Below, piece by piece: positions 1 to 64,000 of a stretch of 64,000 bases of DNA. Positions within the stretch are counted from its first letter, which is position 1; every line of letters begins with the position of its first letter. Source of the stretch: an uncultured Thermoplasmata archaeon (lineage in GTDB: Archaea > Thermoplasmatota > Thermoplasmata > RBG-16-68-12); contig CAVYJM010000011.1 of NCBI GenBank assembly GCA_963768855.1, forward strand, positions 160,001 to 224,000, in the 5' to 3' direction. Below the pieces are notes generated by a model. That model ran no database searches. It had not been told where the DNA came from and worked only from the letters and a program-made list of their open reading frames with translations. Made by a program: the position numbers and the translations under genes.

Positions 1-950
1 CCGAGCTTTGGATCGTAGGCCATGAGGATGGCGGGCCAGATGATCGAGTGGAAGACGATGTTGTCCTTCCCGATGAAATAGTACTGCTTGGCGGCGGGAT
101 CGTACCAGAAGTCCTTCCAGCCCTCCGGGTTCCCGTGGAGCTTGAACCACTCCTTCGTCGCGGTGAGATAGCCCATGACCGCTTCGAACCACACGTAGAT
201 GCGCTTCGTCTCGTAGCCGGGGACGGGGACCTCGATGCCCCATTCCAGATCGCGCGTCACGGGGCGGTCCCGGAGCCCCTCCTGGAGCCAGCTCCGGGTG
301 AAGCTCAGGACGTGGGTGCGCCAGTGGTCCTTTCCCGTGGAGGTCCAGCGCTTCAGCGGCTCCTCGAACGCGCTCAGGCGGAAGAAGAAGTGTCTCGTCT
401 CCTTCTTCACCGGGGTCGTGCCGTGGATCCGGCAGTGGGGATTGGTCAACTCGAAGGGATCCCAGAGCCTGCCGCAGCGATCGCACTGGTCGCCGCGGGC
501 GCGCTCGAAGCCGCAGTTCGGGCATGTCCCTTCGACGTACCGGTCCGGCAGGAAGTGGTTCCCCGTGGGGCAGTACGGGGAGGTCATCGTGGCCTCGTAG
601 ATGTGCCCCTTCTCCTTCAGCCGGAGGAAGATCTCCTGGACCCACGCCTTGTGGTCCTCCGCTGCGGTGTTCCAGTACAGGTCATACTTGACCCCGAGTT
701 GCTCGATGTTCTTCGTGTGGAGGGCATGGAACCGTTCCGCGACCTCGCGGGCCGTGACCCCCTCCTCGTCGGCCCGGACCATCGTGGGCGTGCCGTGCAT
801 GTCGCTTCCGCCCACCATGAGGACCTCGTCGCCCTTCATGCGGTGGTACCGGGCGACCACGTCGGCGGGGATGAATGTGGAGATGGCGTGTCCAAGGTGC
901 CGGGGCCCCGACGCATAAGGCCAGGCGACGCAGACGAGGATCTTGGCCAT
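1..950 (-). CDS. metG: Methionyl-tRNA synthetase (5' part; runs off window start)
   Basis: Manual minus-strand translation from ATG at 950: [55 protein letters not shown]. HIGH-like HLGH motif and Zn-knuckle CPNC/CDRC. Absent from the ORF track because it is truncated. Confidence 0.95.
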   Translation of the reverse strand, partial: [316 protein letters not shown]

Positions 951-1116
951 GGCGGTCCGGCCCACCGCGGACATGTCATTTAAGGATTCTCTGGACCGAC
1001 GGTCCTCCCGGTGGCCTCGTGCGTAATCATTACCGATTATCATATCGTGCGAGCCACGGGCCGCCCATTATCACTAGGGACGTCAATGTCTGCACACTTC
1101 CTGAAGGGGCGATTCC

Positions 1117-1722
1117 ATGGAAATCCACCGACTGAGCCCTGAGGACACGAGCGGAATCCGTGAGGCGATGCCCGCCGACGGGCGGACTCCGCGGATCCTA
1201 TGTTGGCACTGCAAGAAGCTCACCCCATTCCACGAGGAGCGGTGCGAGTTCTGCGGGGCGCGGTTCGCTGGGAGTACGGGGGGAGTGTACGCGAACTCCC
1301 GGATCTCCGTCGCCTCGGTCCCTTCAATTCCGGAGGATGACGAGGAGCTTGTCGAGGCCCGGCGAAGCCTGCTCCAGCTGTTCGAAGACCTCCAGCGGGT
1401 CCACGACGTGTCCTCGGCTCACCATTACGACCCGGTCCGCGAGGAGGAGACGATCACCCTGTTCCAGTGCCCCTCCTGCGGCCGCTTCGTGGCGGAGGAT
1501 GCGGCCGACTGCGTTTGTGGTGTCCGCTTCTCCGCGGAGGCCGTGAACTCGGTGTGCCCGCGATGCGGCTCCCAGGTCTCGGCACCCGGCGCGGCCTGTG
1601 GGATCTGTCACGGACGCCCCGATGAGGAGGCGTCTGATCTCCTGTACGCCTGCCCGCTCTGCGGTGCCGAGGTTTCCGCGGACGCCGTGCTCTGCGCGTG
1701 CGGGGCCCGGTTCGAGGCTTGA
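1117..1722 (+). CDS. Multi zinc-ribbon protein (four Cys-knuckle pairs)
   Basis: CWHC/CEFC, CPSC/CVC, CPRC/CGIC and CPLC/CAC motifs; host-like codon usage. Confidence 0.75.
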   Translation: MEIHRLSPEDTSGIREAMPADGRTPRILCWHCKKLTPFHEERCEFCGARFAGSTGGVYANSRISVASVPSIPEDDEELVEARRSLLQLFEDLQRVHDVSSAHHYDPVREEETITLFQCPSCGRFVAEDAADCVCGVRFSAEAVNSVCPRCGSQVSAPGAACGICHGRPDEEASDLLYACPLCGAEVSADAVLCACGARFEA

Positions 1723-1859
1723 AATCTGCCCGCGGATCTCTGCGTCCTTGTGGACTGCGTCGTACGTCTCCTGGCCAGGACGCGGGGTCTTGTTTCTCAA
1801 ACCGGATAGGCGGGAAGAAACTCATATACCGGACGACGTCGCAGGATGCCTTGCGTCTC

Positions 1860-2261
1860 ATGTCGACGAGCCTCGTCTCGGTGAGTGATTGTCCGATTTG
1901 CGGCGCCCGCGTCCCTCCGGATGCCCAGGAGTGCTTTCGCTGCGGTGAGAGTCTCGTGGCACCGCCGGTCGAGGCCACCGACACGGAAGCCGGGCCGAAG
2001 GCGGTCGCCGGATTCCGCGAGAAGTTCCTGTACTACGCGGGCATCGCGTTCATCCTCCTAGGTGGTCCGGGGATCGCGCTGGGGTCGTGGCTCCACGATG
2101 CCCTTCGTATCTCCTACCTGAACTACACCTCGTTCGACGTGTTCGGACCCGTGAACCGGCTGGTCCTGGGTCTGGGCCTCATCGTGATGATCGTCGGCGT
2201 GGTGTTCTTGATCCTTTCGTTACGACTCTCTCGCCCCGCGGATATCGAGGATGCTGCCTGA
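1860..2261 (+). CDS. Zinc-ribbon membrane protein
   Basis: ATG at 1860 within track ORF 1698..2261. CPICG...CFRCG followed by two hydrophobic TM segments. Confidence 0.7.
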   Translation: MSTSLVSVSDCPICGARVPPDAQECFRCGESLVAPPVEATDTEAGPKAVAGFREKFLYYAGIAFILLGGPGIALGSWLHDALRISYLNYTSFDVFGPVNRLVLGLGLIVMIVGVVFLILSLRLSRPADIEDAA

Positions 2262-2358
2262 GCCGGCCCCGACGAGATTTTAGGAAAACCTCATTTATAA
2301 ATACCGTGCACGCCGTTCGGACGGCCGGCCGCGACTACGGCCGGCAAGAGGAGGGTGT

Positions 2359-2580
2359 ATGTCGTTTAGTGGTGCGGGTTTCAAGCCTCCTTCCCTCCCC
2401 GTCGAGGAGGGGAAGGTCTACGACGCGAAGATTGAGGACATCGGCCGCGAAGGAGACGGTCTCGCGCGGATCCAGAACTTCGTCGTGTTCGTCCCCGGGA
2501 CGAAGATCGGGGATGCAGTGAAGGTCCGCATCACCAAGGTGCATCGCCGCATGGCGTTCGGGGAAGTCGTCAAGGAGTGA
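2359..2580 (+). CDS. Single TRAM-domain protein (archaeal RNA chaperone/cold-shock type)
   Basis: PVEEGKVYDAKIEDIGREGDGLARIQNFVVFVPGTKIGDAVKVRITKV is a typical TRAM signature. AT-rich TATA (tttataaata) lies upstream at about 2291-2302. Confidence 0.9.
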   Translation: MSFSGAGFKPPSLPVEEGKVYDAKIEDIGREGDGLARIQNFVVFVPGTKIGDAVKVRITKVHRRMAFGEVVKE

Positions 2581-2713
2581 TTCGGGGCCTCATCCGGCAC
2601 CCCTCGGCGGGGTGTCGACCCGGCTTCCGAATAGACCGGGGGCGAAGACCTTCGTGAAGTGTCCCATAATCTCTTTATATACTCGCCTCAATCGAATTCC
2701 CGAGGTCGGACCG

Positions 2714-3802
2714 ATGGCCCTCCGCCGGCGTTCCACCATCGCCCTTGCCATTTCCCTTGCCGCCGCATTGGCCCTGAGCGGGGCTGAGTTGCTCAGCGAT
2801 GCAGCGCACGCCTCGACTGTATCGCCCGAGAGTTCGAGCGTCGCTTCCCAGGTCCGGCGGAACGTGACCTTCGTCCTCCCGCCGAAGGCGCCCCGCACGC
2901 TCTTCATTGACAGCCGGTCGGTCGACGCGCCGTCGCCCGATGAATTCCAGATCACGTACGCGGACGGGAACTTCACCCTCAGCTACCGGCGCACCCAGGG
3001 CGGTCCGATCACGAGCCAGTACACGCTGACGGTCCGGGGCCTGGTCGAGTGGAACGACACGCACGGGGACGGGCGGATGGAGGACGGGTCGATTGTCGCC
3101 TACACGCCCATGGGGCCCGGAGCGTTCGGGCGCTATGCGATCCAGCACAACCAGAGGACGACCGGGGACGGCATCGCCGTCAACTCCTTCGTGATCGTGA
3201 GCAACCGCGGCGACCTCACCCTGAACCTCACCATCACCGACGGCTTCCTCACGCTTCCTTCGGGCCAGAACCTCACTCCGATGGAGGCGAAGGTGACCCT
3301 GGCCATCCTCCACAACATGACGAGGCCCGACACGCACCTGTCCCTCCAGCTGGGCCTGAGCACAGACCAGAGGATTAGCCTCGAGAACCGAAGCTGGGAC
3401 GACCTGAATGATTTCAGCAGCGATGACCGCGCCCTCAACGTATCGAACGAGGTCGGCTCCGCCTCCTCGGCGGCGTTCTTCGCCTGGTCCAACTCGGCTT
3501 CCGTCAACGGCCAGCCCGGCCCGGTGACGACCTCCGGACCCGATGTCAACGGCACCTCCGGAGACTACGACTTCTACCTCTCCTACGCGCGCCCGACCAC
3601 GGACCTGCAGCTCCGCGTGGTCCACGATCCTGCGATGGGCGTGGTCAGCGCTGCCTACCTGAGCACGCTCCACCCGGGCCCGGGTCCGGCCCTCCCGTTC
3701 GTGGGGGACGCCCTCTTGTACGGGGTCTCCCTGGCGGGGATTGCGGCCCTCCTCGGAGCAACCGCCATCTTGGTGAACCGGCGGCGGCGCAAGGACCTGT
3801 GA
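2714..3802 (+). CDS. Secreted, C-terminally anchored surface protein
   Basis: N-terminal signal peptide (MALRRRSTIALAISLAAALAL), beta-rich body, C-terminal TM helix followed by RRRRK. Confidence 0.75.
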   Translation: MALRRRSTIALAISLAAALALSGAELLSDAAHASTVSPESSSVASQVRRNVTFVLPPKAPRTLFIDSRSVDAPSPDEFQITYADGNFTLSYRRTQGGPITSQYTLTVRGLVEWNDTHGDGRMEDGSIVAYTPMGPGAFGRYAIQHNQRTTGDGIAVNSFVIVSNRGDLTLNLTITDGFLTLPSGQNLTPMEAKVTLAILHNMTRPDTHLSLQLGLSTDQRISLENRSWDDLNDFSSDDRALNVSNEVGSASSAAFFAWSNSASVNGQPGPVTTSGPDVNGTSGDYDFYLSYARPTTDLQLRVVHDPAMGVVSAAYLSTLHPGPGPALPFVGDALLYGVSLAGIAALLGATAILVNRRRRKDL

Positions 3803-3845
3803 CGAAGCCTTAACCTACGAGGCCTCTATCAGTCACGGTCCTTCC

Positions 3846-4112
3846 ATGGTCGCCGTCGTGAACATCCTGCTGGCCGCCGTCACCGTGGTCGCCTTCGCCC
3901 TCTGCGCGATCTCGCTCTTCGCGTGGCGGCGTGCGCGGGATACCCACTTGATTCTGCTTGGGACCGCCTTTGCCATCTTTTTCGCGAAGGGCCTGTTCCT
4001 GACCATCGCCCTGTTCGCGGGATGGTCGGATCTGGCCCAGCTCCTCGTCCTCTCCTCGGTCTTCGATCTGGTGATCCTCGCCCTGTTCTACGGCTTCACG
4101 TTGAGGCGATGA
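3846..4112 (+). CDS. Small 3-TM membrane protein
   Basis: 88 aa, almost entirely hydrophobic; co-oriented between the surface protein and an HTH gene. Confidence 0.7.
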   Translation: MVAVVNILLAAVTVVAFALCAISLFAWRRARDTHLILLGTAFAIFFAKGLFLTIALFAGWSDLAQLLVLSSVFDLVILALFYGFTLRR

Positions 4113-4128
4113 CCGTCTTGGGGATTCG

Positions 4129-4674
4129 ATGGACGAGGATGTCCTAGCCGTCAAGACGCGCCGCGACCTGTACCAGTACGTCCGTTCGAACCCCGGGTTT
4201 CACCTGCGGGAGATCGCCCGCGTGTTAAACCTCTCCATCACCCTCGCCGACTACCACCTGCGGTTCCTCGAGAAGAACGAGCTGGTCTCGTGGACCATGG
4301 ACGGTGAGTACAAGCGGTACTATCCGCGCTCCCTGCCCGGCGACACGGGGGGACGGCCCGCCCTCTCCGACGACGCGAAGCGCGTGCTCGCGTACCTCCG
4401 CCAGCCTGTCCCCTTCCGCATCCTCGCCTTCCTCATGGAGCGGGAGGCCGCCACGCACAAGGACATCCTGGAGCATGTCCCCGTGTCCCCCTCGACCCTG
4501 TCGCACCACCTGAAGAAGATGCAAAGCGCCGGGATCCTCACCCGGGCAGTGGACCGCAGCGGATACCGCGTTGCGAACCCTCACTCCGTCGCGCGCATCA
4601 TGTCGACCTACGACCTTGCGACCCCGGACCAGGTCGGCACGTGGGTCCGCGTGTGGGGCGAGTTCCGCCTCTGA
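4129..4674 (+). CDS. Double winged-HTH (ArsR-like) transcriptional regulator
   Basis: RRDLYQYVRSNPGFHLREIAR...YHLRFLEK, plus a second HTH (ATHKDIL...STLSHHLKKM). Confidence 0.85.
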   Translation: MDEDVLAVKTRRDLYQYVRSNPGFHLREIARVLNLSITLADYHLRFLEKNELVSWTMDGEYKRYYPRSLPGDTGGRPALSDDAKRVLAYLRQPVPFRILAFLMEREAATHKDILEHVPVSPSTLSHHLKKMQSAGILTRAVDRSGYRVANPHSVARIMSTYDLATPDQVGTWVRVWGEFRL

Positions 4675-4894
4675 GCACCGTTATGCCGAGGCGTTCGATC
4701 GACGGTGCGGGAGTCGCTTCAGGCTCAGGTTGAGTGGAGTCCACTAGTTCCCCCTCCGTCTTTTGACGGGTGATAATGCAACCTATGTCACAGCGTTTTG
4801 GGTCGATGCTCGAATTCTTGGGACCGCCTCGTTCGGATAACCGAAAATCGTCATCTTTCGACGTATTCTACGGGACAATCGTGGACGGTCCGAA

Positions 4895-5362
4895 TCACAG
4901 GATTCCGGCGAGTTCTTCCGCGGCCCAGGCGAGGAACTCTCGGTCTCTCGGCGCGAACGCGTCGAGCTGGTCGGAATCGATATCGATCTCAGCCACCGGG
5001 GTCCCGCCCTTCAGGACAGGGACCACGATCTCGGAACGGGTGTTGATGAAGCATTGAAGGTAGCGGGAATCCGCGTTCACGTCGGGGACGACGATGGTTT
5101 CCTTCGCCGCGACGGCGGCCCCGCAGATGCCTTCGCCGACCGGGATCCGCGTGTGCAGGGTCGCAGTCGGGCCCGACCAAGAAGCGAGGACCAGGTCGGT
5201 TCCCTGTATCTCGTAGATGCCCACCCATGTGTAGTGCGGGATCTTGCGGAGCTCGCGGCAGAGGAAGTCGGTGATCGCTTTCTTCTGGCTCCCAGAATGG
5301 ATGATCTTCCCGAGGCGTTCCGCGAGCGCGTCATAGCTGACCTTTCCCTTCTCGCCCGCCAT
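4895..5362 (-). CDS. msrC: GAF-domain protein, free methionine-(R)-sulfoxide reductase-like
   Basis: ATG at 5362. WVGIY, GEGICG, DSRYLQC, SEIVVP and EIDIDS match fRMsr motifs, with both Cys retained. Confidence 0.75.
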   Translation of the reverse strand: MAGEKGKVSYDALAERLGKIIHSGSQKKAITDFLCRELRKIPHYTWVGIYEIQGTDLVLASWSGPTATLHTRIPVGEGICGAAVAAKETIVVPDVNADSRYLQCFINTRSEIVVPVLKGGTPVAEIDIDSDQLDAFAPRDREFLAWAAEELAGIL

Positions 5363-5716
5363 GACTTCGCCGAACTTCCCCACGCCCTTCACGTGCCACG
5401 CCCGGCGCTTCAAGTCGGCGATTCGCCATAAGGCTTGCGCCTCCGTCCCCCAGCCGGTTAGGTGCCACAGGATCCCGCGCGGGCGCCCCCGTGCGAGCCA
5501 ATGTGCGTCACGCCACGGGGCCGCAAGCCCCATGTGGAACGGTACGTTCAACTCTGGACTAAACATTGATATATCTCCGGAAACGTAGCAACCATCACAA
5601 GCATCCCTCCACAACGAGGCCGTTCCCTGTTTTTCTACTGTGGCAACGGCCTTACCCTTTTTTCTCCTGCGTTTGCGTTGGGCCGGACCGCTCTTCGCCC
5701 GCTTCGTGAGATGCCC

Positions 5717-6358
5717 TTAGGCCGAGGGCGGGATGTCGATCCCCCTCGCATCGATCCGCACCCGATGGCCTTCGACCTTCAGCCGCCCCTCCGCGAACAG
5801 GCGAACCGCGAGCGGCAGCAGACGATGCTCCCATTCTAGGATCCGCGTCTCGAGGCTGTCCTCCGTGTCGTCCTCCATCACGGGGACGGCCTTCTGGAGG
5901 ATGAACGGGCCGCCGTCGACGGACGCGTCGACGAAGTGGATCGTGCACCCAGAAACCTTCGCGCCGGCCGCGAGGACGTCGCGGTGAGCGTGCGCCCCGG
6001 GGAAGGCAGGGAGGAGCGACGGATGGATGTTCATGATCCGGTCCGGGAACTCGCTCACGAGGTATCGTGTCACGATCCGCATGAACCCTGCGAAGACGAC
6101 CAGGTCCACGCGGTGCTCACGGAGGACCTTCACGACGGCCCGCTCGAACCCCTCGCGGTCCTTGCCGAAGGGCCGATGGTCAACGACGGCCGCCGGGACG
6201 CCGGCCTTCTTCGCGCGTTCGAGGACGAGCGCGCCGGGGACGTTGCAGACGAGGACCGCGAGATCGACGTCCAGCTCGCCCCGGTCCCTCGCATCGACGA
6301 GGCTCTGGAAGTCCGTGCCCCGCCCGGAGGCCAGGACGCCGACCCGGGTTCGTGCCAT
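5717..6358 (-). CDS. purN: Phosphoribosylglycinamide formyltransferase
   Basis: VLASGRGTDFQ, FAGFMRI, NIHPSLLPAFPG, GCTIHFVD. Confidence 0.95.
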   Translation of the reverse strand: MARTRVGVLASGRGTDFQSLVDARDRGELDVDLAVLVCNVPGALVLERAKKAGVPAAVVDHRPFGKDREGFERAVVKVLREHRVDLVVFAGFMRIVTRYLVSEFPDRIMNIHPSLLPAFPGAHAHRDVLAAGAKVSGCTIHFVDASVDGGPFILQKAVPVMEDDTEDSLETRILEWEHRLLPLAVRLFAEGRLKVEGHRVRIDARGIDIPPSA

Positions 6359-6366
6359 CGGATCCC

Positions 6367-7899
6367 TCAGTGACGGAAGAGCCGCATCCCGGTGAAGATC
6401 ATTGCGATCCCGTGTTCGTTGCAGGCGTCGATCGCTTCCTGGTCGCGGATCGATCCGCCCGGCTGGGCGATCACGGACACCTTCCCCTTGGCGGCCTCGT
6501 CGATCCCGTCCCGGAACGGGAAGAAGGCGTCGCTCACGAGGACGGACCCTGCCGCCCTGGGTCCCGCCTTCAGGCAGGCCAGGACCACGCTGTCCACCCG
6601 GCTCATCTGTCCAGCGCCCATGCCGACGGTGACCCGGTCCTTCACGAGGACGATGCTATTCGACTTCACGTATTTCGATACCTGCATGCCGAAGACGATG
6701 TCTTGCAGGTCCGCCGGGGTCGCGGTCTTCGTCGTGACGGTCTTGAACGACTCCGGACGGATGTCCGGGTACTGGGAGGTCTGAACGAGCATTCCGCCCG
6801 AGACCTTGACCATCTCGTATTCCGGGGAGGGCCGGAGCGGGAGGTTCGTCCGGACGAGGCGGATGTTCTTCCGCTTCCGCAACCTCTCGAGCGCGTCCTC
6901 GTGGTAGTCGGGCGCGATGATCGCCTCGACGAAGTGCCCCTTCATGCCCTTCGCCGTCTCGAGGTCGACGGGCCGATTGAGACCGACGACGCAGCCGTAC
7001 GCGGACCGCTCGTCCGCGTCATGGGCCTCCGCGTACGCGCGCGCCAGTTCCGGACGCACCGAGACTCCGGAGGGGTTGCCGTGCTTGATCACGACCGCGG
7101 CGGTCTCCACGAACTCGGACGCAATCCGGAGGGCCGCCTCGAGGTCCGCGATGTTGTTGTAGCTCAGATCCCGACCATGGAGCTGCTCGAGGCTCGCGAC
7201 GTTCGGCTTGGGCGCATAGGGGTCGCGGTAGAAGGCGGCCTTCTGGTACGGGTTCTCGCCGTACCTCATGTCGGATGCCTTCTCGAAGGCGATGCGGAGG
7301 CTCGGTGGGAGGGCGCGTCCCTGGTGCCGCCACAGGAAGTTGTAGATCGCGACGTCGTACCGGGAGGTGTACTCGAACGCGTCGAGCGCGAGATCCTCCC
7401 GGAGCTTCGCGGGGAGACCACCTTCCTTCCGATACGCGTCCAGGATCTCTGGATACCGCGACGGTCGGACGACGACGCCCACCCGCGAGGCGTTCTTGGC
7501 GGCGGCCCGGATCAGGGCGACGCCCCCGATGTCGATGTTCTCGATCGCCTCGGCGAGGTCCACGCCTGGTTTGGCGACGACGGACTCGAACGGGTAGAGG
7601 TTCGCGACGACCAGATCGAGCGGCACGGCGCCCCATGCCTTCAGTTCCGGCTCGTCGCCGCGGGGTGCGAGGATGCCGGCGAAGATCCGGGGATGCAGGG
7701 TCTTGACGCGTCCCCCCAATCCCTCCGGCTGGCCCGTGTACTCCGACACGGTCTTCACGGCGAGGCCCGCGGCCTTCAGGGCCTTCGCGGTGCCTTCCGA
7801 TGCGAAGAACTCGAACCCGAGCTCGCTCAGCCCGTGTGCGAAATCCAACAAGCCCTCCTTGTCTGAGAGGCTGAGGAGGGCATGGCGAACAGAAACCAT
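6367..7899 (-). CDS. purH: Bifunctional AICAR transformylase/IMP cyclohydrolase
   Basis: ALLSLSDKEGL, GRVKTLHP, IENIDIGG, RYGENPYQ, KHGNPSG, SDAFFPFRDG, QPGGSIRD. Confidence 0.95.
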   Translation of the reverse strand: MVSVRHALLSLSDKEGLLDFAHGLSELGFEFFASEGTAKALKAAGLAVKTVSEYTGQPEGLGGRVKTLHPRIFAGILAPRGDEPELKAWGAVPLDLVVANLYPFESVVAKPGVDLAEAIENIDIGGVALIRAAAKNASRVGVVVRPSRYPEILDAYRKEGGLPAKLREDLALDAFEYTSRYDVAIYNFLWRHQGRALPPSLRIAFEKASDMRYGENPYQKAAFYRDPYAPKPNVASLEQLHGRDLSYNNIADLEAALRIASEFVETAAVVIKHGNPSGVSVRPELARAYAEAHDADERSAYGCVVGLNRPVDLETAKGMKGHFVEAIIAPDYHEDALERLRKRKNIRLVRTNLPLRPSPEYEMVKVSGGMLVQTSQYPDIRPESFKTVTTKTATPADLQDIVFGMQVSKYVKSNSIVLVKDRVTVGMGAGQMSRVDSVVLACLKAGPRAAGSVLVSDAFFPFRDGIDEAAKGKVSVIAQPGGSIRDQEAIDACNEHGIAMIFTGMRLFRH

Positions 7900-7973
7900 C
7901 CCTATTACCGCCTCGGAATGGTGGGCTCGCGCTTAAACCTTGAGAGCAGCTCGGGAAGCGAACCGCGCGCTCC

Positions 7974-8933
7974 TCACGGGTGGCCCGCAGGGGGCAAGGG
8001 GCGGCGGCCAAGCCCGGACTCCCGGACGAGTCGGGGCACGGCCTCTTCCCAGTTGACGGCCATGATGTGCACGCCGTGCACGCCCTCGATGGACCGGAGC
8101 GCCTTGATCGTTCGCAGGGCGATGCTCAGGCCCTCCGCGCGCGGATCCGGAGCGGCGTTCATCCGGTGGAGGATGTCTTTGGGGACGGCGACGCCGGGGA
8201 CCTTCTCGGCCATGAACCGGGCCATCTTGGCGGAGCGCAGCGGGATGACGCCTGCGAGGATGTGGACGTGCTCGTGCAGCCACTCCTTCCGCACGAGCCG
8301 CATCCACTCCTCGAACCGGTCCACATCGTAGATGGCCTGGGTTTGGATGAAGTCCGCACCGGCGGTCACCTTGCCGCGGAGGTTCTCGAACGACTCCTCG
8401 AGGGAACCTGCGAAGGGATTCGCTGTCGCGCCGAGGAACAGCTTCGGCGGCGCGTCGACCCGGTCGCCCCCGCGGAGGAGCCCCTGGTCCCGCAGGTCGC
8501 GGGCGGCGCTGAGGAATTCCTCCGTGCTGAGGTCGTACACCCCCGCCGCATCCCGCTCGTTCCCGATGTGCGGCGGGTCACCCCGCATGCAGAGCACGTT
8601 CCGGACGCCGAGGGCCGCCCCTCCGAGGAGATCGGCCTGAAGCGCGATCCGGTTCCGGTCGCGGAGTACGATCTGGAGGACCGGCTCGACGTCTTCCTGG
8701 AGCGTGAGCGCGGCCGCGGCCATCGCGGACATCCGGACCATGGCCCGTTGGCAGTCCGTGACGTTGCAGGCGTCCGTGGAATCCCGGAGGAGGGCCGCAA
8801 TCCGGCGGACTTCCGTAGGATCCGCGGACCCGGGCGGGGCGATCTCGGCGGTCACCGCAAAACCGCCTTCGGCGAGGACCCGCTCGAGGCGACCGCCCGA
8901 GCGCACTTGCCGCGTGACCGCCTTCGCGACCAT
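7974..8933 (-). CDS. metF: Methylenetetrahydrofolate reductase
   Basis: ATG at 8933 inside the long track ORF. TAEIAPP, CNVTD, RDRNRIALQADLLG, GADFIQTQ, GVHGVHIM. Confidence 0.9.
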   Translation of the reverse strand: MVAKAVTRQVRSGGRLERVLAEGGFAVTAEIAPPGSADPTEVRRIAALLRDSTDACNVTDCQRAMVRMSAMAAAALTLQEDVEPVLQIVLRDRNRIALQADLLGGAALGVRNVLCMRGDPPHIGNERDAAGVYDLSTEEFLSAARDLRDQGLLRGGDRVDAPPKLFLGATANPFAGSLEESFENLRGKVTAGADFIQTQAIYDVDRFEEWMRLVRKEWLHEHVHILAGVIPLRSAKMARFMAEKVPGVAVPKDILHRMNAAPDPRAEGLSIALRTIKALRSIEGVHGVHIMAVNWEEAVPRLVRESGLGRRPLPPAGHP

Positions 8934-9025
8934 TTCCCCGGAACATGCGTGCCCGATGCTTGAGTCTGTCGACCGGAAAGGAGGAGGATTATTCGGATGG
9001 GAATGGGGCCGTGCCCGTCCCGCGA

Positions 9026-10177
9026 CTACCATCCGTAGTGCTCGCAGAGCTCGAGGGCCCGCACCATGCCGAGGAACTCCCGGGCGTGGAGCAGGAGCCA
9101 CGGCCTGCGACGAACCGTACGGGCCGCGAACCGGAGGGACACGGCCCGCCAGTCGAGACCGTCCAGCTCCGCGCCCACATCGTCCATGAGTCGGTCGGAC
9201 CAACCCCGCACCCGCTCGATCATCCACCAGAGGATCGGGTCGAGGAAGGGCGAGTTCCTCAGGATCCGATCGTACCCGGACATCGCTGCCGGGTCCTCCT
9301 TCTCCAGCGCAGCCACGGCAAACTCGCCCGCGAGCCGCCCGCTGAACAGGCCCGGGTGGATGCCCGCCCCGTTCATGGGATTCGTGACGCCCGCGGCGTC
9401 GCCCACCACGGCGAAGCCCGGGATTGCGTAGCTGGTCAGGTCGTAGCGGTACGGGATCGTGCCTGCGATCGATCTGGCGGAGCGCGCGGGGTCCAGATGG
9501 TGGTCCCGGCAGAACGCCACGGTCGCCGCGTGCGCGTCGATGTGGCCCCCCGCGCCGACGTTGACGGCGTCGCCCTTCGGGAAGATCCAGGCGTATCCGC
9601 CGTCGTACCGTTCCCCGATGTAGAGGCGGAACCGGTCCGGGTCGGGGAGCTCGACCGCCTCCCGGGGGAAGCGATACTCGTACGCGAGGATTTGCTCCTG
9701 GCGCTGGACGAGGCCGAGGGTCTTCGCCACGAAGCTCGTGGGTCCGTCCGCGCCGATGAGGATCTTCGATTCGAAGGTCTGGCCGCCCGCGGTCACACGC
9801 CATCCGCCGTCGCGACGCTCCACGCCGGTGACCCTTGAGGAGGTCTGCAGCTCTGCGCCACGATCCACGGCGCCGCCGACGACCCACTGGTCGAACGCCA
9901 CCCGATTGATGGCATAGCCCGGGAGACGCGTGATGAAGAAGCTCTTCCCGCTCGGGACGATGCAGCAGGCGCCTTTGATCTCCTGCTCGACCCATGCGCC
10001 GTCGGCCCGGAGGCCATTCGACTCGAGGCCGAATCGGCTGACGCCTTCAGCGCACTGCACCGGCTCCCCGACGACTCGCTTCTTCTCCAGGACCAGGGTG
10101 GAGAAGCCTGCCGCCGCGAGGGGCCTCGCCGCCATCCCGCCTGCCGGTCCCGCCCCGACCACGATCGCGTCGTACAC
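9026..10177 (-). CDS. Geranylgeranyl reductase family FAD oxidoreductase
   Basis: YDAIVVGAGPAG, CAEG, IGADG, YAWIFPK, VGDAAG...GAGI. Confidence 0.85.
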   Translation of the reverse strand: MYDAIVVGAGPAGGMAARPLAAAGFSTLVLEKKRVVGEPVQCAEGVSRFGLESNGLRADGAWVEQEIKGACCIVPSGKSFFITRLPGYAINRVAFDQWVVGGAVDRGAELQTSSRVTGVERRDGGWRVTAGGQTFESKILIGADGPTSFVAKTLGLVQRQEQILAYEYRFPREAVELPDPDRFRLYIGERYDGGYAWIFPKGDAVNVGAGGHIDAHAATVAFCRDHHLDPARSARSIAGTIPYRYDLTSYAIPGFAVVGDAAGVTNPMNGAGIHPGLFSGRLAGEFAVAALEKEDPAAMSGYDRILRNSPFLDPILWWMIERVRGWSDRLMDDVGAELDGLDWRAVSLRFAARTVRRRPWLLLHAREFLGMVRALELCEHYGW

Positions 10178-10228
10178 GTCTTCGGGTCGTCCAAGGGGGC
10201 CGCGCGATAAGTGCCTTGCGGCCCCCGC

Positions 10229-10738
10229 TCAGACGCGGCGGGAGACGACGTCCGCGCCGTGGGGCGTGAGCCGGTACACGTAGGGTGGTACACCGCGCCG
10301 GAGCGCGGGCCCGCGCTGCTTCGCGATGAGCGCGATGGCGCTGAGGACCCGGAGACCGTTGACGGTCGTGTAGTCCGAGAGCTCGAGTTCCTCGGAGATC
10401 TCATTCGCGGTCGCCTCCGGGTGGTCGCGGAGGAACCCGAGGATCCGCACCTTCTGGGAATCGAGGGCCTCGGAGGTCTGGCGTTCCATCCGGGGTTCGA
10501 ACTGGAGCCGCTCGTAGATCCGCTTGCCCTGCTCGGACGGCGTGACCATGACCAGGAGGAGCGCGTTGCGCTCGATCTCCAGGAGGTGCTTCGCCACCGC
10601 GGCAGGCGCGATTCCCATCTGGGCCGCCAGCTCGGGGATCCGGGAATCACGGTTGCGGTAGACCTTGTTCTCCACAACGATTGTTAGGACCTCGCGCTGA
10701 CGCTCTGTCAGCTCACGCGTCCAATCGTTCGAGTGCAT
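10229..10738 (-). CDS. Dual-HTH DNA-binding protein (HTH_10/Bat-like N-terminus plus wHTH)
   Basis: LTERQREVL...ELAAQMGIAPAAVAKHL; second domain ILGFLRDHPEATANEISEEL...YRLTPHG. Confidence 0.7.
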   Translation of the reverse strand: MHSNDWTRELTERQREVLTIVVENKVYRNRDSRIPELAAQMGIAPAAVAKHLLEIERNALLLVMVTPSEQGKRIYERLQFEPRMERQTSEALDSQKVRILGFLRDHPEATANEISEELELSDYTTVNGLRVLSAIALIAKQRGPALRRGVPPYVYRLTPHGADVVSRRV

Positions 10739-10934
10739 CCGAAGGGGTAGACATTTCGGGAGAGGACTTAACTGTTTTCGTGCCTGATAACCAATTGACG
10801 CGCGTCTGACACCAAAACCGTACGTTTTTCCGCGCTGAGACTAACATACGCGCACGCGCGCGCACCCGCGTGGTAACGAGAACCGTTTCTGAAAGTCCTT
10901 AACGCCCTCCGGGATAACCGCCGCGGTGGCCTCC

Positions 10935-11816
10935 ATGACGGGCGAAATCATCGACGGCAAGCGCGTGGCGGACGACATCCGGGGCGAGCTCCGCGACCGC
11001 TTGGATCGCCTGCGTTCGCATGGAGTGAACCCCGGGCTCACCGCGATCCTCGTCGGCGACAACCCCGGCTCCCAGCTGTACGTGAAGATGAAGGGCAAGG
11101 CGTGCGAGGAGATGGGCATGGCCCATCAGACCGTTGAGATGCCGAAGGACACGACCGAGGCGGCCCTCCTCCAGGTCGTCCACCGACTCAACCTCGACCC
11201 TACGGTGCACGGGATCTTGGTTCAGCAGCCGTTGCCTCCCCAAATCTCCGTCGATGCAGCCGTCCGGGCCGTCGACCCGAGCAAGGACGTGGACTGCTTC
11301 CATCCCGAGAATGTCGGCCTCGTGCTCATCGGCAGCCCGCGGTTCGCCCCCGCGACGCCTGCCGGCGTCGTCGAACTCCTCGTGCGCAGTGGCAACGATC
11401 CCGCCGGGAAGGACGTCGTCATCGCGGGTCGGAGCAACATCGTGGGGAAGCCGCTCGCGGCGCTCCTGATGCAGAAGGCCCCGAAGGCGAACGCCACGGT
11501 GACCGTGGTCCATAGCGCGACCCGGAACCTAGCCGCTCACACGCGCCGCGCCGAGATTCTCGTGGCCGCGATGGGGGCTCCGGGGACGATCCGGGCGGAC
11601 ATGGTCCAAGACGGCGTGGTCGTCATCGATGTCGCGACGAACCGGATCCCGGACGCGAGCAAGAAGAGCGGCTACCGTACGGTGGGCGACGTCGACTTCC
11701 CGGCGGTGAAGGAGAAGGCGAAAGCCATCACGCCCGTTCCGGGAGGCGTCGGACCCATGACGATCGCGATGCTTCTCGTCAATACCGTCCGCGCGGCCGA
11801 GCTCGCCGCCAGGTGA
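10935..11816 (+). CDS. folD: Methylene-THF dehydrogenase/cyclohydrolase
   Basis: IIDGK, YVKMK, HGILVQQPLP, KDVDCFHP, GRSNIVGKP, ITPVPGGVGPMTIAML. Confidence 0.95.
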   Translation: MTGEIIDGKRVADDIRGELRDRLDRLRSHGVNPGLTAILVGDNPGSQLYVKMKGKACEEMGMAHQTVEMPKDTTEAALLQVVHRLNLDPTVHGILVQQPLPPQISVDAAVRAVDPSKDVDCFHPENVGLVLIGSPRFAPATPAGVVELLVRSGNDPAGKDVVIAGRSNIVGKPLAALLMQKAPKANATVTVVHSATRNLAAHTRRAEILVAAMGAPGTIRADMVQDGVVVIDVATNRIPDASKKSGYRTVGDVDFPAVKEKAKAITPVPGGVGPMTIAMLLVNTVRAAELAAR

Positions 11817-11897
11817 AAATCTGAACAAAGAGGGAAGGGGCGGCCACGCAGCTCCGAGACGGGGAGCCGCGGACCGCTTCGCGATTTTCGAGGATTC

Positions 11898-12467
11898 CTA
11901 CGCCGGATAGAACACCGCGACCAGGTTCGCGTACCAGAACTGGTCGGCCGCGCTCGCTCCCGCGGCCATCCGGCCGTTTACATAGAACGTGTACGTACCA
12001 GAGGCGCTCACCGTGTAGTTGTTCATCACGGCAATGCTGTTCCAGTAGGTGTCCGTCGGGAGGCCGGATTGCACGACCATGATGCCCAGGTACGGGTCGT
12101 CGGGACAAGCACTCGTGTTGTTCTGCACGACGACATAGGCCACGTCCCTCGTCCCGGTCGTGTGCTGGATGTCAAGCATCACGTTGGCGTTGATGACGAC
12201 TTGTCCGGCACGGGGCACGGTGATCGAGATCTCCGCTCCGGTGTACTGGGTGCACGTGGCCGCGAGGACGACAGCGTTCGCGGTGCTGTTCGTGGTCATG
12301 AGGGTTCCTGCGCCGGCGGGCCCCTGGGGGCCTTGAGCACCGGTGGCTCCCGTGGCCCCGTTCGCGCCGTTCGCGCCCGCGGGACCCGTGGGCCCGGGGA
12401 TCGCGAAGCCAACGACCAAGGCGACGACCGCGAGCGCCAGAGCGGCAATTCCCAGTATCGAGCTCAT
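11898..12467 (-). CDS. Membrane-anchored protein with short collagen-like (Gly-X-Y) stalk
   Basis: MSSILGIAALALAVVALVVGF TM segment, then GPTGPAGANGANGATGATGAQGPQGPAG, then a beta-rich domain. An upstream start is possible. Confidence 0.7.
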   Translation of the reverse strand: MSSILGIAALALAVVALVVGFAIPGPTGPAGANGANGATGATGAQGPQGPAGAGTLMTTNSTANAVVLAATCTQYTGAEISITVPRAGQVVINANVMLDIQHTTGTRDVAYVVVQNNTSACPDDPYLGIMVVQSGLPTDTYWNSIAVMNNYTVSASGTYTFYVNGRMAAGASAADQFWYANLVAVFYPA

Positions 12468-12658
12468 TCCGGTTCGGGGAGGGCGGGCCGGCGCGGGGCT
12501 CGGTGTGGGCGCGGGCGCGCTCTCTCCGTGATTGGGCTCTATTGGCGGGCGGTCCGCAGCTGTAGTCGAATAACCTCTCGGTTCGAAACTCAATCCTGGG
12601 AATGGTCCTCTCATCCTCCGAGGAAACCCTTTTGGCCTCTCACCCGTTGCAGAGGGCC

Positions 12659-13984
12659 GTGCGAGTCCTCGTGGTGGGCGGGGGAGGCCGCGAGCACGCG
12701 ATCGTGGAGGCGTTGCGACGCGGTGGGGCCGAGATCCTCGCTGCCATGGCCAACCAGAACCCCGGCATCCGCCGCGTCGCGAGAGAAACCCTCATCGGTG
12801 ACGTGAACGCGGTGGACCGCATCGTCGCCTGGGCACAGGACCAGCACGCGGACTTGGCGGTCATCGGCCCCGAGGCCCCGCTCGAGAGAGGAATCGTCGA
12901 CGCCTTGGAGGCCCGGGGCGTCCCCACGGCCGGGCCGACGAAGGCGGCCGCCCAGCTCGAGACGAACAAGGAGTTCACTCGGGACCTGATGAAGACCTAC
13001 GGGATCCCCGGCCTCCCCTCTTACTGGGCCTTCGACTCGTACGCACCGTTCTCCGAGTTCGTGCTGGACAGCGACTTCGAGTTCGTGATCAAGCCGCTGG
13101 GCCTCACGGGTGGCAAGGGCGTGCAGGTCTGGGGGGACCACTTCTCCTCGAAGGAGGGCGCCCTCGCGTACGGCCGGGAGATCCTCGAGAAGAAGATCGG
13201 CGGCCAGGCCCGCTTCCTCGTCGAGGAGAAACTCGTTGGGGAGGAGTTCTCGCTCCAGGCCCTATCTGACGGCAAGCGCCTCGTGCCCTCCCCTCTTGCG
13301 CAGGACCACAAACGGGCGTATGAGGGGGACCGGGGACCGAACACGGGCGGGATGGGCTCCTACAGCGACGCGGATCATCTCCTGCCCTTCGTCTCGCGCC
13401 TGGAATACGACCAGGCGATCGAGACGATGCGGCGCACGGTCGAGGCGATGACAGACCGCGGGACCCCGTTCAAGGGTGTGCTCTACGGCGGCTTCATGGC
13501 CACGAAGGACGGGCCGAAACTGCTCGAGTACAATGTCCGCTTCGCGGACCCGGAGTCCATGAACATCCTCCCGATCCTGGAGGACAACTTCGTCGATCTC
13601 TGTGAAAGCGTCGCGCGCGGCGGGCTGCCGCTTCGCGCCCACTTCGCCCGCAAGGCCACGGTCTGCAAATACGTCGTGCCGCCGGGCTACGGCACGCACC
13701 CGAAGGCGGGAGAGCAGCTCAAGGTGGACGAGGACAGCATCCGCCGGACGGGCGCCCGCCTCTACTACGCCGCCGTGGACGAGCGGAACGGCCACATCTA
13801 CACGACGACCTCCCGGTCCCTCGCCGTGGTCGGCATCGCGGACGACCTCGGGACGGCCGAAGCGATCTCGGAGGAAGCGCTCGCCTTCATCGGCGGGAGT
13901 TACTACGCGCGGCGGGACATCGGGAAGCCCGACGTCGTGGGTCGCAAGGTCGAGAAGATGCGCAAGATCCGCGGTGCCGCCTGA
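12659..13984 (+). CDS. purD: Phosphoribosylamine--glycine ligase
   Basis: GTG start: VLVVGGGGREHAI, GPEAPL, QDHKR, GPNTGGMG, EYNVRFADPE. Confidence 0.95.
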   Translation: MRVLVVGGGGREHAIVEALRRGGAEILAAMANQNPGIRRVARETLIGDVNAVDRIVAWAQDQHADLAVIGPEAPLERGIVDALEARGVPTAGPTKAAAQLETNKEFTRDLMKTYGIPGLPSYWAFDSYAPFSEFVLDSDFEFVIKPLGLTGGKGVQVWGDHFSSKEGALAYGREILEKKIGGQARFLVEEKLVGEEFSLQALSDGKRLVPSPLAQDHKRAYEGDRGPNTGGMGSYSDADHLLPFVSRLEYDQAIETMRRTVEAMTDRGTPFKGVLYGGFMATKDGPKLLEYNVRFADPESMNILPILEDNFVDLCESVARGGLPLRAHFARKATVCKYVVPPGYGTHPKAGEQLKVDEDSIRRTGARLYYAAVDERNGHIYTTTSRSLAVVGIADDLGTAEAISEEALAFIGGSYYARRDIGKPDVVGRKVEKMRKIRGAA

Positions 13985-14004
13985 TTGACCGAAGGGGCGA
14001 CCCC

Positions 14005-14871
14005 TCATCGGACGCCGTCAAGGAAATCGCGTACAATCTCGATGTACAGAGGCCGCTGCTCCCAGAACGCGAGGTGCGAACTCTCGTCGAACAGGACGAG
14101 CTTTGAGCCCTGGATCCCGTTCTGTATGGCCCGCGCCACGCGGGGCGTGACCTCGTCGTACCGACCGACCGTGACGAGGGCCGGGAGTCGGATCTCCGGG
14201 AGCCGATCCGTCACATCCCAGTCGCGAATCCGACCGGTGATCGTGAACTCGTTCGGGCCGTTCATGATCCGGTACACGAGCCCCGTGTTGTCCATCGTCT
14301 GGACCACTTCGTGGGGCCAGACCCGGAGGCGGCACAGGTGCCTCCGGTAGAACACGTCGACCGCCTTCAGGTACTCGGGATTCCGGAAGTCGCCTCGTGC
14401 GTTGTGCCTCCGGATCGTGGCCCGCACGCGGGGCGGGAGTCGGTTCACGAGCCGCCACATCTCCCGGACCGTGAGCGGCGTGCTCGCGAGGCCGCTCGAC
14501 ACGACGAGACTCCGGAGCGCCTTCGGATACGTCAGGGCGGTCGCGAGGACGAGCGCCCCGCCGTAGCTCGAGCCCATGAGGTGCACGCGCCCGAGGTGCA
14601 GGGCCCGCCGGATCCCTTCGACCTCCTCCACATGATGGTCGATCGTGTAGAGGGCCGTCCCTCTCGGTCGCTGCGACCGGCCACAGCCGAGCTGGTCGAA
14701 GAGCACGACGCGGTACCCGAACTGGGCCAGGTCGGCCAGGGGAAGCAGATAATCGTGCGAGGCGCCGGGGCCCCCGTGGAGGCAGAGGACGGTCCCCTTT
14801 GTCGCCCTCCCGAACGAGCGGTAGAACAGCCGATATCCCAGGACCCTCGCAAACCCCTCCGCCTCGTCCAT
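14005..14871 (-). CDS. pip: Proline iminopeptidase family alpha/beta hydrolase
   Basis: LHGGPG, DQLGCGRS, GSSYGG nucleophile motif, SSHLAFWE. Confidence 0.85.
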   Translation of the reverse strand: MDEAEGFARVLGYRLFYRSFGRATKGTVLCLHGGPGASHDYLLPLADLAQFGYRVVLFDQLGCGRSQRPRGTALYTIDHHVEEVEGIRRALHLGRVHLMGSSYGGALVLATALTYPKALRSLVVSSGLASTPLTVREMWRLVNRLPPRVRATIRRHNARGDFRNPEYLKAVDVFYRRHLCRLRVWPHEVVQTMDNTGLVYRIMNGPNEFTITGRIRDWDVTDRLPEIRLPALVTVGRYDEVTPRVARAIQNGIQGSKLVLFDESSHLAFWEQRPLYIEIVRDFLDGVR

Positions 14872-15006
14872 CGTCGACCCGACCCGCCGAGTGCGTCGGT
14901 GTCCAAGAGGCTTTCGCTCGCACCGATCCGCGTGGCGTGCGTCTCCGGTCCCGTGGTGCGCCGTTGGCCCCAACCCTCAAATAACGGGAGGGCTCATGGC
15001 CGCGGC

Positions 15007-15624
15007 GTGAAGAACCTCGACGAGGTCATCTCCGACATCGAGGGGCGGCTCGACGAGAAGGACGAGGTCCGGGAGCTCGCGATCAAGTCGTCCCGGACGA
15101 TCGCCCGCCTGGCGGGGACCGCGATCCAGGGGTTGCATCGCGGCGAGGACATGCAGGCCCCCCTGCAGGAGACGCGCGAGGAGGTGCTGAAACTCCGGAG
15201 CCTTCTCGACGGCCATCCGGATCTCTTCCACGCGGGCTTCGTGGAGAACGCCATGCAGGAGGCGTGCGAGGCCTTTATTTTCCATTCGATCTTGGAGGCG
15301 GCGATCCTGCCGACCCCGAAGGAGTGCGGTGTGACGGACACCGCATACCTGCTCGGCCTCGGGGACGTCGTGGGCGAGCTGCGGCGATGTGCGCTCACCG
15401 CCCTGCGGAACGGCAACGTCGCGGACGCGTCGCACTTCCTGGAGAGGATGGAGCGGATTCTCGACGCGCTGATGCGGTTCGACTATCCGACGGCGTTGGT
15501 CGCCCTGAAGCGCAAGCAGGACATCGCGCGGAGTCTGATCGAGAAGACCCGCGGCGAGGTCGCGGTCGCCGCCCAGGGTCATGAGCTCTCGAAGAAGCTC
15601 GACGCGATCCGCGGCAAGCTCTGA
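15007..15624 (+). CDS. Archaeal translin/TRAX (C3PO-like) family protein
   Basis: GTG start. RELAIKSSR, QEACEA and YLLGLGDVVGELRR motifs with the acidic catalytic residues retained. Confidence 0.85.
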   Translation: MKNLDEVISDIEGRLDEKDEVRELAIKSSRTIARLAGTAIQGLHRGEDMQAPLQETREEVLKLRSLLDGHPDLFHAGFVENAMQEACEAFIFHSILEAAILPTPKECGVTDTAYLLGLGDVVGELRRCALTALRNGNVADASHFLERMERILDALMRFDYPTALVALKRKQDIARSLIEKTRGEVAVAAQGHELSKKLDAIRGKL

Positions 15625-15766
15625 CGCCTCGGAGGCCGCGCCTCGTTCTCAAGGGCGATTTCCAGGGCCAAGCGCTTTTTAAAAGGCCCCCTCATCGGTC
15701 GTGCCACCTTGAGCAGTCCCACCGCCCGCCCCTCACCCGGGTATGCGGGGGACCGGGGGGAGTCAC

Positions 15767-16657
15767 ATGACGGACAAGGAGAAAGTGCACAGCGGGATTC
15801 CCGGCCTCGACGACCTCATCGAAGGCGGTTTCTACCCGAAGTCGACCGTCGTCCTCCTGGGGTCCAGCGGCACCGGCAAGTCGACGTTCGCAGTCCAGTT
15901 CCTCATGGAGGGCATCGAGCAGGGAGAGCAGGCCCTCTACGTGACCCTCGAAGAGGCGCCGGAACAGATCATGCGCGAGGCGGCCCTCATGGGGTTCGAC
16001 ATGCGCAAGTACTATGAGAAGAGCCTCTTCTTCATCCACCTCAAGGGGAAGAACTTCAAGAAGATGATCGAGGAGCAGCTTCCCCAGCTCGTCAAGGCGC
16101 GCGCCGACTACAACATCCCCACGCGCGTCGTCATCGACCCGATGACGCCTGTGATCTGGGCGACCGGGGACAAGCTCGAGCAGCGCGAGCTCATCGGGAA
16201 GCTCTTCTACACCCTGAAGGAACTGGGCGTCGTGCTCTGCACGGTCGAGGAACACTCGCGGCCGGGCGAGACGATTGGGGAGGACGTCCTCCTGCCCATC
16301 TACCTCTCGGACGGAGCCATCCAGCTCGAGTACTATCCGATCGGAGGCGCGTTCAACCGGACGCTCAAGATCCTCAAGATGCGAGGCGTTCACCACGGCG
16401 AAGGCGTCTATCCCTACCTGTTCGCCCGCGGGATCGGGATCGTCGTCCGCACCAGCCCCGTCCAGATGGCCGAGGAGACCGCGCGGTCCCACACGAAGAC
16501 CTTCGATGAGGCCCTGAAGACCGCGGAATCCCTGAAGGCACCCGCGCGCGTCCTCGAGCGGATCCGGGCGATGCAGAAGAACTGGGACTACGACTACTCG
16601 CCGGAAGAAGCCCTCCAGATCCTCTTCAACTCCTACGGGTTGAGACGGGGAGCCTAG
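15767..16657 (+). CDS. KaiC-like/RAD55 single-domain ATPase
   Basis: SGIPGLDDLIEGG, Walker A GSSGTGKS, YVTLEE, VVID, LKILKMRG; extra C-terminal helical tail. Confidence 0.9.
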   Translation: MTDKEKVHSGIPGLDDLIEGGFYPKSTVVLLGSSGTGKSTFAVQFLMEGIEQGEQALYVTLEEAPEQIMREAALMGFDMRKYYEKSLFFIHLKGKNFKKMIEEQLPQLVKARADYNIPTRVVIDPMTPVIWATGDKLEQRELIGKLFYTLKELGVVLCTVEEHSRPGETIGEDVLLPIYLSDGAIQLEYYPIGGAFNRTLKILKMRGVHHGEGVYPYLFARGIGIVVRTSPVQMAEETARSHTKTFDEALKTAESLKAPARVLERIRAMQKNWDYDYSPEEALQILFNSYGLRRGA

Positions 16658-17446
16658 ATGCCCTACGCGGGAAAGGTCGACAAGACGATGGGGGCCGAGA
16701 CGGTCGGCCACCTCAAGCTCCTCCTGGAGACGGAGCTCCGGCGTTGCCGCGAGGACAACGCCCTGGACATCGCCATGTTCCTGGGCGTCGATGGCCGGAT
16801 CTTCGCGTCCTCCATCCCCAACGAGCTCAATCCGCGCGAGTACCGCCTCCTGAATCTGCTCAAGGGGAACCTGGCCCACATCTGCAACCAGCTCAGCGGC
16901 CAGAACATGATGATGTCTGTCGAGCAGTTCGAAGCCGGGACCGTCATCATCGGCGGGGTCGGGGATCGAGCCTTCCTGGTCTTCCTGACGACCAAGACGG
17001 TCGAGATCACGAAGATGCAGGGCGTCCTCGCGAACGTCGTGAAGACCGCCATCGTGGTCCGCCATCTCTTCGAGGAGAAGCCGATCACCCCTGAAGTCCT
17101 CGCCAGCTACGACGAGTCGGTCGCCACGGAGCTCAAGCGCCTCACGAGGTTCCTCTTCGTCCAGAAGTTCGAGGAGACGAAGGAGTTCAAGAAGAACAAG
17201 GAGATCGACACGTACTTCCGCCAGCGGCTCGGCGCGCTCGTCGGGCCGGGGCCCCTCGAGGAGACCCTCACGCTCGCCTATAACGAGGTGGGTACGTCGC
17301 AGGCGTACATGAGCCGAGACCACTGGAATCGGTTCCTGGTGCTGATCCTCGCGAAGCTCCGCGAGATCCGCGGCGAGGACGTCGCCGACCGCGCGGAGAA
17401 GGAGTGGAAGTCCTACCTGAACGGGGTCCTGTCCTCGTTTGTGTGA
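16658..17446 (+). CDS. Roadblock/LC7-like domain protein with C-terminal helical domain
   Basis: AMFLGVDGRIFASS...SVEQFEAGTVIIGGVGDRAFLVFLT resembles the roadblock strand pattern; starts immediately after the ATPase stop codon. Confidence 0.65.
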   Translation: MPYAGKVDKTMGAETVGHLKLLLETELRRCREDNALDIAMFLGVDGRIFASSIPNELNPREYRLLNLLKGNLAHICNQLSGQNMMMSVEQFEAGTVIIGGVGDRAFLVFLTTKTVEITKMQGVLANVVKTAIVVRHLFEEKPITPEVLASYDESVATELKRLTRFLFVQKFEETKEFKKNKEIDTYFRQRLGALVGPGPLEETLTLAYNEVGTSQAYMSRDHWNRFLVLILAKLREIRGEDVADRAEKEWKSYLNGVLSSFV

Positions 17447-17464
17447 TCCCATGAACGGAGCCGT

Positions 17465-18091
17465 GTGACGATGTTGGATGTCGCCCTCGCATCGCTGATC
17501 GAGGACATGATTGAGAAGGCCGGAGCGGACGGGGTCGTCGAGTTCTGGCAACGGGTCGGGGACGCGCTCGCCTCCCGCATGGGGAAGGAGGCGTACCTGG
17601 GCTGGACCTCGTTCAACGTCGCGGTGCGCGAGGGCCGGACCGCCTTCAGCATCGAGGGTGACGTGACTCCGCTCACGGACATGGCCATCACGGACGTCGA
17701 CGGAGACGTCGTCGGATACCTGTACGCCATGAAGCAGTGCTGCTACGTCCCGACGATCTTCCGAACCCGCTACGCGACCGGCCGGATGAGCCCCGCGGAC
17801 CAGACCGTGATGGATGAGTACAACCAAAACGTCCACAACATCGCGGTCTGCAACTTCTGCGTCTTCCACGAGAGGTTCCGCGAGGAGATCGCGAAGAACG
17901 TGACCGTCTCGGGGAATCCCTTGCTGTCCTACCTCCTCGCGACCCGGGGCTGGAGCGGCGAGACGAAGATCTCCTCGAAGAACGTCGCGATGATCAACAT
18001 CAACGAGGAGCACGTCCGGGCGCTCCTCCGCAACTACGAATGCGTGTACGCGCTCGTGATGCGCGGCGCGCGTCTGAAGGGGGGGCGTTGA
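17465..18091 (+). CDS. V4R/methanogen-output-domain-like Cys-rich protein
   Basis: Motifs QCCY, CNFCVFH and YECVY; the fold assignment is an inference. Confidence 0.7.
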   Translation: MTMLDVALASLIEDMIEKAGADGVVEFWQRVGDALASRMGKEAYLGWTSFNVAVREGRTAFSIEGDVTPLTDMAITDVDGDVVGYLYAMKQCCYVPTIFRTRYATGRMSPADQTVMDEYNQNVHNIAVCNFCVFHERFREEIAKNVTVSGNPLLSYLLATRGWSGETKISSKNVAMININEEHVRALLRNYECVYALVMRGARLKGGR

Positions 18092-18702
18092 TGCCCTCCG
18101 AGTCACGCATGACGGAGTGCAACCCCTTCGTCGAGATTGCGACGGCCCTGTTCCTCGAAGACCTCGCGACCAAGGTTGGCGTCGCGGGGCTCAACAACTA
18201 CCTCGTCAGCCTGGCGAAGAACCTTGCGAACACGATGCCGCGCGAGGAGTATGCGTCGTGGCCGGAGCTCATGGGGGCCCTCGTGTCGGGCCAGTCGATC
18301 CTCGCGACCTTCGAGGACGTCCAGCCCGTCACGGAGCGCTGCATGACGACGGTCCGCTCCCCCTTCGATCGCGGATGGCGGGAGTACGCGAAGCGGGTCG
18401 GGTCCTTCGCCCCGGTGCACAAGGAGGTCGCCGAATATTACAACGCGAAGGTGCGGCCGACGGCCGTGACGTCGGTGCACATCGTCCTCCACACCTTCCG
18501 CGAGACCGCCGCGGCCCGGATCCGGGTGGCGGGGAAAGGCTTGCGGTACGAGACGCTCGCGACAGCCTGGGTCGATGGCCAGGTGATCCTGCCCCCCGCG
18601 GAACGCCTCGATGGGCTCCTCTCCCGCGCGGGCATCTCCAAGACGAAGCTCGGAATGCTGCTCCGCAACCACGCCGACGTGTGGATCCTCGAGCCCGAGT
18701 GA
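18091..18702 (+). CDS. Paralog of the upstream V4R-like protein, lacking the Cys ligands
   Basis: ATG overlaps the upstream TGA; collinear similarity to 17465..18091 is visible by eye. Confidence 0.7.
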   Translation: MPSESRMTECNPFVEIATALFLEDLATKVGVAGLNNYLVSLAKNLANTMPREEYASWPELMGALVSGQSILATFEDVQPVTERCMTTVRSPFDRGWREYAKRVGSFAPVHKEVAEYYNAKVRPTAVTSVHIVLHTFRETAAARIRVAGKGLRYETLATAWVDGQVILPPAERLDGLLSRAGISKTKLGMLLRNHADVWILEPE

Positions 18703-19476
18703 TCAGCGCTCCCCGCGGCGTCGCCACGCGACGACGCCCAGGAAGACCGGGATGAAGATGCCGATGCCGAGGAGGATCGCCCAGCCTGCCGCCGGCTGCT
18801 GGACCTGGTTGTAGAAGATGGTCGAGGTCACGACTTCTCCCCGCGACGCCTGGATCACGCCGTCGTGGTCGAGGTCGGCGGACACCATCAGCGTGTGCTC
18901 GCCCGCGGTGAGCCCGAGGGGGAGGTACGTGAAGGTGACCGTGGCGTCCGAGTCTGCCGCGACCTGATTGACTAGGCTCGTGCCAACGAGCGACCCGTCG
19001 ACGTACCAGCGCACCGTGACGTTGAGCGCGGCCGTCGACCCGCCGTTGTGGAGGGTCGCGCTCAGCGTGAACGGCTTGATGACCTCGATGACGAACGTGG
19101 CGACCGTGTTCTCGGTCACCCCGACTTCGGGGGCCGCCGCGACGCTGATGGAGAGCGTGATAGTCTGCTCGAGCGTCGGAGCGGTGACGTTTACCTGGTA
19201 GTTGGTCCGGTTCCCGCTCGTCTGCCCCGGGGAGGAGCTCAGCGGGTTGCCGCCCGTGGTGTTCGTCCCGGAGATCGAGTAGGTCAGGGAGTAGGTCACG
19301 TTGCCGGCGGGTCCGCCGCTGATCGTGACGTTGTACTGCGCCGTCTGGCCGGGGGCCAGCGCGGGTGGCCCACCGACCGTCGCGAGGAGGGGGCCGCTTG
19401 CCGACGCGAGGGCCGTCGGGATGAGCCCCGCGGCGACGAGCAGGAAAACCACCAGGACCCAGGCCCGCACGATCAT
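18703..19476 (-). CDS. CARDB/Ig-like surface protein with signal peptide and C-terminal anchor
   Basis: ATLHNGGSTAALNVTVRWYVDG...GEHTLMVSAD; TM segment followed by RRR; overlaps the aglB stop. Confidence 0.75.
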   Translation of the reverse strand: MIVRAWVLVVFLLVAAGLIPTALASASGPLLATVGGPPALAPGQTAQYNVTISGGPAGNVTYSLTYSISGTNTTGGNPLSSSPGQTSGNRTNYQVNVTAPTLEQTITLSISVAAAPEVGVTENTVATFVIEVIKPFTLSATLHNGGSTAALNVTVRWYVDGSLVGTSLVNQVAADSDATVTFTYLPLGLTAGEHTLMVSADLDHDGVIQASRGEVVTSTIFYNQVQQPAAGWAILLGIGIFIPVFLGVVAWRRRGER

Positions 19477-22400
19477 CGCCTCCGGCGGGTGAGGATGAAC
19501 GCGGCTGCCACGGCGGAGACCGCACCCGCGATGGCGGCGATCAGGAGCTCGTTCGGAGGCAGCTGGAGCGCGGCTCCCGGACCGGAGACTCCGACCCCCG
19601 AGGGCACCGTGAGGGCGGGCAGCGTCGCCGTGTACGTGGTCTGGGCCGCGACGGAGGGGGTTCCTTCAGCGGCAACCTGCAGCGCGACGGTCGTGCCTCC
19701 GTTCGCGCCAGCCAGGCGGAGGACGAGCTTCACGCCCGCCGTCGCGTTCGCATCGACGCTCACGTTCGCGAGGGTGAGTCCCGCGGCCTGCGTCGCGCCC
19801 ACCCGGGCCAGCGCGGGCGACCAGCCGCCCGCCGCGATGTCGCTGGGATTCTGGATGCTCAGGTCCACGACCTCGGGAGCGTTCCCCGTGTTGTGCACGT
19901 TGAGCGTGTAGTTGAGGTACCGGCCGTCGAAGGTCCCGGAGGTCGGATCGACCTGGAGGGTCAGCCCGCGGGTCCGGACGATTCCGACGGTCACCGCGAG
20001 GTTGCCCCTCGCATTCGTGTCCGCCGTCGAGGTCGCCGTGATCGTCACGGTCCCGTGGTTCACGAGGGCATCGGACGGCGTCTGGATCGTGACCGTGACG
20101 GCGCTCCGGTTCGTCGCGGTGCCGTAGTTCAGGTTCACGGTGGACGGGAAGAAGCTGAAACTCCAGCCGGAGGCGGCGCTCCCCGAGAGGGAGAACGTGT
20201 CCTGGAGGTTGCCCGTGTTCTCCACGACGAACGTGTAGGTCACGGAACTGCCGCCGCGGACCGTCCGGTTCTGGGACGCATCCCAGGTCACCGCGACCGA
20301 GTGCGTATCCACGCGGCCGAGCTGCAGGTTCACGACCGTGTCGGACTGGAGGGTGATCGTCGCGGTCCCCTGGTAGTGCACGAGGAGGCCCTGCTCCGTC
20401 TGGGACCGGTCCGCCGTGATCGCGTAGGTGCCGAGCGGGAGCAAGGACTGGTAGTTCCCGCTCAGGTCCGTGGAGAGCGTCAGCGGGGCCGCACCGGCCA
20501 CGTTCAGCGTCGCATTGACCCGCACCCCGGATGGGTCGGTCGTCACACCCGACACGAGGAAGGCCGGGAGCAGCGGGACCGTATACGCGAACGTGGCGGC
20601 GTGGGGCACGCTCAGGGTGCCCAGGAAACCGCTCGGGCCGATGACCCGCGTGGCGTACACGACGTACGTGCCCGGCGCGAGTGGCGCGGAGTACGTGCCG
20701 TCGGACTGGGCGACGGCTTGCGAACCGATCGCGCCGCCCGACTGAGCGATGAAGGATAGGCTCGCGTCGGCCCCGGTCGCGCCGAGCAGGACCCGCCCGG
20801 CGACGGTCGTGTTGTCATACGTCCGGTTCGCGGCGATGTCGTACGTGAGGCTCGTCGTCCCGGGTGCCACGGTCAGGGTGCCCGTGAACGAGTAACGGTA
20901 GTAGCGGGTGATGCCAGAGGCCTGGACGCTCCCCGTCGCGTCGAGCGAGACTGTGTAGTTGCCGGTCACGAGGCTCGCGCTGTACGTGCCGCCCGCGACG
21001 GTGGATGCCGGGAAGGACCCGCCCTCGATGCGGGCGAAGGTAAGGGGGAACGCGGTGCTGACTCCGATCCCGTTGACCGCCACCCGGCCGGAGACCTGGG
21101 TCGTGAGCTGAAGCGCGAGGGTCAGATTGCCTGCGGGGGGCAGGGTCGCGTTCGTGAGGACCTCGTATGCGGTCCCGCCGACCGTGCGGTTCGCGAGGAC
21201 CGAGTAGGTGCCCGCCTGCAGGTAGAGCGAGTACCCGGCCGCGGTCGTCGTGACGGTCCGGTCATCCGGTCCCTGGAACGAGACCGTGGCAGGACCCGCG
21301 GTGCCCGCGAGGGTGACGTTGCCCTTGACGAGGGCCCGCGCGACGATCGTGGGGGAGTACGAGACCTGTCCCTCGCCTACGGAGAGGACGACGGTGTCCG
21401 TCCCGAGGTTCTGATACCGCCACGCGCTCGAGGTGGACGAAACATTCTCGTCGACGGAGAGCTCGTACGTGCCCGGGGTCAGGGAGAGGGAGAACGTGCC
21501 ATCGGTGAAGGTCGTCCCGTTCACGGACTCTGCTCCGCCTCCGCGCGCGATCGCCTGAAGCTGCAAGGCGCGGTTCAGGATCGGGGTGCCGTTCAGGATT
21601 ACGGTCCCGGTCAGGGAGACCGGGAGGGGCGTGAGGGTCCAGCGGACTCCCGAGCCGATCTCCGAGGGCGACGAGCTGGAGATCGTGTAGGGCGCGAAGC
21701 CGTCGGCGGTCACCGTGCCGGCGTACGTGCGGTTGTCAAACAGGGTGAGGTTGAATCCGCCCGTCGGGTCCGCGATTGCGACGGTCCGCTGGCCGGCGCT
21801 GTCTGTGAGGGAGACCCGTGCGCCCGAGATCCCCTCGCCCGAGTTGACCAGGCCGTTCCCGTTCACGTCCCAGTAGACCGTGCCGGAGAGGGTCGTGGCG
21901 GGCCAGAGGGACAGGTCGAGGCTCGTGGCGGCGGCGCTGAGGCTCGCGGTTCCCTCCCAGCCCACGCCCGGCGCGTTCGTGACGACCGAGTACGAACCGA
22001 GGGGCAGGTACGCCAGATACGTGTTCCCGAGGGCGGAGCGGACCCACCACTCGCCGGTCGATCCGAGGAACCCGATGTGGGCCCGGAGGTCCGTGGTCTG
22101 GTCCGCGACCGAGACGGAGCCGCTCACCCGCGAACCGTCGACGAAGTTGGGGTCGAACGTGGACGTCGCGGCCTGCCGGACCGTGACCGCCCCGAGCGTG
22201 GCGAAGAGGGACGTCCCCTGGTACATGCGCCCGTTGACGTTCCAGTCCCCGGCGGGGAGCGCGAGGCTGTAGTGGCCGTTCGCGTCGGAGGTGGCCGTCG
22301 CGATGAGGTAGTCGGTCGCCCTCGCCTGGAAGTTGACCGTGGCGTAGGGAAGCGCGACGCCGAACAGCTCGGTCGTGCCGGTGACGCGTCCCGAGGGCGC

Positions 22401-25400
22401 CAAGGTCAGGTTCTGGCTGACCCCGGTGTTCTCCACATGGAAGCTGAACGGGATGGACGACAGGGAGCCCGCGACGGCGCCCAACGTGTAGTTGCCCGGC
22501 AGGACGAACGGGAAGTTGTAGACCCCGGTCCCGTTGGACGCGGTCTGCCACGAGGTGTGGTTCGTGGCGTCCGTCAGGGTGACGTTGATTCCTGACATCG
22601 GCGCGCCCGTCGCGTCGACCGTGCTGCCGCCCACGCTCGTGAACGACAAGGAGATGTCCCGGCTGCTGCTCGTTGCGGTCCCGATCTGGATGTCCGCGGC
22701 GGAGAACGTCCTGCCCTGGTAGCTGACCCGGACATGGTACACCCCGACCGGAAGGTTCGCGAGGGAGTAGGCGCCCGTCGGCCCCGCGGTGGCCGTCGCG
22801 ACGCGGCCGAAGTCCGTCGCGGACAGCGTGAGGGTCGCGCCCGCGGCGACGAGGTCGCCGGAGCCGTAGAATGTGTCGTGGTTGATGTCGAAGTAGAGGG
22901 TCCCGTGGAGGGACTGGGGCGTGACTTGGAAGTCGTGGGCGATGAGCCAGTCCGGGACGCCGTCCTGGTTCAGGTCCTGGTTGACCCGCATCGCCTGGTC
23001 CACGGTGACGGGGATCGTCGTCGTGCCGAGGATGTTCGGGCCGACGAGGGTCCGGTTGTCGGCCGTGCCGGTGCTCGCGGTGAGCGTGATGTTCCCGAAC
23101 GGGACGATCGCGCTGTAATGCCCGTTCGCATCCGTCGTGGTCTCGTAGTGCGGGGTCCCGAGCTCGTCCGTGACCGTGATCTGGACGTTCGACAGGGGGA
23201 CGCCGCCTGCGCTGACCGTCCCGTTGACGTACGCACCGTCGTAGTAGCGGAGGATGATGGCCCCGTTCTGGACGGTCGACAGGGTGCTCATGTCGACGAC
23301 GCCGGTCGCCTTCCCTGCGGAGATCTGGCTCTGGAGGGCGAGGGCCTGGTCATAGTTCATCGCCCGCCAGGCGCCCGTGTGGTTGGACGGGTCCGTGTAG
23401 GGGTTGTAGTACGCGGTCCGGTACACGACCCGGAAGTGACTGAGGTTCCATGCGGGCTGAGGTGTGTAGGCCGCCAGCGCCTGGTCGAGCCCCGGGATCC
23501 CCTTGTCGGTGGACCCGACCACGGACGGCGAGTACCCGATGTAGGCACGGTAGAACATCGAGTTGTAGAACATGGGCTGGAACTGGATCGTCGTCGAGCT
23601 GATCTGGTCTGTCGGGGACACGATTTGGATGGGGAGGTTGTTCCCGCGGTTCGTGTTGGCGAAGAGCTGGAAGAAGTCGAAGGGCATGACCTGGCCGTTC
23701 GCGAGGTTGATGACCCGGTGGTCCGAGAGCTTCGCGGGCGCGTAGAAGATGCCCGTGTTCGTGGCGCTCACCGGGAAGAGTCTCGAGTCGACCATGAAGT
23801 ACCCGACGGAGGTGCCCGTGGCCGTGCACATCGCCTGGTAGAGGCCCACGAGGCGGTCTTCGCTGAGCTTCGCGAGGAGCACCTGGCCGAGGTAGATGTA
23901 CGGCGTGTTCACGTTCTGGAGGTTCGCGTCCCAGGGACCGTACAGGTTCGGGCTCGTCAGGATCGTCGAGATGAGCGCACTCGGGTTCTTGAAGGCGAAA
24001 GCGACCTGGGCGGGGTTGATGCCGAAGCTCGTCAGGATCTGGGAAGCCTCGGGGCTCAGGCTCCCGCCGTGCGCGCGGAAGTCGCCCTCGATCACACGCA
24101 GGGTCATCAGCGCGATCGCGGAGCTCTCGTTCTGAGAGAGGATGAACTGTCCCGAGATGGCGTACCCGTTCTGGAACGGATCGGCCACGACGGGATGGCC
24201 GCCGCGCTCCGTGATCTCGAACCCGTAGTCCCACCAGGCCACGACGGACGGCCGGTCGACGAGGGGGACGTTCGTGTCCTGGGTCGATAACCACTGGTAC
24301 GCCGCCGGGAAGTATTGGGTCTCGTTCGGCAGGGAGTACCCGAAGGCCCCGAGGTAGTAGGTGTTCCCGGTCCCCGCGGAGCTGTATCCCGGGGCCTGCA
24401 AGAAGGAGGGGAGGAGGGCCTGGATCTGCCGGTCGTAGGCCGCCTTCTGCTCGTACGGGATGCCGGCGTCCACCGCGAACCAGACGTTGGGCAGGAGGAC
24501 GAGCATGGCGATGAGGACCGCGACGATCACGTGGCGGGGCTTGACGCTCTTCCGCATCGCGTTCCGCCATGAGCCTTCGGCGAGGGAGCGGTAGGTGCGG
24601 CGCATCTCCTCGAACCCGAAGCGCGTGAGCACCAGGTCGAGCGCGTACCCCGTGGCGATGGCCATGACCGGCGCGGCGTCGAAGATGAACCGCGCGGCAG
24701 CGAGGGACATGAACAGGGCGCCCGCCGTCCACAGGACGAGCATCGTGTAGGCGGCATTGTTGCGCCGCGGGATCTGCCAGATCATGTACGCGATCGCGCC
24801 GAGGCCGAGGTAGAAGGTGAACCAGCCAAAGTTCAGGATGAGCTCCGACATCCCGGGTTCTTGCGCCTCGGCGATCGTCTGGTACACCTTGTTCTTGACG
24901 AAGTACCCGGCGCCGCTGTAGAAGGCGAACAGGAGGGACGGGTTCACCGTGAAGCCGATCAGGAGGCCCACGCCGCCGGCCGCGAACGTGGCGGGGATGA
25001 CGATCGTCCAGGGGTAGTCGCGGGTGACCGTGAAGACGAGCCCGAGCGCCGTCGCCACGAGGAACAGGTAGAACGGCACGTCCCACCAGACGTGGATCAG
25101 ATTCCGCACGGAGTACCACGGGAAGGAGATGAGGAGCGGGGTCGCCAGGATGATCATGAAGAGGATCGTGACCCCCATCGCGTCCTGGTTGCGGATCCGG
25201 TCGAGGAGGATCTCGACGACGAAGATGAGCACCAGGATGACGGGGACGTACGCCCAGCCCTGCCAGGACAGCGCGGTGACCGCGATGCAGAGGCCCGCCA
25301 AGAACGCGTACAGGACGCTCTTGCGGTTCTCTTGCAGGAACGCCCGGAGCCCCGTCGCGATGGCCTTGCGCTGGAACCAGTTCTCGACCCATCGCCGGCG

Positions 25401-25991
25401 GTTCAGGGTCTTCAGGGCCCGGAGGTAGAAGAAGAACGTGCAGATGACGAAGAACAGGGTCCACGAGTCGTGGACCGCGATCGTGGCGTGGCTGCGCTGG
25501 AGGGAGGCCGCGCTGAACGCGAGCAGGAACGCCGCCAGGATGCCGGCCCGGCGGTTGAACGCCTCCTTCCCGATGAGGTAGGTCGGGATGACCGCGAGGA
25601 CGCCGAAGATCGCGGCGTTCATGTTCAGCATCCAGACCATCGCGTTCCAGGCCCCGCCTGGGAACGCCGGGGAGATCACGTAGCCCCCGAGCAGGTTGAA
25701 CCAGTCGAAGAGCGGGGGACGGACGTCGGGGAACCCGACGGGGTAGTTCATCGCGTAGTCCCAGCTGATCTCTTTCCCCGTCTGGAACGAGTAGAGGAGG
25801 GCGCGTTCCCAGTAGAAGGGGTCGGACCCGCCGGAGTAGTCGCCTCCGCCGGTCCAGAACCCCGCAGGAGCGAACTCGCCGTAGACGAAGTAGACGCGCA
25901 GGAACAGGGCGAGGCCCAGGATCAGCGCGAGGATGAGCCCGATGCGCCAGTTCTCGCGGAGCCAGCTCTTACGGTCTTCCACTGGGTACAC
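19473..25991 (-). CDS. aglB: Oligosaccharyltransferase AglB (STT3) with very long C-terminal repeat extension
   Basis: Multi-TM N-terminal half with SDPFY, TIAE (TIXE) and WWDYG motifs, followed by tandem carboxypeptidase-regulatory-like beta repeats and a C-terminal TM + RRRR. Confidence 0.92.
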   Translation of the reverse strand: MYPVEDRKSWLRENWRIGLILALILGLALFLRVYFVYGEFAPAGFWTGGGDYSGGSDPFYWERALLYSFQTGKEISWDYAMNYPVGFPDVRPPLFDWFNLLGGYVISPAFPGGAWNAMVWMLNMNAAIFGVLAVIPTYLIGKEAFNRRAGILAAFLLAFSAASLQRSHATIAVHDSWTLFFVICTFFFYLRALKTLNRRRWVENWFQRKAIATGLRAFLQENRKSVLYAFLAGLCIAVTALSWQGWAYVPVILVLIFVVEILLDRIRNQDAMGVTILFMIILATPLLISFPWYSVRNLIHVWWDVPFYLFLVATALGLVFTVTRDYPWTIVIPATFAAGGVGLLIGFTVNPSLLFAFYSGAGYFVKNKVYQTIAEAQEPGMSELILNFGWFTFYLGLGAIAYMIWQIPRRNNAAYTMLVLWTAGALFMSLAAARFIFDAAPVMAIATGYALDLVLTRFGFEEMRRTYRSLAEGSWRNAMRKSVKPRHVIVAVLIAMLVLLPNVWFAVDAGIPYEQKAAYDRQIQALLPSFLQAPGYSSAGTGNTYYLGAFGYSLPNETQYFPAAYQWLSTQDTNVPLVDRPSVVAWWDYGFEITERGGHPVVADPFQNGYAISGQFILSQNESSAIALMTLRVIEGDFRAHGGSLSPEASQILTSFGINPAQVAFAFKNPSALISTILTSPNLYGPWDANLQNVNTPYIYLGQVLLAKLSEDRLVGLYQAMCTATGTSVGYFMVDSRLFPVSATNTGIFYAPAKLSDHRVINLANGQVMPFDFFQLFANTNRGNNLPIQIVSPTDQISSTTIQFQPMFYNSMFYRAYIGYSPSVVGSTDKGIPGLDQALAAYTPQPAWNLSHFRVVYRTAYYNPYTDPSNHTGAWRAMNYDQALALQSQISAGKATGVVDMSTLSTVQNGAIILRYYDGAYVNGTVSAGGVPLSNVQITVTDELGTPHYETTTDANGHYSAIVPFGNITLTASTGTADNRTLVGPNILGTTTIPVTVDQAMRVNQDLNQDGVPDWLIAHDFQVTPQSLHGTLYFDINHDTFYGSGDLVAAGATLTLSATDFGRVATATAGPTGAYSLANLPVGVYHVRVSYQGRTFSAADIQIGTATSSSRDISLSFTSVGGSTVDATGAPMSGINVTLTDATNHTSWQTASNGTGVYNFPFVLPGNYTLGAVAGSLSSIPFSFHVENTGVSQNLTLAPSGRVTGTTELFGVALPYATVNFQARATDYLIATATSDANGHYSLALPAGDWNVNGRMYQGTSLFATLGAVTVRQAATSTFDPNFVDGSRVSGSVSVADQTTDLRAHIGFLGSTGEWWVRSALGNTYLAYLPLGSYSVVTNAPGVGWEGTASLSAAATSLDLSLWPATTLSGTVYWDVNGNGLVNSGEGISGARVSLTDSAGQRTVAIADPTGGFNLTLFDNRTYAGTVTADGFAPYTISSSSPSEIGSGVRWTLTPLPVSLTGTVILNGTPILNRALQLQAIARGGGAESVNGTTFTDGTFSLSLTPGTYELSVDENVSSTSSAWRYQNLGTDTVVLSVGEGQVSYSPTIVARALVKGNVTLAGTAGPATVSFQGPDDRTVTTTAAGYSLYLQAGTYSVLANRTVGGTAYEVLTNATLPPAGNLTLALQLTTQVSGRVAVNGIGVSTAFPLTFARIEGGSFPASTVAGGTYSASLVTGNYTVSLDATGSVQASGITRYYRYSFTGTLTVAPGTTSLTYDIAANRTYDNTTVAGRVLLGATGADASLSFIAQSGGAIGSQAVAQSDGTYSAPLAPGTYVVYATRVIGPSGFLGTLSVPHAATFAYTVPLLPAFLVSGVTTDPSGVRVNATLNVAGAAPLTLSTDLSGNYQSLLPLGTYAITADRSQTEQGLLVHYQGTATITLQSDTVVNLQLGRVDTHSVAVTWDASQNRTVRGGSSVTYTFVVENTGNLQDTFSLSGSAASGWSFSFFPSTVNLNYGTATNRSAVTVTIQTPSDALVNHGTVTITATSTADTNARGNLAVTVGIVRTRGLTLQVDPTSGTFDGRYLNYTLNVHNTGNAPEVVDLSIQNPSDIAAGGWSPALARVGATQAAGLTLANVSVDANATAGVKLVLRLAGANGGTTVALQVAAEGTPSVAAQTTYTATLPALTVPSGVGVSGPGAALQLPPNELLIAAIAGAVSAVAAAFILTRRRR

Positions 25992-26172
25992 GACTCCGAA
26001 GAGGGTGCTCGATAAGGGACGTCCTATTTATGACTTGTCGGAAGTGCATGGAGGGCGCTCGTCTCGGACCGCACCGGACCAGCATCCGCGGTCGGCCAAG
26101 AGGTTTTTGGCACGCAGGTCGAACCCTTCGCGCCCCACAGGCCTTAAGCCGTCCGGCGGGATGCCGGAGGCC

Positions 26173-26349
26173 ATGAAGCGAGACCTCATGGACATCCTGT
26201 GCTGCCCGGTCTGCAAGGGGGACCTGGAGCTGAAGGTGGACCTCGAGAAGGACGAGATCCTCGAGGGCTCGCTGTTCTGCAAGGCGTGCAACCACCGCTA
26301 CGAGATCCGGGACGGCATCCCGGACCTGCTGCCGCCCGATTTCAAATGA
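26173..26349 (+). CDS. trm112: Trm112-like methyltransferase activator
   Basis: MKRDLMDILCCPVCKGDL...LFCKACNHRYEIRDGIPDLL. Confidence 0.85.
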   Translation: MKRDLMDILCCPVCKGDLELKVDLEKDEILEGSLFCKACNHRYEIRDGIPDLLPPDFK

Positions 26350-26884
26350 ACTCGGCCTGCGCCGCCACGATCCCGGTGCTATCCTCCGCCCGGCGGTAGG
26401 CGTCCAGCGGCTCCCGGTTGAGCAGGAAGAACTGCTCTCCCCACGCGAACTTCGACAGGACATCGCGGCTTTGGCCCTCCTCCCCGAGGATCGCGAGGGC
26501 GGCGGCGAGGGCTTCCGCGCTGGAGAGGATGAACGGCTTGCCGTAATTGACGGGGTTCGCGGCGAGCAGGTACGGCAGAGCGCGTCCGACGGCCTTCGGG
26601 ACGGCGGGGAACCGCCCGACCTTCTCCGTGATCTTCCAGCTCAGGTCGAGGACGGAGAGGCCGTGCAGGCGCGCCCGCGGGGCGTCCGCACGCGACAGGG
26701 CCCGTTCGGCGCCCGGAGTCAGGAGGAGCGTGCCGCCGGGCAGGGACGAGGCGCGTGGCACGAAGGTGAGCAAGCCGTGCCGCTGCAGCTTGCGGGAGGT
26801 GCATTTCTTGGGGTCGCACTGCCCCGCGTGGTATGCGTACAGGCGGATGCCCGTCACGGGCGGGCCATCCCGAGCGGAGGCCAT
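26342..26884 (-). CDS. tsr3: rRNA aminocarboxypropyltransferase Tsr3
   Basis: QCDPKKCTSRKL, LDLSW, RALPYLLAANPVNYGKP, LSSAEA, FAWGEQF. Confidence 0.9.
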   Translation of the reverse strand: MASARDGPPVTGIRLYAYHAGQCDPKKCTSRKLQRHGLLTFVPRASSLPGGTLLLTPGAERALSRADAPRARLHGLSVLDLSWKITEKVGRFPAVPKAVGRALPYLLAANPVNYGKPFILSSAEALAAALAILGEEGQSRDVLSKFAWGEQFFLLNREPLDAYRRAEDSTGIVAAQAEFI

Positions 26885-27077
26885 AAGCGTGGCGCATGGT
26901 CGCAAAGCTCATGGTCAAGGGGCGCCTTGCGCCGCCCGCCACTGTGATGATGCAACCGACGCTGACTCGTGATGAATGATGGGCGATCTGAGTGGCCGGC
27001 TTTTGTCAACACGCCGCCCGGCGCCTGGATGAACTTATTTATACCGAAAAGGGCGATGGAATCGTCGGGATGCACCC

Positions 27078-27551
27078 ATGGTGACGGGGTTCGACCTTCT
27101 CGGCCACAATCGGACGTTTCAGACGCACTGGGCGAAGCGGGTCGTGGCCTTCGTCATCGACCTCCTCTTCGTCTTCGCGCCCCTCTGGACCCTCCTGTTC
27201 TTTGACGGCGAGCGCGCCCCCTGGGTCTTCGGGGTCCTGGGCGGCGTCGCCCTGTACGTCTACTCGGTGACCGCGGAGGCGATCTTCCGGACGACCTGCG
27301 GCAAGTACATCGCAGGCCTCGAGGTGCGCCCCATCCGCGGGCCCATGACGTTCGCCAAGGCGGCCGTCCGCAACATCCCGAAGCTCTTCTGGTTCCTCTT
27401 CCCCTTCCTCGACACGATCGCGGGGATGCTCGTGGACGGGGATCCGCGGCAGCGCTGGTCGGATCACGTCCTGGGGACCACGGTCGCGCAGTCCAACCTC
27501 ATCCGCGTCAAGGTGCACCGCGCCGCGCCGTCCCGCAGCGGGTCGCGATAG
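27078..27551 (+). CDS. RDD family membrane protein
   Basis: KRVVAFVID, TCGKYIAGLEV, AAVRN, QRWSDHVLGTTV. Confidence 0.85.
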   Translation: MVTGFDLLGHNRTFQTHWAKRVVAFVIDLLFVFAPLWTLLFFDGERAPWVFGVLGGVALYVYSVTAEAIFRTTCGKYIAGLEVRPIRGPMTFAKAAVRNIPKLFWFLFPFLDTIAGMLVDGDPRQRWSDHVLGTTVAQSNLIRVKVHRAAPSRSGSR

Positions 27552-27604
27552 GCGACGGGGCACGATTATATAGCGAGGGCCGGATGCCTTCGCCGCGTGA
27601 GCCC

Positions 27605-27859
27605 ATGCTCTTCGTTGCGCAGCTGAAAGTGATGCCCGGGCAGCTCGAGGAGGCGACCCGACTCTTCAGACACCCCCGCCTGCCGAACAACGTGATGGTG
27701 CACGAATTCCTCGCCCTCCTGGGCAAGCCGGATGCGATGGTCATCTTCGAGGCCCAGGACGCCGTGACGGCCGCGGACTTCGTGACGCAGTTCGCCCACG
27801 TCGCGGAGACGATCACGTCCCTCGCCCTCCGTGTCGAAGAGCTGAAGTGGACCTCGTAG
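27605..27859 (+). CDS. GYD-like small ferredoxin-fold protein
   Basis: ALLGKPDAMVIFEAQD...TITSLA pattern. Confidence 0.65.
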   Translation: MLFVAQLKVMPGQLEEATRLFRHPRLPNNVMVHEFLALLGKPDAMVIFEAQDAVTAADFVTQFAHVAETITSLALRVEELKWTS

Positions 27860-27970
27860 CGTAGAGTTGTTGTCCGGGTTTCCGCAGTCTCAGCGTTGGC
27901 CGCCGTCTCGACTCAATTCCTAGAGCCAGGTCCGAGCTGAGTTTTCGAGCTCCGATGGCAGCCGCATGAA

Positions 27971-28018
27971 CAAGGAAACGAAATAGGAAAAGTGGAAGGG
28001 GAGGGCCCTGGGGCCCTC
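27971..28018 (-). terminator. Hairpin plus pyrimidine/U-rich tract downstream of the pilin pair
   Basis: gagggccc-tg-gggccctc inverted repeat (28001-28018), followed on the minus strand by a T-rich run. Confidence 0.55.
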
Positions 28019-28029
28019 GTTCTAGGCGC

Positions 28030-28530
28030 CTAGGCCTGCCAGGCGACCGACTGGATCTGGGATCCGTCGGAGTAGAGCAGGTAGAAGGTCAACGCGGTGC
28101 CGGACGCCGGTGCCGACGGGAACGCGATCGTGAACCGGCCGCCCGCGGTCAACGTGCCCGCGCTGCCCAGGTCGGTCCACTTGACACCGACCGAGGACGG
28201 AGTGGCTCCGGTGACGGTCACCGTCGTGTTGACTCCCGTGGCTCCCATGGGAACCGCGGTCCCCGTGAACGTCGCAATCCCGAAGTTCACCTTATAGTTG
28301 GCCGGGCCGATAGCGGGAGACGCCGACGCGACCGTGAACAACCAGGTCACCGCATTCACCTTCGTCGTCGAGCTGAACGTCACGAACGGCTTCTGTGTGC
28401 TCGGCCCCGAGATGAGGCCGGACACCATGACGTACAGCACGGCGGCGAGCACCACCGTAATCGCGACCATCAAGATCGTCGCGATGACGGGAGACACCGC
28501 CTGCTCATCCTTGCGGATGATGTTCTTCAT
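28030..28530 (-). CDS. Archaeal type IV pilin (copy 1)
   Basis: Class III signal peptide MKNIIRKDEQA/VSPVIATILMVAITVVLAAVLYVM; ggagg RBS upstream. Confidence 0.92.
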   Translation of the reverse strand: MKNIIRKDEQAVSPVIATILMVAITVVLAAVLYVMVSGLISGPSTQKPFVTFSSTTKVNAVTWLFTVASASPAIGPANYKVNFGIATFTGTAVPMGATGVNTTVTVTGATPSSVGVKWTDLGSAGTLTAGGRFTIAFPSAPASGTALTFYLLYSDGSQIQSVAWQA

Positions 28531-28550
28531 GTGACTTCCTCCTGGAAGAC

Positions 28551-29051
28551 CTAGGCCTGCCAGGCGACCGACTGGATCTGGGATCCGTCGGAGTAGAGCA
28601 GGTAGAAGGTCAACGCAGTTCCGGACGCCGGTGCCGACGGGAACGCGATCGTGAACCGGCCGCCCGCGGTCAACGTGCCCGCGCTGCCCAGGTCGGTCCA
28701 GGTAATGCCGACCGCCGAGGGCGTGGCTCCGGTGACGGTCACCGTCGTGTTGACTCCCGTGGCTCCCATGGGAACCGCGGTCCCCGTGAACGTCGCAATC
28801 CCGAAGTTCACCTTATAGTTGGCCGGGCCGATAGCGGGAGACGCCGATGCGACCGTGAACAACCAGGTCACCGCATTCACCTTCGTCGTCGAGCTGAACG
28901 TCACGAACGGCTTCTGTGTGCTCGGCCCCGAGATGAGGCCGGACACCATGACGTACAGCACGGCGGCGAGCACCACCGTAATCGCGACCATCAAGATCGT
29001 CGCGATGACGGGAGACACCGCCTGCTCATCCTTGCGGATGATAGATTTCAT
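28551..29051 (-). CDS. Archaeal type IV pilin (copy 2, near-identical)
   Basis: Same 166-aa sequence with 4 substitutions; ggagg RBS and tttaaa TATA at about 29111-29116. Confidence 0.92.
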   Translation of the reverse strand: MKSIIRKDEQAVSPVIATILMVAITVVLAAVLYVMVSGLISGPSTQKPFVTFSSTTKVNAVTWLFTVASASPAIGPANYKVNFGIATFTGTAVPMGATGVNTTVTVTGATPSAVGITWTDLGSAGTLTAGGRFTIAFPSAPASGTALTFYLLYSDGSQIQSVAWQA

Positions 29052-29289
29052 GTTGTGTCCTCCTGCGGTGGGTTACCACCGCATGGAACCTAATGGGGCG
29101 GGCGCGCGCCTTTAAACGTTTCGCGATGAATGTGCATGATTGAGAACACCCGTTTTTCGTGCGATTTCCGACGAAACGGCCGGAGGCCGTCTTTGGAAGG
29201 ATGGAGGGGTGAATTCCCGCGGTCCCAGCTTAAATAGTATCGACCTCCCGTGTGGCCGGGAATCAGGGGCCTCCGCTTCGAGGGATGTC

Positions 29290-29859
29290 CTAGGCCCCGG
29301 AGACCTCGAGGGACTCATCGCTGACGAGCACGAGCATGTTCCGGATCTCCTCCGTCTCGTACTCCTGCATCGAGAAGATGACCGTGTAGGCCCCGCGCGC
29401 TCGGAGGTTGTTGACAAGGATGTGGAGAAACTCGCTCAGGATCTTCATGTTGTTGTGGATCGCGAGCGAATTGATCGAGTCCAGGACGACGAGGACGTTA
29501 CGCCCCTCGTTCTTCCGCATCAGGAACTCGACCTTGAGCATGATGTTCTCGAGCATCGTCGGGCTCTCGACCTGGATTGCGTGGGAATGTCGCTTCTCCG
29601 TGGACATCATGATCTGGCTGATGCAGTCCACGAACCAGATATGGTCCAGCGGGATTTCGAGGACCTCCAGGGCGCTGATGATGCTCTGCGCGGGGACCGT
29701 CGTCGTGACGTAGATGACGTCGAGATCCTTCTTCGTCGCGAAGAGGTCCACGATCCCCTGGATCGCGTCGAAGTACTGTTCCGCCTTGAGACGCAGCGTG
29801 ACGGCGGAGGCCTCGGGCTGCTTCAGGAGCTGGTCGCTGACCTCGGAGGGGACGCTCAT
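29290..29859 (-). CDS. Inactive KaiC/RecA-fold (DUF835-like) protein
   Basis: VIYVT, WFVDCIS, VVLDSINSL; no Walker A motif. Confidence 0.75.
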   Translation of the reverse strand: MSVPSEVSDQLLKQPEASAVTLRLKAEQYFDAIQGIVDLFATKKDLDVIYVTTTVPAQSIISALEVLEIPLDHIWFVDCISQIMMSTEKRHSHAIQVESPTMLENIMLKVEFLMRKNEGRNVLVVLDSINSLAIHNNMKILSEFLHILVNNLRARGAYTVIFSMQEYETEEIRNMLVLVSDESLEVSGA

Positions 29860-29860
29860 C

Positions 29861-30631
29861 TCACATCCCTCCGGGGACGCTGCCGCCCTTCAGGAGGGGC
29901 ACAAGGAGCACCCCGCTCGTCGTCAGGTCGAGCACGTACTTCGCCCGGCTGTGCTGCGTCCCGCGCATCTTGACGACCTGGAGGGTGCGGAGGAGATCGC
30001 CGCGGCGCTCGAGGTTGGACGTGACGATGACGCCGTCCGCGATGGCCTCCTCGACCCCGAAGCGCGAGTAGCCTTCGGTCTGCGCGGTGATTTCCGCGAC
30101 GAGGAGGGAGGTGCACATCTTCGCGCTTAGGGACTGTCCCAGGCGCAGGAGGAAGTCGCGGATCCGCTCCTGTTCCTTGAGGCGGTAGGCCACGGAGGTC
30201 GCCGAGTCGAGCACGAGCCGCCGGATGCGGTTCTCCTCGACGAGGCCGAGGATCGTGTCCACGAGCAGCCGCGACTCCTCGAGGTTGAGCTCGTCCTTGT
30301 CGATCCCGAGCTTCTCGTAGACCCGCGGCAGATCGAGGAACTGGAGCTTCCCCTGCTTCACGAGCTTGTCGTCCCAGAAGTCGAACGGGATCACGTTGCG
30401 GAGGAGCTTGTCCGTGGGCTCCGTGACACTCAGATAGAGCGAGTTCTCCCCGTACAGCGCGCCCCGCACGAGGAACTCGATGCAGATCGAGGTCTTTCCC
30501 GTGCCGACGCTCCCGGAGACGAGCACCGTGTTCCCGCGGGGGACGCCTCCGTTCAGGATGTGGTCGATGCCTTCGATTCCCGTGACGCACCGCTCGCGTT
30601 CGCTACCCGCGTCGCGCTGATTCGAGGGCAT
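29861..30631 (-). CDS. KaiC-like/RAD55 ATPase
   Basis: TGIEGIDHILNGG, GSVGTGKT, LVLDS, EEAIADGVI, VVKMRG. Confidence 0.9.
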   Translation of the reverse strand: MPSNQRDAGSERERCVTGIEGIDHILNGGVPRGNTVLVSGSVGTGKTSICIEFLVRGALYGENSLYLSVTEPTDKLLRNVIPFDFWDDKLVKQGKLQFLDLPRVYEKLGIDKDELNLEESRLLVDTILGLVEENRIRRLVLDSATSVAYRLKEQERIRDFLLRLGQSLSAKMCTSLLVAEITAQTEGYSRFGVEEAIADGVIVTSNLERRGDLLRTLQVVKMRGTQHSRAKYVLDLTTSGVLLVPLLKGGSVPGGM

Positions 30632-30772
30632 CGGAAACCAAGCGTGCGACCTGGAAGCGGCTATTTGAGGAGCCCGCGCTGAATATCGGAAGTGAGAACG
30701 CCCCCCTCCGCAGCTCTCGATGCCCCGCTCGATATGTTCTTATCGCGTGGGTCGCTTACTTCAGGCGATACC

Positions 30773-32065
30773 GTGGAACCCGTCCTGCATGTGGCCCTCG
30801 ACTTCATGCACCTCAAGCGTGCGGTGCAGGCCGCGAAAGAAGCCGTGGAAGGCGGAGCGGACTGGATCGAGGCGGGAACCCCGTTGATCAAGTCGGAGGG
30901 GATGGCCGCGGTCCGCGAACTCAAGAAGGCCTTCCCGGACCACATGATCGTCGCGGACCTCAAGACGATGGACACGGGCGCCTTGGAGGTCGAGATCGCC
31001 GCGAAGGCCGGTGCGGACGTCATCACGATCATGGGCGTGACGGACGACGCCACGATCCTCGAGTCCGTGAAGGCGGCCCGCCGCTACGGCGCGAAGATCA
31101 TGATCGACCTGATGCGTGTCGAGGACAAGCCCAAACGCGCGGTCGAGCTCGAGAAGCTCGGCGTGGACTACCTCAACATGCACGTGTCGATCGACGAGCA
31201 GATGATCGCGCACACGCCGCTCGAGGAGCTGAAGGCCGTCGTGAAGGCGTCGAACCTCCCGGTCGCCGTGGCGGGCGGACTCAACTCGGAGACGGTCGGA
31301 CAGGCCGTCAAGGCGGGCGCCTCAATCATCATTGTGGGCGGCGCGATCATGAAGGCCGAGGATGTCACGAAGGCGACACGGACGATTAAGAAGGCGATGC
31401 GGGAGCGCAAGGCCATCCCTACCGGACTCTACAAGAAGTACACGGAGGCGGATGTCGTGGACGCCTTCCGCAAGGTCTCGACCCCGAACATCGCGGACGC
31501 GATGCAGAAGAGGGGCGTGATGCATGGCATCGTCCCCCGCATCAAGCACGGCCAGAAGCTCGTGGGCCGCGCCCTGACGGTCAAGACCGCAGACGGGGAC
31601 TGGGCGAAGCCCGTCGAGGCGATCGACCGCGCGAAGGAGGGCGACGTGATCGTGGTCGACGTCGGCGGCGGCCCGACCGCGGTATGGGGTGAGCTCGCCT
31701 CGAACTCGTGCCTCGTCAAGGGCGTGGCCGGCGTCGTCATCGACGGCGGCGCGCGGGACATCGATGCGATCCTCGACCTCAACTTCCTCCTCTTCAGCCG
31801 CCACACCTCCCCCCACGCCGGGGAGCCGAAGGGCCAGGGCTCCATCGGCGGGGAGATCGAGTGCGGCGGCCAGGTCGTCCGGACGGGCGACTGGATTGTC
31901 GGGGACGAGTCCGGCGTGATCGTCGTGCCGAAGGAGCTCGGCGTCGAGATGGCGAACCGCGCGCTCGACGTGCTCGAGCGGGAGAACCGGATCCGCGAAG
32001 AGATTAAGCGGGGCGGCACGCTGAGTTCCGTGCTTGAGCTCGAGAAGTGGGAGCAGGTCCGCTGA
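30773..32065 (+). CDS. hps: 3-hexulose-6-phosphate synthase fused to an RraA/HMG-aldolase-like domain
   Basis: LHVALD, IEAGTPLIK, VADLKTMDTG (HPS), followed by STPNIADAM...GRALTV...AVWGEL...DGGARD (RraA). Confidence 0.88.
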   Translation: MEPVLHVALDFMHLKRAVQAAKEAVEGGADWIEAGTPLIKSEGMAAVRELKKAFPDHMIVADLKTMDTGALEVEIAAKAGADVITIMGVTDDATILESVKAARRYGAKIMIDLMRVEDKPKRAVELEKLGVDYLNMHVSIDEQMIAHTPLEELKAVVKASNLPVAVAGGLNSETVGQAVKAGASIIIVGGAIMKAEDVTKATRTIKKAMRERKAIPTGLYKKYTEADVVDAFRKVSTPNIADAMQKRGVMHGIVPRIKHGQKLVGRALTVKTADGDWAKPVEAIDRAKEGDVIVVDVGGGPTAVWGELASNSCLVKGVAGVVIDGGARDIDAILDLNFLLFSRHTSPHAGEPKGQGSIGGEIECGGQVVRTGDWIVGDESGVIVVPKELGVEMANRALDVLERENRIREEIKRGGTLSSVLELEKWEQVR

Positions 32066-32072
32066 GGTGGGC

Positions 32073-32819
32073 ATGGATCGCAAGGCAGTCGAAGCCCTCC
32101 TGCGCGACCTGAAGGACGGCAAGGTCACTGTCAAGGAGGCCATGAGCGCACTCCGCGCCCTGCCCTACGAAGACCTCGGGTTCGCGAAGATCGACTCCCA
32201 CCGCGACCTGAGGCGGGGCATCCCCGAGGCGGTCTACTGCCCCGGCAAGACGACGGACCAGATCGTCGCGATCGTGACGCGAATGGTGGCGTCCCGCTCC
32301 CTCGCACTCGCGACGCGGGCGACCCCGGAGATCCACGCGCGGATCCAGGAGAGCCTCGTCGGGACGCCCGTCACCTACCACGAGAAAGCGCGCATGGTCG
32401 TGGCGGGGAAGCCGCCTGCCGCGCGGCGCGGGCGGGTCCTCGTGGTCACCGCGGGGACGAGTGACATCCCCGTCGCCGAGGAAGCGGCGGTGACCGCCGA
32501 GGTGCTGGGCAACCGCGTGACCCGCCTCTACGACGTCGGCGTGGCGGGGATTCACCGCGTGCTCGACCACCGGGACCTCCTCCAGGGGGCGAAGGTCGTC
32601 GTCGTCGTGGCGGGGATGGAAGGCGCACTCCCGAGCGTCGTCGCGGGCCTCGTGGACGTCCCCGTGATTGCCGTGCCCACCTCCGTCGGGTACGGCGCGA
32701 GCTTCGACGGCCTCGCCGCCTTGCTCGGAATGATGAACGCGTGCTCGCCCGGGGTTGCGGTCGTCAACATCGACAACGGGTTCGGCGCAGGCTACCTCGC
32801 CAGCGTGATGAACCGCTGA
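32073..32819 (+). CDS. larB: Nickel pincer cofactor biosynthesis protein LarB
   Basis: FAKIDSHR, PEAVYCPGK, AGTSDIPVAEEA, DVGVAGIHR, AGMEGALPSVV, PTSVGYG, VVNIDNGFGA. Confidence 0.9.
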   Translation: MDRKAVEALLRDLKDGKVTVKEAMSALRALPYEDLGFAKIDSHRDLRRGIPEAVYCPGKTTDQIVAIVTRMVASRSLALATRATPEIHARIQESLVGTPVTYHEKARMVVAGKPPAARRGRVLVVTAGTSDIPVAEEAAVTAEVLGNRVTRLYDVGVAGIHRVLDHRDLLQGAKVVVVVAGMEGALPSVVAGLVDVPVIAVPTSVGYGASFDGLAALLGMMNACSPGVAVVNIDNGFGAGYLASVMNR

Positions 32820-32825
32820 AGGCGC

Positions 32826-33548
32826 TCAGATGAAGAGGTAACCGAGGTACGCTCCTGTCCCCAGGATTCCGAGCGTTACGGCGAGGATTCCGACCCACAC
32901 GCCCTTGTTCCAGTGCCACACCTTCGCTCCGTCTAGGGGCATCACGGGAATCATGTTGAATCCAGCAAGGATGAGGTTCACGGACGCAGCGTACTGGAAG
33001 AGGAAATACACGAGGAACGCGAGGTACACGGTCTCGGCGAGGGGAGCGATGAGCACGACCGCGGCAAAGAACCCGAGGCCGAGCACGATATTGGTGACGG
33101 GACCGGCCGCGCTGATCCGGCCGTTCTGCTCGGGCGTGACCATCCCCGAGATGTACGTCGCTCCGGGAGCCCCGAAGATGAACCCGAGGAAGGCGAAGAC
33201 GAACGCCATCATGAGGCCCTGCAGGGAGTAGCGGAATTCGGCCCAGTGGCCGTAGCGCTGCGCGGTGATCTTGTGCATGATCTCGTGCAGGCCGACCCCG
33301 GATCCGACGGAGACGAGCGCCGCAAGGAAGAAGTAGCCGATGCCCACGGCGGGGCTGGAGAACAGGTCCAAGTATGCCATCCCTCCGTAGAACGGGTTGA
33401 GGATGACCACCGTGAAGGCCGCGCTCAGGGCCAGGATGGCGACCCCGAGCTGGACGAGCTCCGTCCGGCTGAACCGGACGCCAGGAGTCGGCGGCTGCGG
33501 GACCACATAGATCGGAGGCGCCGCGTACTCGGAATAGGGAGGGCGCAT
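32826..33548 (-). CDS. Site-2 protease (peptidase M50)
   Basis: HEIMH zinc motif, ISAAGP, FNMIPVMPLDG. Confidence 0.88.
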   Translation of the reverse strand: MRPPYSEYAAPPIYVVPQPPTPGVRFSRTELVQLGVAILALSAAFTVVILNPFYGGMAYLDLFSSPAVGIGYFFLAALVSVGSGVGLHEIMHKITAQRYGHWAEFRYSLQGLMMAFVFAFLGFIFGAPGATYISGMVTPEQNGRISAAGPVTNIVLGLGFFAAVVLIAPLAETVYLAFLVYFLFQYAASVNLILAGFNMIPVMPLDGAKVWHWNKGVWVGILAVTLGILGTGAYLGYLFI

Positions 33549-33592
33549 GCGAGGACCCCACGCCCCATCCGTATATAGGATTGTGCTCCGCC

Positions 33593-34444
33593 TTAGACGA
33601 ACTTCGCGCCGCAGTTCTCGCACTGCTCCGCCGCAGGCGGCAGGCGAACGTCGCAGAGAGGGCAGCGGAACTGGCCCCGTTCCGCCTTCTTCAGGATCTG
33701 CGCGCGGATCAGGCGCACGCTCCGCTCGCGGAACGCATCGAGGTCCGTCGCCAGGAGCGCCTCGAGCGGGGCGACATCGAACCCTTTCTCCCGCCAGGCG
33801 TCGATCTGTCGGCGGTACTCATCCCGGACCACGTCCTCGGGGCTCAGGCCGCCGAAGGCGTCGAGCAGCTCGAGACGCACGTCCTCGGGCATCTCCCGGA
33901 AGTCCTCGTCCTCGGCGAGGCCCACGAGCTCTCCCGCGACCTCCTGGAGCTTCTGCTCGACCGTCTCGACGGGAAGGTGGGCGGAGGCCGACCCGCATGT
34001 GGCGCACTGATCGGCGCCTGCGGGCCAGGCTGAGCCGCACACCGCGCACCGGTCGCTCGAGGCGGGGCGGTCGATCTTCGGGGCGAGGTCGGCCAGGAGC
34101 GCCCGCCGCGCGATCGCATGGTGCAGCCCCTTCTGGACGTCGCTCTCGGGGAGGGCGAGTCGCACGATGTCGGAGAAGTCCCGGTACCCGCGGGCCACGA
34201 GGGCCCGGGCGCGCTCGGGCGAGATGCCCGGGACGGACGCGAGAAGCCGAACGGCCTCCTCGTCCGCAGGGCCCTGCGGCTCGGGACCTAGGTTCGCCCC
34301 GCAGGCGTCGCAGAGTGCGATCCACCCCGAGAAGAGCTTGCCGCACTTCGGGCAGATCGCCTGGCCTCGGAGGAGGATCGTGTTGCAGCGCGGGCAGACC
34401 GCATTGTCCGACTTGAACCCGCAGACGGCACACCGGCGGGCCAC
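33593..34444 (-). CDS. Multi zinc-ribbon protein with helix-hairpin-helix
   Basis: Eight CxxC knuckles (four pairs); LASVPGISPERARALVARGY HhH-like motif. Confidence 0.75.
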   Translation of the reverse strand: MARRCAVCGFKSDNAVCPRCNTILLRGQAICPKCGKLFSGWIALCDACGANLGPEPQGPADEEAVRLLASVPGISPERARALVARGYRDFSDIVRLALPESDVQKGLHHAIARRALLADLAPKIDRPASSDRCAVCGSAWPAGADQCATCGSASAHLPVETVEQKLQEVAGELVGLAEDEDFREMPEDVRLELLDAFGGLSPEDVVRDEYRRQIDAWREKGFDVAPLEALLATDLDAFRERSVRLIRAQILKKAERGQFRCPLCDVRLPPAAEQCENCGAKFV

Positions 34445-34526
34445 GGGGGCGGACTCCGGTGGGCGTTACTTAAGGCGTCGCCTCCGATTATCCGCTGCGA
34501 GCCGCGTCCCGGAGAGAGGCCGGGCA

Positions 34527-34970
34527 TCACGGGTCGACGTATCGTTCCGGCAGCAGGTCCGCGGCCCTCCGCCGGACCACGGTCCCTTTGGGACCCGCCA
34601 GGAGGACCGTGAGCTTCGGCGCGTAATCGTTGAACATCTCGCGGCACACACCGCAAGGCGGGACGATGCGGCCCCGTGGGCTCCTCGCGCCCCGTCGCCC
34701 CCGCTGCACGGCCACGATCGTTTCGAGCCCCTTCTCGCCCGCGGCGATCGCCATGCCGAGCGCGATGGCCTCCGCGCACACGTCGACCCGGCCGACGTAT
34801 TTCGCGTTCAGGTTGACCGCGGTGTAGATCCTCCCCGACCGACCGCGGAGCGCGGCCCCGACCGAGTGGATCCCAGGTCGGAACCGCCGTGCGAGCACGG
34901 AGCGGGCCGCGTCCAGGAGGCGCCGGTCGTCGACGGAGGTCTCCGCCGCCTTCCGACTGCGCATCGCCAT
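34527..34970 (-). CDS. cdd: Cytidine deaminase (tetrameric 3-Cys type)
   Basis: VGAAL, CAEAIA, PCGVCRE. Confidence 0.85.
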   Translation of the reverse strand: MAMRSRKAAETSVDDRRLLDAARSVLARRFRPGIHSVGAALRGRSGRIYTAVNLNAKYVGRVDVCAEAIALGMAIAAGEKGLETIVAVQRGRRGARSPRGRIVPPCGVCREMFNDYAPKLTVLLAGPKGTVVRRRAADLLPERYVDP

Positions 34971-35109
34971 GCACGTAGCGGCACGGGTTCGTGGGGCATG
35001 AACCTGAGCCTCGTCGTCCCATCCGAGGCATTTGGGCTCGGACCTTTCACAGTTGTTCCACAGACCTCATATGTCCGTCTGCGGTAGAATCGGCCGGGAA
35101 GCGAACCGG

Positions 35110-35457
35110 ATGGTCGATGCACCTGCATGGGATCTGCGCCTCCTCGTGTCCGGTCTTGCGATTGGCTTCATCGCGATGGCTGTCGGCGTCGCCACGGCGA
35201 ACCTGCCGGGCTTCCAGACGACGGTCGTGTCCCAGGGCCGCAGCGCGGTCGTCGTCACGCCCCCGGGTCTGATGGCGCTCGACGTACTCGTCGTCGGTTC
35301 GTTCTTCCTGAGCGTGGCGGGGATCGGGCTTGCGGGTCGGTCGACGCGCAGCGAGGTCCCAGGCCGTGCGCCCGCCGCCGTCCCGACCCGGAGACAACGT
35401 GAGCGTGCGTCGAAGCCCTGGCTCACCGGCCGCCGGCACCCACGGCGGACGGCGTGA
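35110..35457 (+). CDS. Small 2-TM membrane protein
   Basis: Two hydrophobic segments and a basic tail. Confidence 0.55.
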   Translation: MVDAPAWDLRLLVSGLAIGFIAMAVGVATANLPGFQTTVVSQGRSAVVVTPPGLMALDVLVVGSFFLSVAGIGLAGRSTRSEVPGRAPAAVPTRRQRERASKPWLTGRRHPRRTA

Positions 35458-35539
35458 GGGTTCGTCACTTTCGCTCCCCTCTCCTCCACAACGCTTCATA
35501 TCCCCTGGCCCGTCGCTGGGCCTTGCGGCCCGAAGGTAG

Positions 35540-37432
35540 TTGATGGAGCAGCTTGCGGTCCCAGAGGCGTCCCCCTCGGGGGCGGAGCGCGTGCCGTGGC
35601 CCTTCGACCGCGTGCGCCCGGGCCAGGCCGAGTTCCTCGCGGATGCCCGACGGGCGATCGCGGAAGGCCGGCATCTCCTGGCCCACGCCCCCACGGGGAT
35701 CGGGAAGACCGCCGTGGCGCTCGTCGCCTCCCTCGGGTACGCCCTCGAGACGGGGAAGACGGTCCTCTTCCTGACCGCGCGGCAGAGCCAGCACCGGATC
35801 GCCATCGAGACCCTCCGGCGCCTGGAGGCGAAGGGCGCCCGCGTGCCCGCGGTGGACGTGATCGCGAAGCAGGACATGTGCCTCCAGTCGGACCGGCCCG
35901 AGTTCGGACGCGCCTTCCACGAGTTCTGCGAGCTGAAGGTCCGGACCCATGCCTGCACGTTCTTCAACCGCGATGACGGGGTCGTCGTGACGGCGGTCCT
36001 CCAGCGTGCCCTCCACGTGCAGGAGCTCGTCCAGGCGAGCTCCGCGTGCCACGTGTGCCCGCACAAGGTCGCGATGGACGCGGCGGAGCGCGCGAGCCTG
36101 ATCGTGTGCGACTACAACTACGTCTTCAGCGACATCCTGAGCTGGACCCTCGAACGCCTCGGGAAGGGGCTCGAGGACCTCGTGCTCATCGTCGACGAGG
36201 CGCACAACCTCCCGGACCGCATCCGTGCGCACCTGGGCGGGGACCTCTCCCTCACGGACGTCCTGCGCGCGGTGCGGGAGTCCCGCGACCTCGACGCGGA
36301 GACCTCCCACCAGCTCCTCGGGGTCGCGAAGGCCCTCGAGCGGTTCCTCCTCGGCCTCCCGGCCGAGCGGATCGCGAAGAAAGAGGAGTTCATCGAGGCC
36401 GTCGAGGCGGGGCTCCGCCATGGCCTCGGCCGTCGCGTGAACTATACGGACCTCGTCGAGCTCGTCTCCCACGCCGCGGAGGAGGGCGTCCGCCGCGGAC
36501 GGTCCACCTCGCTCCCCCAGCTCGAGGAGTTCCTGCGCCGGTGGCGGGACCAGGACGAGGGTATCCTGCGCCTCGTCGTCCCGGGGAACGAGGGCAAGTT
36601 CGCGTTCCGCCTCATGGACCCGAGCGTCCTGAGCCAGCCCGTGTTCGACCGCGTCCACGCCAGCGTGCTCATGTCGGGCACCCTGTACCCGGCCGAGATG
36701 TACGCGGACCTGCTGGGAATCAGAGACGGGCGGCGGTGGATCCGCACCTATCCGTCGCCCTTCCCCCCGGAGAACCGTCTCCTCCTCGTGCACCCGATCG
36801 CTACCACGCTCTACGCGAAGCGGTCCAAAGGGATGCACGACCTGATCGCCCGGGAGGTCGTCGCCGTCGCGGCGGGCACCCCGGGGAACGTCGCGGTGTT
36901 CTTCCCGTCGTACGAGCTCCTGAAGGAGGCGGAGGGCCGCATCCGCCCGGCGGGATTGAAGAAGAAGCTGCTCGTCGAGCATCCGACGTGGAACAAGGCG
37001 AAGCGCGACGGGGCGCTCGAGGCGCTTCGTCTCGCGCGCGGCCAGGGCGGGGGCATCCTCCTCGGAGTGCAGGGTGGCTCTCTGAGCGAGGGCGTGGACT
37101 ATGAGGGCAACCTCCTCCAGGCGGTGGTCGTCGTCGGGCTGCCGATGAGCCCGCCGAACCTCGAGGTCGAGTCCCTGAAGGACTACTACATCCGGAAGTT
37201 CGGGCCGTCGAAGGGCTACGACTACGCGTACGTCTTCCCGGCGGTGAACAAGGTCCTCCAGGCCGCGGGGCGCCCGATCCGGAGCGAGCGGGACCGGGCC
37301 GCGGTCGTCCTCCTGGAGGGCCGCCTCCTGGCGCCGCGGTACCAGAGGTGCCTCCCTCCCGAGTTCGCGCCCCACTCGAGCTCGACTCCCTCCCACGAGG
37401 TCCGCCGGTTCCTCACGGTCCCGGCGGCATGA
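35540..37432 (+). CDS. xpd: XPD/Rad3/DinG family Fe-S DNA helicase
   Basis: APTGIGKT, Fe-S Cys cluster, VDEAH, MSGTL, GSLSEGVD, QAAGRPIR. Confidence 0.92.
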   Translation: MMEQLAVPEASPSGAERVPWPFDRVRPGQAEFLADARRAIAEGRHLLAHAPTGIGKTAVALVASLGYALETGKTVLFLTARQSQHRIAIETLRRLEAKGARVPAVDVIAKQDMCLQSDRPEFGRAFHEFCELKVRTHACTFFNRDDGVVVTAVLQRALHVQELVQASSACHVCPHKVAMDAAERASLIVCDYNYVFSDILSWTLERLGKGLEDLVLIVDEAHNLPDRIRAHLGGDLSLTDVLRAVRESRDLDAETSHQLLGVAKALERFLLGLPAERIAKKEEFIEAVEAGLRHGLGRRVNYTDLVELVSHAAEEGVRRGRSTSLPQLEEFLRRWRDQDEGILRLVVPGNEGKFAFRLMDPSVLSQPVFDRVHASVLMSGTLYPAEMYADLLGIRDGRRWIRTYPSPFPPENRLLLVHPIATTLYAKRSKGMHDLIAREVVAVAAGTPGNVAVFFPSYELLKEAEGRIRPAGLKKKLLVEHPTWNKAKRDGALEALRLARGQGGGILLGVQGGSLSEGVDYEGNLLQAVVVVGLPMSPPNLEVESLKDYYIRKFGPSKGYDYAYVFPAVNKVLQAAGRPIRSERDRAAVVLLEGRLLAPRYQRCLPPEFAPHSSSTPSHEVRRFLTVPAA

Positions 37433-37483
37433 GCCGGCGGCCGCCGGGGAAGGTTTTTCCCGCAGCACGGGTTCGCGCGGGAC

Positions 37484-38095
37484 GTGTGGCTGAAACGGGG
37501 AGCCGAGGCCGAGCTGCGGAAGACGGAGTTCCTCGGTCGCGCTGCGGTCGAGAAGTTCCGGGTGCCGAAGGCCTACCGCCTGGCCGCGCTAGACGAGGAG
37601 CTCCGGCGCACGCGCATCCGCATGGAGGCGCGCCTCATGTCGGAGGCCCGCGCGGCAGGGGTGGCCGTCCCGATCCTGTATGACGTCAACCTGGTCGACA
37701 ACAAGATCGTCATGGAGTTCATCGACGGACCGACCGTGAAGGAGGTTCTGGACCGCGGCGGCCCCGCGGCCCGTGAGGCGGCGAGGGAGGTCGGCCGGAT
37801 TGCGGGGCGGCTGCACAAGGCAGGGATCATCCACGGCGACCTGACGACGTCGAACATGATCCTGCGCGACGGGCGGATCGTCATGATCGACTTCAGCCTC
37901 GGAGGGAAGGGGGGCACCGCGGAGGAACGTGGGGTGGACCTGCACCTCCTGCGGGAGGCTCTCACGAGCGCGCACAAGAACGCGGCAGGCTACTACCGCG
38001 AGGTGCTCGCGGGGTATCGCGAGGTCCTGGGCGACGCCGCGAGCGAGACGATCGCGAAGGTCAAGGAGATCGAGGGGCGGGGGCGGTACACGTGA
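37484..38095 (+). CDS. bud32: KEOPS kinase Bud32
   Basis: GAEA, IHGDLTTSNMI, IDFSLG, VDLHLL. Confidence 0.92.
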   Translation: MWLKRGAEAELRKTEFLGRAAVEKFRVPKAYRLAALDEELRRTRIRMEARLMSEARAAGVAVPILYDVNLVDNKIVMEFIDGPTVKEVLDRGGPAAREAAREVGRIAGRLHKAGIIHGDLTTSNMILRDGRIVMIDFSLGGKGGTAEERGVDLHLLREALTSAHKNAAGYYREVLAGYREVLGDAASETIAKVKEIEGRGRYT

Positions 38096-38652
38096 CGATC
38101 CAGTTCATCACGACGAACGCGGGGAAGTTCGCGGAGGTCTCCGGGAAGCTCGACGAGGTGAACGTCAAGCTCGTCCATCTGGACCGCGGCTACCCGGAGA
38201 TCCAGACGGACCGCCTCGAGAAGGTCCTGAAGTCCGCGGCCACCGGCCTCGACGACGAGGTGAAGGGCGACTACCTGATCGACGACTCGGGGCTCTTCAT
38301 CGAGGCCCTCGGGGGCTTCCCCGGCGTGTACTCGGCGTACGCGCAGAAACGCCTCGGGAACCGGGGGATCCTCAAGCTCATGGCCGGGGAGACGTACCGC
38401 GCCGCGACGTTCCAGACGGTCTTCCTCCTGCGGCAGGGCGACGAGCACGGGGTCTTCCACGGGGACTGCCCCGGGACGATCACGGAGGCGGAGCGGGGGA
38501 AGAACGGTTTCGGGTACGATCCGATCTTCATGCCGAAAGGCGAGACGCGGACGTTCGGCGAGATGACCCTGAAGGAGAAGAACGCGATCTCCCACCGGGC
38601 CCGCGCCGTCGAAGCCCTCGTGGCGCACCTGACCCGAACGAAGGAACCTTGA
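38092..38652 (+). CDS. rdgB: Non-canonical purine NTP pyrophosphatase (RdgB/HAM1)
   Basis: TTNAGK, DDSGL, FPGVYS, FGYDPIF, KNAISHR. Confidence 0.95.
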   Translation: MTIQFITTNAGKFAEVSGKLDEVNVKLVHLDRGYPEIQTDRLEKVLKSAATGLDDEVKGDYLIDDSGLFIEALGGFPGVYSAYAQKRLGNRGILKLMAGETYRAATFQTVFLLRQGDEHGVFHGDCPGTITEAERGKNGFGYDPIFMPKGETRTFGEMTLKEKNAISHRARAVEALVAHLTRTKEP

Positions 38653-38677
38653 AGTCGCGGGCCCCCATCCCTCGCAC

Positions 38678-39658
38678 ATGGCGCAGGAGCGCGTCGTCAT
38701 CACCGGCGGAGCCGGCTTCATCGGGAGTCACCTGGCCGACGCGCTCGTCCCCGATGCGGACGTGAAGCTCGTCGACAGCTTCACGGCCGGCACCCGAGCG
38801 AACGTCGCGGACGCCGTGCGCGCGGGCGCGACCGTCGTGCGCAGGGACTTGCTCCGCGGCGACCTGGCCCCGGTCCTGCGCCGCGCGGACGTCGTCTACC
38901 ACTTCGCCGCCAACCCGGACGTGCGCTTGAGTCGGGAGGGCCCGAAGGCCCATATCGAGCAGAACGTCCTCATGACGTACCGCGTCCTGGAGGCATGCCG
39001 CGCGAACCACGTTCCGCGGATCGTCTTCGCGTCCACCTCGACCGTGTACGGCGAAGCGAAGACGGTCCCGACCCCGGAGGATTACGGTCCCTGTGAGCCG
39101 ATCTCCCTGTACGGCGCCTCGAAGCTCGCCTGCGAATCCCTCCTGTCCGCGTACGCGCACACGTACGGCCTCCAGGCGGTCGTCTTCCGCATGGCGAACG
39201 TCGTGGGCGGCCGGAGCGGCCACGGCGTGGTCCACGACCTCGTCGAGAAGCTCGTGCGGAATCCGAGGCGCCTCGAGATCATCGGCGCGGACCCGGGAAC
39301 CTCGAAGTCGTACGTGCACATCGAGGACACCCTCGCGGGCTACCGCGCGGGACTCGCCGCCGCCCGCGCGCCGTTCACGGTCTACAACCTCGGCAGCTCG
39401 GACGCGATTAGTGTGCGCGCCCTGGCAGACGCGATTTGCCGCGAACTCGAGCTGGCGGACGTTGAGTACGCCTGGACAGGCGGTTCCGGATTGGGGCGAG
39501 GCTGGGTCGGCGACGTGCGGACGATGGCCCTTTCGATCGACCGACTCAAGGCGACCGGGTGGCGTCCCTCCCTGATGAGCGAGAAGGCAGTGGCGCGGGC
39601 CGCGCGCGAGGCGTACGACCGCATGGCGCGAAAGCCCGCCCGCCGGCAGGCGCGGTGA
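38678..39658 (+). CDS. NAD-dependent epimerase/dehydratase (extended SDR)
   Basis: ITGGAGFIGSHL, ASTSTVYG, YGASK. Confidence 0.9.
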   Translation: MAQERVVITGGAGFIGSHLADALVPDADVKLVDSFTAGTRANVADAVRAGATVVRRDLLRGDLAPVLRRADVVYHFAANPDVRLSREGPKAHIEQNVLMTYRVLEACRANHVPRIVFASTSTVYGEAKTVPTPEDYGPCEPISLYGASKLACESLLSAYAHTYGLQAVVFRMANVVGGRSGHGVVHDLVEKLVRNPRRLEIIGADPGTSKSYVHIEDTLAGYRAGLAAARAPFTVYNLGSSDAISVRALADAICRELELADVEYAWTGGSGLGRGWVGDVRTMALSIDRLKATGWRPSLMSEKAVARAAREAYDRMARKPARRQAR

Positions 39659-39698
39659 GAACTTATTTAGCGCCGCAGCCGATGGCGCGCGCGACCGT

Positions 39699-39776
39699 GG
39701 GGCTGTGGGGTAGCTTGGTCCATCCTTCGGGCTTTGGGAGCCTGCGACGGCAGTTCAAATCTGCCCAGCCCCACCA
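39699..39776 (+). tRNA. tRNA-Pro (anticodon TGG), CCA encoded
   Basis: Acceptor stem ggggctg/cagcccc, anticodon arm cgggc-ttTGGga-gcctg, T-loop ttcaaat, 3' ACCA. Confidence 0.95.
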
Positions 39777-39851
39777 CCTCGTCCGAGCGATCCCGGAGGG
39801 TAGTCCACGCCACCGTCACGACGACTGACGGAGCGCGAGTGGCACCGCAAG

Positions 39852-40283
39852 ATGGCGGCTAGGGAGTTCAACCTCGTCTGGTCCCTCCTCGAGAAGAGGC
39901 ACCGCAGCGCGGACGAGGAAGACCGGATGATCCATGCGGCCCACTCCTCGCGGTACCACTGGGGAATCGTGGGCAAGCCGATCCACCGGGCGATCGGCGA
40001 GTGGCAGATCTCCCACGTGTACGCGGTCCTCAAACGCCCGGAGCCGTCGCGGTACCATGCGCAACGGTGCTTGGAGATATGTCGAAGGAATCGGATCGGG
40101 GACTTCCCGCTCGCCTTTGCCTACGAGGCCCTCGCCCGCGCCTCGGCAGTCGAGGGGAACTCCGCCGCGCGGGACCGTTACGTCCTCCGGGCGCTGAAGG
40201 CCGGGGAGCGGATCCGCGACCGCGAGGACCGCGTGCAGTTCTTCGCGGACCTGAAGACAATCCCCCGCACCCGGCGCCGGTGA
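39852..40283 (+). CDS. Conserved hypothetical alpha-helical protein
   Basis: FNLVWSLLEK...MIHAAHSSRYHW...GEWQISHVYAVL...YEALARA looks protein-like and has host-like codon usage. Confidence 0.7.
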   Translation: MAAREFNLVWSLLEKRHRSADEEDRMIHAAHSSRYHWGIVGKPIHRAIGEWQISHVYAVLKRPEPSRYHAQRCLEICRRNRIGDFPLAFAYEALARASAVEGNSAARDRYVLRALKAGERIRDREDRVQFFADLKTIPRTRRR

Positions 40284-40284
40284 G

Positions 40285-40974
40285 TCAGGCTACCGGCAAC
40301 GGCGGCTTCTCCTCGAGGTGGGCCTCCTTCACGCTCCAGCTTCCGGCGGCACCCTCCCACAACGCCTCGGCTCGATCGACGACGATCCGCTTTCGGAAGA
40401 ACGGCGCGTCGAGGACAAGGGTCTCGAACTCCCCCCCTTCCCCGCACGGGTGCACGCCCCGCGTTTCCGCGAGCCGGAGGAGGTCCGCGACCGCGGCGGC
40501 GTCCCAGGCGCGTCCGAGCCAGGTGCGGTCGAACCCATCCGCGGAGACGCTCGAGAAGACGATCCGCAAGCCGGCGTCGAGATAGTCGTGGACGAGCTGC
40601 CGCGGGTCCTGCCGCCAGAGCGGAGCGAAAATCCGCAGTCCGAGTTCATGGGCGACGCGGTTCACGCGGCTGTGTTGGTAGTCGGAGGCGATGGCGCCGA
40701 CCACGATGCCGTCCGCATCGGCCTGCCGGAAGGCGCGCCGCAAAGCGTCGAGCTCGCCGGCCTCCCCCGGCTCGGCTGCGACCTCGATCCGAGGGAGCCC
40801 CATCGCTTCTGCCTGCTGCTCGGTCAGGGAGAGATTCGGCACGTGGAACATCATCGATTCCGGATCTGCGGGGCGGATCGTGAGCAGGGAGGCGATCTCC
40901 CAGCCGCGCTGCATCGCGACGTAGGCCGCGTAGGTCGAATCCTTCCCGCCGGAGAAGAGGCAGGCGACGCGCAC
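40285..40974 (-). CDS. dph6: Diphthine--ammonia ligase
   Basis: LFSGGKDS, SMMFHVPN, GAIASDYQ, HPCGEGGEFETLVLDAP. Confidence 0.93.
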   Translation of the reverse strand: MRVACLFSGGKDSTYAAYVAMQRGWEIASLLTIRPADPESMMFHVPNLSLTEQQAEAMGLPRIEVAAEPGEAGELDALRRAFRQADADGIVVGAIASDYQHSRVNRVAHELGLRIFAPLWRQDPRQLVHDYLDAGLRIVFSSVSADGFDRTWLGRAWDAAAVADLLRLAETRGVHPCGEGGEFETLVLDAPFFRKRIVVDRAEALWEGAAGSWSVKEAHLEEKPPLPVA

Positions 40975-41134
40975 GGGCCCGAGACCGCCGGGCAGCGGTA
41001 AAGGGCTTTCGAGTCATCCGGGGTGGGGCCGCCGCGGTCGACTCCCTGCATTGGGAAAGTCAACCTTAAACAAGGTTGACTTGACCACCGCGTGCGCGCG
41101 AACGGTTTATGGCCGCCCCCGCGCTTCCCGCGGC

Positions 41135-41836
41135 GTGCGCCTCGACGAGTGGACCTCGGAGGAGTTCGCGAAGAATGTGGGAGCCGACACGGTCATCATC
41201 CTCCCGGTGGGCTCCGTCGAGAAGCACGGGAGCCATCTTCCCCTCGGCTCGGACCTAATCCAGCCCCTCCATGTCCTGGAGGCGGTCTGCCGGAAGACCG
41301 GGGCGGTCCTCGCCCCGCCGATCCCCTATGGCGTGATCACGACGACGCGGCATTATCCGGGCGGCATCGGCATCTCGTACGACTCCCTGCGCGCATTCAC
41401 GAGGGACGTGCTGCGCGACCTCGTCCGGAACGGCGCGCATCGCGTGATGATCGTCAGCGGCCACGCGGCCCACGACCACATGGCCGCCCTGCGGGCCGCG
41501 GCCCAGGACGTCGTCGACGAGGGCACGCTCAAGGCCACGGTCCTCTCCGACTACGACATCATCTACGCGCAGAAGGACCTCCCGCCCAAGGAGGGCCATG
41601 CGGGCATGATCGAGACCTCCCGCCTCCTCGTCCACCGCCCCGACCTCGTGAAGGGTCGCAGCCCGCCCGGAGCGAACCGCCTCCCTCCCTACGCGGTCGT
41701 GAAAGACGCGAAGCCGTATTGGGACGGGGCCACGGGCGATTCCTCGAAGGCGACGGCGGCCTACGGGGAGGCGCTCGACCGGGTCGTCGTGGAGGAGCTC
41801 GTGAAGCTCGTCGAGGAACTTCGGGGGCGGGCGTGA
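41135..41836 (+). CDS. Creatininase family amidohydrolase
   Basis: LPVGSVEKHGSHLPLGSD, VSGHAAH, HAGMIETS. Confidence 0.88.
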   Translation: MRLDEWTSEEFAKNVGADTVIILPVGSVEKHGSHLPLGSDLIQPLHVLEAVCRKTGAVLAPPIPYGVITTTRHYPGGIGISYDSLRAFTRDVLRDLVRNGAHRVMIVSGHAAHDHMAALRAAAQDVVDEGTLKATVLSDYDIIYAQKDLPPKEGHAGMIETSRLLVHRPDLVKGRSPPGANRLPPYAVVKDAKPYWDGATGDSSKATAAYGEALDRVVVEELVKLVEELRGRA

Positions 41837-41837
41837 C

Positions 41838-42530
41838 ATGGCCACGGACGACCTGAAGCGGGCTGCCGCGGACGCCTCCCTGAAGTACGTGAACGACGGG
41901 ATGATCCTCGGGCTCGGGACCGGATCGACGGCTCGGTACGTTCTGGAGGGCCTGGCGCGCCGGATCGCGGAGGAAGGTCTCCTCGTGAGCGGCGTGCCGA
42001 CCTCCCTGGCGACCGCGGAGGCGGCGAAGATGCTCGGAATCCCACTCACTTCCCTGGAGGAGCACCCCGTGCTCGACCTGGCGATCGACGGCGCGGACGA
42101 GGTCGACCCGAGGATGGACCTCATCAAGGGGCTGGGAGGCGCGCTCTTCCGCGAGAAGATCGTCGCCGCATCCGCGAAGAAGTTCGTCGTCGTCGTGGAG
42201 GAGTCGAAGCTCGTGCCCCGCCTGGGGACGAAGGCGCCCGTGCCCGTCGAGGTCCATCCGTTCGGGCTGCGGTCCACCCAGACGCGGATCGAGGCGCTCG
42301 GTGCGAGGGCCCCGCTCCGGATGCGGGGCTCCGAAGTGTTCCGGACGGACAACGGGAACCACATCCTCGACGCCCGGTTCGGGCCGATCAAGAAGCCGGA
42401 CAGGCTCGCGGAGAGCCTCGAGGCGGTTCCCGGGGTCGTGGGCCACGGCCTCTTCCTCGGGATGACCGATCTCGTGCTCGCCTCCTCGACGGAGGGCGTG
42501 CGGATCCTGCGTTCTAGGCGAAGGACTTGA
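41838..42530 (+). CDS. rpiA: Ribose-5-phosphate isomerase A
   Basis: GLGTGST, AIDGADEVD, IKGLGGALFREK, TDNGN. Confidence 0.95.
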   Translation: MATDDLKRAAADASLKYVNDGMILGLGTGSTARYVLEGLARRIAEEGLLVSGVPTSLATAEAAKMLGIPLTSLEEHPVLDLAIDGADEVDPRMDLIKGLGGALFREKIVAASAKKFVVVVEESKLVPRLGTKAPVPVEVHPFGLRSTQTRIEALGARAPLRMRGSEVFRTDNGNHILDARFGPIKKPDRLAESLEAVPGVVGHGLFLGMTDLVLASSTEGVRILRSRRRT

Positions 42531-42879
42531 GCTTCTTGCGGTTCGCCTCGATCCGCTCGAGCCGGTTCTGCTGATCGCGGTCGAGCTGGGCCAGGATGTC
42601 GTCCCAGCGGGTGCTCAGGCGGTAGGCGTGCACGGGACGGCCCTTGCCCTCCTTCTTGATGTCGCGCTTCTCGACCCAGCGCCGCCGTCGGAGTTCCTGC
42701 ATCGCGATGCTGACCTCGGGCTGCCGCAGTCCCGTGGCCTTCTCGATCTCCACGGAGGTCGTCTCGTCGCGCTTCGAGAGGAACACGAGGGTTTTCGCGA
42801 CGTTCTTGGAGAGGCCGGTCTCGATCAGCAGGTCCACCAGGGTCTCGTCTCGGCGGCTGAGGCGGACGTCCCGGCCCAT
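42514..42879 (-). CDS. TrmB/ArsR-like wHTH regulator
   Basis: [17 protein letters not shown]...[10 protein letters not shown]. Confidence 0.85.
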
Positions 42880-43066
42880 TGTATCTCCCCAGCAATTATT
42901 AATTTCGCCATATATATTTCTTGTCCTCATCTTCCGCGGCGCGAGACGAGCCGCGTCGTCCGCTCGTTCGAACGCGTCGCGCGACGCGTGGCGGACGAGT
43001 CGGCCGCGCGCACCTCGTAACCCTTTAATAGCAGTTCCTCTGTCTAACGCTGCCTGGTTCGTCTCC

Positions 43067-43354
43067 ATGAAGGTGCCCCAGATAATCCGCGGCTACTGCC
43101 CCTTCTGCAACAAGCATGTGGACCTGGAAGTCGAGCGTGTGAAGAACCGCCCGAGGTCCGAGCTTCGCGCAGGTCAGCGGCGATTCCGCCGCGTCACGGC
43201 CGGGTACGGCGGATTCCCGAGGCCGAAGCCTGAGGGACGCGAGAAGCCGACCAAGAAGATCCATCTCCGCTACCGATGCAAGGTGTGCAAGAAGGCGTAC
43301 CAGCGGGTGGGAATCCGCGCCAAGAAGTTCGAGATCATCGAGGTGCACAAGTGA
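43067..43354 (+). CDS. rpl44e: 50S ribosomal protein L44e
   Basis: YCPFC...GYGGFPRP...KPTKK...RCKVC. Confidence 0.95.
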
Positions 43355-43530
43355 TTCCCAAGCCGGAGAGCCAGTTCCTCAGGGTCAAGTGCGAGGATTG
43401 CGGGAACCAGCAGATCGTCTTCGACCGGGCCGCGAGCGTGGTCCTCTGCCAAGTGTGCGGGGCGACTCTCGCCAAGCCGACGGGGGGGAAGGCCGCGATC
43501 CGAGGCGAGGTCCTGGGGGTCCTCGAGTAG
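43351..43530 (+). CDS. rps27e: 30S ribosomal protein S27e
   Basis: [18 protein letters not shown]...[14 protein letters not shown]. Confidence 0.95.
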
Positions 43531-44316
43531 ATGGCCAACCGCGGGTACGACTGGCCCGAGGAGGGCGAACTCGTCGTCTGCTCCGTGGCCAACGTCAAGA
43601 ACTTCGGGGCCTTCGTCACCCTCGACGAGTACGAGGCCAAGGAGGGCTTCATCCACATCGCCGAGGTCTCCTCCGGATGGATCAAGTACATCCGGGACTA
43701 CGTGCGGGAGGGGCAGAAGGTCGTCTGCAAGGTCCTCCGCGTGGACCAGGACAAGGGTCACATCGACCTCTCTCTGAAGGCCGTCAACGAGCACCAGCGC
43801 CGCGACAAGATCCAGGAATGGAAGAACGAGCAGAAGGCGGAGAACCTCCTGGGGATCGTCGCGAAGCGCCTCGACAAGACGCCGGAGGCGTGCTGGGACG
43901 AGTTCGGGTACGACCTCCTGGACGCCTTCGGCACGCTCTACCGCGCCTTCGAGGAGTGCGTGATGGACGATCACGCCCTCGAGGAGGAGGGCTTCAAGGG
44001 TGCGTGGATCAAGGCGTTCGTCGAGGTCGCGCGGGAGAACATCGTCCCGCCCTACGTCACGATCGACGGGTACCTCGAGGCCACGGACTACGCGCCCGAC
44101 GGCGCGAACCACCTGAAGGACGCGCTCACGAAGGCCGCCCGCGAGGACGGCACGGTCACGGTCAAGGTCCAGTACATCGGCGCCCCCCGCTACCGCCTCG
44201 TCGTCCGCGCCCCGGACTACAAGACCGCAGAGGACGAAATCGAGAAGGCCGCGGCGCGCGTCTCGAAGGCCCTCGAGGCGACGGGCGGCGAGGCCAAATT
44301 CCACCGCAAGGATTGA
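43531..44316 (+). CDS. eif2a: Translation initiation factor aIF2 alpha subunit
   Basis: WPEEGELV S1 domain, GFIHIAEVSSGWI, IGAPRY. Confidence 0.95.
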   Translation: MANRGYDWPEEGELVVCSVANVKNFGAFVTLDEYEAKEGFIHIAEVSSGWIKYIRDYVREGQKVVCKVLRVDQDKGHIDLSLKAVNEHQRRDKIQEWKNEQKAENLLGIVAKRLDKTPEACWDEFGYDLLDAFGTLYRAFEECVMDDHALEEEGFKGAWIKAFVEVARENIVPPYVTIDGYLEATDYAPDGANHLKDALTKAAREDGTVTVKVQYIGAPRYRLVVRAPDYKTAEDEIEKAAARVSKALEATGGEAKFHRKD

Positions 44317-44325
44317 GGCGGTCCC

Positions 44326-44505
44326 ATGCGTTCCCTCATGCACAAGTGCCGCGCGTGCGGGCGGTACACCCTGCAGGACGTCTGCCCGGCGTGCGGCGCG
44401 GCCGCGGGGAACCCGATGCCGCCGCGCTATTCCCCCGAAGACCGCTACGGGGTCTACCGCCGACGGCTGAAGCGGGAAGGTGAATCGCCATGGAAAACAT
44501 CGTGA
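44326..44505 (+). CDS. nop10: H/ACA RNP protein Nop10 (59 aa; missing from ORF track)
   Basis: Manual translation MRSLMHKCRACGRYTLQDVCPACG...PPRYSPEDRYGVYRR; canonical position after aIF2a. Confidence 0.92.
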   Translation: MRSLMHKCRACGRYTLQDVCPACGAAAGNPMPPRYSPEDRYGVYRRRLKREGESPWKTS

Positions 44506-45278
44506 TCCGGTACCTGGAGAAGCCCAAGCTCGAAGACCCCATCTTCGTCGAGGGCCTCCCCGGGATCGGCAACGTGGGGAAGCTCGCGGCCGAACACTTG
44601 AAGGACGAGCTGAAGGCGGTCAAGTTCGCGGAGATCTTCTCGAAGTACTTCCCGCCCCAGGTCCTCGTCCAGGACGACGGCCAGATCAAGCTCGTGAACA
44701 ACGAGATGCACTACGTGAAGCGGGGGAACGGCAAGGACATCATCTTCCTCACGGGCGACTACCAGGGCCTGACGCCGGAGGGGCAGTACGAGCTCAGCGA
44801 TTTCATCCTGAAGGAGCTCAAGACCCTCGGCGTGCGGCGGATCTTCACCCTGGGCGGCTACGGCCTCGGACGGATGATCACGAAGCCGCGGGTCCTGGGC
44901 GCCGCGACGGACGCCGCCCTGGTCAAGGAGATGGAGAAGGTGGGCGTCGTGTTCTCCCGCGGCGAACCGGGCGCGGGCATCGTCGGCGCGAGCGGCCTGA
45001 TGCTCGGCCTCGGGCGGCTCTACGACATGCAGGCCGTGTGCCTGATGGGCGAGACGTCCGGATACTTCGTCGACCCGAAGAGCGCGCAGGCGGTCCTCGA
45101 GATCCTGACGAAGGTCCTCGACGTGACGATCTCCTTCACCGAGCTCGAGAGCAAGGCGAAGCAGATCGACCAGATCACCTCGAAGCTCCGCGACATCGAG
45201 AGGGCGATCGTCAGGACGACGCCGATGAGGGGGACGGACATCCCCTCCCCGTTCAGGAAGAGGGCCAGGAAGCTGTAG
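44490..45278 (+). CDS. PAC2-family proteasome assembly chaperone; native C-terminus displaced
   Basis: EGLPGIGNVGK, TLGGYG, GIVGASG, GETSGYFVDP. After LRDIE (45200) the ORF reads through inserted antisense MFS DNA. Confidence 0.9.
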   Translation: MENIVIRYLEKPKLEDPIFVEGLPGIGNVGKLAAEHLKDELKAVKFAEIFSKYFPPQVLVQDDGQIKLVNNEMHYVKRGNGKDIIFLTGDYQGLTPEGQYELSDFILKELKTLGVRRIFTLGGYGLGRMITKPRVLGAATDAALVKEMEKVGVVFSRGEPGAGIVGASGLMLGLGRLYDMQAVCLMGETSGYFVDPKSAQAVLEILTKVLDVTISFTELESKAKQIDQITSKLRDIERAIVRTTPMRGTDIPSPFRKRARKL

Positions 45279-45697
45279 TACACATTGATCAGGGCGTAGA
45301 AGACGACGACGAGGTAGATGGTCCGGAGGAACCGCGGATCCCGCAGGTGTCCCGCGAGGGTCGCCACCTGGGCCCGGAAGGGCGCGGCCAACGGCTTCGG
45401 GACCTCCTTGAGAGACAGCGTCACCACGGCCAGGGCCGCGAGGCTCGTGCCGCTGAGGACGTAGAAGGGCAGGACGAACGACACGAGGGAGATGAGGCCC
45501 CCGACCAGAGGGGACAGGGCGGATGCCAGGTCGTTCATGTCCGAGAAGAACCCGACCTCCTTGCCGGTCACCTTCGCGTCCGCGTAGCTGAGGACGTAGG
45601 CCCAGGACGTGAGCCAGAGGAACGACGAAGCGATCCCCCGCGCGACGGACAGCAGGAGGAGGGGCAGGAGGGCGTTGGCCTGGGGATAGAGGAGCGC
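45200..45697 (-). pseudogene. Internal fragment of an MFS transporter (no start or stop)
   Basis: Reads ALLYPQANALLPLLLLSVARGIASSFLWLTSWAYVLSYADAKVTGKEVGFFSDMNDLASALSPLVGG...VFYALINVYYSFLALFL...IGVVLTIAL, roughly TM3-TM8 of an MFS. Confidence 0.75.
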
Positions 45698-45753
45698 AGG
45701 ACGCCCAGCCCGAGACGCCAGAGAAGCGCGAGGACCTGGGATACATCGGATAG
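45694..45753 (+). other. Orphaned PAC2 C-terminal coding tail
   Basis: Reads AQDAQPETPEKREDLGYIG-stop; in frame with PAC2 if 490 or 493 bp are removed. Confidence 0.75.
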
Positions 45754-45805
45754 TCTTGCCGGAAAACCTCTATACCCCGGCCCGGGGATACCGTCCCTGC
45801 AAGGG

Positions 45806-46498
45806 ATGGGCGAAGACGAGTTGCGCAAGGCCTTCCTGAAGGGCTATGAGGAAGGCCTGAAGGCCGCATGGCGCGAGATCGGGCTGCTGACCACCCGCGG
45901 GTACTCCTCCACGGAGCTCAGCGTCATGTCGAAGTCCAAGATGGCTGTCCTCTACCGGGACGTTGAATCGATGGCCGCGCGGCTCGCGGAGGAGGAGCCG
46001 GCGACGATCGGACCGAGCGTCCCCCAGCGGGACCTCGGAGGCCGCGGGTCCTACCTCGTGCGCGAGCCGAAAGCAGAGCGCATCTTCGACCTGTTCGCCG
46101 ACCTCCTCGGCGCGGGCGCCCGCGGGCTCTGCATCACCCGCACCCACCCGGATGACCTGCGCTCCCGGTACCGGCTCGAGGAATCGGGCTTCATCTGGCT
46201 GTCGAGCACGCCGGGGAAGAAGAGCAAGGGCATGGCGGTCGTCTCGCCGACGGGGCTCGTGGACATCGCCTCCGCGATCTCCGAGTTCGCCGCCCAGGGA
46301 GGCAACGCGGCCGTCCTCCTCGAGGGCGTGGAGTACATGATCGGCCAGAACGGCTTCTCGTCCTTCCTGCGGTTCCTCCAGAAGGTCAACGAGAAGATCG
46401 TCCTGAACAACTCGTACCTCCTGATCTCGGCGAACCCCGCGGCGCTCAAGGAGCAGGAGTACAAGCTCCTCGCGCGGGAGATGGTCGGGGAGATCTGA
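45806..46498 (+). CDS. DUF835-domain (inactive KaiC-like) protein
   Basis: GLCITRTHP, FIWLS, VLLEGVEYMIGQNGF..FLRFL. Confidence 0.85.
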   Translation: MGEDELRKAFLKGYEEGLKAAWREIGLLTTRGYSSTELSVMSKSKMAVLYRDVESMAARLAEEEPATIGPSVPQRDLGGRGSYLVREPKAERIFDLFADLLGAGARGLCITRTHPDDLRSRYRLEESGFIWLSSTPGKKSKGMAVVSPTGLVDIASAISEFAAQGGNAAVLLEGVEYMIGQNGFSSFLRFLQKVNEKIVLNNSYLLISANPAALKEQEYKLLAREMVGEI

Positions 46499-46504
46499 GG
46501 CGGC

Positions 46505-47140
46505 TCAACGCCCCGCGACGGAGAGGGCGGCACGCTTGAAGCTCGCCCAGTTCAGCGTGTGGTCATCCCGCATCAGCGAGACGAGCATGACGACCGTGAG
46601 TCCCTCCACGAGCTTCGAAACGATCCACAGGTCGTAGACGTTCTCGACCTCGGATAGGGGCCAGATCGGCACGACGAGGGAGATCCCGGCGAGGACGATG
46701 AGGAACACGGGCCATCCGAGGAGGTAGGGGTCGTACTTCGCCGGGAGCCGCGTGATCAGGATCCCGCAGGCGATCTGGACGGGGCCGATGATCGCGAAGA
46801 AGACCGCCTCGATGAGGGACTCGTTGATGTGGTCGTTGAAGGCGAACAGGTGCAGCGCGCCATCGAGGATGAACAGCGCCTGGATGAGGTACCGCTTCGA
46901 GTACACCGGGTCGTTCAGGAACCGGTTGTGGTTCTCATACACCGCGCCTCCGGCGGCGAAGAAGAGCCCGAACAGGGTGAAGAACAGGCGGTTGATCAGG
47001 CTGCCCGCGCTGTGCCCGCCCGTCGCCACCTCCTGGAGCACGATCAGGCCGATGTAGTCCGAGGCCCAGCCCAGCAGGATGATCAGCAGGCCGGAAATGA
47101 GGAAGACGTTCTCCGTGGTGAAACGGATCTTCCACTGCAT
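46505..47140 (-). CDS. Multi-pass membrane protein
   Basis: About 6 hydrophobic segments; start uncertain (47140 or 47152). Confidence 0.7.
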   Translation of the reverse strand: MQWKIRFTTENVFLISGLLIILLGWASDYIGLIVLQEVATGGHSAGSLINRLFFTLFGLFFAAGGAVYENHNRFLNDPVYSKRYLIQALFILDGALHLFAFNDHINESLIEAVFFAIIGPVQIACGILITRLPAKYDPYLLGWPVFLIVLAGISLVVPIWPLSEVENVYDLWIVSKLVEGLTVVMLVSLMRDDHTLNWASFKRAALSVAGR

Positions 47141-47232
47141 CGGCCCGCCCATGCGCAGGTCCGCCAAGAAGTTTCGCGCGGGCGAGAGCTCGCAAAAGCC
47201 TTTATGGGCCTCCGAGCTAACCGGCCTCCCGC

Positions 47233-47307
47233 GCTCCCGTAGTCTAGTCCGGTCAAGGATCGGGGCCTTTCGAGCCTCAGACGCGGGTTCGAATCCCGCC
47301 GGGAGCA
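47233..47307 (+). tRNA. tRNA-Glu (anticodon TTC), CCA not encoded
   Basis: Acceptor stem gctcccg/cgggagc, anticodon arm ggggc-ctTTCga-gcctc, T-arm gcggg-ttcgaat-cccgc; promoter-like aaaagcctttat at about 47194-47205. Confidence 0.95.
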
Positions 47308-47396
47308 TGATATTTTTTAGCACGGTGATGCACCGGTAGCATCATGTGTTGGTCAGTGACGAGCTATCTACTGGGGGATAGCGCGATCTTCACTGC

Positions 47397-47432
47397 GCCG
47401 TCGCTCCGCCGAGCGGCCCGAAGGGCTATGCC
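47397..47432 (+). repeat. Island intergenic repeat copy A
   Basis: gccgtcgctccgccgagcggcccgaagggctatgcc. Confidence 0.7.
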
Positions 47433-47512
47433 GAGATGGCAAGTCGGGAAGCTTCGCGAATGGCCAAGGTCCTTCTAAGGGTCCGCCTTGGGCGGGAGCA
47501 GGCGCATCCAGC

Positions 47513-48271
47513 ATGGTCTCCGTGGTGATCGATTCCCGGTTCCAGGGGCTCAAGGACATCGCCCTCGGCGGCTACGTCGGCGGCGTCCTGGCGGGCGGAC
47601 GGGCCGCGGAGGTCCGCTTCCTGCGACCCGCGCCGGTCGGACGCCCGTTGCAGGTCGGGGACCGCGCGGACGGAACTACGGCTCTCTTGGACGGGAAGAA
47701 TCTCTTGGCCCTCGCACAGCCTGCGGACGTGGATCTAGACGTGCCCGCGCCGGTCACGGCGGAGGAGGCTGCGGCGGCCACCCAAAGCTACCCCGGGCTC
47801 GATCGCCACCTCATCCCGGCCTGTTTCGTCTGCGGCCCCGGACGGCGTGAAGGCGACGGCCTGCGAATCTTCCCTGGCCCCGTGCCGGAGCGTGACCTTG
47901 TCGCCGCGCTGTGGACGCCGGATGTCTCCCTGGGCGGCCCAGATGGATGCGTCGCTCCCGAGTTCGTCTGGTCCGCCGTGGACTGCCCGAGCATCTGGGC
48001 TCTGGTTCACCGAGCGCCGCCCGACTCCAAGGAGCGGGTCGTGACCGCTCGCCTCGCCCTCCGGCCCGTGGCGCCGCTCCGCGTGGGCGAGTCCTGCGTG
48101 GTGACGGGATGGGCCGTCGGCGGAGACGCCCGGTTCCAGGTAGCCGGCGCGGCCGTGCGTTCAGCGGAAGGTCGTCTCCTCGCCGTGGCGCGGCACACCC
48201 TCGCGTCGACGGACTGGGGCGTGCCGCTCGGCCTTGACAAGTGGGGGACCGATTCGCGCCAACCCGCGTGA
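47513..48271 (+). CDS. Hotdog-fold/thioesterase-like hypothetical protein
   Basis: GGYVGG, CFVCGP...GLRIFPGP, VWSAVDCP; the fold is inferred. Confidence 0.65.
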   Translation: MVSVVIDSRFQGLKDIALGGYVGGVLAGGRAAEVRFLRPAPVGRPLQVGDRADGTTALLDGKNLLALAQPADVDLDVPAPVTAEEAAAATQSYPGLDRHLIPACFVCGPGRREGDGLRIFPGPVPERDLVAALWTPDVSLGGPDGCVAPEFVWSAVDCPSIWALVHRAPPDSKERVVTARLALRPVAPLRVGESCVVTGWAVGGDARFQVAGAAVRSAEGRLLAVARHTLASTDWGVPLGLDKWGTDSRQPA

Positions 48272-48381
48272 GAGTGCCTCCGCTTCCACGCTGTATGCCG
48301 CCCTGCTCCTCGTCGCCTCCCGGAGAAGAGCGCGAGTTGCTCGAGCGGGAGTCCAGCTATTCCTTCTGGATGCGCTGCGCG

Positions 48382-49362
48382 TCACCTCAAATGCTTCTGC
48401 AGGAACTCACGCTGCCGCTGGCTCGCCCGGTCAAAGACCGGACTTGGATGGTGGAGAAGGCCGAAATGACCTCCCTCCACCTCCACGAGTTCCTTGGGTC
48501 CCGAGGCCCGGTCGAAGGTCATCCGGGAGATGACGTCGCTTGCCCCGGGCATCTCGTCCCCCGGGGCGACCATCACGAGGAGGGGGACCTCGAGATGAGG
48601 GGTGCAGAGGGCGGGGTGCAGCGGGACCGACACAGCGGGGCCGCCGACAGTCGCCCAGTTTTCCCATCGGGTGCCGAAGCGGCCTCCGTACTCGATGAAC
48701 CATCGGAACGCCGTCAGCGGGGTGAGGAGCGAGGGAGCCCTGTGCTGGTCCGCGGAGACTACAGGCAGTGGGCCGGTCGTGGTCTCGGGCATGGTACGCA
48801 GGTCCCCGTGGAGGAGGGTCCCCTTAAGAGCTGCGAACAGCGAGCCGTTCGCGTCGGCGGGAGGCGGACCATCCCCGCAGGCGGGCACCTGCGCAACCAC
48901 CGCCTTCACACGAGCGTCGAAAGCCCCGACGACAAGAACCTCCGCGCCGCTCATGCTGTCGCCCCAGAGGGCGACCCGGTGGATGTCCACATCCTGTCTC
49001 TTGGCCAGGAAGTCGAGGGCATCGCGGTAGCCGCGAGCCTGCACCCACTTGTTGAGCTCCTGCCGTGGCTCGCCGCCGCTGATTCCGAGGTTGCGGTGGT
49101 CGTAGAGCAAAACCGCGAAGCCTGCCCGGTGGAAGACATCCGCGTAGGCATCGGCGACCATGCCCTGGATCGTTGCGGAGAAGCCGTGGGCCATGATGAC
49201 CGCGGGCGCGGACTCAGTCGCTCCCGCAGGGACATACAGCCTACCTCGCAGGGTCGCGCCTTGCGAGGGGAACTCGACTGCCTGGAACGCTGATTCCTGC
49301 GTCGGTCCTGGCGTCGGAGTCGTCCGATTTGGATGTGTCTCTCGCGGCGTCCTGCCTTTCAT
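48382..49362 (-). CDS. Alpha/beta hydrolase
   Basis: VIMAHGFS, YDHRNLGISGG, LWGDSMSG nucleophile motif, GGHF; ATG overlaps the upstream TGA. Confidence 0.85.
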   Translation of the reverse strand: MKGRTPRETHPNRTTPTPGPTQESAFQAVEFPSQGATLRGRLYVPAGATESAPAVIMAHGFSATIQGMVADAYADVFHRAGFAVLLYDHRNLGISGGEPRQELNKWVQARGYRDALDFLAKRQDVDIHRVALWGDSMSGAEVLVVGAFDARVKAVVAQVPACGDGPPPADANGSLFAALKGTLLHGDLRTMPETTTGPLPVVSADQHRAPSLLTPLTAFRWFIEYGGRFGTRWENWATVGGPAVSVPLHPALCTPHLEVPLLVMVAPGDEMPGASDVISRMTFDRASGPKELVEVEGGHFGLLHHPSPVFDRASQRQREFLQKHLR

Positions 49363-49814
49363 TCCAGCGCGCCTTCCCGGAGCTCCCAGAGGGCGTTGAC
49401 GATCAACCACCGCCTCTCCCCGAACTTGGCAAGATGAAGGTAGTCCACATACTGAGGCGAGACGCATCGGGCCGTGGCGACGTGGCGGAAGACATGGAGA
49501 ACATCAATCTGGTAGCCTCGCTGGGACGCGGGGACCTCGGTGCCGCCTCCCTGCCGAGTCGCCTCGACCATACCGTCGAAGGTGCTGGGACGCCTCAACT
49601 GCCAGGTCCCAGGCTCAGCGCCCGGGACGATTGTTCGCTTCACGAGATCCGGATGGAGGCAGCGGCGCATGCGTTCAGGGTCACCGTCGTACCACCCTCC
49701 GACGTAGTCCCGGATGGACTCAACGATGGAATCGTAGTCTTCCTGGGCCGGGAGCCAGTTTCCGCTCTCGGTGGACTTCTTCAGGTCATCGCCCCCCCGT
49801 TGAGAGGGCGGCAT
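49359..49814 (-). CDS. NTF2/SnoaL-like (lumazine-binding-like) protein
   Basis: DYVGGWYDGDPERMRRCLHP...YVDYLHLAK..RWLIVNALW. Confidence 0.8.
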   Translation of the reverse strand: MPPSQRGGDDLKKSTESGNWLPAQEDYDSIVESIRDYVGGWYDGDPERMRRCLHPDLVKRTIVPGAEPGTWQLRRPSTFDGMVEATRQGGGTEVPASQRGYQIDVLHVFRHVATARCVSPQYVDYLHLAKFGERRWLIVNALWELREGALE

Positions 49815-50061
49815 ATTGTTCGGCCTTAACTCTTTTCCTCTTTAGCGTGGAAGGGGAAAGTGCCCGCACTTGCGGGTGGCTACCGGCACTGGCCGCATCG
49901 CGAGCAGTGCCACCGGCCGTTTTGCGGAATCTGGGCGAGGGATTGACCGCAAAGACTACAGCACGGCGGCCCGGTCCAAGGACCCTCAACCGTAGGACCG
50001 ATTCCCACCGGATGATCAGCGGGGATCGCTCGATACACGCGTGAGGCCACCTTTCGGTCCC

Positions 50062-50144
50062 GAGGAAGGTGTCCTGCCTCCGTCGCCCCCTCGCGGCCGG
50101 AAGGGCTTTGCCCGATGAGGTTCGAAGCCACATGACTTCGAACC
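50062..50144 (+). repeat. Island repeat copy B (full, with 9-8-9 palindrome)
   Basis: gaggaaggtgtcctgcctccgtcgccccctcgcggccggaagggctttgcccgatgaggttcgaag-ccacatga-cttcgaacc. Confidence 0.8.
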
Positions 50145-50194
50145 ACTGTGGAAATGAAGGCCCGACGGAGAGCCATCGGACCTCTTGGGCCAGG

Positions 50195-50460
50195 TTACGT
50201 GCGTGCAGGCACTGGGATAGCTGGTTGGATTCCCGCGAGCATTCTGTCAACGACTTCCTGGAAGTCACGCAGGGAGCGTAGCTCGCCGGCTTCCATGGCG
50301 CGACGGCCATAGGCCTCCATGAGCTCCGTGTCACGCCCCACGAGGATTGCTTCGGCCTCCGGAAGGAGTTCCTCCTCGAGCTTGATGTGCTCGCGCTGCA
50401 TCGTCAGGTACGTGTGCGCGGCCTCGAGGAAGGCTCTGCCCGCGGATGGGTCCGTTGACC
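50195..50460 (-). pseudogene. C-terminal remnant of a hemerythrin (HHE) protein
   Basis: FLEAAHTYLTMQREHIKLEEELLPEAEAIL resembles the second HHE half; the upstream part is not protein-like in frame. Confidence 0.45.
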
Positions 50461-50647
50461 CGAGCCCGAGTCCGTCGCCCACCTTGGGCGTGTCTCCCTC
50501 GCTCCCTGCCCTTGGACGGTCTGTGGGAGCCCGCGGTGCGCCCCAGCCGAGCGTCTCGCATGACCCTCCCTTGAGGTTCTCCGAAAATTGCAACCCGGGT
50601 TTCGAAACCTTCTTAAACGCCGCGCGTCGCTACCACTCGGAAGGCCG

Positions 50648-51208
50648 ATGTCATTCGAAACGGAGGACTGTCAGCACCTCGTCGCGGACGCGGGAGCCAT
50701 CCTGGATCGGGACGGCGTGACGGAGGCGAGCTTGAGGGCCGTCGGCTCGCGGATGCAGCGTATCGCGGGCGCCTTCGAACCTCGCACGGTCGCGGGCCTC
50801 AAAGCCCTTCACGGGACGGGGTCCTCGTCCACGGTCCTCCACAGCGAATCCGTGGACGGGCTCACCCTCGCTCTATCCCGATTCCCCCCAGAGGCCGCGA
50901 CCCCGGTCCACAACCACGGGACGTGGGGCGTCGCCCTCGTGATCGAAGGCAGGGACCACCACATCCACTGGCGCCGGATGGATGACGGCTTGACCCCCGG
51001 GCGCGCCAGGCTCGAGATCGATGCCGACGAGATCGTCCCGGGGGGCGAGTTCGTCTCCTGGCTCGGGCCGCCGGGAGACATCCACAGTCAGCAGGGCGTC
51101 TCGGGGCCGGTGTACGAGCTCGTCCTCTTTGGCCGTAACGTGATGGTCCATCCCCGCCTGTATTTCGACCCCGCCGCGGGGACGGTCCGCGAGCGCTTGC
51201 CCCAATGA
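50648..51208 (+). CDS. Cysteine dioxygenase-like cupin
   Basis: TPVHNHGTWG and GDIHS metal motifs. Confidence 0.8.
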   Translation: MSFETEDCQHLVADAGAILDRDGVTEASLRAVGSRMQRIAGAFEPRTVAGLKALHGTGSSSTVLHSESVDGLTLALSRFPPEAATPVHNHGTWGVALVIEGRDHHIHWRRMDDGLTPGRARLEIDADEIVPGGEFVSWLGPPGDIHSQQGVSGPVYELVLFGRNVMVHPRLYFDPAAGTVRERLPQ

Positions 51209-51213
51209 CGGGG

Positions 51214-51257
51214 GGCCCCGCCCCCTCGCTCCCGAGCGGCCGGAAGGTTCGTATCCC
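51214..51257 (+). repeat. Island repeat copy C
   Basis: ggccccgccccctcgctcccgagcggccggaaggttcgtatccc, directly after the stop at 51208. Confidence 0.8.
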
Positions 51258-51271
51258 CTGCGGATGATACT

Positions 51272-51607
51272 ATGTCGGAGCGGGTGCGTGTGAGAACCCC
51301 CCAGAAGGTGGGTGTGCTCGGCATCGTGCTGATTGTCGTAGGGGCATCCTTCACGGTTCTCCTTCCGTGGAGCGGGACGACGCTCAGCGGTGCCTCGTAC
51401 CCCGTAGGAGTCGCCTTCTTCGCGCTCGGCGGAGCCCTGTTCTTCGTCGGTGTTATCTGGGCATGGGTGGTCGGGTTTGCGAACGCCACACGGGCATGGG
51501 ATACGGTTCGACGGCCGCTGTTTTGCCCCGCGTGCGGCCAGCGGTATCCGGAGGAGCAGGGACACACCTGCCCGAAGGATGGCTCGGAACTGAGACCCGT
51601 GGCGTAG
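51272..51607 (+). CDS. Small membrane protein with C-terminal zinc ribbon
   Basis: Two TM segments, then FCPACG...CPKDG. Confidence 0.7.
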   Translation: MSERVRVRTPQKVGVLGIVLIVVGASFTVLLPWSGTTLSGASYPVGVAFFALGGALFFVGVIWAWVVGFANATRAWDTVRRPLFCPACGQRYPEEQGHTCPKDGSELRPVA

Positions 51608-51613
51608 GTGACT

Positions 51614-51637
51614 CCGAGTCGGCCGGAAGAGCTACGC
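51614..51637 (+). repeat. Island repeat copy H (degenerate, right half only)
   Basis: ccgagtcggccggaagagctacgc versus consensus ccgagcggccggaagggctatgc. Confidence 0.55.
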
Positions 51638-52384
51638 ATTGCAACCCTTTGGGCATCGCCAAGACCCGTCGCCACCATCGTGCTCGTCGAGGGACTCGAT
51701 GTCCGGGAGCCACGCCTGACCGCATTTTCGACATTGGACGATGATGCGCTGGGAACCAACGATGTCCACGACTTCGAAGAAGGCGGAAGCAGGCGGCCTC
51801 ACGCCTGAACGAAGAAAGAACCGCGGATAAGGTCTTGCAGCCGGGGGGGCGGATATGAGGAAAGGGCCGAGGTCCGCAATGGACCCCGGCGTGCAGGGGA
51901 ACAGGGCGTCGGCTAACGAAGCACGAGGAGCGTCTCGATAGCATTCTGCTAAATTGCCCGGCTCAGGCCTATCATCCCGAGCATAGTGTCAAAGTTCAAT
52001 CCTCGCTGATTGAAGTCCCTGGCACATCGTTTTCTCTCCATATGGAAGGCAACTCGCTATGGGTCCGGACGGACCTGTTCTCTCCATTAAGTCAGTCTAA
52101 GGGGAAAGTGAGGCGACCGGGGGTGCCCAATCGCCTCATGCGGGGACAGTAGACCAGACGACGAATCTCGCCTCCACGCGCTGATTGATTCCGGTTTGAA
52201 GGATTGACCACGAATCCGCACGACGGCGCTCCACCCATACGCCCGGTGCAGATTTGGCCTGTACCTGTCGTCAAGGTACCGACTAGACTCCCGTGGCACC
52301 TTTCCCCTTCATGCTGCGCCCTCGCGGGCGCGGCCCCTTCCGGGGCAAACAACGACTAAGTGCCGGGAGCTGCATCTCGCCAGC

Positions 52385-52579
52385 ATGGCTCTCAAGATGA
52401 GCGCGACGGGGATCATTGAGGTGTTCGTCTTTCTTGGCGTGGCAACCGTCGCCCTACTGCTGGTTGGGGTCGCGTCGAGCATGGAACAAGTCTTTCTTCT
52501 CGGCATTGGAGTTCTAATCCTAACTGGCATCATGGCCGGGGTTGTGGTCCTCTACAGGGCGCTCTCCAGCCCGGAGTAG
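52385..52579 (+). CDS. Small 2-TM membrane protein
   Basis: 64 aa, hydrophobic. Confidence 0.55.
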   Translation: MALKMSATGIIEVFVFLGVATVALLLVGVASSMEQVFLLGIGVLILTGIMAGVVVLYRALSSPE

Positions 52580-52597
52580 GCGGTCTCGAGCACGGGC

Positions 52598-52951
52598 ATG
52601 CTCGTGTTCGCCGCGATGTCGGGCTCGAGACCTCGGCTGCGGCGGTGGGGAGCCCTCCTCGGCCTCTTGGCCTTCGTCCTCGCACTCGTTGCGCTCCTCT
52701 ACGTCCTGGTGCTGCTCCCAGGAGCCGCGACTCAAGACATCGGGGCTCCCGCCATTCTGTACTCGGGCTTCTGGGGTTCCGGAGACTACTCATTCATGCA
52801 TGGAGGTGCAACCGTCACCTGGGGAGCAGGATGGGCCTGGTACGCGCTCATGGCCGCGGCCGTCCTGTCTCTGATTGGCGTCATCGTCCTGTTCCGCGCG
52901 CGGGCACCATCCTCCATGCAGGCCGCTCCGCAGGCAACACAGCAGCCGTAG
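52598..52951 (+). CDS. Small membrane protein ending QAAPQATQQP
   Basis: Two TM segments and a TWGAGWAWY motif. Confidence 0.65.
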   Translation: MLVFAAMSGSRPRLRRWGALLGLLAFVLALVALLYVLVLLPGAATQDIGAPAILYSGFWGSGDYSFMHGGATVTWGAGWAWYALMAAAVLSLIGVIVLFRARAPSSMQAAPQATQQP

Positions 52952-52954
52952 TCC

Positions 52955-53040
52955 AGAGGAGAGTGCCCCCGCCCCGTCGTCCCCCGAGCGGCCGGAAGGG
53001 CTATGCCTCGAAGAGGTTCGAAGTCACATGGATTCGAACC
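52955..53040 (+). repeat. Island repeat copy D (full, with 9-8-9 palindrome)
   Basis: agaggagagtgcccccgccccgtcgtcccccgagcggccggaagggctatgcctcgaagaggttcgaag-tcacatgg-attcgaacc. Confidence 0.85.
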
Positions 53041-53130
53041 CGCCGGGTCACGGTCCCCTCTAGGCTGGGGGAGGACCCTCGGGCCTGCCTCCGCTACAGT
53101 TAAGCGGGGACATCCCTTGGGCCGGCCCTG

Positions 53131-53967
53131 GTGACGCCCATGGTTCCGAGGACCGCGGGGGATGCCTCTCAGCTCTGGACCGCCTTCCGCCACCAGTCTC
53201 TCTTCTACTTGCGGACGAACCGGTTCCTCGGGCTCCTCGCTGTGACTGTCGCCTTGGCCGCCGTTTTCCTTGCTTTTGAGCTGTATGCCGGGACCGCCTC
53301 GGTTTTGGCGACGAACCCGACAGCTTCCTCCTATCTCGCAGGGTCCCTTGGAAGCGTGGGGTTCAGCGTGGCCCTCACCGCCGCGTTCTTCGGAGGCGAT
53401 GCGATCGCGAGGGACTTCGGGAGCGCCACGGGGTACTATGTCCTCGTCCTTCCCGTGCGTCGGAGGGTCCTGCTCCTGGGACGGTACCTCGCAGCCTCCC
53501 TGGTCTCGTTCGGGGTCTTGCTCTCCTACTACGCCATCGCGGCGGCGGGCACCTGGTACTTCTACGGGGGCCTCCCCATGACCCTGGCGGCCTCCCTCGG
53601 ACTCGGGGCGCTTCTCACCCTCGCGACCGTGGCCTTCGCGTTCTTCCTGAGCTCCCTCTTTCGGAACCCGTCCGTGAGCATGATCGTGACCGTCCTCCTC
53701 CTCTGGATCGCCCTGCCTACCATTACCAGCGCTGTTGGCGAATTCGGCGGCATCGAGCCTTGGCCGTCTTTGTCCTACGGCAGTAATGTCGTCACCTTGG
53801 TCTTCGCAGGGAGCTACGCTCACGACTCCCTCATGACGATTGGCCCCCTAACGTTCCATGTCTTCCAGCCCTACATCTGGGAGGGGATCGCCATCATGAT
53901 CGCGTACCTCGTGATTTTCCTCGCAATCGCGGGCCTCCTGTACCGTTACAAGGAGGTCCGCGGATGA
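53131..53967 (+). CDS. ABC-2 type exporter permease
   Basis: FFGGDAIARDFGSATGYYVLVLPVRR..LLGRY; 6 TM segments. Confidence 0.85.
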   Translation: MTPMVPRTAGDASQLWTAFRHQSLFYLRTNRFLGLLAVTVALAAVFLAFELYAGTASVLATNPTASSYLAGSLGSVGFSVALTAAFFGGDAIARDFGSATGYYVLVLPVRRRVLLLGRYLAASLVSFGVLLSYYAIAAAGTWYFYGGLPMTLAASLGLGALLTLATVAFAFFLSSLFRNPSVSMIVTVLLLWIALPTITSAVGEFGGIEPWPSLSYGSNVVTLVFAGSYAHDSLMTIGPLTFHVFQPYIWEGIAIMIAYLVIFLAIAGLLYRYKEVRG

Positions 53968-54902
53968 CGTCGGGACCGAGCCTCGAAGCGGCCGACCTCA
54001 GCAAGGCCTACGCCCGCGTACTCGCGCTCGACGGCGTGTCGTTCCGGTACGAGGGGCCGGGGGCGATTGGCTACCTCGGGCCCAACGGCGCGGGCAAGAC
54101 GACGACCCTCAAGCTGTTCACGAGCCTCCTCCGGCCGACTCGCGGGCGGGCGTTCGTTGACGGCATCGACGTTGCGAAGAATCCGAAGGCGGCCCTCGCG
54201 GATGTGGGCGCATTGATTGAAACCCCCGAGCCCTACCCACGTCAGAGCGTGGAGGAGGCCCTGCGGATGGTGGGGGAGTTCCGGGGCATACCAGCTGAGG
54301 AACTCCGGGAGCAGATTGGGAAGTACGTCGAGGCTTTGGATCTTCCGCCCCTCGACGCTCGGATTGGCAGCCTCTCGAAAGGCCAGAAGCAGAGGGTCGT
54401 CTTCGCGGCGACGCTCCTCGGGGACCCACGACTGCTCCTCCTCGACGAGCCGACGAACGGCCTCGACCCGGCGGAACGGGTCCGGGTACGCGAGGTGCTG
54501 CGGGACCTCAAGAAGGACCGCCTCATCTTCATGAGCTCCCATCTGCTCCAAGAGGTCACGGAGGTCTGCGACCGCGTGATGTTCCTGAACCGGGGCAAGG
54601 TCCTCCTCGAGGACTCTGTCGCTCACTTGGCGGATCGGTTCAAGGCGACGCGGGTTGATGTGGAATTCAGTGCTCCGGTCGCCATGAATCGCCTCAGCCC
54701 GCTGCAAGGCCTAGCCCTAGGGGTCATGGCCCTCTCGGACCGCCGGCTGCGGATCGAGTTCGACGGATCCACGGAAACCCGCACGAAAATCCTCGTCGCG
54801 TGCCAGGCCGTCGGCGCCGTCGTCTCCTTCAGCAGCGCCGGCCTCGCGCTTGAGGATGCGTACCTCCAGCTGCTTCAGGGTTCAGCCAACGGCGGCCGTT
54901 AG
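53964..54902 (+). CDS. ABC transporter ATP-binding protein
   Basis: GPNGAGKTT, LSKGQKQR, LLLDEPTNGLD, SSHLL. Confidence 0.92.
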   Translation: MTSGPSLEAADLSKAYARVLALDGVSFRYEGPGAIGYLGPNGAGKTTTLKLFTSLLRPTRGRAFVDGIDVAKNPKAALADVGALIETPEPYPRQSVEEALRMVGEFRGIPAEELREQIGKYVEALDLPPLDARIGSLSKGQKQRVVFAATLLGDPRLLLLDEPTNGLDPAERVRVREVLRDLKKDRLIFMSSHLLQEVTEVCDRVMFLNRGKVLLEDSVAHLADRFKATRVDVEFSAPVAMNRLSPLQGLALGVMALSDRRLRIEFDGSTETRTKILVACQAVGAVVSFSSAGLALEDAYLQLLQGSANGGR

Positions 54903-54960
54903 CCCCAGCAGGCAACCCACCGGGCGGGCCGCTCCAAACGCAACCCAGCAGCTGTAGCCA

Positions 54961-55049
54961 AGAGGGAAGGTGCCCTCGCCCCGTTCGCCCCCGAGCGGCC
55001 GGAAGGGCATTATCCCCGGTGAAGTGCGAAATCACATGGAATCGAACCC
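54961..55049 (+). repeat. Island repeat copy E (full, degenerate palindrome)
   Basis: agagggaaggtgccctcgccccgttcgcccccgagcggccggaagggcattatccccggtgaagtgcgaaa-tcacatgg-aatcgaaccc. Confidence 0.85.
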
Positions 55050-55186
55050 ACGAGTTCGCTACTGATGTGTCAAGGGCGTCTTCGATGGCCGCCCACGCTA
55101 CTCCGACCTGAATCGGATGGCTCACGAGGTGCTAGCCGAACCTCGTGACGACGACCGCGACGGCAATCCAGAGGACGGCCGCTTTG

Positions 55187-56173
55187 TCAGGTTCTGTCGT
55201 TGTGTTCCAAAGTTATGACCACATTTCCTTTTTTGCGTCCTGTTTCGACATACCTGTGGGCCTCGGCGGTCTGCTCCAACGGATAGCGTCTGTCGATGAC
55301 CGACCTGATCTTTCCCGCCTCAATGAGCTCTTTGAGGGCGGTCAGATTCTCGGTGCTGAGGGGCGCTGCCCCACCGACTATTCTCTTGCCGCCTGTAACC
55401 GAAGTCCATCGCCCTCGAATTCTTGTTGACAGCGAAGGGTTACCCAAGAGTAAGATTCCTTCTTCCTTCAGTGATCCTACGCAACCCGAAAACGAACCCT
55501 TGCCTATCACGTCAAAAATGACATCATAGGTCTTGCCGCTTTTGGTGAAGTCTTCTTGAGTGTAATCAATGACATGGTCTGCACCAATGGAGCGCAGCAT
55601 GTCCAATTTCCCCGCGCTGTCCACGCCCGTCACCTCAGCCTCGAATGACTTGGCAAGCTGCACCGCAATGGTGCCTATGCTTCCACCCGCACCATTAATC
55701 AGAACCTTCTGTCCGCTCTGGATCCTTCCCTTTCGAAGAAAATGCAAGGCATTGAGTCCTCCGAGAGGAACGGCGGCAGCTTCCTCATAGGTCATGTTGG
55801 CTGGCTTCAGTGACACGCTTTCTTCAGGCAGACATGCGTACTCAGCATAGGCGCCAAAATGAAAACCGGTAGCAGCAAAGACCTGGTCACCTTTCCTAAA
55901 GCGCCTTACCTCTTTGCCTACTGATTCGATCTCCCCGGCTAGCTCCTGCCCCAGGATGGTTACTCTCTTTGGTCTTCTGAGACCCGTATACATTCGCATG
56001 AGGAGCCGGAACAAGATGGCGAGTCTGAGACTTCGCATCTCACAGTCCCCTGCTGTCACCGTTGTCGCGTGCACTCTTATCAGTGCTTCATTGTCCTTGG
56101 GATTCGGTCTTTCGACCTCTTGGAGCTCAAGACCATCCGGTGGTCCGTATTTTGTCCACACGATCGCTTTCAT
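55187..56173 (-). CDS. MDR-family NAD(P)-dependent oxidoreductase (alcohol dehydrogenase/quinone reductase-like), low GC
   Basis: [42 protein letters not shown]; AT-richer codons than the host. Confidence 0.9.
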
Positions 56174-56526
56174 GGGTCCCCTCCAAGAGGGCCTTGATCC
56201 GACCATCTTTCCATGTAGTTCTAAAATCTATCCCACGAGTTTGCCGGACCTAACCACCCAAGTTCTGTTGGGGCGGGGTCTCGCCCGCAGCCCCGGGTGG
56301 AAACCCCGAAGGAGCCGCCGAACGCCGTGAATCCTGCGGAGGGCGGGAACTCCGGCACCGGGAATTGCCTGCGCTCCCGAGGAACTCCGGAGGTCTCGGG
56401 TGGGGAACACAGTCTCGGATTCGCTATCGGGAATCCGGCGAGAGGCGCTAAGAGTGCGATTCCCACATACTCCGAGCGTCCGGTGGGAAACCGGCACACA
56501 CGACAGAAGAGAAGGGAGGGAAGACA

Positions 56527-57267
56527 ATGGAGTACCGTGCGAGTGGTTCGAACGAGCATATGATTGGAGAGACGAAGCTTTGGCGTTCCTCGGAGGCGCG
56601 CCTGCTTGAACCGCCAGCCAGCGAACTCCAGTTCGCCTTGGCGCGTGGGGCCGGGGAGCTGAGAGACCTCGAACGACGGATTCAGCGCATCCAAGCCTCG
56701 ACGGAGCGCGTCCTCGCCTCGAGCCGCGGGCTTCTGCCCGCCTACAGTCCGCTCGCCGCCGAGATCGCGGAGGCGGCACAGGAAGCTGAGCAGGCCCAGC
56801 GGCAGATTGGATCGACCCGGGCGTTCTTGGAGAACTCGACGGGACCCGTGGGCGCGGCCGGCGCATTCGCGGCGCTGGGCGCGGTCGCAGGTCCGGCCTC
56901 GAGCATCCAGGGCTCGCGAGGGAGCGAGTTCCCGAGCTCCCACGTCCGGCTACCTTTCGTGGAGATCCGGGACAACGGCAAGGAGTTCCTCGTGCGAGCG
57001 GAACTCCCGGGCATGTCCAAGGAAGACATCGAGGTCGAGGCTACGGAAGGCTCCCTCCGCGTCCTTGCGGAGCAGGAGGACAAGGCGACGGAGGCGGGGC
57101 AGCTCATATCCGGCGAGCGCCTTGCGAAGCAGTTCGAGCGGACCGTGGCATTGCCCGAGTACGTGGTGCCGAGCAAGGCCATGGCCGCGTTCCGTGACGG
57201 CATCCTCGAAGTGACGCTGCCGAAGAAGCACCCGGGAGAGCCCGCGCAGAGGTTGATCCTCAAGTGA
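56527..57267 (+). CDS. Hsp20/alpha-crystallin protein with long N-terminal extension
   Basis: PFVEIRDNGKEFLVRAELPGMSKEDIEV...FERTVALP...FRDGILEVTLPK. Confidence 0.85.
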   Translation: MEYRASGSNEHMIGETKLWRSSEARLLEPPASELQFALARGAGELRDLERRIQRIQASTERVLASSRGLLPAYSPLAAEIAEAAQEAEQAQRQIGSTRAFLENSTGPVGAAGAFAALGAVAGPASSIQGSRGSEFPSSHVRLPFVEIRDNGKEFLVRAELPGMSKEDIEVEATEGSLRVLAEQEDKATEAGQLISGERLAKQFERTVALPEYVVPSKAMAAFRDGILEVTLPKKHPGEPAQRLILK

Positions 57268-57485
57268 TCCACGAGGATCGGTACATAGTTCGCCGGGGTT
57301 GAGAGGCCTCTGCCTGCAGGGACAGGACATCGGTAGGCGTCGGCCTTGAGTCCTGGCAACTACCCGTCCATTGACTCGGATTTCAGAGGTATAGAGCAAA
57401 TCCGCACGACGGCAAACCTTGAGAACATGCAGAAAAGGCCGGGGCTTCGCTGCCACCCGTCGGAGACCATGTGCACAGAGGCTCT

Positions 57486-57585
57486 CCGCCGGGAGCACTC
57501 TCACACGAGGTCCTTTTTCCGGTAGCAGATGGGAAGGCCAACGGTAGCAACCTAACACTAGGTCGATCTTCCGGTAGCAGATGGG
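57486..57585 (+). repeat. tRNA-Glu 3' 12-mer duplicate plus cggtagca direct repeats
   Basis: ccgccgggagca is identical to 47296-47307. ttccggtagcagatggg occurs at 57517 and 57569, and cggtagca at 57542. Confidence 0.6.
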
Positions 57586-57599
57586 CCGGGGCTTATCCC

Positions 57600-57645
57600 G
57601 CTTCCACCCCATTTCCGCTCGCCGGAGCGGCCGGAAGGGCTATGG
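57600..57645 (+). repeat. Island repeat copy F
   Basis: gcttccaccccatttccgctcgccggagcggccggaagggctatgg; perfect ccgctc/gagcgg inner stem. Confidence 0.75.
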
Positions 57646-57677
57646 CGTGACCGGTCGATGCGGCTGCAGGGGGTGGA

Positions 57678-58037
57678 GTGATGCAACCGAATACGACAGA
57701 AAGCGGTCCGTCCGAGACACCATGCCGCGCTTGCGGCTCATCTGCGCGGTTGGTGGGGACCGAGCAATTTCGTGTAGGAGGCACGTCCGGTGGCTGGAAG
57801 CTGCTGTTCGGTGAATGGGCCGAGCTGGGCGAGGAGATGATGCCCCTTGAGATGTGGGTGTGCCCTTCCTGCCGTCGAGTAGAATTCCGAGTCCCCGTGG
57901 GCTACAAGCGACCGGATGAGGTCGCGCGGGGACTGCGATACGCATGTCCAGGATGTGGCGGCGATGTTTATCACGGTCAGACCGCGTGTCCCGAGTGCGG
58001 CTACGTGTTGAAGGATTCCCCCACGTCAGAGGGGTAA
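57678..58037 (+). CDS. Double zinc-ribbon protein
   Basis: CRACG, GGWKLLFGEW, VCPSC, CPGCG, CPECG. Confidence 0.7.
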   Translation: MMQPNTTESGPSETPCRACGSSARLVGTEQFRVGGTSGGWKLLFGEWAELGEEMMPLEMWVCPSCRRVEFRVPVGYKRPDEVARGLRYACPGCGGDVYHGQTACPECGYVLKDSPTSEG

Positions 58038-58083
58038 GGTCCCCCGCCCCGTCGCGCCCGCAAGCGGCCGGAAGGGCAATGCC
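58028..58083 (+). repeat. Island repeat copy G (overlaps the upstream stop codon)
   Basis: agaggggtaaggtcccccgccccgtcgcgcccgcaagcggccggaagggcaatgcc. Confidence 0.8.
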
Positions 58084-58183
58084 GGGACGGGCGAAGGGAG
58101 GATGGCGCGTCGCCGAACAACGACGAAGAAGGAGGAGGGAGGCTTACGCATGTTTAAGGTCTAGGGCGACGTCCACTCGGTTT

Positions 58184-58525
58184 ATGGCTAGACAAAAGCA
58201 CTCTGAACCCGCCCACGTTAGTGTACTTCGTGATGTACCTCCGGAGAATGCGTTCTACTTCTACGAAGGGATCGGTCAACCGACCGGTGTGGCTTCCAAG
58301 AACCTGGCTGAGTTCCGCGACCAGACGAAGGGCGCCAGTCCCACGTCCATCGAGTTTCACCTCGAGCGAGGCGATTTCGAGAACTGGTTCCGAATGTTGG
58401 GCGACGAGTCGCTCTCGCATCAGGTGGCCAATCTGAGGAAGCGAAGGCCCGCGGCCGACCAACTGCCCAGTCGTCTCTCGAGCCTTGTCGACTCGCGAAT
58501 CCGCCAGCTGCGGAGATCAGGGTAG
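58184..58525 (+). CDS. DUF5752-like protein
   Basis: VLRDVPPENAFYFY...NLAEF...SIEFHLERGDFENW. Confidence 0.7.
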   Translation: MARQKHSEPAHVSVLRDVPPENAFYFYEGIGQPTGVASKNLAEFRDQTKGASPTSIEFHLERGDFENWFRMLGDESLSHQVANLRKRRPAADQLPSRLSSLVDSRIRQLRRSG

Positions 58526-58881
58526 CCAGGAGCATTCGTCCTCCCGCAGGCAATGCAGCGTTTTCTCGGACTTCCTCCTGCGGCAGAGAATGCGCACCGA
58601 CGCGAAACGTCAACCGAGCCTGCAGCCCACGCTCGGTCAAGCGGGTCACCCTGCAAGATCCTGGCACACGATGCGAGCCGCTCTGGATCAATCCTCGGGT
58701 CCGACTCCTGGCCAACTCTCCTCCGTGCGGGTGAGCGCGCCAAGGACGAGGCGTTCCCGCGAGGCACCCCGGGGCGGCTCATTCCCGGGAGTCTGGCCCT
58801 TCGTGTCGCGCGGAGGGACGTCACGGCACAACCCTAAAATACGGAGGCCTTCATCGACGGGCGTCCCCTGCAGGCGTCCCC

Positions 58882-59868
58882 ATGCCCGAACTCCGGAAGG
58901 ACTACGTGACGGACACCTGGGTGGTGTTCTCCCCGGCCCGCTCGAAGCGGCCCACGGACTTTCACACCCAGACGCGGCCCACCGACAAGGCGAAATGCCC
59001 CTTCTGCCCGGGCCACGAGGCCATGACGCCGCCGGAGATCCTCGCGTACCGGAAGGATGGCTCTCCGAACTCCCCCGGATGGTGGATCCGCTGCATCCCG
59101 AACGCCTACCCTGCCCTCGAAATCGAGGGCGAGCTCCACCGACACGTCACCCAGCTGTTCCACAGCATGAGCGGCATCGGCGCCCACGAGGTCATCGTCG
59201 AGACGCCGGAGCACGCGGCCAACCTCTCCGCCCTGAGCGACTTCCAGATGCAGGAGGTGATCACCGCCTACAAGCAGCGGTACGTCGACCTCACGCGGGA
59301 CAAGCGGTTCAAGTACATCCTCATCTTCAAGAACCACGGAGAGCGCGCCGGTGCGTCGATCTCGCATCCGCACTCGCAGCTGATCGCGACCCCCATCCTC
59401 CCGCGCCATCTCCTCGAGGAGGTGAACGCGCTCCACCGGTTCTACGAGGCCACGGGCGGCTCGTGCATCTACTGCGAGATCGTGGAGACCGAACTGGAGG
59501 AGAAGCGGCGGATTGTCTCCGAGAACCGATCGTTCGTCGCGATCTCGCCCTACGCCGCCCGTTTCCCCTTCGAGACGTGGATCCTCCCGAAGTCCCACGA
59601 GAACGCCTTCGAGGACATCACCGACGAGGAGCGTGCCCCACTCGCCTCGATGATGAAGGACGTGCTCGGTCGCCTGTACCACGTCCTGGACGATCCCCCC
59701 TTCAACTTCTACATCCACACCTCGCCCTGCGACCGCAAGGAGGTCAAGTTCCACTGGCACGTGGAGATCACGCCGCGGCTCACGGAGACGGCAGGCTTCG
59801 AGCGCGGAACCGGGTTCTACATCAACCCGGTGATGCCCGAGGACGCGGCCTCGATCCTGCGCGGCTAG
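58882..59868 (+). CDS. galT: GalT-family hexose-1-phosphate nucleotidyltransferase
   Basis: ELRKD, RSKRP, CPFCPG, HEVIVETPEH, GASISHPHSQ, FHWH. Confidence 0.88.
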   Translation: MPELRKDYVTDTWVVFSPARSKRPTDFHTQTRPTDKAKCPFCPGHEAMTPPEILAYRKDGSPNSPGWWIRCIPNAYPALEIEGELHRHVTQLFHSMSGIGAHEVIVETPEHAANLSALSDFQMQEVITAYKQRYVDLTRDKRFKYILIFKNHGERAGASISHPHSQLIATPILPRHLLEEVNALHRFYEATGGSCIYCEIVETELEEKRRIVSENRSFVAISPYAARFPFETWILPKSHENAFEDITDEERAPLASMMKDVLGRLYHVLDDPPFNFYIHTSPCDRKEVKFHWHVEITPRLTETAGFERGTGFYINPVMPEDAASILRG

Positions 59869-61334
59869 ACGGCCACGGCGGACGGCCCGCCCGAGACGAT
59901 CGTCTTCAACCTCGAGCCCCACGCGCCCCGGGACCGCTCGTACCAACGGACGTACTGCGCCGCGGAGCTCTTCCAGGACAAGTCGGAGGCCATCGCCCTC
60001 TGTTGCAACGCCTTCCAGCCACGCCGCCCGCGGTAGAACTCCACGGCCCGTCGGGTCGTGTCCAGGAGGGCCTCTGGTGCGTAGTCCGAGAACACGAAGC
60101 CGTTCCCCTTCTTCGGGTCCCGGGCCACGTCTGTGACGGTGTCCACGAGTCCGCCCGTCGCGCGCACGATGGGCACGGTCCCGTACCGCAGGCTGATCAT
60201 CTGCCCAAGTCCGCAGGGCTCGAACTTCGAGGGCATGAGGAAGAAATCCGAACCGGCGTAGATCCGGTGCGCGAGGGCCTCATCGTACTTGAGGTAGGCC
60301 ACGAGGTTGTTCGCGTCCTTCGCGAGCTCCGCGAGGGGGTCCTCGTACTTCTTCTCCCCCGTGCCCAGGATGACCACCTGGGCGCCCAGCTCCAGGATGC
60401 GAGGGAGCGCGGGAAGGAGGATGTCGAGCCCCTTTTGTTCCGTGATCCGCGTGACCATGCCCAGCAGCGGGGCCTTCGGGTCCGTCGGGATTCCCGCCTC
60501 CTTCTGCAGCGCGTGCTTGTCCTCCGCCTTCCGGTCGATCGTCGATCTCGTGTACGTGCGGGGAATCTGGGCGTCCTGGGCCGGGTTCCACACGTCGTAG
60601 TCGATGCCGTTGAGGATGCCCGAGAGCTTCAAGCCGCGAGAGCGCAGGAGATCCTCGAGGCCGTACCCATACTCCTTGGTCTGGATCTCCTTCGCATACG
60701 TGGGGCTGACCGCATTGACGAGGTCCGCGTAGACGATGCCCGCCTTCATGAAGTTCAGCTTTCCGTAGAACTCGACGCCCTCGGGCCCCCACGACTCCGT
60801 CGGGAAGCCCATCCATTCGAACAGATCCCGGCCGAACAGTCCCTGGTGCTGGAGGTTATGGATCGTGAAGGCCGTGCGGATGCCGCGGTAGCGCTCGTCG
60901 CCCGCATACAAGGTCCGGAGGAACGCCGGGGTCATGGCAGAATGCCAGTCGTTGCAGTGAATCACATCGGGCCAGAAGTTTGCGGCAGGCAAGAGGTCGA
61001 GGAGCGCCTTGCAAAAGAAGCCGAAGCGCTCGCCGTCATCTTCGTATTCATAGACCTTCGGTCGGTCATACAGCTCCGGCTTGTCCACGAGGTACACTGG
61101 GACGCCATCAATGCTGGAGGTGAGCAAGTGCGCCTCGTCGGTCCTGCCTCCGATGCGTACCGGAAAGGCACCCAGGTTCTCCTGCGTGCCACGGATCATT
61201 CCGTAGCGGGGCAGCGCGAGCCGGACATCGTGGCCGAGGGACCGGAGGGCCTTGGGCAGGCTCCCCGCAACGTCGCCGAGGCCGCCGACCTTCGCAAGGG
61301 GGTAGGCCTCCGCTGCTGCGAACAGGACTTTCAT
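59865..61334 (-). CDS. glgA: Glycogen synthase (GT5)
   Basis: KVGGLGDV, HCNDWH, TIHNLQHQG, GILNGID, MPSKFEPCGLGQ, TGGLVDTV. Confidence 0.95.
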   Translation of the reverse strand: MKVLFAAAEAYPLAKVGGLGDVAGSLPKALRSLGHDVRLALPRYGMIRGTQENLGAFPVRIGGRTDEAHLLTSSIDGVPVYLVDKPELYDRPKVYEYEDDGERFGFFCKALLDLLPAANFWPDVIHCNDWHSAMTPAFLRTLYAGDERYRGIRTAFTIHNLQHQGLFGRDLFEWMGFPTESWGPEGVEFYGKLNFMKAGIVYADLVNAVSPTYAKEIQTKEYGYGLEDLLRSRGLKLSGILNGIDYDVWNPAQDAQIPRTYTRSTIDRKAEDKHALQKEAGIPTDPKAPLLGMVTRITEQKGLDILLPALPRILELGAQVVILGTGEKKYEDPLAELAKDANNLVAYLKYDEALAHRIYAGSDFFLMPSKFEPCGLGQMISLRYGTVPIVRATGGLVDTVTDVARDPKKGNGFVFSDYAPEALLDTTRRAVEFYRGRRGWKALQQRAMASDLSWKSSAAQYVRWYERSRGAWGSRLKTIVSGGPSAVAV

Positions 61335-61446
61335 GGAATCCGGCAGTCAGAAGAAGGGTCGCGTATTCAAATGTGTGTAGCGGCTTTCCCGCCAGGCCCG
61401 CACAGTCTCGGGAGACTAGCGGCGCGAGCGTTCCTTGGGTGACAAG

Positions 61447-63138
61447 ATGGCCGACAAGCCGATGGGATCCGTCGTCTTCGTGCTCCACACTCATCTTCCC
61501 TGGGTCCTGGGCCATGGTCGGTGGCCCCACGGGGAATCGTGGCTCTACGAGGCCGCCGCGGAATGCTACGTGCCGCTCCTGCGGATGCTCGACCGTCTTT
61601 CGAACGAGACACCCGACGTCCGCCTGACGTTCGGCATCACGCCCGTGCTCACGGAGAGCCTGGCCTCCCCGAGGTTCCGAGACGGCTTCCTGGCGTACCT
61701 CGAGGAACGGCAGGGCCAGGCCGAGAGGGACCGCGAGGACTTCCGAGCGCAAGGGGACGCGCCCGCGGGACGCCAGGCCGTCGCGTGGTCCGCGTTCTAT
61801 CGGACGATCCGGACCCATTTCGAGGGACCGCTCGGGAGCGATCTCCTTGGGGGATTCCGCCGCCTTCAGGATTCGGGCCTCATCGAGATCATCACCTCCG
61901 CCGCGACCCATGGATACCTGCCGCTCTTGGGCCGCGACGAATCCGTGGCCGCGCAGATTCAATGCGGCATCTCCTCCTACCGCCGGCATTTCGGGCGTGA
62001 CCCGCGGGGGGTGTGGCTCCCCGAATGCGCGTACCGGCCTCGCGGTCCCTGGTCGAGGCCGGTCGGACCAGCGCGGTCTTGGACTCGGCCCGGCCTGGAA
62101 GACGTGCTCGCCCGTCACCACTTGCGGTACTTCTTCGTGGACACGCATCTCGTGGCCGGCGGCGTCCCTCTCGGCACGTACGACGATCGCTTCGAGGAGA
62201 GGCGCCTCGACGCGACGGCTCCCGCCCGAGGGTCCTCGCCCAACGAGGCGCACGCCCTCCTGGCGGACGGCGGCCGTCAGCGCGTCGCCGTCCTCGCCCG
62301 CGACCCAGGCACCAGCGTCCAGGTCTGGAGCGCGGACTACGGCTACCCGGGCGACGGGGCGTATCTCGAGTTCCACCGGAAGAAGAGACCCGGTGGGCTG
62401 CGCTACTGGCGGATCACGGATCGGCGCCTGCCGCTCGAGGCAAAGCTTCCTTACGAGCCCGAGGATGCGGAGGCTCGGGTGCGGGCCCACGCGGAACATT
62501 TCACGGGGCTCGTGCGGCAGACCCTGGCGGACCACCGGGAGCGCACGGGACGCTCGGGGGTCGTCGTCGCGCCCTTCGACACGGAGCTCTTCGGGCACTG
62601 GTGGTTCGAGGGCCCCGCGTGGCTCGAGGCCGTCCTCCGTGACTTGCGAGGCGACCTCGACACCCGGACCGCCTCCGAGTATCTCGAGCACCATCCCCCG
62701 AGGTCCGTCGTCAGCCTCCCAGAGGGTTCCTGGGGACAGGGGGGCCACCACTGGGTATGGTTGAACGATGGGACCCGCTGGGTGTGGGAGCTGATCTACC
62801 GTGCGGAGGATGCGTTCGCGGAGGCTCTGGGTTCTGGCGGCGACGCGCCCGATGCCTTGAGCGAGCGGATCCTGAGGCAGCTCGCTCGGGAGCTGCTCCT
62901 CCTCGAGTCCTCGGATTGGCCCTTCCTCATCACCACGGTGGCAGCCCACGATTACGCCGAGGCGCGAGCGCGGCTTCACTTCGAGACGTTCGAATGGCTC
63001 CTGCGCATGTCGAGACGCACCGCAGAGGGTCCGATCTCCTCCGAGGACCTCGCTCGGCTTTCGCAGCTCGAGGAGCGAGACTCCCTCTTCCCCGAGATCG
63101 ACCTGCGGTGGTGGGCGGGGGAGCCCGCGAGCCCATGA
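61447..63138 (+). CDS. GH57 1,4-alpha-glucan branching enzyme (DUF1957)
   Basis: VLHTHLPWV, WLYEAAAECY, SAATHGYLPL, GVWLPEC, PFDTELFGHWWFEG, LLLESSDWPF. Confidence 0.92.
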   Translation: MADKPMGSVVFVLHTHLPWVLGHGRWPHGESWLYEAAAECYVPLLRMLDRLSNETPDVRLTFGITPVLTESLASPRFRDGFLAYLEERQGQAERDREDFRAQGDAPAGRQAVAWSAFYRTIRTHFEGPLGSDLLGGFRRLQDSGLIEIITSAATHGYLPLLGRDESVAAQIQCGISSYRRHFGRDPRGVWLPECAYRPRGPWSRPVGPARSWTRPGLEDVLARHHLRYFFVDTHLVAGGVPLGTYDDRFEERRLDATAPARGSSPNEAHALLADGGRQRVAVLARDPGTSVQVWSADYGYPGDGAYLEFHRKKRPGGLRYWRITDRRLPLEAKLPYEPEDAEARVRAHAEHFTGLVRQTLADHRERTGRSGVVVAPFDTELFGHWWFEGPAWLEAVLRDLRGDLDTRTASEYLEHHPPRSVVSLPEGSWGQGGHHWVWLNDGTRWVWELIYRAEDAFAEALGSGGDAPDALSERILRQLARELLLLESSDWPFLITTVAAHDYAEARARLHFETFEWLLRMSRRTAEGPISSEDLARLSQLEERDSLFPEIDLRWWAGEPASP

Positions 63139-64000
63139 CGACAATCTCGTTTCACTTCCATGGCTACCAGCCTGGGGACATCGTCCGATGGCGGGAGCCC
63201 GATCCCCTGAGGCCCCAATCCTGGGAGGAGCGCGTTTCGCCGGTGTCCCATGCAGTGGGAGCCGACCGCTTCTCCGGACGCAACTGGACGGATGCGGTGC
63301 TCCAGACGTACGGCCGGCTCCAGACGGTCCTGGACCGGGCCGCGGGAGCGGCGTCGGTCGACATCGAGCCACAGACCCTCGTGTGGCTCCTCCAGCGCGA
63401 CCCGGACGCCTTCCACCGGGTCCGCGCCTCCTTCGAGCGCGGGTCGGCGTCCTTGGCGCTCACGCCTCCGTTCCACCCCATCCTCCCGCACCTCCATCGG
63501 TTCGAGCGAGAGGTCTTGTTCGACCTGATGATTGATTTCCATGCGCCGCTCCTCCGTAGGCGCCCCGAGGCCCCCACGGGCCTCTGGCTGCCGGAGGCCG
63601 CGTTCTCGCGTGAAACGATCGAGGACTACCTACGTGTGGCGCGGGCAGCCTCCATCGGACAGGAAGGCCTCTCGGACTTGTTGCACGCGGTGCACCTCCT
63701 CTTGGACGCGCGGCAGTTCTCCGACCCGGGCAAGGCCGCCAGCGCCTGGGCGGCGGTGGACGGCACGCCGGGGATCGCTGCAGTGGGGCGGGACCATCCC
63801 CTCAGCTCAGAATTCGCTTTCGGCCCAACGGGGGCCCCTGACTTCTGTCGTGCGGCTCTGGCCCGAGGGAACGGGCACGTCTTCATCGCGAGCGATCTGG
63901 AGTCCCTCCTCGCGAATCCGGCCCAGGCGGAGCGTTTCGAGACCATCGTGCAGGCGCTGCGTGCGCAGGGAGCGGAGGTCCGTGCACCCCGGCCCCCTTC
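63135..64000 (+). CDS. Second GH57 glycoside hydrolase (5' part; runs off window end)
   Basis: Manual translation MTTISFHFHGYQPGD...PFHPILP...GLWLPE...RDHPLS; absent from the ORF track. Confidence 0.8.
   Translation, partial: MTTISFHFHGYQPGDIVRWREPDPLRPQSWEERVSPVSHAVGADRFSGRNWTDAVLQTYGRLQTVLDRAAGAASVDIEPQTLVWLLQRDPDAFHRVRASFERGSASLALTPPFHPILPHLHRFEREVLFDLMIDFHAPLLRRRPEAPTGLWLPEAAFSRETIEDYLRVARAASIGQEGLSDLLHAVHLLLDARQFSDPGKAASAWAAVDGTPGIAAVGRDHPLSSEFAFGPTGAPDFCRAALARGNGHVFIASDLESLLANPAQAERFETIVQALRAQGAEVRAPRPP

Follow-up and report, generated by a model that had tools for sequence, protein, structure and literature searches.

Downstream of a tRNA-Glu gene in an uncultured soil Thermoplasmata archaeon, small unrelated genes follow one another with copies of the same short sequence between them, which raises the question of what this repeat is and how the genes between its copies came to lie there. 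We examined the locus in a 64,000-nucleotide stretch (the window; assembly GCA_963768855.1, contig CAVYJM010000011.1, positions 160,001 to 224,000, forward strand), to which all coordinates below without a contig prefix refer, and compared it with the rest of the genome, with related genomes, and with metagenomes. The usual explanation for accessory islands in archaea is integrase action at tRNA genes. A first-pass annotation of the window had likened the locus to a cassette array and had proposed a gene-capture system driven by a recombinase encoded in trans.

The island is anchored by tRNA-Glu(UUC) (47233 to 47307, + strand; ARAGORN; Rfam tRNA, 61 bits). Comparison by blastn with the relatives G013 and G009 placed a variable island at 47334 to 58821 between conserved flanks, the left match ending at 47333 and the right one beginning at 58822, at 85 to 90% identity. 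Its content is not shared with G013 or G009, and each of the three close genomes has different genes there. A large number of congener contigs end no more than about 1.5 kb past the gene preceding tRNA-Glu, and we attribute the fragmentation of metagenome-assembled genomes at tRNA-proximal islands to the repeat. The island contains no integrase, and the tRNA-Glu end does not recur in the window at up to 3 mismatches; a tRNA-Asn 3′-end fragment (52211 to 52230, +), with a second at about 57397 to 57414, represents a foreign att relic. The cargo, compiled from Pfam scans and the ORF list, comprises an ORF (47513 to 48271, +), an alpha/beta hydrolase (48382 to 49467, −), an NTF2-like protein (Lumazine_bd_2; 49359 to 49814, −), a further ORF (50588 to 51208, +), a membrane/zinc-ribbon gene (51272 to 51607, +), two small membrane ORFs (52385 to 52579 and 52598 to 52951, +), an ABC-2 permease (53131 to 53967, +) with an ABC ATPase (53964 to 54902, +), a zinc-dependent alcohol dehydrogenase (ADH) in a stretch of low-GC composition (55187 to 56206, −), Hsp20 (56527 to 57267, +), a zinc-ribbon gene (57678 to 58037, +), and a last ORF (58184 to 58525, +). 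Pfam matches bore out the hydrolase, NTF2, ABC pair, low-GC oxidoreductase, and Hsp20 of the initial reading, whereas its "cupin" ORF had no Pfam match. By tblastn, almost none of this cargo has paralogues in other arrays. The cassette-like architecture, with co-oriented repeats between small unrelated genes, was read correctly.

The repeat, an intergenic module about 55 to 60 nt long, is composed of a C-rich left arm, an invariant block, and a right arm that occurs in several versions. In the alignment the block is asymmetric, 13 nt long, and near-invariant, reading CGGCCGGAAGGGC followed by (C/A)TATG. A typical copy starts at or just past the stop codon of a small gene and ends 20 to 45 nt ahead of the next start codon. 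In agreement with the positions and orientation first reported, nhmmer and a covariance model found eight copies in the window, all on the + strand, spanning 47386 to 58093. The 12-mer GCGGCCGGAAGG is perfect in six of them, as had been claimed, and carries one mismatch at 47413; allowing up to one mismatch, it matched eight times against 1.76 expected, a count reached in 0 of 100 shuffles. The first 47 kb, in which no copy had been noticed, yielded a single doubtful partial match (35498 to 35536).

Individual copies differ in completeness. Copy 1 (47386 to 47439), with the core mismatch, is the resident copy 79 nt past tRNA-Glu, and G013 has one at the equivalent spot behind its own tRNA-Glu. 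Copy 2 (50062 to 50120) is full and bears an alternative right arm, R2, which is also present in copy 5 (52956 to 53015; the best copy, E = 7e-16, 5 nt past the stop of ORF 52598 to 52951) and copy 6 (54963 to 55014), which is preceded by a 3′-end relic of a 52598-like gene. Copy 3 (51205 to 51248) has only the left arm and core, and its start coincides with the stop codon of ORF 50588 to 51208; copy 4 (51614 to 51637), weak at an nhmmer E value of only 2.4 and read directly from the sequence, has a degenerate core and the right half. These two half copies form a pair around the single gene at 51272 to 51607. Copy 7 (57599 to 57657), 34 nt ahead of the zinc-ribbon gene, shares its sequence plus 145 nt upstream with a copy at C11:228085, and copy 8 (58032 to 58093) overlaps the stop of ORF 57678 to 58037.

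The repeats had been described as structured, and this did not hold. RNAalifold found no arm-to-arm helix; single copies folded no better than shuffles (z, −1.8 to +0.6); left and right arms of the same copy paired no better than arms of different copies (P = 0.35); and the sole plausible stem, the 6-bp CCCGTC/GACGGG, was paired in 72% of cells versus 70% after shuffling. We therefore rejected the hairpin or structured-RNA reading. The core lacks dyad symmetry, and neither a palindrome nor terminal inverted repeats were found. As noted at the outset, the RYYYAAC and GTTRRRY ends of attC sites are missing, both from the consensus and from 23 aligned copies. Repeat-family search and folding did reveal an 8- to 9-bp hairpin in R2 (GGTTCGAAG...TTCGAACC; 53009 to 53040, +) that resembles a tRNA T arm and recurs at 50113 to 50144 and 55017 to 55048; R2 matches neither tRNA nor any Rfam family. 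A transcribed RNA element, whether a terminator, a 3′-UTR or processing signal, or a small RNA, would fit this hairpin in three window copies and the tendency of copies to begin at stop codons. Against it, an Rfam scan of 46000 to 60000 at E ≤ 1 returned tRNA only, there is no conserved fold or covariation and no T-run, and the left arm contains indels, making this the least probable of the explanations weighed here. We dropped the idea that the left arm derives from the tRNA-Gly(CCC) 3′ end, with which it shares 10 nt up to the discriminator base, since 38 congeners contained no tRNA-core junction.

Profile and covariance-model scans of this genome detected a family of about 33 copies, grouped into about 12 co-oriented clusters. 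Every cluster checked falls in a variable region, often one anchored at a tRNA gene, and outside conserved core DNA. Copies follow tRNA-Thr by 0 nt, tRNA-Glu by 79 nt, tRNA-Arg by 147 nt, and tRNA-Asn att fragments by about 20 nt; comparable anchoring occurs at tRNA-Glu and tRNA-Asn (five copies) in G013 and at tRNA-Thr in G018, and one metagenome contig has the repeat near tRNA-Pro. The family is restricted to a small clade: among 24 congeners scanned, the two closest relatives have 26 and 11 copies and the others 0 to 3. A 20-mer of the repeat matched only three relatives in the genome collection, apart from two chance bacterial matches, and had no exact match in viral contigs. Matches in the metagenome scan were mostly chance, with about 15 true contigs, on which no recombinase was noticed. 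The copies are clustered in islands, not scattered genome-wide.

A selfish miniature repeat of the MITE, REP, or REPIN type, spreading itself and carrying an outward promoter by accident, would also be multicopy, intergenic, and lineage-restricted, and promoter-bearing Correia, ERIC, and REPIN elements are known (PMC3575422). Such an element is nevertheless highly improbable here, given the missing terminal inverted repeats and palindrome, the lack of a consistent target duplication, the clustering of co-oriented copies in islands, and a 94%-complete genome in which no RAYT or IS200-type gene was found.

The invariant block may instead be regulatory. CGGCCGGAAGGGC plus CTATG reads as a B recognition element (BRE) followed by a weak TATA box, and the spacing to the next ATG as the geometry of a leaderless transcript. 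Within 45 nt downstream of the 47 copies with the TATA part, successive 15-nt bins contained 12, 15, and 11 ORF-opening ATGs, compared with 1, 3, and 0 in a mirrored control, many of these cases coming from paralogous cassettes, so that fewer are independent; at least nine unrelated genes begin 23 to 26 nt past TATGCC. A matrix trained on tRNA promoters placed 40 of the 47 copies at offset +6 or +7, with the site starting about 38 nt before the ATG, compared with −39 to −36 for real tRNA promoters. The repeat scored 2.4 bits, against a tRNA median of 12.5, and 12% of random windows equaled it; the promoter would therefore be weak or atypical. In several cases (50093, 54995, and the left-only copies) the copy points at a convergent gene or has no TATA half. 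Conservation is higher in CGGCCGGAAGGGC than in the TATA letters, a pattern uncommon in plain promoters that would accommodate recognition by some other protein. A genome-wide plain promoter motif or REP/MITE had been named as the finding that would undo the cassette reading: the promoter geometry is there, and the genome-wide scatter is not.

These features could suit a purely cis-regulatory motif, the operator and promoter of an accessory-gene regulon with no role in gene movement, in islands that turn over in the ordinary way. Its promoter-like register and ATG spacing, a conserved left arm at the position where archaeal activators bind, and the TBP paralogues and small DNA-binding-like ORFs that occur in islands all point in this direction. 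We nonetheless consider it unlikely. All three parts of the repeat are alike before unrelated genes, even in stretches dispensable for binding, which argues for common descent; left-only copies persist without a TATA box; most congeners scanned lack the repeat, their same islands holding other genes; and TBP copy number shows no relation to repeat count. A 40-aa basic ORF had no Pfam match and no homologue by word search, matching unnamed Atlas clusters only.

The comparison of loci and relatives also weighs against a motif without a role in movement, since inter-locus homology stops at the repeat. The ends of high-scoring segment pairs (HSPs; ≥150 bp) between loci cluster at −20 to +10 and +19 to +36 from the core start, and a 115-aa cassette found in four places loses homology within the repeat on both sides. 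Gene content between repeats varies among relatives, the comparison proposed in the first-pass annotation: flanks are conserved and content differs at tRNA-Glu, tRNA-Asn, tRNA-Thr, C6:325.8k, C11:227.6k, and C7:74.7k. At tRNA-Thr, the tRNA, left arm, core, and TATA are near-identical in G000 and G018, an orthologous anchor copy in two species, and the sequences diverge directly past ...GCTATGCC, just behind the TATA-like box, into unrelated genes. The 10-bp direct repeat GAAGGGCTAA, 9 nt of which match the core, borders a 1-kb insert (C6:325834-326841) on both sides. Two other insertions have duplications unlike the core in sequence, T(T/A)AACCCTTTT and AATCCCTNANTCCC, and comparisons of empty with occupied sites gave no readable duplication at site 2, C11:227.6k, or C7:74.7k. 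In public reads, one freshwater-sediment run contained 38% of the words, as Logan contigs of about 300 bp at a depth of 3 to 4, and two further runs matched ABC-ATPase motifs only. The sole read joint near a repeat, 52230 to 52970, was rejected, as the contig in question comes from the paralogous locus C6:1070.7k.

In an integron-analogous capture system, a recombinase acting in trans would cut the invariant core near CCGGAAGG and move circular cassettes of one copy each, with the tRNA-proximal copy in the role of attI. Several observations are consistent with it: the near-invariance of the asymmetric 13-nt block; left-only and right-only halves that both retain the core; half-copy pairs around one gene in two cases (window, 51205/51614; G013 L027, rc3126/3709); the one insertion bounded by a core duplicate; tRNA-resident copies with variable downstream content; and co-oriented arrays with rapid turnover. 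The enzyme is the difficulty. In this genome and in the two repeat-rich relatives alike, the arrays have no recombinase next to them. Integron integrases were scanned for as tyrosine recombinases by PF00589 matches; in G000 these are located at other tRNAs or elsewhere, none of them beside an array, and G013, with 26 copies and 98% completeness, has one match genome-wide, on another contig. Serine recombinases, an IS110 transposase, and TnpB genes are present and none adjoins an array, and a Y1 HUH enzyme (Y1_Tnp), whose co-occurrence with the repeat had been one of the proposed checks, was not found in the 94%-complete genome. Neither dyad symmetry in the core nor a hairpin in the repeat was seen; breakpoints scatter across about 30 nt (ahead of the core, past GGAAGG, and past ATGCC); four of six readable insertions between close genomes hold the repeat internally, with other or no direct repeats; and core-anchored detection biases half copies toward breaks beside the core. 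The cassette array and variable island of the initial reading stand, the repeat structure does not, and we regard a new recombinase-driven capture system as a minority reading, possible though on the unlikely side. It is similarly doubtful that soil Thermoplasmata own an integron-like capture system with tRNA-proximal entry sites and a putative trans recombinase that crosses over within a 13-nt core doubling as BRE/TATA, in which every captured cassette would arrive with, or land behind, its own promoter.

We hold with middling confidence that the repeat is a portable promoter and a junction module where cassettes are exchanged. Its invariant block would be an archaeal BRE (CCGGAA) with a weak, G-rich TATA box (GGGCTATG), so that each downstream cassette would have a promoter to itself, in many cases that of a leaderless mRNA, and a putative activator, probably needed, would bind the left arm. 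Because the same 55 nt stand beside unrelated genes, the module doubles as portable homology; cassettes may be gained, lost, and swapped by recombination within it, of a presumably homology- or enzyme-driven kind. The resident copy adjoining a tRNA gene would serve as a fixed entry point, and integrative elements acting in trans would build islands at tRNA 3′ ends and at promoters. Att duplication with an integrase occurs at the tRNA-Asn element of this genome, where an integrase adjoins the intact tRNA-Asn (C6:1041397) and the same 3′-end fragment lies 28 kb downstream, and not at the tRNA-Glu island. Logan contigs of another organism contain a 0.7-kb mini-element with the 115-aa cassette, flanked by a 17-bp tRNA 3′-end copy.

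Known systems each share part of this organization. Like tRNA-anchored islands and decayed archaeal integrative elements, these islands begin at tRNA 3′ ends; unlike them, one repeat stands behind several different tRNAs and is therefore not a tRNA-derived att duplicate. The pdif (Xer) sites of Acinetobacter plasmids are 28-bp dyads (11-6-11) in alternating orientation, their recombinase encoded elsewhere; they too bound small gene modules with short conserved sites, whereas our repeat is asymmetric and its copies within a cluster are always direct. With integron arrays and CALINs, including archaeal integrons (Ghaly et al. 2022, PMC9668308), the arrays share co-oriented small accessory or unknown ORFs, a repeat starting at the stop codon, rapid turnover between relatives, and a fixed first site with variable genes behind it, and like CALINs they have no neighboring integrase. 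Known archaeal integrons carry canonical bacterial-type attC sites (PMC9668308); our arrays differ in having no attC hairpin, RYYYAAC/GTTRRRY ends, or IntI, in bearing a promoter-like box per cassette where integrons have one Pc promoter, and in being anchored at tRNA genes. Putative mobile promoters, reused promoters whose way of moving is not known, have been described (Nijveen, Matus-Garcia and van Passel 2012, PMC3575422), and like them our alignment has at least 50 nt of near-alike upstream DNA before nonhomologous genes in one genome and its close relatives. In contrast to them, our copies are archaeal (BRE/TATA), lie in ordered arrays within tRNA-anchored islands, and mark the preceding gene's 3′ end as well; arrays do not feature in that survey, which found no sharing across the two domains (PMC3575422). 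Correia, ERIC, and REPIN sequences are likewise short, intergenic, multicopy DNA that potentially supplies promoters (PMC3575422), but they are inverted-repeat or palindromic and dispersed, and our repeat is neither.

The repeat module ends one cassette, appears to give the next its promoter, and marks the break in homology between islands. Should this be borne out, an abundant, uncultured lineage of soil and sediment would have in it a simple "plug-and-express" junction for foreign genes, and the module would be an archaeal counterpart, by a different mechanism, of integron arrays and bacterial mobile promoters.

We located eight copies of the repeat in the window, all on the + strand, with a profile trained on the clear copies; they lie at 47386, 50062, 51205, 51614 (a weak match), 52956, 54963, 57599, and 58032, downstream of the tRNA-Glu gene at 47233 to 47307. 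The copies at 51205 (left arm and core) and 51614 (core and a degenerate right half) are half copies. The exact 12-mer GCGGCCGGAAGG occurs six times between 50093 and 58075, on the + strand throughout; with up to one mismatch it has 8 matches (1.76 expected; 0 of 100 shuffles reached 8). The 12-mer count, the profile search, and the tRNA position thus confirm the eight co-oriented copies after tRNA-Glu reported in the first-pass annotation. The source genome (G000) is an archaeal metagenome-assembled genome of 2.87 Mb in 24 contigs (66% GC, 94% complete, 7.7% contaminated), in which the window spans C11:160001-224000.

An alignment of 23 full copies defined the anatomy of the repeat: a C-rich left arm of ~30 nt with indels, a near-invariant core CGGCCGGAAGGGC followed by (C/A)TATG, and a right arm that occurs in four or more versions. 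Version R1 is CCGGGACGGGTCGATG, R2 carries a TTCGAA hairpin, a further version has ACGGAAA, and another, of ~90 nt, is common to the copy at C4:2137 and two copies in the related genome G013. Right arms diverge strongly in the window copies at 50093, 52988, and 54995 and in several others. An alternative right arm at window positions 50113 to 50144, 53009 to 53040, and 55017 to 55048 has an 8- to 9-bp hairpin, GGTTCGAAG...TTCGAACC, which resembles a tRNA T arm and was called by neither ARAGORN nor Rfam.

The repeat had also been described as structured, which the folding tests did not bear out. RNAalifold found no arm-to-arm helix, the folding energies of the copies equaled those of dinucleotide shuffles with no extra stability, and the left arm of a copy paired with its own right arm no better than arms taken across copies did (P = 0.35). 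The sole plausible stem, CCCGTC/GACGGG, was 72% paired versus 70% after shuffling; it is present in ~13 of the 23 copies because it belongs to the consensus. The alignment revealed no dyad symmetry and, in agreement with the first-pass annotation, no attC end motifs. The repeat is not an integron: tests for the hairpin, for the end motifs, and for IntI were all negative, the last with no PF00589 match beside any repeat array in the source genome. Archaeal integrons described so far have canonical attC sites (PMC9668308). A pdif-type site was ruled out by the missing dyad and the invariably direct orientation, and a REP or MITE by the lack of inverted repeats, the clustering of copies, and the absence of RAYT.

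Across the source genome, nhmmer and a covariance model detected ~33 copies in ~12 clusters, each uniform in orientation. Copies lie on contig C11 at 207 to 218 kb (the window), 228 to 229 kb, and 418 kb; on C4 at 1.7 to 2.1 kb; on C8 at 5.3 to 7.1 kb and 24 kb; on C6 at 325.8 to 326.7, 374, 744, 875, 885.6 to 886.7, 929, and 1069.5 to 1071.2 kb; on C7 at 76.8 to 78.4 and 128.9 to 131.2 kb; and on C15 at 68.5 kb. tRNA genes adjoin many of these clusters: the left arm directly follows tRNA-Thr, and the repeat begins 79 and 147 nt past tRNA-Glu and tRNA-Arg(CCG), respectively. The first 1,655 nt of C4 and 1,653 nt of C8 are 97% identical and inverted, each homology ending at or near a repeat array, which probably marks a strain variant or a point where assembly broke at repeated cassettes.

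An integrated ~28-kb element (C6:1041397-1069500) is outlined by the intact tRNA-Asn at C6:1041397, with an integrase (a 429-aa frame) beside it, and by a fragment of the tRNA-Asn 3' end 28 kb farther on. Two such 3'-end fragments, C6:1069483 and C6:1070685, each precede a repeat copy and a small gene by ~20 nt. Both are far-side att relics of the element, and therefore the array directly followed tRNA-Asn before the element came in. Such fragments also occur within the tRNA-Glu island of the window (52211 to 52230 and ~57397 to 57414).

To determine how widely the repeat occurs, we scanned 24 congeners and 16 genomes from other families of the order. Strong matches numbered 26 in G013, 11 in G009, 3 in G018, 2 each in G015 and G014, and 1 in G005. 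In G009 and G013, the closest relatives found (two flank genes at 87 to 92% protein identity), copies are clustered, co-oriented, spaced 340 to 1,900 bp apart, and located at the anchors used in the source genome. G013 has one copy at tRNA-Glu, followed by a contig end, and five at tRNA-Asn; G018 has two at tRNA-Thr. In a metagenome contig, a copy lies in a 1.4-kb variable stretch by tRNA-Pro, where the source genome has none. In many assemblies of the genus, the contig ends within ~1.5 kb past the gene preceding tRNA-Glu, which matches the effect of strain-variable DNA on assembly.

Homology of the window with G013 and G009 (85 to 90% identity) runs until 47333 and resumes from 58822; the stretch between has no content common to either, and different genes adjoin the right flank of the island in G009. 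Array content is likewise mostly genome specific at tRNA-Asn (G000 versus G013), at tRNA-Thr (G000 versus G018), and at other loci, and paralogues of the cargo genes in the window are almost absent from other arrays. These comparisons support an accessory, cassette-like island of variable content. The first-pass annotation had named invariant content, or copies scattered irrespective of variable regions, as evidence against its reading; since content differs among genomes and the islands are variable, neither was found.

Several other features were observed in and around these islands. Two 44-nt direct repeats upstream of the seventh window copy hold TTCCGGTAGCAGATGGG twice (57519 to 57535 and 57571 to 57587, 52 nt apart), and a near-identical word lies directly 3' of tRNA-Glu in the repeat-free congener G051 (L023); the motif is possibly the att relic of a different family of elements. 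The gene for a zinc-dependent alcohol dehydrogenase (55187 to 56206, - strand), inverted relative to the array and situated in a low-GC stretch (~0.60 versus 0.66), is probably a recent foreign insertion. A 300-nt direct repeat (28029 to 28328 and 28550 to 28849; 96% identity, 521 nt apart) bears no relation to the array. Two 30-nt blocks 65 nt apart at C6:930239-930365 (L006:5240-5365), adjoining another variable island, are 97 to 100% identical in several congeners and may be an intron-containing tRNA overlooked by ARAGORN. A very basic 40-aa open reading frame (ORF; MTGKGRKGSR...) is conserved directly upstream of four copies in two genomes (L010:6807-6929, corresponding to C7:128806-128928; L005:3524-3646, - strand; L033:4428-4550; and L034:5313-5435). 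It has its own strong BRE/TATA box and mainly synonymous substitutions, and neither a Pfam match nor, by word search, a homologue was found.

Module boundaries coincide with the repeat. Near-copy ends of interlocus blastn matches (≥150 bp) cluster at -20 to +10 and +19 to +36 from the core start. A cassette encoding a 115-aa ORF recurs behind tRNA-Thr (C6:743.6-744.5k), between two repeat copies (C8:5.7-6.57k), in inverted orientation (C7:131.8-132.2k), and in G009 (C104); its homology extends from one copy, starting within the left arm or core, to the core of the next. The clearest case is the tRNA-Thr anchor, where G000 and G018 are near identical over the tRNA, the left arm, the core, and the TATA-like box and diverge directly after ...GCTATGCC, with unrelated genes beyond; the anchors at tRNA-Glu in G000 and G013 follow the same pattern. 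BLAST alignments run on through the repeat's own similarity, so the data locate exchange points within the repeat or at its edge, short of single-nucleotide precision.

Insertions that distinguish close genomes varied in structure. A 1-kb insert present in G000 (C6:325834-326841) and absent from G009 holds two repeat copies and a zinc-ribbon gene; the direct repeat on its two sides, GAAGGGCTAA, equals 9 nt of the core, and the corresponding empty site in G009 is GAAGGACTAA, at a gene end. This insertion alone resembles recombination at the core, as a dedicated recombinase-driven capture system would produce. We consider such a system unlikely. The recombinase and HUH search proposed in the first-pass annotation yielded no enzyme next to the arrays: PF00589 matches in G000 lie at tRNA-Asn, two tRNA-Ser genes, tRNA-Asp, a XerA-like gene, and C7:32k, and the tyrosine recombinases of this genome include those at C6:1041571, C6:128330, C12:105892, C18:112748, and C7:32083; in G013, despite its 26 copies, the only match is on a different contig; none of the serine recombinases (C6:144034, C6:145115, C7:66826, and C11:238368), the one IS110 transposase, or the four TnpB genes adjoins an array; and no Y1 HUH gene was found.

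Among the other inserts, one of 0.6 kb in G009 opens with CCCGAGCGGCCGGAAGGGCTATG at a stop codon and lacks a clear duplication. The repeat lies internally in 1.5- and 4.2-kb G009 inserts, which have 11- to 13-bp duplications, unlike the core in sequence, at promoter-like, AT-richer spots, and also in the G000 inserts at C11:227.6-229.5k and C7:74.7-78.7k. A 0.7-kb mini-element in Logan contigs L165 to L168, which come from another organism, consists of the 115-aa cassette together with a promoter-like core and TATA of its own. The 17-bp direct repeat on either side of it matches the 3' end of the neighboring tRNA gene exactly, so that the mini-element has the classic footprint of an integrase but lacks the enzyme. 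These varied structures indicate that several trans-acting integration routes supply the islands, the repeat being mostly an internal junction of inserted DNA.

The position of the repeat relative to genes suggested promoter function. tRNA genes of the source genome have GAAACCTTTATA-type BRE/TATA boxes starting 36 to 39 nt before the mature 5' end, and a matrix trained on them chose the register GGAAGGGCTATGCCGG in 40 of 47 copies. When the ATG is 24 nt past TATGCC, the site starts 38 nt before it, a geometry equal to that of tRNA genes and one that would be expected for leaderless mRNAs. ORF-opening ATGs within 45 nt downstream were found in 12, 15, and 11 copies per 15-nt bin (1, 3, and 0 in a mirrored control), and at least nine unrelated genes have an ATG 23 to 26 nt past TATGCC; members of a zinc-ribbon family, preceded by a GGAG box, start 34 nt downstream, and the start of the 115-aa cassette lies at 45 nt. 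Against a promoter, the matrix score was low (2.4 bits versus 12.5 for tRNA promoters, a level reached by 12% of random windows), conservation is higher in the G-rich block than in the TATA letters, and the gene downstream of some copies is convergent. We therefore read the repeat as a putative promoter that is probably weak and activator dependent. Four TBP genes are present in G000 (C7:129071-129658, C6:149.2k, C24:1.5k, and C11:134.8k), one directly behind a repeat copy and others in DNA that resembles the islands; TBP paralogues occur commonly in the genus, in numbers unrelated to repeat number.

The repeat qualifies as a putative mobile promoter under the operational definition of that class (PMC3575422) but differs from those described in being arrayed, tRNA anchored, and archaeal and, unlike them, also forms the 3' boundary of the preceding cassette. 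From the first-pass annotation, the observation itself, the cassette-array architecture, and the variability stand, without the structure. Recombinase-driven capture would, if true, be an exciting outcome. The reading we favor, at about even odds, is that the repeat serves as a portable promoter and junction module for cassette exchange, in islands that would be built by trans-acting integrative events.

Follow-up and report, generated by a model that had tools for sequence, protein, structure and literature searches.

The window analysed here, 64,000 nucleotides of contig CAVYJM010000011.1 (positions 160,001 to 224,000) from an uncultured Thermoplasmata archaeon, contains an 11.5-kb stretch without a collinear counterpart in relatives that starts just past a tRNA-Glu gene. 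Homology to five relatives breaks off at the 3' end of tRNA-Glu and returns near 58.8 kb, and the genes of this island are found scattered in relatives. The island carries genes for an ABC exporter, an oxidoreductase of the alcohol-dehydrogenase family, HSP20, and small membrane or zinc-ribbon proteins. Repeats of about 55 nt, here called core repeats (GAGCGGCCGGAAGGGCTATGCC), separate the gene blocks, and each of three palindromes (B, D, and E) forms the right end of a longer, co-oriented core-containing repeat. The features, in window coordinates, are:

47233-47307, plus strand: tRNA-Glu(UUC); homology to relatives stops 0-26 nt beyond it (47307-47333)
47378-47437, plus strand: first core copy, 71 nt past tRNA-Glu (profile match), with a GCGGCC motif at 47413, 106 nt past the tRNA
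50060-50112, plus strand: core repeat immediately 5' of B
50119-50144, plus strand: palindrome B, GGTTCGAAG-CCACATGA-CTTCGAACC, arms 9/9
51202-51255, plus strand: core repeat without a palindrome
52911-53047, plus strand: left copy of a direct repeat of about 135 nt, made up of gene tail, core, and palindrome D, whose two copies enclose the ABC exporter pair
52953-53011, plus strand: core repeat immediately 5' of D
53015-53040, plus strand: palindrome D, GGTTCGAAG-TCACATGG-ATTCGAACC, equal to the family consensus; identical copies in genome G009 and two metagenome contigs
53030-53047, plus strand: right arm of D with the adjoining flank, similar to tRNA-Glu between the T-loop and acceptor position 69, with CCCGCCGGG identical
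53131-54902, plus strand: ABC-2 permease and ABC ATPase, the block between D and E
54917-55050, plus strand: right copy of the direct repeat, terminating in E
54959-55015, plus strand: core repeat immediately 5' of E
55023-55048, plus strand: palindrome E, a decayed copy with four changes, arms 5/9
57486-57497, plus strand: 12 nt identical to the 3' end of tRNA-Glu (CCGCCGGGAGCA), with CGGTAGCA boxes after it, outside B, D, and E
57596-57650, plus strand: core repeat ending the att-like repeat of about 165 nt
58027-58087, plus strand: final core repeat of the array

The initial annotation described B, D, and E as inverted 9-nt arms around a conserved CACATG centre. Direct reading reproduced all three strings at these positions, and the centre is the same in each. 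The arms are complementary at 9/9 positions in B and 8/9 in D, but at merely 5/9 in E, which marks E as a decayed copy. E has decayed about as fast as its flanks (85% versus 82-86%), so E, at least, is without constraint, and it looks dead. A degenerate pattern run over the window matched B, D, and E only, with 0.00 matches expected in 100 shuffles. The three share direct orientation, with gene blocks in the intervals of 2.9 and 2.0 kb between them. We also considered the ATG in the spacer as the start of a short ORF; ORF lengths and sequences were unconserved across B, D, and E.

The sites were, however, incompletely described at first, as each is the tail of a longer repeat, and further copies (C12:115282, C11:240855, and those in other genomes) had been missed. 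One core-palindrome junction is common to B, D, and E, which are thus paralogues of one ancestral segment. The 135-nt repeats at D and E could arise or recombine via plain homologous recombination. As a structured element, the core repeat gave a weak alifold consensus with no compensatory pairs, and its positions are compatible with a promoter and a terminator alike.

B, D, and E are members of a discrete 26-bp family, GGTTCGAAG-TCACATGG-ATTCGAACC. This genome (G000) has six copies, three of them within 5 kb, and further copies are present in three genomes of the same genus (G009, G013, and G014) and on two metagenome contigs. Twelve of the 26 columns are invariant in an alignment of 11-12 copies (six from G000, four from the other three genomes together, and two from the metagenome contigs). 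At up to two mismatches, the family was found in 4/38 genomes of the genus and 0/41 other genomes of the order; MAG incompleteness weakens the count of 4/38 but is insufficient to explain 34 misses. Scanning 185,579 species for the exact 26-mer returned a G009 contig and no other species, and a scan of viral contigs for the palindrome gave no exact match.

Four copies across genomes carry the identical 26-mer with unrelated flanks on both sides, and the 26-mer occurs between unrelated flanks in at least seven contexts. The copies on G000-C12 and G009-C196 share about 100 nt leftward, and their homology ends exactly at the last base of the palindrome; the B, D, and E repeat units likewise terminate at ...GAACC. 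Variation is greater in the left arm, the right arm being almost invariant, and no changes compensate for one another; this pattern is more in keeping with a protein that recognises duplex DNA than with a hairpin. Because the right-arm sequence GGATTCGAACC is the same in all copies, it was not acquired from individual tRNAs.

One G000 copy (C11:240855) lies inside a 21-kb island at tRNA-Val that is absent from G013 and G076. Another (C12:115282) lies 9.5 kb from a tRNA-Ser with an adjacent integrase gene; we rejected it as the attR of that integrase-bearing element, there being no tRNA-Ser 3'-end repeat nearby. The G009 copy is 73 nt upstream of an operon of a DtxR-type repressor and ZnuA, a G013 copy (G013:C211) sits between convergent gene ends, copy L010 lies 356 nt past a gene with none following, and copy L004 lies 357 nt upstream of a gene. 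Genes neighbouring the copies are unrelated to one another; B and the G014 copy each have a SnoaL-like neighbour, and the two proved not to be homologous when compared.

A link to a tRNA-targeting integrase had been proposed from the right side of D. As claimed, GGATTCGAACCCGCCGGG (53030-53047) matches GGGTTCGAATCCCGCCGGG of tRNA-Glu (47285-47303) with one substitution and one gap. The 9 nt beyond the T-loop (CCCGCCGGG) equal those of tRNA-Glu, so that D shares TTCGAA-CCCGCCGGG with the tRNA and then has TCAC where the tRNA has AGCA. The likeness ends 4 nt before the tRNA 3' end, and D is therefore not a clean att duplicate. Of random positions starting with CC, 0.46% match any of the genome's tRNAs over a prefix of this length, which corresponds to a chance of about 5% over ten sites, or lower if the neighbouring tRNA is required; the tRNA-like flank of D may be chance (about 5% family-wise). 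The minus strand of D, which the initial annotation had overlooked, likewise shares 14 nt (GCGGGTTCGAATCC) with the T-arm of tRNA-Glu because TTCGAA is itself palindromic. Truncated tRNAs on the minus strand were rejected, with T-stem partners unpaired and none found by ARAGORN. None of B, D, and E is a repeat of the 3' part of a tRNA reaching the tRNA end; the clean 12-nt copy is at 57486-57497 instead and is a probable old attR.

Other tRNA islands of this genome bear on the geometry of the 26-mer. The verified attR of the tRNA-Val island is GATTCGAA-N10-TTCGAATCC followed by the tRNA 3' end, and its half-site spacing (TTCGAA-N10-TTCGAA) is that of the 26-mer. TTCGAA-Nx-TTCGAA occurs six times in G000 at x=10 and 0-1 times at each other x in 0-30. 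Two of the six are promoter-like sites with ATTCGAA arms, versus GGTTCGAA in the 26-mer. One of these precedes a DoxX gene, contains TATATA in its spacer, and is also conserved in G009, G013, G023, and G076. The other is flanked by an LCM-methyltransferase gene and a GyrI-like gene that are transcribed away from each other. At tRNA-Thr we found a 1-kb integrase-less insert flanked by a 13-nt duplication, with an empty site in G076; a core stands at its start, and its end is close to a degenerate core. Integrase-less cassettes thus move at tRNA 3' ends here, and cores mark mobile cassette ends.

We compared the sites with known recombination systems. Archaeal tRNA-integrase att sites, with their T-loop sublocation, share with the 26-mer the tRNA-linked islands and T-arm-like half-sites, and tandem accretion and integrase-gene loss are both known in archaeal integrated elements (PMC8371274). 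The geometry of the 26-mer also matches the tRNA-Val attR. In contrast to att sites, the 26-mer has no adjacent integrase, stays constant whichever tRNA is near, lacks the tRNA 3' end required for tRNA rebuilding, and occurs within islands and between cassettes, not solely at island ends. The proposed integrase link holds in part: the island starts at tRNA-Glu and the attR geometry is shared, but a PF00589 search of the window (C11:160001-224000) gave no integrase match and D is not a clean duplicate. No recombinase or integrase gene was found beside any copy, other genomes included.

Integron arrays and CALINs, including archaeal ones, resemble the window array in having co-oriented repeats between small unrelated genes, an integrase that is not beside the array, and a repeat just 3' of many ORFs (10.1101/2022.02.06.479319). 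However, the array lacks R''/R' GTTRRRY boxes and IntI, its palindrome is 26 bp with a conserved loop, and it is anchored at a tRNA gene rather than attI; the best TIGR02249 match in an IntI search reached 52 bits against a cut-off of 265. The ends of attC carry R''/R' boxes of the form RYYYAAC ... GTTRRRY. The 26-mer is not an attC: in its arms, GTTCGAA and TTCGAAC, position 4 is C and not a purine, and their order is inverted relative to attC. Sites of the loxP/FRT type and pdif modules share with it short inverted arms around an asymmetric 6-8-bp centre, and several copies bounding small gene modules with the recombinase gene elsewhere. XerC/XerD bind the pdif sites of Acinetobacter plasmids, which lie in alternating orientation, whereas B, D, and E are in direct orientation and the host is an archaeon.

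The sites look most like small site-specific recombination sites, not a chromosomal dif. We put at roughly 0.42 the probability that a tyrosine recombinase acting in trans uses B, D, and E as simple sites for crossover or binding. The layout first proposed, with inverted arms and an asymmetric conserved centre of 6-8 bp, is real and family-wide. Two inverted half-sites on TTCGAA, the tRNA T-loop core, would flank the asymmetric CACATG centre, which would give the site directionality, and the recombinase would be of the tyrosine type, with its gene located elsewhere. A circular block with one site would recombine into a resident site and leave the block between two directly repeated sites, as in B-D-E, and exchange would swap flanks between sites, matching the flank differences between genomes. 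Composites of core and palindrome lie between the gene blocks of the island, which is cassette-like and has its anchor at tRNA-Glu. We infer binding or cutting at the 26-mer, the identity of the enzyme, and present-day activity. Public runs consist of short assembled Logan contigs at depth 2-30, too short to place a crossover within the spacer; they showed neither a junction at the spacer nor an excision product, and stretches that they leave uncovered carry no weight either way. One contig of run X2 weakly suggests a junction, joining 47325, beside tRNA-Glu, to 53015, where D begins, and many joints in the runs fall in conserved ABC ATPase motifs or core repeats and are alignment effects of relatives.

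A less probable reading, though one of some weight, is that the 26-mer is a passive dispersed repeat, an inert terminal part of small segments, mobile or duplicated (MITE-like or a relic), that spread with core-bearing cassettes and is now decaying without a present function of its own. The decay of E at the rate of its flanks fits this, as do the duplication of one composite as B, D, and E, the few copies per genome in the G000-G009-G013-G014 group, and the several other small dispersed repeats present in the genus. Yet for a 26-bp unit to stand in at least seven unrelated contexts, some mechanism must move or recreate precisely that unit, solo copies have neither a target-site duplication nor a longer surrounding element, and four copies are identical despite unrelated flanks. 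When the copies were examined as MITE or IS ends, the arms were just 8 nt apart and none of ten copies had a duplicated flank. The two promoter-like N10 sites elsewhere keep alive an operator reading, in which a dimeric transcription factor recognises TTCGAA-N10-TTCGAA and regulates downstream genes. Half-sites 16 bp apart, centre to centre, suit such a factor, and D lies 91 nt before the ABC permease, much as the G009 copy precedes its operon. We nevertheless regard this as improbable: spacer and outer GG/CC are kept letter for letter in unrelated contexts, a fact accounted for by common descent but not by operator function, gene-relative positions are inconsistent (G013:C211, L010, L004), the neighbouring genes are unrelated, and the arms of the promoter-like sites differ.

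A role as RNA or single-strand hairpin, whether for the 3' end, processing, or stability of the transcript upstream or as a folded substrate resembling attC or REP, is more doubtful still. B forms a 9-bp stem (z as DNA, -2.9 for the plus and -3.3 for the minus strand), and the composite of core and palindrome usually follows a co-oriented gene end. Against this, 0/9 pairs show compensatory change among the eight different sequences, each variant disrupting a pair, loop and stem are equally strongly conserved, D and E are no more stable than shuffles (z = -1.3 and -1.05), and no T-run lies 3' of the site. Rfam, searched at the gathering threshold for the window and at an E-value threshold for the C12 copy region, returned tRNAs and noise only. 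Chromosomal dif for XerA, which the initial annotation had also offered, is very nearly discounted. Archaeal dif is single-copy, conserved among relatives, and laid out as 11-6-11, and the 26-mer shares with it an imperfect inverted repeat and a 6-bp centre (PMC2958812). Its arms can be read as 10-6-10 around CACATG with two inner mismatches, or as 9-8-9. But it is multi-copy and clade-restricted, lies in accessory islands, and was not found in the majority of the genus genomes, and all proteins fall short of the XerA equivalog score (best NF040815 match 84 bits against a cut-off of 220, in a genome 93.6% complete, so that XerA may be unassembled); for these reasons we do not take it for dif.

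Returning to the 26-mer as a recombination site, we can imagine, as an unlikely extension, that the lineage runs an integron-like but unrelated cassette system, in which core-bounded integrase-less cassettes would insert at tRNA 3' ends and build co-oriented arrays, with the 26-mer as a second, lox-like crossover site through which a host or element recombinase would shuffle blocks between tRNA-linked islands. To our knowledge, the mobile-element biology of this archaeal class is almost unknown. Were the 26-mer merely a decaying repeat, the finding would be ordinary. If it is active, it would be a recombinase site mimicking the tRNA T-arm outside any tRNA, and it would provide a definite sequence with which to test gene-block exchange in this uncultured class. 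Considered alongside the core repeat and the tRNA-Thr cassette, it suggests that tRNA-anchored cassette arrays are one way in which accessory genes are gained.

Direct reading of the window found the three T-arm-like palindromes B, D and E exactly as the initial annotation had quoted them. They share the centre CACATG, and a degenerate pattern matched these three places alone in the window (0.00 expected in shuffles). The features discussed here are as follows.

47233-47307, tRNA-Glu(UUC)
50119-50144, plus strand, palindrome B, with fully complementary 9-nt arms
53015-53040, plus strand, palindrome D, with arms that pair at 8 of 9 positions
55023-55048, plus strand, palindrome E, a decayed copy with arms that pair at only 5 of 9 positions
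C11:236481-257518 of the source genome (L044, L045), tRNA-Val(GAC) island, bounded by the 24-nt direct repeat CCGGTTCGAATCCGGTCGAGCCCA, which spans the T-stem to the tRNA 3' end

Palindromes D and E each close a ~135-nt direct repeat (52911-53047 and 54917-55050), and the two repeats bracket an ABC-2 permease/ATPase pair. D and E differ from each other at 4 of 26 positions, and their flanks differ too. Each of the three palindromes is the tail of a larger repeat: a second repeat of ~55 nt, the core (consensus GA(A/G)GGTGCCCCCGCCCCGTCGCCCCCGAGCGGCCGGAAGGGCTATGCC), precedes it by 12-14 nt. Because all three have one core-palindrome junction in common, B, D and E descend from one ancestral composite. 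The proposed alignment of the right side of D (GGATTCGAACCCGCCGGG) to the 3' region of tRNA-Glu (47285-47303) is also confirmed; it has a single substitution and a single gap. The 9 nt past the T-loop in D equal those of tRNA-Glu, and such agreement with any tRNA of the genome arises at 0.46% of random CC-starting positions. This likeness to the neighbouring tRNA is suggestive but, over ten sites, not conclusive.

The window, C11:160001-224000, belongs to a 2.87-Mb metagenome-assembled genome (24 contigs, 93.6% complete). Its homology to five relatives ends 0-26 nt past tRNA-Glu and restarts with a GalT-type gene at about 58.8 kb, and the genes of the island are scattered over other contigs in relatives (66-83% identity). 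An exact 12-nt copy of the tRNA-Glu 3' end (57486-57497) opens a ~165-nt repeat. This copy, the repeat and the homology break at tRNA-Glu therefore place B, D and E within an accretion island that has tRNA-Glu as its anchor. In the relative G076, the insert at this tRNA is a different one of 15.8 kb, delimited by 31 nt that copy the tRNA 3' end with its flank. No integrase gene was found in the 64-kb window. The two direct copies of the ~165-nt repeat (57486-57650 and C11:227944-228105), which have three CGGTAGCA boxes and a core at the end, bracket a 10.4-kb alpha-glucan/GalT block. Separately, ~130 nt of non-coding DNA that follow the HSP20 gene (57315-57447) recur at 84-88% identity on C8 of the source genome and in at least five other genus genomes, and could represent either a conserved small RNA or a further mobile repeat.

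Seven plus-strand cores lie between 47.4 and 58.1 kb; there are ~22 in the whole source genome and 1-2 in several same-genus genomes. Cores occur near tRNA-Glu in the source genome and in G013, and also near tRNA-Cys and tRNA-Arg. Directly 3' of tRNA-Thr(CGU) (C6:744520-744593), the source genome has a ~1-kb insert (locus C6:743480-744593; L027:~485-1594), at whose flanks 13 nt of the tRNA 3' end, CCCTGCGGTGGCT, are duplicated. The insert has no integrase and carries a core at its start and a degenerate core ~35 nt before its end. The site is empty in G076, with the downstream gene unchanged, and the cassette reappears in another context in G009 (91% identity), where homology begins within the core. 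From the structure of this insert, the empty site, the G009 copy and the cores near tRNAs, we conclude that cores lie at the boundaries of small mobile cassettes, which enter at tRNA 3' ends. A search for compensatory changes in the core fold yielded none in its support. A 37-nt GC hairpin repeat, AGYGAAGGTGCCCGCCCTTGCGGGCGGGCRTGAGGGG, found on C12 (L001:9186-9222 and 9960-9996) and in G009, G013, G075 and G076, begins with GAAGGTGCCC, as the core does.

The 26-bp palindrome has six family members in the source genome, including B, D, E, a copy with a CATATG spacer at C12:115282 and a diverged copy at C11:240855. Further copies were found in G009, G013 (two) and G014, and identical ones on two contigs of one JGI metagenome. 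No exact match was found in any other species (scan of 185,579) or in viral contigs. In the alignment, 12 of 26 columns are invariant, and the right arm (ATTCGAACC) is nearly fixed while the left is more variable. In at least seven contexts, neither the left nor the right flanks are related; where the C12 copy and one on G009 C196 have a left flank in common, homology runs up to the palindrome's final base and no further. Neighbouring genes are mixed (Lrp-type HTH, SnoaL-like, DtxR-type repressor with ZnuA, AAA-TPR and DUF1761) and include no integrase. On C12, three GGATT(C/T)GAACC boxes, each the T-loop motif on the minus strand, lie within 250 nt (L001:10060-10310), with the palindrome closing the row. 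No tRNA was called in this region, which may be a tRNA-like or arm-site cluster.

The C11:240855 copy has a degenerate core 32 nt before it and sits 4.3 kb deep in the 21-kb tRNA-Val island, which is absent from G013 and G076. The proven attR of this island (GATTCGAA-CCGGTTCCGG-TTCGAATCC...) is an inverted T-arm copy with two TTCGAA boxes 10 nt apart, exactly the spacing in B, D and E. The inverted T-arm copy is on the P arm and a direct one on the P' arm, and a search of the island for PF00589 integrases gave no match. Genome-wide, paired TTCGAA boxes occur six times at a spacing of 10 nt and at most once at any other spacing from 0 to 30. This shared geometry is the strongest support for reading the 26-mer as a recombination site, tempered by two promoter-like matches among the six. 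One of these (C18:128305-128332, L046; ATTCGAA-TATATACGG-ATTCGAAAT) has TATATA in its spacer, lies upstream of a DoxX gene, is kept in G009, G013, G023 and G076, and is likely an operator over a promoter. The other lies between divergent genes.

The source genome encodes six tyrosine recombinases. Among them are two ~410-aa integrases (C6:1041517-1042767 and C12:105820-107046), beside tRNA-Asn and tRNA-Ser, which are paralogues and share their N-terminus. Other integrase genes adjoin tRNA-Ser (C6:128078) and tRNA-Asp (C18). A 260-aa tyrosine recombinase (C11:26525-27307, L040), with no domain but the catalytic one, which a ~110-aa insertion interrupts, is the best XerA-like match in the assembly, below threshold. 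The public metagenome runs offer short assembled contigs alone, which cannot resolve spacer junctions either way. In one contig from a second study, position 47325 in the tRNA-Glu flank is connected to 53015, where D begins, although the shorter side of the joint spans 23 nt; this is a weak hint that some relative carries the palindrome near tRNA-Glu.

A hairpin is very improbable, as B alone folds with a clear margin over shuffles and nine pairs in eight distinct sequences hold no compensatory change. An operator would fit the two N10 matches that look like promoter elements; however, the sites take no consistent position with respect to genes, and a spacer conserved letter for letter indicates common descent, making this reading quite unlikely. 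That the 26-mer is a passive repeat is a stronger rival, though still on the unlikely side. No target-site duplication was found that would mark a MITE, and an integron attC was rejected for want of GTTRRRY boxes and IntI (no protein reached the IntI cut-off).

The initial annotation had proposed tyrosine-recombinase-like sites tied to a tRNA-targeting integrase or XerA. This interpretation is supported in part. Its dif/XerA part fails: the 26-mer is multi-copy and present in 4 of 38 genus genomes, no protein reached the XerA cut-off, and PMC2958812 describes archaeal dif as a conserved site present once per genome. Its recombination part is favoured by the geometry shared with the tRNA-Val attR and by the tRNA-Glu island. 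As the best reading, we tentatively propose, at a probability of roughly 0.42, that B, D and E belong to a cassette system of tRNA islands and serve it as simple recombination sites of T-arm-like form, which would be acted on in trans.
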